Source of the DNA: Selaginella moellendorffii
Taxonomy: Eukaryota > Plantae > Lycopodiophyta
Direction: 5' to 3'
NCBI RefSeq assembly: GCF_000143415.4
Contig: NW_003314283.1
Coordinates: 2,064,633 to 2,094,916, forward strand
DNA length: 30,284 bases
The position numbers and the translations under genes are program-made. Within the stretch, counting starts at the first letter, position 1, and every line of letters starts with the position of its first letter. The notes below the pieces were generated by a model. The model saw nothing but the letters and a program-made list of their open reading frames with translations, did not search any database and had not been told where the DNA came from. This document shows, piece by piece, positions 1 to 30,284 of this stretch.

Positions 1-46
1 CCTAAACCCTAAACCCTAAACCCTAAACCCTAAACCCTAAACCCTA
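1..46 (+). repeat. Plant telomeric repeat (CCCTAAA)n at the window start, probable chromosome end
   Basis: Perfect CCCTAAA array from base 1, C-rich strand running 5'->3' inward as expected for a left chromosome end. Confidence 0.9.
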
Positions 47-100
47 GACTCCGGGTATGTATGAGTGGCCTCAGGCCCCCCACCATCCCAGTCCACACAC

Positions 101-449
101 GGTCAACGCGGGGTCAACGGTCAACGACCGAATATTCCGACAATATTCCCTGCAAAGTGAACCACGTTTTTCGTCGCCGGGTACGCACAAGTGACACAAG
201 CATTGTGGACGTAACGCATGCATCATATCATGCCACGTTTACAAGTTATCTTGCGTCAAAGGTACGTCACCCGCCGGACGAACGCTTACTGTCTTCGGCG
301 ATCCGCCGAAGTCATTCTCCGCGACTACCACTGCTGTGGAGTCACCAACCCCAGCTGTGCTACGCTCGCATCCTCGCGAGCCAACGCCGTCATGCACTTC
401 GCATGGCCGCCACTCGGACTCGCGCCACGTGACAGAGCCAGAATATAAG
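101..449 (+). promoter_or_regulatory. Putative internal Pol II promoter of the hammerhead element (repeated in each unit)
   Basis: Three GGTCAA W-box cores at 101-125, GAATATTC HSE-like motif, G-box GCCACGTG 424-431, TATAAG 444-449 about 40 nt upstream of the ribozyme. Confidence 0.45.
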
Positions 450-485
450 TAGAGTCGGCGCCGAGCTAGGGTTAGGGTAGACGTT

Positions 486-543
486 AGACGACTACACCCG
501 GCTGATGAGTCCCAAAAAGGACGAAACCGGTCTCGGGTTGTCT
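486..543 (+). ncRNA. Type I hammerhead ribozyme (minimal, palindromic stem III)
   Basis: CUGAUGA 502-508; stem II GUCC/GGAC with loop CAAAAA; GAAA 523-526; ACCGGU stem III; GUC cleavage triplet (cut after 532); stem I CCCGG/UCGGG plus AGACGA/UUGUCU. Confidence 0.92.
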
Positions 544-790
544 CTTGTCTTCTCCCTCGCTCGCGAATGAATGAAAATTCATTCTCTTGCCTCCTCTACT
601 TGCTCTCGATCACGCCGTTTCGACAACGGCACATGGAGAATGTGGATTGCGCAAAGTGGTGCCGCGATCTCGCCGGATTGCAACACCGCGGGGTGTCTTT
701 GACCCTAAACGCCTAAACGCGCCTAAACCCTAAACCCTAAACCCTAAACCCTAAACCCTAAACCCTAAACCCTAAACCCTAAACCCTAAA

Positions 791-1547
791 CAACCGCTGG
801 ACTCCGGGTATGTATGAGTGGCCTCAGGCCCCCCACCATCCCAGTCCACACACGGTCAACGCGGGGTCAACGGTCAACGACCGAATATTCCGAGAATATT
901 CCTTGCAAAGTGAACCACGTTTTTCGTCGCCGGGTACGCACAACTGACACAAGCATTGTGGACGTAACGCATGCATCATATCATGCCACGTTTACAAGTT
1001 ATCTTGCGTCAAAGGTACGTCACCCGCCGGACGAACGCTTACTGTCTTCGGCGATCCGCAACTAAAACCGGCGATCCGCAACTACCACTGCTGTGGAGTC
1101 ACCAACCCCAGCTGTGCTACGTTCGCATCCTCGCGAGCCAACGCCGTCATGCACTTCGCATGGCCGCCACTCGGACTCGCGCCACGTGACAGAGCCAGAA
1201 TATAAGTAGAGTCGGCGCCGAGCTAGGGTTAGGGTAGACGTTAGACGACTACACCCGGCTGATGAGTCCCAAAAAGGACGAAACCGGTCTCGGGTTGTCT
1301 CTTGTCTTCTCCCTCGCTCGCGAATGAATGAAAATTCATTCTCTTGCCTCCTCTACTTGCTCTCGATCACGCCGTTTCGACAACGGCACATGGAGAATGT
1401 GGATTGCGCAAAGTGGTGCCGCGATCTCGCCGGATTGCAACACCGCGGGGTGTCTTTGACCCTAAACGCCTAAACGCGCCTAAACCCTAAACCCTAAACC
1501 CTAAACCCTAAACCCTAAACCCTAAACCCTAAACCCTAAACCCTAAA
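791..1547 (+). mobile_element. Telomere-associated hammerhead element, unit 2 (757 bp)
   Basis: 757-bp period with its neighbours; telomeric tract at 1479-1547. Confidence 0.8.
1243..1300 (+). ncRNA. Type I hammerhead ribozyme, copy 2
   Basis: Identical to 486-543; predicted cut after 1289. Confidence 0.92.
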
Positions 1548-2420
1548 CAACCGCTGGACTCCGGGTATGTATGAGTGGCCTCAGGCCCCCCACCATCCCA
1601 GTCCACACACGGTCAACGCGGGGTCAACGGTCAACGACCGAATATTCCGAGAATATTCCTTGCAAAGTGAACCACGTTTTTCGTCGCCGGGTACGCACAA
1701 CTGACACAAGCATTGTGGACGTAACGCATGCATCATATCATGCCACGTTTACAAGTTATCTTGCGTCAAAGGTACGTCACCCGCCGGACGAACGCTTACT
1801 GTCTTCGGCGATCCGCAACTAAAACCGGCGATCCGCAACTACCACTGCTGTGGAGTCACCAACCCCAGCTGTGCTACGTTCGCATCCTCGCGAGCCAACG
1901 CCGTCATGCACTTCGCATGGCCGCCACTCGGACTCGCGCCACGTGACAGAGCCAGAATATAAGTAGAGTCGGCGCCGAGCTAGGGTTAGGGTAGACGTTA
2001 GACGACTACACCCGGCTGATGAGTCCCAAAAAGGACGAAACCGGTCTCGGGTTGTCTCTTGTCTTCTCCCTCGCTCGTGAATGAACGAAAATTCATTCTC
2101 TTGCCTCCTCTACTTGCTCTCGATCACGCCGTCTCGACAACGGCACACGGAGAATGTGGATTGCACAAAGTGGCGCCGCGATCTCGCCGGATTGCAGCAC
2201 CACGGGGTGCCTTTGACCCTAAACGCCTAAACGCGCCTAAATCCTAAAACCTAAACCCTAAACCCTAAACCCTAAACCCTAAACCCTAAACCCTAAACCC
2301 TAAACCCCTAAACCCCTAAACCCTAAACCCTAAACCCTAAACCCCTAAACCCTAAACCCTAAACCCTAAACCCTAAACCCTAAACCCTAAAACCCTAAAC
2401 CCTAAACCCTAAACCCTAAA
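1548..2420 (+). mobile_element. Telomere-associated hammerhead element, unit 3, with a long variant telomeric tract
   Basis: Same unit; tract 2236-2420 includes variants such as CCCCTAAA and CCTAAAA. Confidence 0.8.
2000..2057 (+). ncRNA. Type I hammerhead ribozyme, copy 3
   Basis: Identical to 486-543; predicted cut after 2046. Confidence 0.92.
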
Positions 2421-4540
2421 CAGGTGATATGGATGCATTCCATGCTTTTATATCATGCTTGCAAACCTGGGCTCACGGTGAGGTGATGCATAGGAGCCCG
2501 ACCAACTACAAGGAAGTGTTGGATGCGGCTATCAAGGTACATTTCAATGGTAACCTGCGAAAGGGGAACAAGACGGGGTAGGGGTCCACGTTTAACAAAC
2601 AGGCCAAACCAAGAGGAACATATGGCAAAGGGAAATTCAAGAAGAGTTTTTCTAAGAATGAGTCCTCGGGGTTCCAGAAAGGTAGATCCGGTGGTCAGCA
2701 AGCAAATACATAGGGGAGTCAAGCAAAAAGAGACAAACCCACGGATAAAAAAGTCAAGTCTGCTAGCAATGTGGGAAACAATGTATGCTATAACTGTGGT
2801 GAAGTGGGACACTTTTCAAGGGAATGTCCCTACCCGAGGAAGGCTAGATCCAATATAGCCATTAAGTCGGGTGAAATTCAAATTGAGGTACATGATCCAA
2901 TGCTTAGCTTAAAGTTACTCATTACACGAAAAACTTTGGTAAAGAGTTATTTATGACATCTACTAGTCCTCTAAGGGAAGCTCAGAGGTAGCTTTGTTAA
3001 AATCCTTATTGACAAAAGTGTTTCGGATAATTTTATGGTTGCAGATATAGTTTGGCAAACCGGACTAACGGTGCAGCGGCTTGGTGAACCAGAGTTTATT
3101 CAAGGTAGCCAAAGCACCAATGAGGTACTTCGACAAGCATGAGTCGATGTATGGACATGGAAAGTAGACATGGATTTCACCGTGTTGGACATGGTAGAAT
3201 TTGACGTAATCTTCGGGATGGATTGGTTCAATCAGTTTATGGTAGCCCTGCATGGACAAGGTAGGAACCTTGTGGTACTGGTGAATGCCTAGGGAGCAAG
3301 ATCCAGGGTGGAGCCCCAGGATCTAAAGGTAAGGCGATGCAAGGCCAAAGATTCCTACCTAAACTTGGTGTTCACGAGAGGGCAACTCACTAAAGGAACC
3401 AAGGTAGCATTTTTGTGCTTATTCTCAGTGAAGAGTGATAAAAAGACAAGAATGGAAGAAGCACCTTTAGTGATTTAGTGGGTGTTGGACCAATTCCAAG
3501 ATACCATGCCGGAGGAGCTATTGGTGGGGTTACCCCCTACACGACTGATAGAATATATGATTGAGCTGGTCAAGAGTGCTAAGGCAATGGTGTGTCCACC
3601 CTATTGTTTGAACGAAAAGGAACTCGAGGAGCTCAAGTGCCAAGTAGAAGAGTTGGTAGACAAAAGGCATGCTAGGTTGAGCAAGTCGTCATATAAGGCG
3701 CCAGTGTTATATGTGAAAAAGAAAAATGGTTCTATATGCATGTGCATAGACTATTGGTTGCTCAACAAGTAAACAAAGAAGAATAAATACCCTTTGCCAA
3801 GGATTGAGGACTTATTTGATAGATTGGGAAAGGCAAAATACTTCTCGAAGATTGATCTAAGGTCAGGATATTACCAAATCAGGGTAACAAAGGAAGATGT
3901 TTAGAAGACAACTTATTGGACAAGGTATAAAAGCTTTGAATTTCTGGTGATGCCCTTTGGACTGTGCAATGCGCCGGCAACGTTTTCGGTATTGATGAAT
4001 CACATCTTTGTACCCTATCTGGATCATTTTGTGGTCGTCTATATTGATGACATCTTGATTTATAACAAAATGCTAGAGGAGCATGCCGAACACTTGACGA
4101 AGGTGTTTGAGAAAATAAAGAAACACAAGCTATATGTTAAAGAGAGCAAATGTGACTTTGCTTAACAAAAGGTAAAATTTCTTGGGCATGTGGTGGACAA
4201 AAACGGGCTCAAGATGGACCCTGAGAAGGTCCAAGTGATCCAGGAATGGGAGCAACTATCAAATGCAAATGAGTTTAGGGCATTCTTGGGGTTATGCAAC
4301 TACTACCGAAAGTTTATTAAACACTATTTGAGAGTAACTCTACCTTTAATAGACCAAACGGGTAAAGAGAAGATTGTATGGACAGTGGAATGTAAGGCGG
4401 CATTTGTCCACCTCAAAAAGAAGTTGAGGAAAACTCCCATGTTGGCATTAACAAACTTTGGTAAGGACTTTGAGGTAAAAATGAATGTTTTGGACTTTGC
4501 ATTTGGCGAAGTTTTGAAGGCAGTGTTGGTCGGATAGATG
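2421..4540 (+). mobile_element. Degenerate Ty3/Gypsy gag-pol fragment (zinc knuckle, protease, RT, start of RNase H)
   Basis: CYNCGEVGHFSREC; decayed protease ILIDKSVSDNF; [12 protein letters not shown] and [11 protein letters not shown] motifs; FLGLCNYYRKFI; many stops and frameshifts. Confidence 0.92.
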
Positions 4541-5334
4541 AGTTAAGCTGGCAAATTGGAAACAAAAAATTTGTGGCTTACAGTTAAATGTAAAAGCCAA
4601 TACTTATTCTAGGCATATGCTTAAGATCTAACAGCTGAGAACTAATTATAATTGCCTTAATACAAAAAATTGCTCTATATTATTATTCTTATCCAATATT
4701 GCTTTTTAAAATTTGATAACATTCTTTGATACTATCATGTTATGCTATAAAAGACATATGTTAAAATAAATTTAGAAGAAAACTAAATTTTTTTTATAGT
4801 AATTGCAATAGAAGTTGTTTATCTATGTTTTATAATTTTTATATTAAGATATTTAGCATAGCACTTTAAAAAACTTAGTGTGTTTTTATTTGGTTTCATT
4901 TGAGGTGATTGGTATACATCTTTGATAAGTTCATTACAAATTACGATAATAATGTGGTGTATCATCTTACTTATAAATAAATAAATCTTTAACGTATGCT
5001 ATAAGTTTCAAATGTCTTTAATTTTGTTAAACATTTTTTTTCTTTAATTATGTGTCATATTTGAGGTGTTTGTGTCACTTATCTCACTGTTGGGACTAAT
5101 GATCACTGCTGCTGTTACCTTGGGTACCTTTATCAAATTGGAAATGGTGTTGCAAATGAAGACCACCAAGAAAGGAAATGTTACAGAAGCTACCAAGGAC
5201 TAGTGATACCTCAGCTACTATTTTAGTTATGCAAAGTCATCATTAAAGAAATGGAAAGCAATGTTTACCATAAAAATTTAAGGATATGGATGCATGCATT
5301 ATGTCCACGATGCTTGTGTCAGTTGTACATACCC

Positions 5335-5420
5335 GTTTAGGTTTTAGGGTTTAGGGTTTAGGCGCATTTAGGCGTTTAGGGTTAAAGACACCCCGCAGTG
5401 CTGCAATTCAACAATATCGC
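5335..5420 (-). mobile_element. Inverted, decayed 3'-end fragment of the hammerhead element with telomeric repeats
   Basis: Reverse complement reads GCGATATTGTTGAATTGCAGCACTGCGGGGTGTCTTTAACCCTAAACGCCTAAATGCGCCTAAACCCTAAA, matching the unit 3' end. Confidence 0.88.
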
Positions 5421-6300
5421 ACTGAGAGGGTAGCATGCCCAATTTTTGTATTAGTCCCTTTGGGACATGGGGAATGTACATACACGTTCAGAGCTACTCT
5501 ACGTGATCCTCTGATATTGCAGCTGGACCTAGTCCTGGAGTAGTAGTGGATGAGGTCGTCTCAGTCAAATCGTGTCGATATCCAAGTCTCCCCCACGTGC
5601 TGAGCATAGAACAGAGTTATGGGGGTGCCACTGCCAGCGAATCTCGCCGCCTACCATTTTGCCGAAGCATGGGAGCCACCAGGACCTCCACTCCTCAAGT
5701 TGCCTCGCTTTTGCCCACTCTTTTAGGATGGTGTAATGAAGATGCAGCACTGCAAGAGTGAGTCTCCACCACAATGCCACAAGTGCCGATATCCTCACTT
5801 GTTGCCCGTCAAAGTGACAATGGTTCCATTCCTCCCAAAGTGCTTGCACTCCAGTCACTCTCTAGATGGACCAGTGCTCGTGGCCAATTGCCTCCCAGAC
5901 TGACATCCTGACTTTAGCCCTTGTCACATCCCACTGGACTCGCATGTTCCATCCGTGTCGTCCATGACGACGAATGTGCCTCCACGCTGGACCGATGGCT
6001 GGACCTCTAGCTCCCTCGAACCAGTGGAGGATATCCCCGCTCCGAGCCTCAAACTCTAGAATGTCTCCTAATTCCTGCGTCACCTTGAAGATCTGCCGCC
6101 ATACCTCTCTTGCCATATCACATTCCTAAAGTGCATGGCATGCTATCTCTAGCTCGCCACACTCTTTGCATCGTCAACATGCATCCTCTTGAAAACACTG
6201 TCCTACTAGCAGCCCGTTGTTTGCCACCAACCAAACGGTGGCCTTGACTTTCTCCTCTACCAGTAGTCTCCAGAACGCTAGCGTGTTGTCCACCACTATA
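5421..6300 (-). mobile_element. L1-type LINE remnant, C-terminal zf-RVT region
   Basis: Decayed HAL*ECDMAREVWRQI motif of the zf-RVT type; continues the fragment at 7479-8371; boundaries approximate. Confidence 0.65.
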
Positions 6301-7478
6301 TTAGCTTCAACTCCTTGTGCAATCCATTTCTTCCAGAGCTTGGGTGTTGCGAATGTGACTTCGGGTGTCGAAAGTTACTTGTCAGCTAGTCCTTTCGAAT
6401 ATCTTTCCTTATTGCCACGATGGCAGGAGGTCAGTATTACTGGACTCGTTATCAGTTTCCCACTTGAGCTAGTTGAAAAACTGGTCAATGACCATGTATT
6501 TAGATTGGATAAACATAAAGTAGCATTCTTGAGGTCATTCTTGCTGAGCATACTTGGCTTGGTTTGAGAAACTTGCACTTGCTAGTATCAAGAACCCCCG
6601 CGATATTGAGATTGGTCCCTCAATATCGCTGGATAATAGCTTACCGTGTTTGCCAAACACCCTCGCTATCATGCCTTTTGTGTTAGTCTCATTTCAATCA
6701 CAAATGCTATTTATGGAAAGTGTCCAGATTTGCTCATTTGGCATATCTATGGAATGTAAAGATCGGCCTGAACACAATGGTGTTCGTCCCATGTCCAAAT
6801 TCACATTCTAGCACCATTCCATATTTAGTTAGTAAGTTTTAAGCTTGTCTCAGAGACTAACTCCTGATACTAAGGGAAGCTTGGGGTGAAAGCCCAAAGC
6901 GTGTGTTCCTCAAGGGGGGGGGGGGGGGTGTTATGGGGGGTTCTAATCCAAATGTATAATAGGGATAGTGTGTAGGTTGGGCATGGCCGACCAACCTGAG
7001 GCATAGTCTAGCTCCCGCTTGCATGCCTATCCTTGTTCTGCGCCTAGCCCAAGTTCCATTCTATGCTAGCTGGTGGAGTACCCATATCCTCACAATAAGC
7101 CACCGGTATGCCGAAATAACACCAAACTCCATTTGGCTCCGTTTTGCGTGTTGGTCCTGGCATTGGGATGCTGGTTACTCTAGGACTATTCCAAGTCACT
7201 CCGGGCTCATATCCTTTCACTCCTTGGGCTGTATGCTAGGGAGTTGCTCTATGGATTGGTTCCGTCACTCCTTAGCTTCATGCTTAGGAGTTTGGCACCG
7301 TTCCTTCGTTCAGTGGCCCAAAGCCTTGAACCTTAGGTTCCACACCACTGTCCCTGGACACGTGGCATATGACACGTGGCATGTATCATGTGGCATAAAG
7401 AGGGTTTAGGTTCTGCTTCGTGGTGTTATCCTATGGTAAATCACCATAAGATAAAGGGCCAAAACCATGTGCACTACA
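6300..7478 (+). mobile_element. 3' fragment of LTR retrotransposon family A: 3' internal region, PPT and 3' LTR (6929-7478)
   Basis: G-run PPT 6912-6928 followed by TGTTATGG...GTGCACTACA; homologous to the reverse complements of 15433-16035 and 10100-10440; left boundary approximate. Confidence 0.75.
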
Positions 7479-8371
7479 TTGGGAATCTCCCCTTAGGCTT
7501 CCTCCCTACTAGTCAAGAGACCATCCCGTGCTTCCTTGACTTCAAACAAGAAGAAGCTCTTTGTTCCTCATTTCCATGCTACTAGGTCCCAATCTAAATC
7601 CTCGATGAGTTGCTATCGCCACCATCTAAGAATGCCATCCCTCTGTAGTGTGGCCATTGATTGAACCACCACCAACTACCTCGGGGCCTATCATACTACT
7701 CGAATCCTACCCTTGACTTCATCATCCATCACTGTTGGCATGGCCTGTTCATCTCCTATTGGCAGCAGCATGTCGCTTCTCATAATCCAAAAAGGACACC
7801 CAATATTCTGTTTGGGAGACACAACAAACCACACCTCCACATTGTCATCCTCCCAAGCTGGTGTTGGGGCCATGAATGCCCATGTCCAGGCTGCTAAGCT
7901 GACTCGTTCCCTGCCTGGCTCCACGTCCCGTTGCAGAGCCACAAAGTCTCTAGGCTTGAGACAGTGCCTAGGCATTTCCCTACTGACTGGAAACTCGCTC
8001 CATAGCCTGAGATACCCTTGAACCAGTGTGCCACCCTTGACTACTTGCTTCAGCCCTTCAGCAAAAAGCCAACGTGGATCCTCCTCCCACAGTCTAGCAG
8101 TGTTGTGCCTCGGCTGGATTGCCAACAAGCTCTATCTGAACATGAGCCTCCAAGGTTGGTTACCTGGTTGGAGGCCCATAAGGAGGATTTTGTACCATAG
8201 CGCATTTGCCATGTCACTCGGATCGATCACTCCAAGTCCTCCTAGGACTCGTGGATGTGTTGTTGATTGCCATGCAACCTTTACAATGATCCTACCCATG
8301 ACAAGCACACCCCACTGCACATACTTATGAACCATCATGTGTACCTTTCTGAGAGTGTGTTTGGGGACGGG
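7479..8371 (-). mobile_element. L1-type LINE remnant, region downstream of RT
   Basis: KVAWQSTTHPRVLGGLGVIDPSDMANALWYK matches the plant L1 'VAW...P...GGLG..D...N.AL..K' motif. Confidence 0.8.
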
Positions 8372-8604
8372 TGTTATGATCTAGCGCAAAAAGACAAAAA
8401 TCTAGTTGCCCTAGACTATGCTATGGCACCTCTTAAGGTTCCTCACCACCCAACCACCCCCGAGCTACCTCAAAAGCTCCACTGCGCCACTGCTCCACTG
8501 TGAGCCCTAGGGTAGGTTAAGTCCTCCACCCTAACATACCTTAATATACCCTTGAGCCTCCCTTTGACCAATGTTGACCATGTAGTCAAAGCTGGTGCCT
8601 AACA
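8372..8604 (-). mobile_element. 3' LTR, family C (~233 bp)
   Basis: TGTTA...TAACA ends; PPT (GGGGGGGAAGAA on the minus strand) adjacent at ~8606-8617; homologous to 16494-16710. Confidence 0.85.
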
Positions 8605-8678
8605 ATTCTTCCCCCCCAACAAAGTCCTTGTCCCAAGGACAAGTTGTACAAGTGATCACCCTTTCTGGGGAACCCTGC

Positions 8679-9290
8679 TCAAGCTCTTGGTCCATTGTCC
8701 ACAACCGTATACATCAAGGAGGCATTGGGCTCGTCTCTTTGAGATAGTACACCTTTCAATTGGTTGACATAAAATACCGAATGAATTTTCACCCCAGCTG
8801 GCAACTGCACCCTATAAGCCGCTTTACCAATGTGCTCCAGCACTTCATATGGACCAGCATATCGATAGGAAAGTTTATCACTCTTCCCTGTCCGTAAAGG
8901 CACCAAGGTGTTTTGCCGCTCACTTGACGGAAAGATCACACATACAAAGATGAGATCACCCACCTTATATTCCCGGAATTGGCGATGCTCATTGGCAAAC
9001 TTCTCCGCTCTATCCTGAGCTGCTTGCAAATTCTGTTTGCACACCACCAGAATCTCATCAAATTCTGTTGTCAGATCAATTGCCTCGGAATCAAGCTTAT
9101 CTTGAATGTCTTTACTCAAATGCAATCCCAACTCCACTGCTGTTCGAGGATGCCTTCCAAATATGGCAAAGTAAGGACTTAGCCTAGTTCCACTGTGTTG
9201 GCTATTGTTGTAAGCAAATTGCATCAACGGAAGATATAAATCCCATTGTCCTTGCCTTTGACCAATGTTACAACGTAGTATATCCTCCAC
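8679..9290 (-). mobile_element. Ty3/Gypsy integrase C-terminal fragment with SH3-like domain
   Basis: WDLYLPLMQFAYNNSQHSGTRLSPY; KLSYRYAGPYEVLEHIGKAAYRVQLP; IHSVFYVNQLK. Confidence 0.9.
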
Positions 9291-9297
9291 CACGGGG

Positions 9298-10097
9298 GAG
9301 CTGGCTCTAGTTCCCCTGGGAGATCGACTGGCCGATGCTCCCAGTCCAAATGTGGGTGGCACTACCTACTTGGATACTCGGCGTAGCTCAATGGAACCTC
9401 GCTCTAAGCCCATGGCTAGAGCACCCAAAGGCGGAAGGCGGGGAGAATACCCATGAGGTCCGCGTAAAGCCACGGTGTTCCGAAATGTTGTCCCAAAGGC
9501 CCAGACTGTGGAANNNNNNNNNNNNNNNNNNNNNNNNNNNNNNNNNNNNNNNNNNNNNNNNNNNNNNNNNNNNNNNNNNNNNNNNNNNNNNNNNNNNNNN
9601 NNNNNNNNNNNNNGGACTTAGTGGTCGGGCATGTGAGCCTCGATCTAGTGGCAGTGTTGGCGAACACGGCCATGGGCAGAAAGGGACTTGGTGGGGACTA
9701 GGAAAGGGGTATTGGGGAAGGCTAATCCCCGTGTCTGTGGACATCCTGAGGATGCTAAAGAGTGGATCTGGAATGATCACTCATGGACGGATGGCCCTGT
9801 CCTGGAGAGACGGGACTGTGATGCAGGTGGTGTTAGACCATCGGTGTAACCAAGGTGAAGGGGCATGGCTTAGCGTAACAGGCTGATATGTCAATGGTAC
9901 CTTGGGGTGTCGGTCACGAGATCAGACACGTGAAGCACTTGGATCGAGTACAAAGGTTGAGTGGCAGGGATGCCATTCTCGGGGCTAGCAAGTTCAAGTC
10001 CGAAATGGGACTTAGGGAGGTTGTGAGTGAGACTCCTCCAAGTGGTCGGAGGTGTGGTTAAGTGACTAAAATAGAATGGAAAATTTAGTCGCTTGCA
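9298..10097 (-). mobile_element. Truncated LTR, family B (inverted paralog of 12401-13175); contains a 100-N gap at 9514-9613
   Basis: Minus strand starts TGCAAGCGACTAAATTTTCC, matching TGTAAGCGACTAAATTTTCC at 12401. Confidence 0.8.
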
Positions 10098-10493
10098 GCA
10101 TGGTAAGCTATCATCCAACAATATTAAGATATTAATCTCAATATGCAAGGGTTTTTGTCAAGCCAGTGCAAGATAGAGCAAAAGAGAATTAATAAGCCGG
10201 GCCAAGTATGCTTGGCTAAATAGACACTTAGGAATTCTTTCCCTATGCTTGTCTGGCCAAGTATAAATGCAAAGTCTAGTTTACTAACACTTGAACTGAT
10301 AAAGGGTTTAGCAATACCAACCTCCTACAGTTATGGCAGTAAGAAAAGAATATCTGAAAGGACTAGCTGATAGGTAACTTTTGATACCTAAAGTTATATT
10401 TGCGATAGTTATTGCTCGTAAGCCAATTTCTTGTATCAATTGGGTAATTCGAAGAGTCAGTGCCAAAAGCAATGTGCGTTGCTTCGGAATGAG

Positions 10494-10553
10494 CAACCGC
10501 ATTATTCAAACCGCATTATTCAAACTGCATTATTCAACCGCATTATTCAAACC
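10494..10553. repeat. ~14-bp minisatellite (ACCGCATTATTCAA), about 4 copies
   Basis: Direct tandem copies visible. Confidence 0.85.
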
Positions 10554-12400
10554 AAACACATCACTAAGAACTTGTATAAACAAAATGGTGTACTAAAACT
10601 AATTTTGAGAACAGATTTATGACAATCTTGTTGTAACACGACACTAATAGCATAGCTAGATGCATCACAATGCACTTCGAAGGGTTTATCAAGATCTGAG
10701 ATTTTGAGAATAAGAACTGTAGTCAAGATCTCCTTCAACTATACAAAACCATGTTGACAAGCTGGTGTCCAATGAAACGGTATTTTACTCTTTGTTAACT
10801 CAGTCAACGGAAGAGCAATTCTTGCAAAATTGCAGACAAACTTGAGATAGTATCCTGCCAAACCAAGAAAGGAATGAACATCTAATATAGTGGTCAGAAC
10901 ATCCCAAGCCATCACCCTTTCACCTTCTTTGGATCCACCTGAATTACGCCACCACCAACTATATATTCAAGAAAGTTCATGCGTAATTGTCCAAAAGCAC
11001 ATTTATTTTCCTTAGCATATAATTTGTGTTCACGCAACTTTTGAAACACCAACTCCAAGTGTTTCAAATGATCCTTCAACATTTCATTAAAGACTAAAAC
11101 ATTGTTGATATATAGAAAAACAAATGTGTCAAAATAATCTCAAAATATTATATCCATCATTGTGTTGAACGTTGTTGGAGCATTGTATAACCCAGATGGC
11201 ATGACAAGGAATTCATAAGATTTGTATCAAGTCTTAAAGGCTATCTTCTCCACATCTTGATCTACCACCCGTGTCTAATGATACCCAGACCGCAAATCAA
11301 GTCGCGTGAAATACTTAGCCTTTAAGAGTTGCTCAAACAAGTCATCAATGCGAAACAAAGGATAACTGTTTGTTACTATGATCTTGTTGAGTGCCCGATA
11401 GTTGATACACATCCTCATAGTTCCATCTTTTTTCATAACAAAAAGGATTGACGCTCTATAAGGTGACTTGCTTAGTCAGATATGACCTTTGTCAAAAAGC
11501 TCTGTGAGTTGTTTCTTGAGTTCAACCATCTCCTTGATGTTCAAATAATATGGATCTTTTGTAGGCAGTTTAGAACCCAGAATGACCTCAATTTGATGAT
11601 CAACCTCATGGCTAAGAGGTAGCCCTGGTGGCAAATCCTTTAAAAAGATATCCTAATTCTTCGCTAACAACTCCAATATTTTCTTTGGTACAGAATCAAC
11701 TCTATCACTAATTCAAATTGAGTCACCAACACCCTCAACTTCCATCACTTGAACCCAAAAGGTCCAATATCCCTTCTTAACTATTTTTTGAGCAACTCTC
11801 GCAATTAAGAACTTAGCATCTCAATCCTTTGAGGAGTGCTTTTGCAACTGAAAGGACACATCGGGACGTCCTTCTGACTTTAATGTGATATGACTTTGTC
11901 CAGCACCATAAATCCCTTTAATATATTTGTTGAAGAAATCCATACCAAACACCATCTAAAAATCTGGTATCTTCAACACTACCAAGCCCACTCTTTCTTT
12001 TCACTTGGATATTTTTATTGGAACATCATTCAAAAAATTTCTAGCTACTTGCCCACCTTTTGCAAATTGAAAGTGTATGGGCGATATTTGCTCCACATTC
12101 AATCCTAAGAATTTAACCAAGTCTTTGGATATCACACTATGCGTAGCTCTCATGTCAATTATCACTAAAATTCAGTGTTTGCAGACAAAGCCTACCAAAT
12201 ACATCAAAGGATCAGTATTTGCATTGATAGCGAGAAAAGCTTCAAGAAAGTAACGAAAGTAACTCACCTCCTCTTCCTCATAGTTTGCATTGACCAACTC
12301 GTCAACCCCTTCAGCTTCACCACCACCGTCTTCCTTTATGATATTAACATGAGATCTTGTCTTATGCTTGTTAGGAAATTCCAAGGATCTATGTCCTAAC

Positions 12401-14154
12401 TGTAAGCGACTAAATTTTCCATTCTACTTTAGTCACTTAACCACACCTCCGACCTCTTGAAGGAGTCTCATTCACAACCTCCATAAGTCTAATTCAGGAC
12501 TTGGGACTTGCTAGCCCCGAGAATGGCATCCATGCCACTCAACATTTGCACTTGGTCCAAGTGCTCCACGTGTCCGATCCCATGACCGACACTCAAAGGT
12601 ACCACTGACATGGCAACTTGTTACGCTAAGGCCATGCCCCATCACCTTTGCCACACTGGTAGTCCAATACCACTTGCATCACAGTCTTGGCTCTCCAAGA
12701 CTAGGCAAACCATCCGTGAGTGGTCATCTCAAATCCACTCCTTAGCATCCTTAGGATGCCCACCGACAAGGGGAATAGCCTTCCCCAATATCCCTCTGTC
12801 AGTCCCCACTAAGTCCCTTTCTACCCTTGGCTGTGTTTGCCAACACTACCACTGGATCGAGGCCCACAAGCCCGACCACTAAGTCCCACGATCCTCTGGG
12901 ACTTCCTCACCACACGACTGCGTCCTTGGTCATTGCCCCAGAGGACTGCTCCTCTTCCTTTCCACAGTCTGGGCCTTTGGGACAACATTTCGGAACACCA
13001 TGGCCTTATGCGAGCCACCTGGGTACTCTCCCCGCCTTCCGCCCTTGGGTGCTCTAGCCATGGGCTTAGAGTGAGGTTCCGTTGAGCCACGCCTGGTATC
13101 CAAGTAGGTAGTGCCACCCACACTTGGACTGGGAGCATCGGCCAGTCGATCTCCCGGGGGAACTAGAGCCGGCTCTTGAACACTTCACCAAGCTACCCCG
13201 CTTGTCGGTCCATGTTCACTCTAGTCTTGGACTTCCCAGTGGTCAGCTCATCACCCAACACTGGGTCTGGCCTTCCTGGGCCAAACTGGCTCCACTGGGC
13301 TCCAACCCCACACTCTCCCTATACTTTTGGAACCCCCCCCCCCCGGGGGACGATCGCTTTGGGCTTTCACCCAACTGCCTGTATTAGTATTCGGACTCGG
13401 ACTCGGGCTCGAACTCGGACTCGGACTCGGTCTCGGTCCCAGTTTCAGACTCGGACTCGGTCTCGGTCTCGGCTTCGACCTTGGTCTCGGTCTCGGTCTC
13501 GGGTCCATCTCGGACTCCATCTCAGATCCATCTCGGACTCCATCTCGGGTCCATCTCGGGTCCATCTCGGACTCCATCTCGGACTCCATCTCGGGTCCAT
13601 CTCGGGTCCATCTCAGACTCCATCTCGGACTCCATCTCGGGTCCATCTCGGACTCCATCTCGGGTCCATCTCGGACTCCAAATCGGGTCCATCTCGGACT
13701 CCATCTCGAGTCCATCTCGAACTCCATCTCGGACTCCATCTCAGGTCCCAACTCGGACTCCGCTTCGGACTCCAACTCGGACTCCACCTCGGACTCCACT
13801 TCGGACTCCAACTCGGACTCCGCTTCGGACTCCAACTCGGACTCCACCTCGGACTCCATCTCGGGTCCTTCTCGGACTCCAGTTCGGACTCCAACTCGGG
13901 TCCATCTCGAGTCCATCTCGGACACTTTTACGTGTCATGTGTTGGTCCTTTTGGGTTCCTTTTTGGAGCCTCGCTTATTGCTCGCTTCGTGCTCATTCCT
14001 CGAGCACTTCGTTAGGAGTTCCACTCCCACTCTCGACCTTTCAAGTCGAAGCTTTTGGCCCAAACGTGTTACACTCGTTTGGCTTTCGCTTCGGCCACTA
14101 CCACGTGGCACCCTTCCGTCTCCACTTTGGGGCCTAGGGATTTTGTGTCTCACA
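12401..14154 (+). mobile_element. Solo LTR, family B (1754 bp), with 5-bp TSD CTAAC
   Basis: TG...CA ends; CTAAC at 12396-12400 and 14155-14159; removing it rejoins the zinc knuckle of the host element; strand assignment tentative. Confidence 0.88.
13390..13923. repeat. Hexamer/dodecamer satellite (TCGGAC, TCCATC, TCGGGT) inside the solo LTR
   Basis: Tandem array; explains the low-complexity ORFs in all six frames. Confidence 0.92.
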
Positions 14155-15759
14155 CTAACTCTCCACAATGGAAGCAATGACCCACACTACATGTTCCACT
14201 AAAAGCAGGTTTTGCAAATTGCTACTACTTGTACCCACCAAGAGGAGGAACAGAGGGCTTAGAACAAGAAGAAGCTACCACCACCTTTGTTAACCATTGC
14301 TTGTGAGCCTCTAGGGCAGAACCTTCTTTCCACCCTCTGTTTATTCCCCTTGTTTATCATCACCTTGTTTATTCCTAAAATTCTTATTCTTGTCTGAGGT
14401 ACCAGCATACGTCTGTTGATATTGTTCCATGAGCGAGTGACTAAAGGCAATTTATTGTGCTGCCTCCTTACACTCCAGGTATGTCTTTGGATTAAACTTC
14501 AAAGTCTCATTGCAAGAAAGTGAACTTAAACCCTCCAGGAAATAACATTGAGCATTTTTGTCACTTATATTGGCAATTTTAATGCACTTTTGAGCAAATG
14601 CATTAACGTAATGCATAAGGTCCCCTCACTGCTTTAACCACTACAGCTTGGCGCAAAGTCTTAGACCAAAATCATCTGACAAGTATTCCTTATGGATAGG
14701 AGACCTCATCTCGGTCCAACTTCTAGTTTGCCCTTTTTCAGCACACATCTGGTGCCACCAAGTTTTGGCATGATAAGTGAGAAAAGACTGCATGCGCACA
14801 ACTTTCGTATGATCATCTATGTTTGCCGCTATGAAATAATTTTCCATATCGTACACCTAGTCTTCTAAAACTTGATAGTCCCGCATGCCTCTGAAATTGA
14901 GTGGTTTTAGAAGCTTGACCTTTGAAACTTGTGCAACCGGGGGCAGTTGCAAAACTTCATGGTCCTCAAAACTTGAAGAGGAGTTTGGTTGCTTAGGTTT
15001 AGCTGGTTTAGCTACCTCAACTTCTTTTTTCCTCTTTTTGTTCTCCTTCTTCAATTTGTGAATTTCCCTTCGCAAATTCTCAATCTCAACTTCCTAAGCC
15101 GTACGCTGAAGTGCTGCAGCATCTGGCTCTTCCCCTTTTGACTCAGCTTTAGTCTCTTTCGCAACATCTCCAATAGGAGTTCTCCTCTCGATTCACCCAT
15201 CTAAATGTTTCAGCATCATCAGTATGGTTCCTTTTCACCATCCTGCGAGCTATATACATGCCTCTATCAGTAACTAAACATGCATACAACATTCTTACTG
15301 AATGGCGCAATCCAACTAATCCTTCACAAGTCACTTCAGATCTACTAAAGAAGTCTCTACATATGCAACTTGAGTTAGAAAATCCAACAAAAGTTGAATA
15401 GGAATCGCTGAGACAGTTCCTCTGATACCAAATGTAGTGCACTTGAATTTGGAGCTAAAATCCAAGCCTGTTACACTACGAAATGAGGGTCTGGTACAAT
15501 CCCACAAGCACCAGCTCCCTGTATCCAACACCTACATGCAAAATGGTGTCAGACGGTATCTAGCACAATTTTGGCATACTGGTGGCTTAACGCAAGGAAG
15601 AGGGTACCACTAACTAGAGCAGCATGGAGCTTGGGCTTAGACCCAAACCGAACACAGAATAAAGAACAACATAACCCAACGGAAGCCAAACTAATGTCTC
15701 AAGTGGTCGGACATGCATTCTAACCACTATCCCTACTATACATTTGGAACGCCCCATAT

Positions 15760-16037
15760 CCCCCCCCCCCCCCCCAAGCCTCCCCTAGTACCAATAATTA
15801 GTCTCTGGGACAAGCTTAAAACTTACTAAATATGGAATGTCTCTATATTACAAATTTTGGCATGGGATGAACACTATTGTGTTCAATACAATCTCTACAT
15901 TCTGTAAATGTGCCAAATAAGCAAATCTAGACACTTTCCACAAATAGTATTTAGGACCAAAATGAGACTAGCACAAAGGGCATGATAGTGAAGGTGTTTG
16001 GTAGACATGGTAAGCTATTATGCAGCGATATTAAAGG
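15760..16037 (-). mobile_element. 3' internal region and PPT of a second family A element
   Basis: C-run 15760-15775 (minus-strand PPT); homologous to the reverse complement of ~6620-6885. Confidence 0.7.
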
Positions 16038-16710
16038 TTTCTTATCCACAACATGAGACTCCTCAAGCCAATTCCACCATCAAAGACCCGCATCACGCAA
16101 AACTATTGGAATAACCACTAAAGCCTCTACATCTGAAGTTCCCCTAGTAGACAAGAACTTCTTCACATTGGCTAGCTAAACGAGACACTTGTCCACACCA
16201 CTATTATTGGAAAAGGTTGGAATCTTGAGTTGATCTACTAAAGAAGGCTTACTTGGAGCGCTACCATGTCCAGCCTCAACTGCCTCAACACGCCCACGTA
16301 TGGTATCCATCATGCTATGCATCTTGTCTTGCATCTCTTGCTGATTTAGATTAAGGGCTCATAGCTCATGAATCACATCTTGAATGGTCTAAATCTTTGC
16401 AGCTCTATCTGCACCATCGTTGACACCACCATTGACAATAGGATTCCAGCGTTCAACTTGGTCGGCCATCGCAACCAACTCCTCTGATACCAATGTTATG
16501 ATTCGGTGCATAAAGACAAAGATCTAGTCACCCTAGACTATGCTACACCACCTCTTGAGGTTCCTCACCACCCAACCACCCCCGAGCTACCTCAAAAGCT
16601 CCACTACGCTGCCATTCCACTGTGAGCCCTAAGGTAGGATATGTCCCTTACCCTAACATGCCTTAATATCTCCCTTTGACTGACCACGTGGTCAAAGCTG
16701 GCACGTAACA
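16038..16710 (-). mobile_element. 5' end of a family C element: 5' LTR 16494-16710, tRNA-Met PBS, decayed gag start
   Basis: TGTTA...TAACA; TGGTATCAGAG on the minus strand at 16482-16492; ATG at 16469 begins MADQVERWNP with downstream stops. Confidence 0.8.
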
Positions 16711-17396
16711 AGGACTTATTACCATAGAGAAGCTTGGAATTAGCAATCTTGAAAGCCTGTGGGCATAAGTATCAAGCATACCGAGCTTTATGAGCCTTGA
16801 AGTTGCAACCTCTATTTATGTCAGCTTCTTGCCAACCTGATGCACTCTGCATTCATCACCAGCCATCTCAATCAGGATGGCGTAGTGACTCCACAAAGAT
16901 GTGAGGACCAATTTCCAAGCCTGCTGGATTTCTAGGTTTCTTCCAGGTTTGCAATTCAACAACCTTAGATGTACATGTCTAAAAGATGATTTGAGCTTGG
17001 AAATTCTAAATCTGGAATTCAGCTATGGCTATAGTTAAGTTGCACTACAACCTATAGAAAGAATGGGTATAATGTAAATCGGTATGGTGTCCTTAAAAAA
17101 TGAAAAACCACTTACTTGTGATAGGCTCCCATAATTGACCAGCCTAAAACTCATTCCATATAGTTAAAATGGATCTAGGAATTAGTTAAGTCCCCATCTC
17201 CATCCATATCCATTCGCTATACAAAGTCCATACTAGAAGCAGTTTACAGTGGTGAGCAAGGGAATGGTTTACCTTTGACTCTTTTAAAGGTTGGTATAGG
17301 AAGAGCCTTCGGGAAGAAACTTGTGATTGACAAGCCTCTTATGTTTGTGGGGATGCATAGTTACTTTTTGGACAAAATGAAGATCACTTGAAGTAT

Positions 17397-17610
17397 TATT
17401 AGGTGCCAGCTTTAACCACATGGTCAATGTCAGTCAAAAGGAGGCTCTTGGGTATAAGGGACTTAACCTACCCTGAGGCTTATAGTGGAGCAATGGCACA
17501 GTGGAGCTTTTGAGGTAACTCAAGGGTGGTTGGGTGGTGAGGAACCTCAAGAGGTGGCATAGCATAGTCTAGGGAAATTATATCTCTGTCTTTTTGTGCC
17601 AGATCATCAA
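17397..17610 (+). mobile_element. Degenerate solo LTR, family C (mirrored at ~28503-28716)
   Basis: Reverse-complement homology to 8372-8604 and 16494-16710. Confidence 0.75.
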
Positions 17611-18186
17611 AATCTTCAATCTCTTCAATCCCTGAATATTGACCTAACCTCCTAGTGACTCATCCTTGAGGTAAAGAGGTTCAGGAGAACCTGTTATAAC
17701 ACTCATGTTCTTTTAGTTCTAGACTAGAAAAGAAAATCACTATACCTAAAATTTTTCAATAACTTGGCTGAATTTAGAGTGCACTTCCACAATTACATTA
17801 TTGTCATCTATATGGAAGATTAGGGAGGTCATGACTAGCTCACTCTTTTCACTCCAGATGTATTCTAGCTCTTGAAGCAATGCTGATTTGCCACACTTCT
17901 TTGGGCTGGCCATTAGCATAATACAGGAGGGTTCCCTCCCCTAGAAATGCCATCATTGTCAACGTTTTGACTTCTATTTAACACATAAGAAGAATAACTT
18001 TGCTAAATAGTATGGAAAAGAGGATAGTGATGGAGAAAATTGTTACGAAGAATTATGAGAAATGAAAAGTGTTGCTTTGCTGTTTCTCTCTATTTGTCCT
18101 CTTGCCTTTAGCATTTATAGATAGATTAAAGAAACACATAGTCTTCAGAATAAAGTTTATTTTCTTGTGGTTCCAACCATTCCATA

Positions 18187-18546
18187 TCAGGGTAGAAGAT
18201 AACCTGAAGAGACAATAAGCTGTGAATTTGAAACAAGAAGAAGAAATTGAAGTGCCTTACTTCCACACTGATACTGATGGGGAAGAGTTCGATGACATAT
18301 TTTAGCAATGGTTAGAATTGAACTCAAGCTGATATACTTCGTGACATCTGAAGTAATTCTTGGGCACACACACTCAAGAGTGATCTTCCTCATAAAGCTA
18401 CAACAGGCTGGAGAGGGATTTGTGCTTTTGCAATTGCTGAGAATTCCATTGATGTTGTTGTCACATGTTGTATCAGCTTCAGAGAAGTTAAAGAAGGAAG
18501 CACTTGCTACAAGCAGTAACACTACAAATGTTTTCATCACTGCCAT
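18187..18546 (-). CDS. Non-specific lipid-transfer/prolamin-superfamily protein, ~100 aa (exons 18546-18261 and 18203-18187)
   Basis: Signal peptide; 8-Cys pattern C-C-CC-CxC-C-C; 57-nt GT-AG intron gives the C-terminus CGSYLLP. Confidence 0.85.
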   Translation of the reverse strand: MAVMKTFVVLLLVASASFFNFSEADTTCDNNINGILSNCKSTNPSPACCSFMRKITLECVCPRITSDVTKYISLSSILTIAKICHRTLPHQYQCGSKALQFLLLVSNSQLIVSSGYLLP

Positions 18547-18932
18547 TCATCAATGCCTTAGATGCTGTATATGGTTCTTATATAGTGGAGATCTGTTTGA
18601 TGAACACTATGAATGAAAGTATCTGATCCCACAACCAACAAACAACAAGTTCTAATATTGACTGGCAAACAGACCGTGGTGTCAAACACGGCATGGTTGC
18701 CAGTCAGCACGGCAGCATAGTCAGCACGGCATGCTTGCCAGTCAAGATTAAAACTTGTAGTTGCATGACTTTGACCACAGACCATGACTCTCGTATGTGA
18801 CTTTTGTTGACTTTATTTGAAAAATATACTCTTTGAGCATGGCAGTTGATAAAACCACGTCTTTCTGGGGTGATGCCGCATTCAAGATTGAAATTCCGGT
18901 GATGTTCAAATTTCTAGTTTCACAAGAAGAAA

Positions 18933-20272
18933 ATGATTTCTCACTGGGGCATCGTACTTCTCTTCGCACTTGGCATGAATCTGTCGTCTGAGGTATGATC
19001 ACATGATTCTGAAATGAAACTCTTAAGGTTTTCTTTCTTTTGTATAAGATCATGGACATGGAAATTCTACTGGAGTTCAAGCAAGGCATGTTGCAAAGCA
19101 ATTCTACCTTTTCTAACTGGCATGAAGGAAGCAAGGATGGGATTTGCAGCTGGAGAGGCATTAGTTGCAATTCTAAACGCCAAGTAGTGTCCATACATCT
19201 ATCCTCTGTGGATCTTGATGAAGCCTTGGTGGGAACTCTCACGCCAAGGCTTGGGCAGCTTTCATATCTTTCAGAGCTCGATCTATCGTTTAACAAAATA
19301 ACGGGGCAAATTCCTACCACCCTCGGAAATTGCTCCTCACTCACAGAGCTCAACTTGAGAGGGAACCAATTGACTGGCCATATTCCAGCAACATTAGGGC
19401 AGCTCCAGAATCTCACTGAGCTCTGGCTATCTGATAATTTCTTGAGCGGGTCTATTCCATCGAGTGTTGGGAACTGCTCCAAGCTGCGGTTCCTCAGTCT
19501 GGAAAACAACACCTTAACGGGCTCTATATCTCCATCGCTGGGTAAGCTCAAGAAATTGGAAAGTTTATCACTTTTTACAAACAATTTGGAGGGGCTTATA
19601 CCAATCACTCTTGGAAACCTTTCGCACCTCACATTTCTAGACATGTCTGACAACCTTCTATATGGCCCATTACCTGGCTCTTTTGCTGGTCTTCGTAGGC
19701 TAAAGTGGTTGGGACTATCGCGAAACTATTTTCTCAATGGATCGATTCCTTCGGATGTTATGGTGGGCATGCCATCTCTAACGCACCTAGAGCTCCATTA
19801 CAACAACTTTACAGGAAACATTCCCATGTTTAATGCGTCTTCTCCTGTTGTACTACTTCGCTTGGACGTTAACAGCCTGACAGGAAGCATTCCGCATTCA
19901 ATCACAGAGATCAAGGCTCTCCAGCAATTGCACCTCAACAAAAACTATCTAGATGGAAGCATTCCAAAAGGCATTAGCCAGCTGGATCGTCTTGAGATAC
20001 TTGACTTGAGTGACAACTATCTCAGAAATGAAGTTCCTCCACTCGACAAATGCACCAATCTTGGCTATCTCGACCTCCACAGAAACTTGATACGGAGCAA
20101 AATGCCAACGTTTGGTGCATGCACTAACCTTGTTTACTTGGATCTCTCAACGAACGAGTTCCAGGGAGAGATTAGCTCAAGGCTAGGGAATTGCTCCCAG
20201 CTCAAGGTTGTCAACTTTGCGCAGAACAATTTCACGGGTGAGGTGCCTACACGCTTCACAGCATGCAGCTAG
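18933..20272 (+). pseudogene. Truncated duplicate of the LRR receptor-like protein gene (exon 1 18933-18992, 56-nt intron, exon 2 from 19049)
   Basis: Near-identical to 24836-27180 up to 20246, then an unrelated tail PTRFTACS*; lacks C-terminal LRRs and the TM segment. Confidence 0.85.
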
Positions 20273-21542
20273 GCTTGGGGGACATCCTAAACCCTAAACA
20301 GGTGATGGATGAAGCTCCCGCAGACGCACTCCCCTGAGTGATCACGTGCTGGAGATGCCTCCCGAACCCCGGTTCGTTCCTGGTCAGGGCTAAACTCGCG
20401 TTGCAAGCTCAGCCACATCTTCTACCGCGCTTTGCAAGAGACGGAAGCATATGATTGCATCCTTCTCTGCATGACCGATGACCTTCAGGGTCTGGCCAAT
20501 GGACTCTAGGTATGTCCCAGTCACCCCAGGTCGTCCCCCACCGGTCAACGCCCGGTCAACGCTCAGTATACTGTCCAAACAGGAATATTCCCGAATATTC
20601 CCTGACAGTCAGATTGTTGACCGAGTCAACGAGGCCTACACCATTCGATTCTGCACCCCTTTCCAAGTGTGACTACGTTGGTCTCATCTCCTTACGATGG
20701 ACACCACACCTTGGAAAGCTCGCGAATCTCATAATGGTGCCATGCGACGACGTCAATGCCACACGCACCGACACCTCGCAGGAAAAGGACCTTTCTGCAT
20801 GAGCGAAGGACCTTGGGTACGTACCAGTCACTCCAGGCCACCTCCCTTTCGAGTCAACGCACGGTCAACGCGGAGTCAACGGTCAGAATGGAATATTCCC
20901 GAATATTCCCTGACAGTGTTTTTGTTGACCGAGTCAAAACGGCATATACCGTTGGATTCCGCTCTTCCTTCCGATCGTGAATATGTGAGTTTCAACTCTG
21001 AACTCCACACACGATTCGTTGAAAAGCGTGTTTTCCATTAAAACGGTGCCGCTCCTTCGACATCGGCAACGCACGCCAACAGCTCGCGGGATGGCTCTCC
21101 CCTGCATCACGCTGGACTCCGGGTATGTATGAGTGACCTCAGGCCCTCCACCATCCCAGTCCACAAACGGTCAACGCGGGGTCAACGGTCACGACGGAAT
21201 ATTCCCTGCAAAGTGGACCACGTTTTTCATCGCCGGGTACGTACGAGTGACACAAGCATTGTGGACGTAACGCATGCATCATATCATGCCGCGTTTACAA
21301 GTTATCTTGCGTCAAAGGTACGTCACCCGCTGGACGAACGCTTACTGTCTTCGGCGATCTGCCGAAGTCATTCTCCGCGACTACCACTGCTGTGGAGTAA
21401 CCAACACCAGCTGTGCTACGTTCGCACCCTCGCGAGCCAACGCTGCCACGCCACTTCGCATGGCCGCCACACGGACTCGCGCCACGTGACAGAGCCAAAA
21501 TATAAGTAGAGTCGGCACCGAGCTAGGGTTAGGGTAGACACT

Positions 21543-21600
21543 AGACAACTACACCCGGCTGATGAGTCCCAAAAAGGACGAAACCGGTCTCGGATTGTCT
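21543..21600 (+). ncRNA. Type I hammerhead ribozyme, copy 4
   Basis: Core, stem II and stem III unchanged; distal stem I is AGACAA/UUGUCU (G-U changed to A-U); predicted cut after 21589. Confidence 0.9.
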
Positions 21601-21740
21601 CTTGTCCTCTCCCTCGCTCACGAATGAATGAAAATTCATTCCCTCGCCTCCTCTACTTGCTCTCGATCACGCCGTTTCGACAACGGCACACGGAGAATGT
21701 GGATTGCACAAAGTGGTGCCGCGATCTCGCCGGATTGCAG

Positions 21741-22604
21741 AGCGTGAAGCTGCATGTGTCGGAGGTTCTTGACGACTTGAGTCGTGGAAACACGACCAAG
21801 TCATGGGAACTTTGTTGACTGGTGGAGGACAGTTCGGGACGACATCCCGACATAGCGAAGTGTCCGCGGTGGATGGACGTGGAAGACACTATGGGCGCAT
21901 TTTTGGATCTAGTGACAGGGAAGTGCTGTCACAAAGGGGGCCAGTGGCGGATGGTCGAGTTGGTTTGCTCGCGGAGGGGATCCCACATGGTTCTTGCTTC
22001 AGGGCTAGTCCTTTGAGAAGGTTCGCGGAGGCTTGCAAGTCTTGTGATTGTCACGATGCCGGCAACGGGGGCTCGTATATCATTGAAGGGGGCCAGCGCA
22101 CTTGTCTAGTGTGGGAGGCAAGGTAGCACGCTCTAGTCTAGAGCTGGAGGAGGCTCACACCTTGCTTGTTCTACGCCTTGGAGTTTGTTCGCAATGGGCA
22201 CCGACTTAGTGCTGGAAGTACACTGGGGAGGTAGGCGCTCCAAGACACAGCATCACGTCTTGGGGCGTAACAGGTGGCTTCAGCTTGTGCAGTGGAATCA
22301 CCTTGGAGGCGAGTGACCCATGAGCGACGCCGGGTCATCGTGCTCGAGTTGGACTGCTTGGCTGCGACGACGTCGAGCTAGATCGACATGGTGTTCATCT
22401 GGCTTGACATCATTGTAACCGAGTGGAGGAGTGGCGAGGCGAAGCAGGTGGCTTCAAGCTCCGTGGTGGAGTCACCTGGGAGGTGGACGGCCCAAGAGCA
22501 GCGCCGGGCGTTCGCGCTCATAGTTTCACTAGTTTCTTCGAGAGTGCGCTCTCAATGTTGTTTTGATCCCTTTGGGATTGGGGTAATGTACATATATGTT
22601 TAGT
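21741..22604. mobile_element. 864-bp unclassified insertion with an 18-bp target-site duplication
   Basis: GATCTCGCCGGATTGCAG at 21723-21740 and 22605-22622; this sequence is single-copy in the other units. Confidence 0.8.
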
Positions 22605-23439
22605 GATCTCGCCGGATTGCAGCACCGCGGGGTGTCTTTGACCCTAAACGCCAAAACGCGCCTAAACCCTAAACCCTAAACCTAAACCTAAACCCTAAAC
22701 CCTAAACCCTAGCCCTAAACCCTAACCCTAAACCCTAAACCCATGAAAAATTTCAATATGCACAATAAATATTTTTCAGAAATTGTTCAATAAGGAACTT
22801 CTTAACTTTAGAAGTTTATAACTACAGCAAGCTATATAAAATTAAATATAAAATGCTAGCTTTCAAAGATGTCATCTTGATCATACATTTTAAATTTAGA
22901 AAAATGTTTTAAATTAAAAGAATGACGTTAATTATTTTTCACTTTAAGGAAAATGGGAATATATCTATGATACCCATATATATTCTATAATAATCCTCAA
23001 TTTTAATAAACTTTTCTCTAATTCATTTATAATGGGGTAGGGGATATGGGCAATTCCAAATATAATGGGGATAATGGGTAGGTTGAGGTATGAACTACTT
23101 GAGATATTATTTATCTCCCCATTAGGTGTGCTATCTTTTGTTTTGAATCTTGCTTATATCTAAGCCTAAACTCTACCATGTTAGTTGGCGTATTTTGCTA
23201 TAAATATGCTAAAATCATTTAGCTTTGTTTTGCATGTTGATTTTAGAGTTGGAATTCTAAATGCTCTAAAACCATTATGATATTGCTCCATGTTCATGTT
23301 CCTTCATTTTTTTGTTGTATGCTTAAGAGTTTAACTTCATCCTTTTGTTCACTGTACCATAGCTCTAAAACTTAGATTCTGTTCTGGTGCCCTTGTTCAA
23401 GGGTTAAATTCCATTTTATAATTATTCACTATAGGGAAG

Positions 23440-24231
23440 TTATGGTAGCTCTTCATCCTGTTCATTCCATATACTAATATTGTATAGAGTTTTTCTCTCA
23501 ATAACAGCATAGGATATTGCACTTCCTACCATCAACAAAGAGAGGTACCAACTGAAAAGCAATGTTCCCATAGCTTTGGACTGGTTGACAAGGTTTTCAC
23601 TGCCACACTCGATCTTTTGGTGGTGACGAACAAACACTTGGCAACCCAGAGGCAGGAACGTTGCTGGGAACACAAGAAGTAATGAGAGCTGAAGCAGCCA
23701 AATGCCATGGAAGATGATACAAATTGACTTCCAAAACTTGATCATCATGGCATTGTGATTCTGTGGCACAAACACTTCCACGAGGCTTGAGAACATACAG
23801 GCAGTCACAATGAGCTGTAGAAGCATATGATAATGTCCTTCCACGCCGACATGATCCGTGGAATGCCAATGAAAGAGGAAGAGTTCTTGGGCGAACGCTG
23901 CTGCTTCCATGAGACTTACAAAAGCACTTGGCAAGTGTAGCTTGGAACGTAAACAGAGTGCATAGATCATGAACGGAATAGCCATGGAGATGTGCTCCAG
24001 GTCAGGATAGCTTCGTGATGGCTGAAGAATGCAGTGGAAAGTGATGACTCCTGCACTCCCAAGGAAGAGAATGTAAAACTCAGCTGGCTTTGTAATGAGG
24101 GAGAGTCGCCCAGGTTTTTCATGGCCTCGAAAACGAGATGCTGCATTCGTGAGAAAAAGCAAGAGTCCCCAAAAGATGAACGCAATTGCTGGAATACCAT
24201 GACCAAGGAACACAAGAAATCTGTTTGCCAT
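23440..24231 (-). CDS. DUF716/TMEM45-like multi-pass membrane protein (263 aa)
   Basis: GHGIP N-terminus, LEHISM, AFAQELFLFHWHSTDHVGVEGHYHMLLQ, several hydrophobic helices. Confidence 0.88.
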   Translation of the reverse strand: MANRFLVFLGHGIPAIAFIFWGLLLFLTNAASRFRGHEKPGRLSLITKPAEFYILFLGSAGVITFHCILQPSRSYPDLEHISMAIPFMIYALCLRSKLHLPSAFVSLMEAAAFAQELFLFHWHSTDHVGVEGHYHMLLQLIVTACMFSSLVEVFVPQNHNAMMIKFWKSICIIFHGIWLLQLSLLLVFPATFLPLGCQVFVRHHQKIECGSENLVNQSKAMGTLLFSWYLSLLMVGSAISYAVIERKTLYNISIWNEQDEELP

Positions 24232-24725
24232 TGTATCACATGTTTCCTTGACAAGCTTGAAATTTAAGGTGATGTATCACCGGGTCAAGGACGGTATTCT
24301 TATACTCATGTTAAAGCCGGTCATTGGTTGGTTGGCTATTCATTGATTGACCAGTATTTGAAGAGCTTAGACTTTGATCAAAGTAAAATATCGAAAGTTC
24401 TGTATCCACCTTGACCAACATTTCTGAGTGACTAACTTCTGTCATCTTTATTTGTCATGTATTCTTCCATTGACCACCACTATATGCTGGAATACCATGA
24501 CCAAGGAACACTAGAAATCTGTTTGCCATTGTGTCACATGTGCTTGAAATTTAAAGTGATGTATGACCGGGTCAAGGACGGTATTCTGACACTCATGTAG
24601 TCGGTCATTGGTTGGTTTGATCCGAAGAGCCTAGACATTTCAAATTAAAGTATGGAAAGTTCTGTATCCACTGTTCATTTGCCTATTTCTGGGTTTGCTA
24701 TTGTATTGTCATGTTCTTCCATTGC
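24187..24725. repeat. Diverged ~298-bp tandem duplication of the DUF716 gene 5' end and upstream region
   Basis: TGCTGGAATACCATGACCAAGGAACAC at 24187 and 24485, with continuing similarity. Confidence 0.85.
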
Positions 24726-24835
24726 CTAAACTTTGATCAGAGTAAAGCATCTGAATCCACCACGACCTAGACTCATGGAGGTCAATTGCTCATCAGCTTT
24801 TTCATTTGAGTTCTGGATTAACAAGTTAGCATTTC

Positions 24836-27180
24836 TTAAGAACTGCCAAGACGAGGAAGAAATGAAGGTATGCTGAGGCCAATAGATGCGTCCTCATGTT
24901 CCTTTGCCCGAAGCTTATACCTCCAACTTTGAAGGCTGTCCCAGAACGTGATGCCTAAAAATGTGACCCAAAAGCCAATAAACACACCGCAGCCAAATGC
25001 CCACACTGAAGCCTCACGGAAGAGGAAGTCCTTCTCCCAACTTTTGTGACTTGCAGGGTGCTCTTGATCCTTTGTTGCATAGCCACAAGGAGACAATGGA
25101 AACCCACAAAGGTTCTTATTGCCTTGGAATGCAAGTGGAAACCGAGTGTTTAAATTGTATGCAGTTGGGACCAATCCGCTTAAGTTGTTGAATGAAACAT
25201 TAAAGGCTGACAAAGGCAACTCCCCAAACTCGTTTGGGATCCTGCCTTGGAGCATGTTCCAGGATAAGTCAAGCGACTGAAGCTTTTTCAAGCTGGAAAG
25301 GTTGAGAGGTATGGCACCGGTGAACTGGTTGTGCGAGAGGTTAAGATGCATTAGTCCAACCAGTTGCCCAATTTCTTCTGGGATGACACCCTCGAGAGAG
25401 TTGCTTGAGATGTCCAATGAAGTCATGTTGTTTGCAACAACGATCGTTGTCCGATCAAACTGTATCCTTGCGTCGTTGACTATGATGACCAGGCTCAACT
25501 CTACCCCTGTGTAAATGCCAAGATTCAAATCCCCACTCGTGTTGCCCTTGAAACCTTGAAACTTCCAAAGCGCGCGTGGCAGCTGCCCTGTGAGTTTATT
25601 GTTTGACAGATCTAGAATTTGGAGCCAAATGAGATTGGTGGTGCAATCTGGAATCTGGCCAAACAGCTTGTTGTATGCAAAAGACAATATCATAATTCCT
25701 GACCAGCTGCAAGTTTCTTGAGGGATCTCGCCTGTGAAATGGTTCCTACTATAGTCCATGACTCTGAGATAAGTGGAATTCAAGCTTTTTGCTGGAATTG
25801 TGCCGCTCAACGTGTTGTTGGAAATGACAAAGAAGACCAAGCTTGTCAAGTTACTCAAGTCAAGCAGCACCTCACCCGTGAAATTGTTCTGCGCAAAGTT
25901 GACAACCTTGAGCTGGGAGCAATTCCCTAGCCTTGAGCTAATCTCTCCCTGGAACTCGTTCGTTGAGAGATCCAAGTAAACAAGGTTAGTGCATGCACCA
26001 AACGTTGGCATTTTGCTCCGTATCAAGTTTCCGTGGAGGTCGAGATAGCCAAGATTGGTGCATTTGTCGAGTGGAGGAACTTCATTTCTGAGATAGTTGT
26101 CACTCAAGTCAAGTATCTCAAGACGATCCAGCTGGCTAATGCCTTTTGGAATGCTTCCATCTAGATAGTTTTTGTTGAGGTGCAATTGCTGGAGAGCCTT
26201 GATCTCTGTGATTGAATGCGGAATGCTTCCTGTCAGGCTGTTAACGTCCAAGCGAAGTAGTACAACAGGAGAAGACGCATTAAACATGGGAATGTTTCCT
26301 GTAAAGTTGTTGTAATGGAGCTCTAGGTGCGTTAGAGATGGCATGGCCACCATAACATCCGAAGGAATCGATCCATTGAGAAAATAGTTTCGCGATAGTC
26401 CCAACCACTTTAGCCTACGAAGACCAGCAAAAGAGCCAGGTAATGGGCCATATAGAAGGTTGTCAGACATGTCTAGAAATGTGAGGTGCGAAAGGTTTCC
26501 AAGAGTGATTGGTATAAGCCCCTCCAAATTGTTTGTAAAAAGTGATAAACTTTCCAATTTCTTGAGCTTACCCAGCGATGGAGATATAGAGCCCGTTAAG
26601 GTGTTGTTTTCCAGACTGAGGAACCGCAGCTTGGAGCAGTTCCCAACACTCGATGGAATAGACCCGCTCAAGAAATTATCAGATAGCCAGAGCTCAGTGA
26701 GATTCTGGAGCTGCCCTAATGTTGCTGGAATATGGCCAGTCAATTGGTTCCCTCTCAAGTTGAGCTCTGTGAGTGAGGAGCAATTTCCGAGGGTGGTAGG
26801 AATTTGCCCCGTTATTTTGTTAAACGATAGATCGAGCTCTGAAAGATATGAAAGCTGCCCAAGCCTTGGCGTGAGAGTTCCCACCAAGGCTTCATCAAGA
26901 TCCACAGAGGATAGATGTATGGACACTACTTGGCGTTTAGAATTGCAACTAATGCCTCTCCAGCTGCAAATCCCATCCTTGCTTCCTTCATGCCAGTTAG
27001 AAAAGGTAGAATTGCTTTGCAACATGCCTTGCTTGAACTCCAGTAGAATTTCCATGTCCATGATCTTATACAAAAGAAAGAAAACCTTAAGAGTTTCATT
27101 TCAGAATCATGTGATCATACCTCAGACGACAGATTCATGCCAAGTGCGAAGAGAAGTACGATGCCCCAGTGAGAAATCAT
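24836..27180 (-). CDS. LRR receptor-like protein (RLP, no kinase), ~762 aa; exon 1 27180-27121, exon 2 27064-24836
   Basis: Signal-peptide exon MISHWGIVLLFALGMNLSSE spliced in phase 0 (GTATGA...ATAAG); LRRNT with CSWRGISC; many LxxLxLxxNxLxGxIP repeats; island domain; GNKNLCG; TM helix; short tail. Confidence 0.92.
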
Positions 27181-30100
27181 TTTCTTCTTGTGAAACTAGA
27201 AATTTGAACATCACCGGAATTTCAATCTTGAATGCGGCATCACCCCAGAAAGACGTGGTTTTATCAACTGCCATGCTCAAAGAGTATATTTTTCAAATAA
27301 AGTCAACAAAAGTCACATACGAGAGTCATGGTCTGTGGTCAAAGTCATGCAACTACAAGTTTTAATCTTGACTGGCAAGCATGCCGTGCTGACTATGCTG
27401 CCGTGCTGACTGGCAACCATGCCGTGTTTGACACCACGGTCTGTTTGCCAGTCAATATTAGAACTTGTTGTTTGTTGGTTGTGGGATCAGATACTTTCAT
27501 TCATAGTGTTCATCAAACAGATCTCCACTATATAAGAACCATATACAGCATCTAAGGCATTGATGAATGGCAGTGATGAAAACATTTGTAGTGTTACTGC
27601 TTGTAGCAAGTGCTTCCTTCTTTAACTTCTCTGAAGCTGATACAACATGTGACAACAACATCAATGGAATTCTCAGCAATTGCAAAAGCACAAATCCCTC
27701 TCCAGCCTGTTGTAGCTTTATGAGGAAGATCACTCTTGAGTGTGTGTGCCCAAGAATTACTTCAGATGTCACGAAGTATATCAGCTTGAGTTCAATTCTA
27801 ACCATTGCTAAAATATGTCATCGAACTCTTCCCCATCAGTATCAGTGTGGAAGTAAGGCACTTCAATTTCTTCTTCTTGTTTCAAATTCACAGCTTATTG
27901 TCTCTTCAGGTTATCTTCTACCCTGATATGGAATGGTTGGAACCACAAGAAAATAAACTTTATTCTGAAGACTATGTGTTTCTTTAATCTATCTATAAAT
28001 GCTAAAGGCAAGAGGACAAATAGAGAGAAACAGCAAAGCAACACTTTTCATTTCTCATAATTCTTCGTAACAATTTTCTCCATCACTATCCTCTTTTCCA
28101 TACTATTTAGCAAAGTTATTCTTCTTATGTGTTAAATAGAAGTCAAAACGTTGACAATGATGGCATTTCTAGGGGAGGGAACCCTCCTGTATTATGCTAA
28201 TGGCCAGCCCAAAGAAGTGTGGCAAATCAGCATTGCTTCAAGAGCTAGAATACATCTGGAGTGAAAAGAGTGAGCTAGTCATGACCTCCCTAATCTTCCA
28301 TATAGATGACAATAATGTAATTGTGGAAGTGCACTCTAAATTCAGCCAAGTTATTGAAAAATTTTAGGTATAGTGATTTTCTTTTCTAGTCTAGAACTAA
28401 AAGAACATGAGTGTTATAACAGGTTCTCCTGAACCTCTTTACCTCAAGGATGAATCACTAGGAGGTTAGGTCAATATTCAGGGATTGAAGAGATTGAAGA
28501 TTTTGATGATCTGGCACAAAAAGACAGAGATATAATTTCCCTAGACTATGCTATGCCACCTCTTGAGGTTCCTCACCACCCAACCACCCTTGAGTTACCT
28601 CAAAAGCTCCACTGTGCCATTGCTCCACTATAAGCCTCAGGGTAGGTTAAGTCCCTTATACCCAAGAGCCTCCTTTTGACTGACATTGACCATGTGGTTA
28701 AAGCTGGCACCTAATAATACTTCAAGTGATCTTCATTTTGTCCAAAAAGTAACTATGCATCCCCACAAACATAAGAGGCTTGTCAATCACAAGTTTCTTC
28801 CCGAAGGCTCTTCCTATACCAACCTTTAAAAGAGTCAAAGGTAAACCATTCCCTTGCTCACCACTGTAAACTGCTTCTAGTATGGACTTTGTATAGCGAA
28901 TGGATATGGATGGAGATGGGGACTTAACTAATTCCTAGATCCATTTTAACTATATGGAATGAGTTTTAGGCTGGTCAATTATGGGAGCCTATCACAAGTA
29001 AGTGGTTTTTCATTTTTTAAGGACACCATACCGATTTACATTATACGCATTNNNNNNNNNNNNNNNNNNNNNNNNNNNNNNNNNNNNNNNNNNNNNNNNN
29101 NNNNNNNNNNNNNNNNNNNNNNNNNNNNNNNNNNNNNNNNNNNNNNNNNNNNNNNNNNNNNNNNNNNNNNNNNNNNNNNNNNNNNNNNNNNNNNNNNNNN
29201 NNNNNNNNNNNNNNNNNNNNNNNNNNNNNNNNNNNNNNNNNNNNNNNNNNNNNNNNNNNNNNNNNNNNNNNNNNNNNNNNNNNNNNNNNNNNNNNNNNNN
29301 NNNNNNNNNNNNNNNNNNNNNNNNNNNNNNNNNNNNNNNNNNNNNNNNNNNNNNNNNNNNNNNNNNNNNNNNNNNNNNNNNNNNNNNNNNNNNNNNNNNN
29401 NNNNNNNNNNNNNNNNNNNNNNNNNNNNNNNNNNNNNNNNNNNNNNNNNNNNNNNNNNNNNNNNNNNNNNNNNNNNNNNNNNNNNNNNNNNNNNNNNNNN
29501 NNNNNNNNNNNNNNNNNNNNNNNNNNNNNNNNNNNNNNNNNNNNNNNNNNNNNNNNNNNNNNNNNNNNNNNNNNNNNNNNNNNNNNNNNNNNNNNNNNNN
29601 NNNNNNNNNNNNNNNNNNNNNNNNNNNNNNNNNNNNNNNNNNNNNNNNNNNNNNNNNNNNNNNNNNNNNNNNNNNNNNNNNNNNNNNNNNNNNNNNNNNN
29701 NNNNNNNNNNNNNNNNNNNNNNNNNNNNNNNNNNNNNNNNNNNNNNNNNNNNNNNNNNNNNNNNNNNNNNNNNNNNNNNNNNNNNNNNNNNNNNNNNNNN
29801 NNNNNNNNNNNNNNNNNNNNNNNNNNNNNNNNNNNNNNNNNNNNNNNNNNNNNNNNNNNNNNNNNNNNNNNNNNNNNNNNNNNNNNNNNNNNNNNNNNNN
29901 NNNNNNNNNNNNNNNNNNNNNNNNNNNNNNNNNNNNNNNNNNNNNNNNNNNNNNNNNNNNNNACTAGGGGAACTTTAGATGTAGAGGCTTTAGTGGTTAT
30001 TCCAATAGTTTTGCGTGATGCGGATCTTTGATGGTGGAATTGGCTTGAGGATTCTCATGTTGTGGATAAGAAACCTTTAATATCGCTGCATAATAGCTTA

Positions 30101-30284
30101 CCATGTCTACCAAACACCTTCAGTATCAGGCCCTTTGTGCTAGTCTCATTTTGGTCCTAAATCCTATTTGTGGAAAGTGTCTAGATTTGCTTATTTGGCA
30201 CATTTACAGAATGTAGAGATTGTATTGAACACAATAGCGTTCATCCCAGGCCAACATTTGTAATATAGAGACATTCCATATTTA
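25867..30284. repeat. Right arm of the inverted duplication; runs off the window; N gap at 29052-29962
   Basis: Mirror of 15827-20246. Confidence 0.93.
27567..27926 (+). CDS. Non-specific lipid-transfer/prolamin-superfamily protein, second copy (exons 27567-27852 and 27910-27926)
   Basis: Same protein as 18187-18546; CTATATAAG TATA box at ~27528. Confidence 0.85.
   Translation: MAVMKTFVVLLLVASASFFNFSEADTTCDNNINGILSNCKSTNPSPACCSFMRKITLECVCPRITSDVTKYISLSSILTIAKICHRTLPHQYQCGSKALQFLLLVSNSQLIVSSGYLLP

Follow-up and report, generated by a model that had tools for sequence, protein, structure and literature searches.

Hammerhead-bearing, telomere-tailed non-coding units in a scaffold-internal chain of Selaginella moellendorffii

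Anatomy of the chain and its ribozymes

The window analyzed here comprises the last 30,284 nt of a 2,094,916-nt Selaginella moellendorffii scaffold (GL377587.1:2,064,633-2,094,916). Within its first part (1-2420), we observe three non-coding units of ~660 nt, spaced 753/757 bp apart with telomere tracts between them (Table 1). The original prediction that each unit consists of a hammerhead, ~170 nt and a tail passing from degenerate to perfect CCCTAAA repeats is confirmed by Rfam and by alignment, and in each of the four plus-strand copies (the three units and a longer copy at 20.3 kb), the tail begins 169 nt after the predicted cut. Host genes lie between the element copies, and a Ty3/gypsy-like fragment adjoins T3, the proximal end of the chain. 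Among the ORFs of the units, the long copy and its insert, none has a Pfam domain and none encodes a reverse transcriptase (RT) without GIY-YIG endonuclease, and the copies can at most be non-autonomous or truncated. Six ORFs that were looked up exactly gave no match, and neither did homology searches with the unit ORF and with an integrase fragment.

Table 1. Coordinates of the features in the window, with the evidence for each
Feature	Position	Strand	Evidence or remark
Telomere tract T0, CCCTAAA type	1-46	+	TRF; window begins within T0
Unit 1 (U1), non-coding retro-copy	46/47-701	+	Alignment, identities, no Pfam domain; first templated base 46 or 47, aligned with long-copy 21117/21118
TATA-like ATATAAG	443-449	+	Read from sequence; putative promoter role
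G-strand telomere-like (telo-box-like) CTAGGGTTAGGGTAG	466-480	+	Read from sequence; putative promoter role
U1 hammerhead with extended helix I	484-551	+	Core 496-538; RF00163, RF02275 alignment
Structured 3' region, 169 nt	533-701	+	Fold, z -2.06
U1 tail: element-encoded degenerate part, then telomere tract T1	702-791	+	TRF, self-comparison; identical to 1459-1548
Unit 2 (U2)	795-1458	+	Preceded by AAC filler, 792-794; 5' end corresponds to long-copy 21110
Telomere tract after U2	1459-1548	+	90 nt
Unit 3 (U3)	1552-2215	+	Self-comparison, identities
Telomere tract T3	2216-2420	+	28 repeats, variants CCCCTAAA and CCTAAAA; TRF
Perfect 757-bp period, 2.26 copies	366-2077	+	No mismatch between i and i+757, i = 366-1320
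Minus-strand junction	5283-5420	-	Alignments, tail motif
Long copy	20287-22742	+	Rfam, alignments, identities
Healed-break junction	22742/22743		Comparison with locus L002

The tails share a common construction, in which degenerate repeats come first and perfect CCCTAAA follows. Because the degenerate repeats are the same in every copy, they are element-encoded; this CCCTAAA-like stretch is kept in all five copies, one of which is a diverged minus-strand copy. Against an expectation of 0.03, the tail motif is found five times, and each of the five tails in the window enters CCCTAAA repeats on its own strand, so that the predicted fixed polarity with respect to the neighboring telomere tract is obeyed in 5/5 cases. 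At the other side of the copies, the 5' junctions are of four kinds, those of U1, of U2/U3, of the long copy and of the minus-strand copy, and telomere repeats of the expected strand precede every one of them. The minus-strand junction consists of the tail of the diverged family member (5384-5420), ~3.5 telomere repeats (5336-5383) and a unit that begins at unit position 178 and runs from 5335 down to 5283.

U1 starts later than U2 and U3, as had been predicted, with the difference being 7-8 nt by alignment rather than 9 nt. Counted from the first base of the long copy, the units begin ~810 nt farther downstream, close to the predicted ~800 bp; the extra length of the long copy is partly due to an 864-bp insertion. 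U3 is identical to U2 over its 5' two thirds and carries nine private substitutions in its 3' region. Private substitutions are also found in U1, and the junctions of the units differ from one another and are unique in sequence.

The location of the chain in the assembly does not support the chromosome-end position that was originally proposed. The chain lies 27.9 kb from the scaffold end, on the inner side of the window, with its polarity directed inward toward 2.06 Mb of scaffold and away from the nearest end, and there is no telomere repeat at the scaffold end. All three junction groups are internal in the scaffold.

Hammerhead_1 (RF00163) matches above the gathering score of 34 bits were obtained at 496-538, 1253-1295, 2010-2052 and 21553-21595, all on the plus strand; the three units score 40.5 bits apiece, the long copy scores 42.5 bits, and model positions 1-45 are matched. 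The hammerheads have a canonical extended helix I and loop 2, and in U1, cleavage is predicted between C532 and U533. Helix III is reduced to ACC/GGU without a loop (the palindrome ACCGGU), and cleavage is therefore predicted to need two ribozyme copies, as in tandem transcripts. The Hammerhead_HH9 family (RF02275), to which helix I, its bulge and loop 2 can be fitted, was rejected, as the full-length match reaches 42 bits against a gathering score of 52 and the helix III loop is missing. The catalytic fold is absent from thermodynamic folding and cofolding, which are therefore uninformative on a ribozyme dimer. Upstream of the hammerhead, TATA-like and telo-box-like motifs lie at a distance of 16-50 nt, while downstream, the 3' region ends in a hairpin holding the 18-nt site GATCTCGCCGGATTGCA(A/G), which is defined by a target duplication in the long copy. 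Exact scans of metagenomes gave no match to the hammerhead or the conserved tail. Sequencing runs presumed to be RNA contain 9-26% of the words of the unit.

Duplication in the chain and a healed break under the long copy

The three units do not each represent a separate event. Window positions 366-1320 and 1123-2077 are identical letter for letter (955 nt, period 757, zero mismatches), and this identity takes in the 5' end, the AAC filler and the 90-nt telomere tract. An exact identity of this extent implies that U2 and U3 derive from one addition followed by a 757-bp tandem duplication. With one unit of the chain being a tandem duplicate, two independent additions remain in place of the three that had been expected. 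The duplicated block is in register within a two-unit array, with a distinct 5' part in U1 and a distinct 3' part in U3, and the identity block (366-2077) runs past the ribozyme cleavage sites.

The long copy begins with 14 nt of telomere repeat, followed by a unique 5' region of 200 nt, three ~307-bp modules (beginning at 20501, 20808 and 21114), the hammerhead, the 3' region, an insertion, the tail and a telomere tract of 82 nt. The insertion (21741-22604, 864 bp) is foreign to the element sequence and is flanked by an exact 18-bp target duplication. The 1.25 kb that precede the ribozyme are non-coding and rich in motifs, and include the three modules, which are promoter-like. An inverted duplication lies beside the long copy, and a 40-nt filler (20247-20286) links the copy to an inverted gene fragment; a search for the source of this filler found none.

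A comparison with a second locus, L002 (GL377587.1:1,942,657-1,963,448), gives the context in which the long copy was acquired. L002 is a 98.85% identical copy of the neighboring locus and lies 120 kb upstream. It is colinear with the window from 22742/22743 rightwards over 4.4 kb, and its homology stops precisely at the last base of the long-copy telomere tail. To the left of this junction, L002 has AT-rich DNA instead of the telomere repeats and the element, and contains neither a telomere repeat nor a hammerhead. As judged from this alignment, the long copy sits on a healed break, with L002 being the paralogous or allelic locus without the break.

For the chain, local alignment of the junction at 2421 with the long-copy 5' end or with the reverse unit scores no better than shuffles. 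The string AGGTGAT..GGATG is shared, and the 13-nt sequence GATATGGATGCAT is found at both 2425-2437 and 5284-5296.

Relation to Penelope-like elements and alternative origins

Among mobile elements, telomerase has its nearest relatives in the endonuclease-less Penelope-like elements, of which, to our knowledge, very few cases are known in plants. Such elements are on record in S. moellendorffii, and a model in which an overhang primes their copying and telomerase contributes to the new end has been published for them (PMC4209133, PMC8557442, PMC6431247, PMC12477314, PMC13159263). The chain displays traits of the Coprina/Athena type, with a hammerhead near the 3' end and head-to-tail, 5'-truncated, telomere-capped copies. 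The interpretation of the units as hammerhead-bearing, telomere-tailed retro-copies is supported, and we consider it probable that the chain consists of non-coding RNA modules of the endonuclease-less (Coprina-clade) Penelope-like system of this species, the putative link to a Penelope-like RT being drawn from the literature.

Following the published model, we infer how the overhang primed copying, which RT was used, what telomerase contributed and that the units are transcribed, as follows. Telomere repeats (T3) would have been added onto a broken or uncapped end at window position 2421, and the C-rich 3' tail of a unit RNA would have paired with the G-rich overhang. With the overhang as primer, an RT provided in trans would then copy the RNA into DNA, telomere repeats would extend the new end, and a second unit would be added likewise. 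Through slippage or unequal exchange involving these two units, one 757-bp period would have been duplicated to give three units, and the end would later have turned internal, or the scaffold may be mis-joined there. The predicted combination of overhang annealing, an RT acting in trans and telomerase healing thus matches the published model, but it cannot be claimed as a new hybrid ribozyme/telomerase system. TERT had also been proposed as the copying enzyme, but nothing in the data speaks for it, and the RT partner of the published model is the simpler choice.

A further question is whether the ~660-nt unit is a discrete RNA. The main alternative, which we judge somewhat unlikely, is that there is no separate small family and that the units are heavily 5'-truncated pseudo-LTR tails of an autonomous RT-encoding Penelope-like element, added in cis by the RT of that element. 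Type I hammerheads are present in the terminal repeats of the elements published from this species (PMC4209133), and telomere-capped, 5'-truncated head-to-tail arrays are usual for such elements (PMC6431247). However, the independent 5' ends (n=2) are separated by 7-8 nt and fall on the boundary of the third 5' module, and by our own estimate, the chance of such closeness under random truncation over 1.3 kb is roughly 1-2%. The upstream region of the long copy likewise argues against truncated tails, as it has no coding signal and bears the three promoter-like modules, and 0/5 copies in 30 kb reach an RT. Because of the two nearby 5' ends and the non-coding upstream region, we lean towards a discrete non-autonomous RNA rather than random truncation of an RT-bearing element.

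A more specific form of the discrete-RNA reading, which we put forward very tentatively, is that the unit is a self-promoted non-autonomous RNA, or a "SINE of a Penelope-like element". Transcription would be driven by heat-shock-element, TATA and telo-box-like motifs. A loop-less hammerhead active only as a dimer would spare single transcripts for telomere-primed copying by a Coprina RT, while read-through of the array would be cut to 757-nt RNAs with an internal telomere tract.

Similarly doubtful is the capture of the copies at internal double-strand breaks, where cDNA primed from a few telomerase-added repeats would be ligated to another broken end, the ends never having been stable chromosome ends. 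The telomere tracts are short (14, ~25-48, 82, 90 and 206 nt), and the scaffold-internal position of every junction group, the 40-nt filler beside the inverted gene fragment and the host genes between copies would all fit such an origin. Yet the two successive additions, each with new telomere repeats, require that an end stayed open for some time, the inverted duplication beside the long copy is expected from fold-back of an uncapped end, and the published elements are largely found at termini.

We regard as very unlikely a retrozyme-like cycle, in which the replicating entity would be a 757-nt hammerhead-to-hammerhead RNA (533 to 1289), possibly circular, with the tandem arising by rolling-circle reverse transcription. 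The perfect period covers all three ribozymes, the predicted need for two copies in cleavage suits tandem transcripts, and tandem type I hammerhead repeats define the animal non-LTR retrozymes, which have been proposed to derive from Penelope-like elements (bioRxiv 10.64898/2026.07.22.740005). However, the repeated block is in register in a pre-existing two-unit array, for which one unequal exchange suffices without a new mechanism, and it does not end at the cleavage sites. Every copy also holds an uncut ribozyme together with upstream sequence, and only ~2.3 periods are present.

Even less probable is an assembly artefact or a plain subtelomeric satellite, in which the perfect repeats and the internal position would stem from a 2011 Sanger draft with haplotypes placed side by side. 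Perfect repeats could be mis-counted in such a draft, the window has N gaps at 9514-9613 and 29052-29962 and perfect identities of 955 nt and 3185 nt, and the near-identical copy of the neighboring locus on the same scaffold could be a haplotig; against this, the unit junctions are unique and mutually different, U1 and U3 have private substitutions, and ribozymes and tails of constant polarity are not something that assembly can create. A plant LTR retrozyme (type III hammerhead in LTRs, primer binding site, polypurine tract) was rejected because the ribozyme is of the wrong type, being type I with helix I open, and no LTR structure is seen.

Comparison with known systems

The published S. moellendorffii Penelope-like elements are among the closest known systems. 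In their descriptions, these share with the chain the species and a type I hammerhead in the terminal repeat, which has an extended helix I and resembles the Schistosoma and human ribozymes in helix II and loop 2. Also shared are a 3' end made of reverse-complement telomere repeats and 5'-truncated head-to-tail copies parted by telomere repeats. Set against the same descriptions, the copies reported here differ in that 0/5 have an RT ORF, helix III is loop-less, the 5' ends are clustered and the chain is internal in the assembly. The mechanism as known is unchanged by our observations, and their value is mainly documentation. The long copy documents, to the base, the healing of a break and its subsequent capping by an element, set against an unbroken sister locus, and the 757-bp duplication adds evidence for chain growth by unequal exchange besides retro-addition. 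The window further hints at a short non-coding RNA, equipped with regulatory modules of its own, that may travel with the Penelope-like system.

The Athena elements and Terminons of bdelloid rotifers (Arkhipova et al. 2017; PMC6431247, PMC8557442) are described as attaching to G-rich overhangs by C-rich 3' repeats beside the hammerhead, and as forming long head-to-tail chains with telomere-repeat 5' truncation, host genes caught between copies and later internalization. By these accounts, Terminons are giant and coding, with the telomeric stretch immediately downstream of the ribozyme (PMC6431247), whereas the units here are ~660 nt and non-coding, with the tail 169 nt downstream. The repeat type and the host kingdom also differ in this comparison.

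Animal non-LTR retrozymes (Cervera and De la Pena 2020, PMC7229834; bioRxiv 10.64898/2026.07.22.740005) have in common with the chain non-coding tandem units and a partner-dependent type I hammerhead, and have been proposed to be non-autonomous derivatives of Penelope-like pseudo-LTRs. They lack a telomere-complementary tail and joining telomere tracts, and their circular RNAs are documented. Tandem non-coding type I hammerhead repeats, a retrozyme trait, are present in the chain, but the period includes a telomere tract and the array is made up of two additions and one duplication. Finally, HeT-A/TART/TAHRE of Drosophila (PMC5537684) share variably 5'-truncated head-to-tail arrays at ends and a partner using an RT in trans, but these are LINE-type (non-LTR) elements that end in poly(A) and inhabit a host without telomerase, and they have neither a ribozyme nor a telomere-complementary tail.

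Anatomy of the telomere-tailed units

Each of the three units in the chain (U1, U2 and U3) consists of an upstream part of ~450 nt, a type I hammerhead ribozyme and a CCCTAAA tail, with 169 nt separating the predicted cut (C532/U533) from the tail. Rfam, the alignment, this spacing and the absence of Pfam domains from the ORFs of the units, of a long sibling copy (20287-22742, + strand) and of its insert all bear out the original prediction of non-coding units in which a hammerhead and ~170 nt lead into a degenerate-to-perfect CCCTAAA tail. The initial degenerate tail repeats are identical in every copy, and they are therefore element-encoded and not a telomerase product. An 18-nt tail motif occurs five times (0.03 expected), each occurrence leading into CCCTAAA on its own strand, and a TATA-like box lies directly upstream of each hammerhead, together with a G-strand motif resembling a telo-box. 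As a separate observation, U1 (304-322) and the long copy carry a perfect 8-bp hairpin (CTTCGGCG..CGCCGAAG), the second half of which is exchanged in U2 (1061-1083) and U3 (1818-1840) for a direct duplication of GGCGATCCGCAACTA that looks like a template-switch scar.

Units, ribozymes, telomere tracts and heat-shock elements of the window
Feature	Position	Strand	Source or location
U1	46/47-701		alignment
U2	795-1458		alignment
U3	1552-2215		alignment
Type I hammerhead	496-538	+	Rfam, above gathering score
Type I hammerhead	1253-1295	+	Rfam, above gathering score
Type I hammerhead	2010-2052	+	Rfam, above gathering score
Type I hammerhead	21553-21595	+	Rfam, above gathering score
CCCTAAA tract	1-46		Tandem Repeats Finder
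CCCTAAA tract	702-791		Tandem Repeats Finder
CCCTAAA tract	1459-1548		Tandem Repeats Finder
CCCTAAA tract (T3)	2216-2421		Tandem Repeats Finder
CCCTAAA tract	22661-22742		Tandem Repeats Finder
Reversed CCCTAAA tract	5335-5383		Tandem Repeats Finder
Perfect four-unit heat-shock elements	20583-20600, 20891-20908		long copy 5' modules
Heat-shock-element variants, 3-nt spacer in motif pair	130-148, 887-905, 1644-1662		short units

The long copy, which is 94-95% identical to the units (97-98.5% among themselves), begins at 20301 after 14 nt of telomere repeat. Its 5' part comprises 200 unique nt followed by three ~307-bp modules that are mutually 69-75% alike, and the short units start where module 3 starts. 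Modules 1 and 2 each contain a perfect four-unit heat-shock element, GAAnnTTCnnGAAnnTTC (two found, 0 expected), and triple GGTCAACG motifs adjoin the heat-shock elements. The extra 864 bp of the long copy are an insertion at 21741-22604, in the final hairpin of the element, with an exact 18-bp duplication of GATCTCGCCGGATTGCAG on either side (21723-21740 and 22605-22622). The insertion is non-coding and has no poly(A) at its end; it is probably a site-specific LINE or a non-coding partner.

History and placement of the chain

The original prediction read the chain as three units attached at a chromosome end; a count of three additions is not supported, and neither, in the assembly, is the place. 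When the sequence is compared base by base at an offset of 757 nt, there are zero mismatches across 366-1320, which is thus identical to 1123-2077. The duplicated block spans the end of U1 or U2, the full 90-nt telomere tract and an AAC filler, and then takes in the next unit from its 5' end through two thirds of its length. The private changes of U1 are confined to before 366, and the nine of U3 all lie after 2077. Since identical truncation points, fillers and telomere lengths would not recur in independent additions, we count two additions and one tandem duplication. In the simplest history, a two-unit array underwent a single unequal exchange, or slippage, within the stretch its units share between 366 and 563.

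As for placement, a DUF716 gene (23440-24231, - strand) is recorded on scaffold GL377587.1 (2,094,916 nt; assembly GCA_000143415.2), where a comparison locus that stops at the scaffold end is the exact reverse complement of 13440-30284. The accession is attributed to Selaginella moellendorffii in a published paper (PMC11276031). The window is therefore the final 30,284 nt of this scaffold (GL377587.1:2,064,633-2,094,916, same strand), with the chain at its inner edge, 27.9 kb from the scaffold end. No telomere repeat is present at that end, and CCCTAAA on the + strand places the implied terminus leftward, in the direction in which a further 2.06 Mb of scaffold extend.

A telomere-capped break at the long copy

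At a distance of 120 kb upstream, GL377587.1 carries a second locus whose protein is 99% identical to the DUF716 protein. This second locus (GL377587.1:1,942,657-1,963,448), which could be the other haplotype or a segmental duplication, matches 22742-27169 at 98.85% identity across 4.4 kb, and the homology starts at CATGAAAAA, the first bases past the telomere tract of the long copy. To the left of this point it has AT-rich DNA, and it lacks the telomere repeat, the hammerhead and the inverted duplication. This edge is direct evidence that the window copy was broken at 22742/22743 and capped by telomere repeats, with the element attached distal to the cap. Through a 40-nt filler (20247-20286), the distal side now continues into the LRR gene region, copied in inverted orientation. 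The arms of this inverted duplication (15827-20246 and 25867-30284), of which 3185 nt are 100% complementary, are centred on the long copy; one arm contains a 911-N gap, and the scaffold terminates within one of the arms. Such a shape would be expected from fold-back of an uncapped end.

Ribozyme, RNA ends and mechanism

With permissive thresholds, 68 nt at 484-551 span the entire HH9 model at 42 bits, under the model cut-off of 52. The alignment recovers distal helix I, the CUAC bulge, proximal helix I and a consensus loop 2. Helix III is shrunk to ACC|GGU with no loop and therefore cannot close in a single molecule. Pairing of the palindrome ACCGGU across two ribozyme copies would give a helix III of 6 bp, as has been discussed for minimal hammerheads from newt and of the Penelope type (PMC4209133); the remaining motif agrees with the canonical Selaginella form of that study, where it is likened to Schistosoma and human ribozymes. 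The ribozymes of the chain are identical (3/3), and that of the long copy differs by one helix I change. Every copy retains the uncut ribozyme and its upstream sequence, and thus the copied RNAs had not been cleaved there; a dimer-only ribozyme would let single transcripts stay uncut.

Four different 5' junctions occur in the window, one of them at 5283-5420 (- strand), where the tail of a diverged relative and ~3.5 telomere repeats precede a unit starting at unit position 178. Those of U1 and U2 lie only 7-8 nt apart at the module boundary, by our estimate a ~1-2% event under random truncation across 1.3 kb, which suggests a defined RNA 5' end, e.g., a transcription start. Separately, the sequence AGGTGATATGGATGCAT (2421-2437), right after T3, the tract at the proximal end of the chain, has 13 nt in common with 5284-5296 (region 5281-5297), across a 2.85-kb Ty3/gypsy-like fragment, and a further match of 12 nt to the very start of the long copy (20301-20312); this could reflect target duplication, a shared 5' end or chance. 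Elsewhere, ~37 copies of a 12-nt minisatellite, TCTCGGACTCCA, occupy 13391-13923, with several long ORFs, from both strands, running across them.

All of these features are consistent with the model published for endonuclease-less Penelope-like elements, in which the C-rich 3' repeats of the RNA pair with the exposed G-rich overhang, the reverse transcriptase of the element copies the RNA, and telomerase extends the end again (PMC13159263, PMC8557442, PMC6431247). The predicted hybrid ribozyme/telomerase end system thus stands in its fit to overhang pairing and telomerase, and falls as a novelty: species, element class, ribozyme and mechanism are all already published. Tandem hammerhead copies in Selaginella moellendorffii have been mentioned (PMC5680766), and non-autonomous hammerhead derivatives of Penelope-like elements have been proposed in animals (bioRxiv 10.64898/2026.07.22.740005); in the accessible literature on these elements, we found no plant unit described that is short, non-coding and telomere-tailed. 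For the units themselves, we infer reverse transcription, a role of telomerase and transcription. Presumed-RNA sequencing runs contain 9-26% of the sampled words of the unit, a weak hint. One such run from a second organism contains 21% of the exact 31-mers of U1; another species or sample may have part of the unit in common with this genome.

Follow-up and report, generated by a model that had tools for sequence, protein, structure and literature searches.

Predicted canonical type I hammerheads in the 3' region of telomere-associated Penelope-like elements of Selaginella moellendorffii

Minimal hammerheads of Penelope-like elements (PLEs) in metazoans were reportedly described by Lunse et al. 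in 2017. The systems closest to the motif analysed here are the canonical type I hammerheads published from the pseudo-LTRs (PLTRs) of endonuclease-less (EN-less) PLEs of S. moellendorffii (PMC4209133). For canonical motifs with a short palindromic helix III, a dimer model was stated in that paper in 2014; no Selaginella motif was assayed in vitro there. Its metazoan minimal hammerheads share with the Selaginella motif the association with PLEs and the proposed cleavage as dimers. Coprina families Sm1 and Sm2 (Repbase) are named in PMC13159263, and two subfamilies (A and B) are found here. Attachment to telomeres through a hammerhead and reverse-complement repeats has been described (PMC8557442, PMC6431247). 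At the 3' ends of the bdelloid rotifer elements Athena and Terminon, a hammerhead likewise lies 5' of reverse-complement telomeric repeats, and telomere-capped, 5'-truncated copies form head-to-tail chains that can become internal (PMC6431247). Newt satellite 2 and axolotl HHR_Amex1 resemble the Selaginella motif in a helix III of one pair with a palindromic tetraloop, in an extended helix I and in their tandem copies (PMC7229834; PMC6155905).

We have analysed the last 30,284 bp of S. moellendorffii scaffold GL377587.1 (the window, whose position was fixed by a host gene that it contains), together with a set of related loci (among them L003 and L005 to L008) reached through paralogues of a host gene of the window on other scaffolds. 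Four copies of a type I hammerhead are present in the window (Table 1). As read from the sequence, the motif is a canonical type I hammerhead situated in the pseudo-LTR (the non-coding 3' region) of telomere-associated EN-less PLEs, for which we use the name Coprina after PMC13159263 and PMC4209133. Compared by description, not by sequence, no difference was found from the Selaginella hammerheads of PMC4209133: species, type I topology, 6-bp helix I, 4-bp helix II, short palindromic helix III, tertiary-contact motifs and adjacency to the telomere-complementary repeats of EN-less PLEs are the same. Ribozyme, element and dimer model are already in print, and the finding is real but ordinary. The additions made here (a comparison of subfamilies, a TATA-like box and a decoy fold) refine the test and leave the class unchanged. 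They provide a small test system in which two natural subfamilies share the ribozyme, with a candidate promoter just upstream and a predicted decoy fold.

The other systems differ more. The newt and axolotl hammerheads belong to 330-nt retrozyme repeats for which circular RNA has been shown, whereas the Selaginella motif belongs to an element that is telomeric and linked to a reverse transcriptase (RT), and is known from DNA alone. Athena and Terminon reach 40 kb, against approximately 6 kb in Selaginella, and their repeats directly follow the ribozyme, whereas approximately 170 nt of hairpins lie between the two in Selaginella. The metazoan minimal hammerheads of PMC4209133 are without helix III, loop 3 and tertiary contacts, whereas the Selaginella motif has all of the canonical parts. 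A preliminary description of this DNA had called the motif minimal, a label that we have dropped: helix II has 4 bp (versus 7 to 8 bp), helix I has 6 bp, loop 3 is present and no extra nucleotide precedes helix II.

Read as RNA, the core of copy 1 consists of CUGAUGA (502-508), GAAA (523-526) and a GUC that ends at C532. Helix II (509-522) has four pairs (GUCC/GGAC) and the loop CAAAAA, and helix I is formed by 496-501 with 533-538, the core-adjacent pair being G-U. The motif therefore shows the CUGANGA, GAAA and NUH core, three helices with helix I open-ended, and both loop I and loop II motifs of the canonical type I. The cores start at 502, 1259, 2016 and 21559; in 100 shuffles there were 0 matches. 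With the Rfam models, copy 4 is recognised as Hammerhead_1 (42.5 bits, gathering score 34) and copies 1 to 3 as HH9 (42 bits, E 1.2e-7). Other Rfam matches (MIR2933, SCARNA18 and Fluoride) were far under their gathering scores and were taken as chance. The intact core and the number of copies agree with the preliminary description, as do the predicted starts of the 3' products (533, 1290 and 2047). No copy turned up when viral and metagenome contigs were searched by pattern.

Both UAC (493-495) and CAAAAA are invariant in eight aligned copies. Since loop II and the UAC that precedes helix I both fit the HH9 consensus, the architecture is canonical and not of the minimal PLE type, and we infer that the two motifs make a tertiary contact. 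Helix III had been read as a short palindromic stem, AC-CG-GU. The palindrome is real, ACCGGU being self-complementary, but a loop of 2 nt is unable to close, so helix III is effectively one A-U pair capped by a palindromic CCGG tetraloop. ACCGGU is kept in nine of ten copies and lost only in the decayed copy at L003. Immediately 5' of the helix I extension, at 466-478, are two G-rich telomere-like hexamers, TAGGGT TAGGGT, which pair in predicted folds with a pyrimidine run 3' of the extension and are partly retained in subfamily B.

Table 1. Coordinates of the hammerhead copies and associated features, numbered from the first nucleotide of the window
Feature	Position	Strand	Remarks
Unit 1: 5'-truncated 3' end of EN-less PLE, subfamily A	47..701	+	93% identity with copy 4 and with the copies in L007 and L008
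Perfectly periodic block with hammerhead copies 1-3	366..2077	+	Period 757
TATA-like box TATAA(G/A)TAGAG	444..454	+	Candidate promoter
Helix I extension, 5' strand	479..490	+	Pairs with 539-550; folding and three in-register double-sided A/B subfamily changes
Hammerhead copy 1	486..543	+	
UAC bulge, candidate loop II partner in tertiary contact	493..495	+	Aligns with HH9 consensus UAC
Helix I 5' strand ACCCGG	496..501	+	CCGG 498-501 can alternatively pair with CCGG 527-530 (inactive decoy fold)
Catalytic core, helix II and helix III of copy 1	502..532	+	Predicted cleavage after C532
Palindromic helix III ACCGGU	526..531	+	A15.1-U16.1 and CCGG tetraloop; 6-bp duplex in double hammerhead
Helix I 3' strand and extension	533..550	+	Folding, subfamily comparison
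Structured 3' tail of hairpins, with variant C-rich telomere-complementary repeats at its end	551..727	+	Same tail closes the L008 RT element
CCCTAAA telomere tract separating unit 1 from unit 2	728..790	+	
Hammerhead copy 2	1243..1300	+	Identical to copy 1
Hammerhead copy 3	2000..2057	+	Identical to copy 1
Telomere tract linking array to Ty3-like remnant	2256..2420	+	
Copy 4 element: RT-ORF tail, internal telomere-like repeat, whole 3' non-coding region, approximately 300-bp subrepeats	20271..21740	+	
Hammerhead copy 4	21543..21600	+	Core intact; G>A at 21594 breaks a helix I pair
864-bp insertion in copy 4 tail hairpin	21741..22604	+	18-bp target duplication 21723-21740 / 22605-22622
Remainder of copy 4 tail and telomere tract	22623..22742	+	

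The identity of the element comes from the related loci, which encode ORF1 and a 580-aa RT with ADKN and YIDD motifs and a weak match to RVT_1 (E 6.7e-5). A comparison of this RT with solved structures gave no match, and a GIY-YIG domain was looked for in the RT of L006 to L008 and is absent. These three loci, outside the window, thus carry a PLE-type RT with a DKG-like motif and YIDD and no GIY-YIG. The RT ORF continues across a two-copy telomere-like repeat and runs into non-coding sequence that starts with CAGGTGAT, a start also seen in the copy 4 element at 20299. At L006 and L007, a subfamily B 3' region carries the hammerhead downstream of the RT, which bears out the PLE association already proposed; each of these elements has one hammerhead, and the 3' region in L007 ends in telomere repeats. 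The RT element of L008 ends in the subfamily A tail of the window (99% identity). The subfamily A region is joined to an RT only via this chimeric copy and approximately 25 nt of RT tail. Given the RT linkage of both the CAGGTGAT region and the tails, the units in the window are 5'-truncated 3' ends of EN-less PLEs. The hammerhead is followed by reverse-complement telomeric repeats at the 3' end, and the 5'-truncated copies are telomere-capped in one orientation. Four ORFs in the units and the copy 4 element (61-432, 21129-21509, 20697-21041 and 21803-22126) have no Pfam match and were treated as non-coding; no homologue was found for 61-432, and for three of the four there is no gene on record.

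The telomere-like repeat of the RT ORF lies near its C-terminus (window 20285-20306; L008 12658-12680). Many truncated copies begin exactly at this repeat (L007 993 and 2212; window 20299), which suggests that it is a preferred point of truncation or healing.

The two subfamilies are identical at 54 of 54 nt over the ribozyme (489-542), while their flanks are unalignable and match at background level. Pairing of the helix I extension is kept in both, across three double-sided changes in register. We consider this covariation suggestive: it involves just two lineages, and a similar covariation score was reached by one slid control. The TATA-like box starts 57 to 58 nt 5' of C3 of the core in 10 of 10 copies, in both subfamilies, and occurs nowhere else in 234 kb. 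The identity over 54 nt could partly result from conversion between the subfamilies.

This comparison is stronger evidence than copy 4, in which a hint of selection had previously been seen. In copy 4, the core is indeed unchanged and G490>A does turn a G-U into an A-U pair (in the distal extension), but two disruptive changes had been omitted. G537>A, present also in an L007 copy, disrupts C497-G537 of helix I, and U550>C does the same to a pair in the distal part. The two changes from G-U to A-U, at 483 and 490, are CpG transitions, which are approximately three times more frequent in this comparison (11% versus 3.5% elsewhere). At a divergence of 5.1%, a 31-nt core is left unchanged with P=0.20. 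For these reasons, we have rejected selection inferred from copy 4 alone.

Some hammerheads are damaged, including a subfamily B copy at L007 13592 (G12>A) and the copy at L003 37325 (four changes, one of which breaks the palindrome). Such copies would be expected if the hammerhead were mostly an inactive passenger, kept identical by conversion and with no need of cleavage, and it has been noted that the function of PLE hammerheads is unclear and that they may parasitise PLEs (PMC8557442). This reading is very improbable in our view: conservation stops sharply at the ribozyme, and the extension still pairs with changed letters. Outside the ribozyme, among the few motifs common to both subfamilies is the palindrome GGAATATTCC, which recurs in their subrepeats (window 127-150 and 20501-21206; L006 14010-14170).

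An unstable helix III with a palindromic sequence, as in double hammerheads, is found here, and axolotl Amex1, which also has one pair and a palindromic tetraloop, gave 6% cleavage in 1 h as a monomer but far more when dimeric (PMC7229834). In folding calculations, the inter-copy ACCGGU duplex contributes -8.3 kcal/mol. A double hammerhead (-289.6 kcal/mol) is 14 kcal/mol better than two monomers with A15.1-U16.1 closed (-275.5 kcal/mol), and the closure of helix III costs approximately 6 kcal/mol per monomer. The best fold of the monomer is a decoy in which the CCGG of helix I pairs with that of loop III (probability 0.49 to 0.56 in both subfamilies; in copy 1, 0.49 for the decoy and 0.41 for helix I). 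With tertiary contacts outside the model, the minimum fold of a two-copy transcript is two decoy monomers (-296.7 kcal/mol) and the inter-copy duplex has a probability of 0.002 in the ensemble. From the amphibian precedent and the folding energies, faster cleavage as a dimer seems to us quite probable. The palindrome is invariant and so offers no covariation to show selection on self-complementarity itself.

Strict dependence on the dimer, as had been proposed, is much less probable. Newt hammerheads also cleave singly through an extended, internally looped helix I (PMC6155905), and the helix I extension is conserved here. The same element and ribozyme might even be adequate as a monomer, through the extended helix I and the contact of loops I and II, with the palindrome merely inherited in this class of hammerhead. 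The covarying part is the extension, several RT-linked copies have a single hammerhead, and the local helix I would form first in transcription, whereas a swap requires strand exchange. Invertebrate type I motifs of the canonical kind do cleave efficiently on their own (PMC7229834), but with a 2-bp stem and a tetraloop they are 2 nt longer than the Selaginella motif, and it was the matching axolotl geometry that cleaved so poorly. The cost of closing helix III and the competing decoy pairing also weigh against a sufficient monomer, which we hold to be unlikely, though not negligible.

The three leftmost copies form an array. Since they lie within one duplicated block, they count as a single observation, so although the four copies originally reported are all present, the window has two independent hammerhead sequences. 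Each unit of the array consists of approximately 655 nt of non-coding DNA, then the variant telomere-complementary tail, then a CCCTAAA tract; the region 533-740 has a folding z of -3.2. In the array, short non-coding repeats thus follow one another in tandem, each with one hammerhead, but these units are PLE ends that have been truncated and differ in length. Unit 2 is chimeric, its 5' part being of the type found in unit 3 and its 3' part of the type found in unit 1, and the identical block reaches 167 nt upstream and 31 nt downstream beyond the cut sites. A single unequal exchange between two truncated neighbours would yield exactly this triple array; an additional round of copying on a circle is possible.

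The exact period, the identical telomere tracts in the units and the TATA-like box 5' of each hammerhead could also be taken to indicate that the 757-nt unit, from ribozyme to ribozyme, is a non-autonomous retrozyme-like circle and that the array arose by copying of more than unit length. Tandem hammerhead repeats of S. moellendorffii have been termed putative retrozymes (PMC5680766). However, the extension of the block beyond the cut sites and the chimeric unit 2 fit unequal exchange, the 757-nt unit is found at no second locus among the 8 loci and the tandem spacing in L007 is 1219. We regard such a circle as improbable. It is also unlikely that the array is the functional form, as had been suggested, because tandem copies are not evenly spaced from locus to locus and there are several RT-linked copies (L006 and L007) with a single hammerhead. 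As each 3' region of the RT-linked elements has one hammerhead, pairing would naturally take place between those of consecutive elements in any head-to-tail chain.

The array is situated 28 to 30 kb inside the right end of GL377587.1, with the C-rich telomere strand on the forward strand and directed away from that end. The start of the window was considered as a scaffold end, and this was rejected. The array (window 1-2420) would be either an internalised telomere, an end fusion or an assembly mis-join. In units 2 and 3, but not in unit 1 or copy 4, GGCGATCCGCAACTA is repeated around a short A run (1057-1080 and 1814-1837), a local replacement that looks like template slippage. Right after the array, positions 2421-2428 begin with CAGGTGAT like the 3' region of the element (either a few copied letters of the element or chance), followed by a Ty3-like remnant with a CCHC knuckle. 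At 5283-5420, on the reverse strand, there is a short element tail with telomere repeats fused to approximately 50 nt of mid-unit sequence, without a hammerhead.

We propose, with a probability of roughly 0.6 for the whole, that the motif is a PLE 3'-region hammerhead that is cleaved in pairs through ACCGGU, that unit-length RNA is copied onto the telomere and that the array is a by-product. The motif, its conservation and its place between the RT part and the telomere-complementary tail are observed; the steps from cleavage onward follow the model proposed in PMC4209133. A transcript would run from the 3' region of one element through its tail and telomere repeats into the next, with a hammerhead at each end. 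The hammerheads would cut the element RNA after C532, pairing through ACCGGU as a double hammerhead that acts much faster than a single, partly decoy-trapped one. Unit-length RNA would be released and then ligated. With the telomere overhang as primer at the C-rich tail, the RT would then copy back across the restored ribozyme, and telomerase would cap truncated copies. The 757-bp array would have arisen from two truncated neighbours and one unequal exchange, and would not be the unit under selection. If paired cleavage and a circular intermediate were shown, they would explain how copies retain both ribozyme and tail despite a cut 5' of the telomere-priming tail.

A more speculative version, which we think rather doubtful, involves the promoter. 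Here the TATA-like box would place the start of each element RNA on the first nucleotides of the ribozyme, and the hammerhead at the 5' end would be held in the decoy fold until the next copy is transcribed. Joint cleavage would then give a circle, whose telomere-complementary tail would prime copying at the chromosome end. If true, this would be a two-ended switch that couples promoter, cap removal and circularisation, in a land plant retroelement related to telomerase.

The tail hairpin of copy 4 is interrupted at a site where different inserts are found at other loci: 864 bp in the window, approximately 640 bp in L003 (37146-36480, reverse strand) and approximately 1.6 kb in L008 (13276-14916), with a further such locus in L007 (approximately 800-920). 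Repeats resembling the 18-bp target duplication flank the insert in L003. A region of scaffold GL377697.1 (L005 8365-11490 and 13439-16958) that matches window 20246-22742 is without copy 4 and is probably the other haplotype. Near that site, two telomere tracts enclose a piece of 3.3 kb that contains ORF1 and the beginning of the RT and is cut on its 3' side at telomere-like sequence. On either side of copy 4, an inverted duplication (17062-20246 and 25867-29051, 99.9% identical) carries an LRR receptor-like gene and a lipid-transfer-protein gene, and the left LRR copy is cut where the copy 4 element starts.
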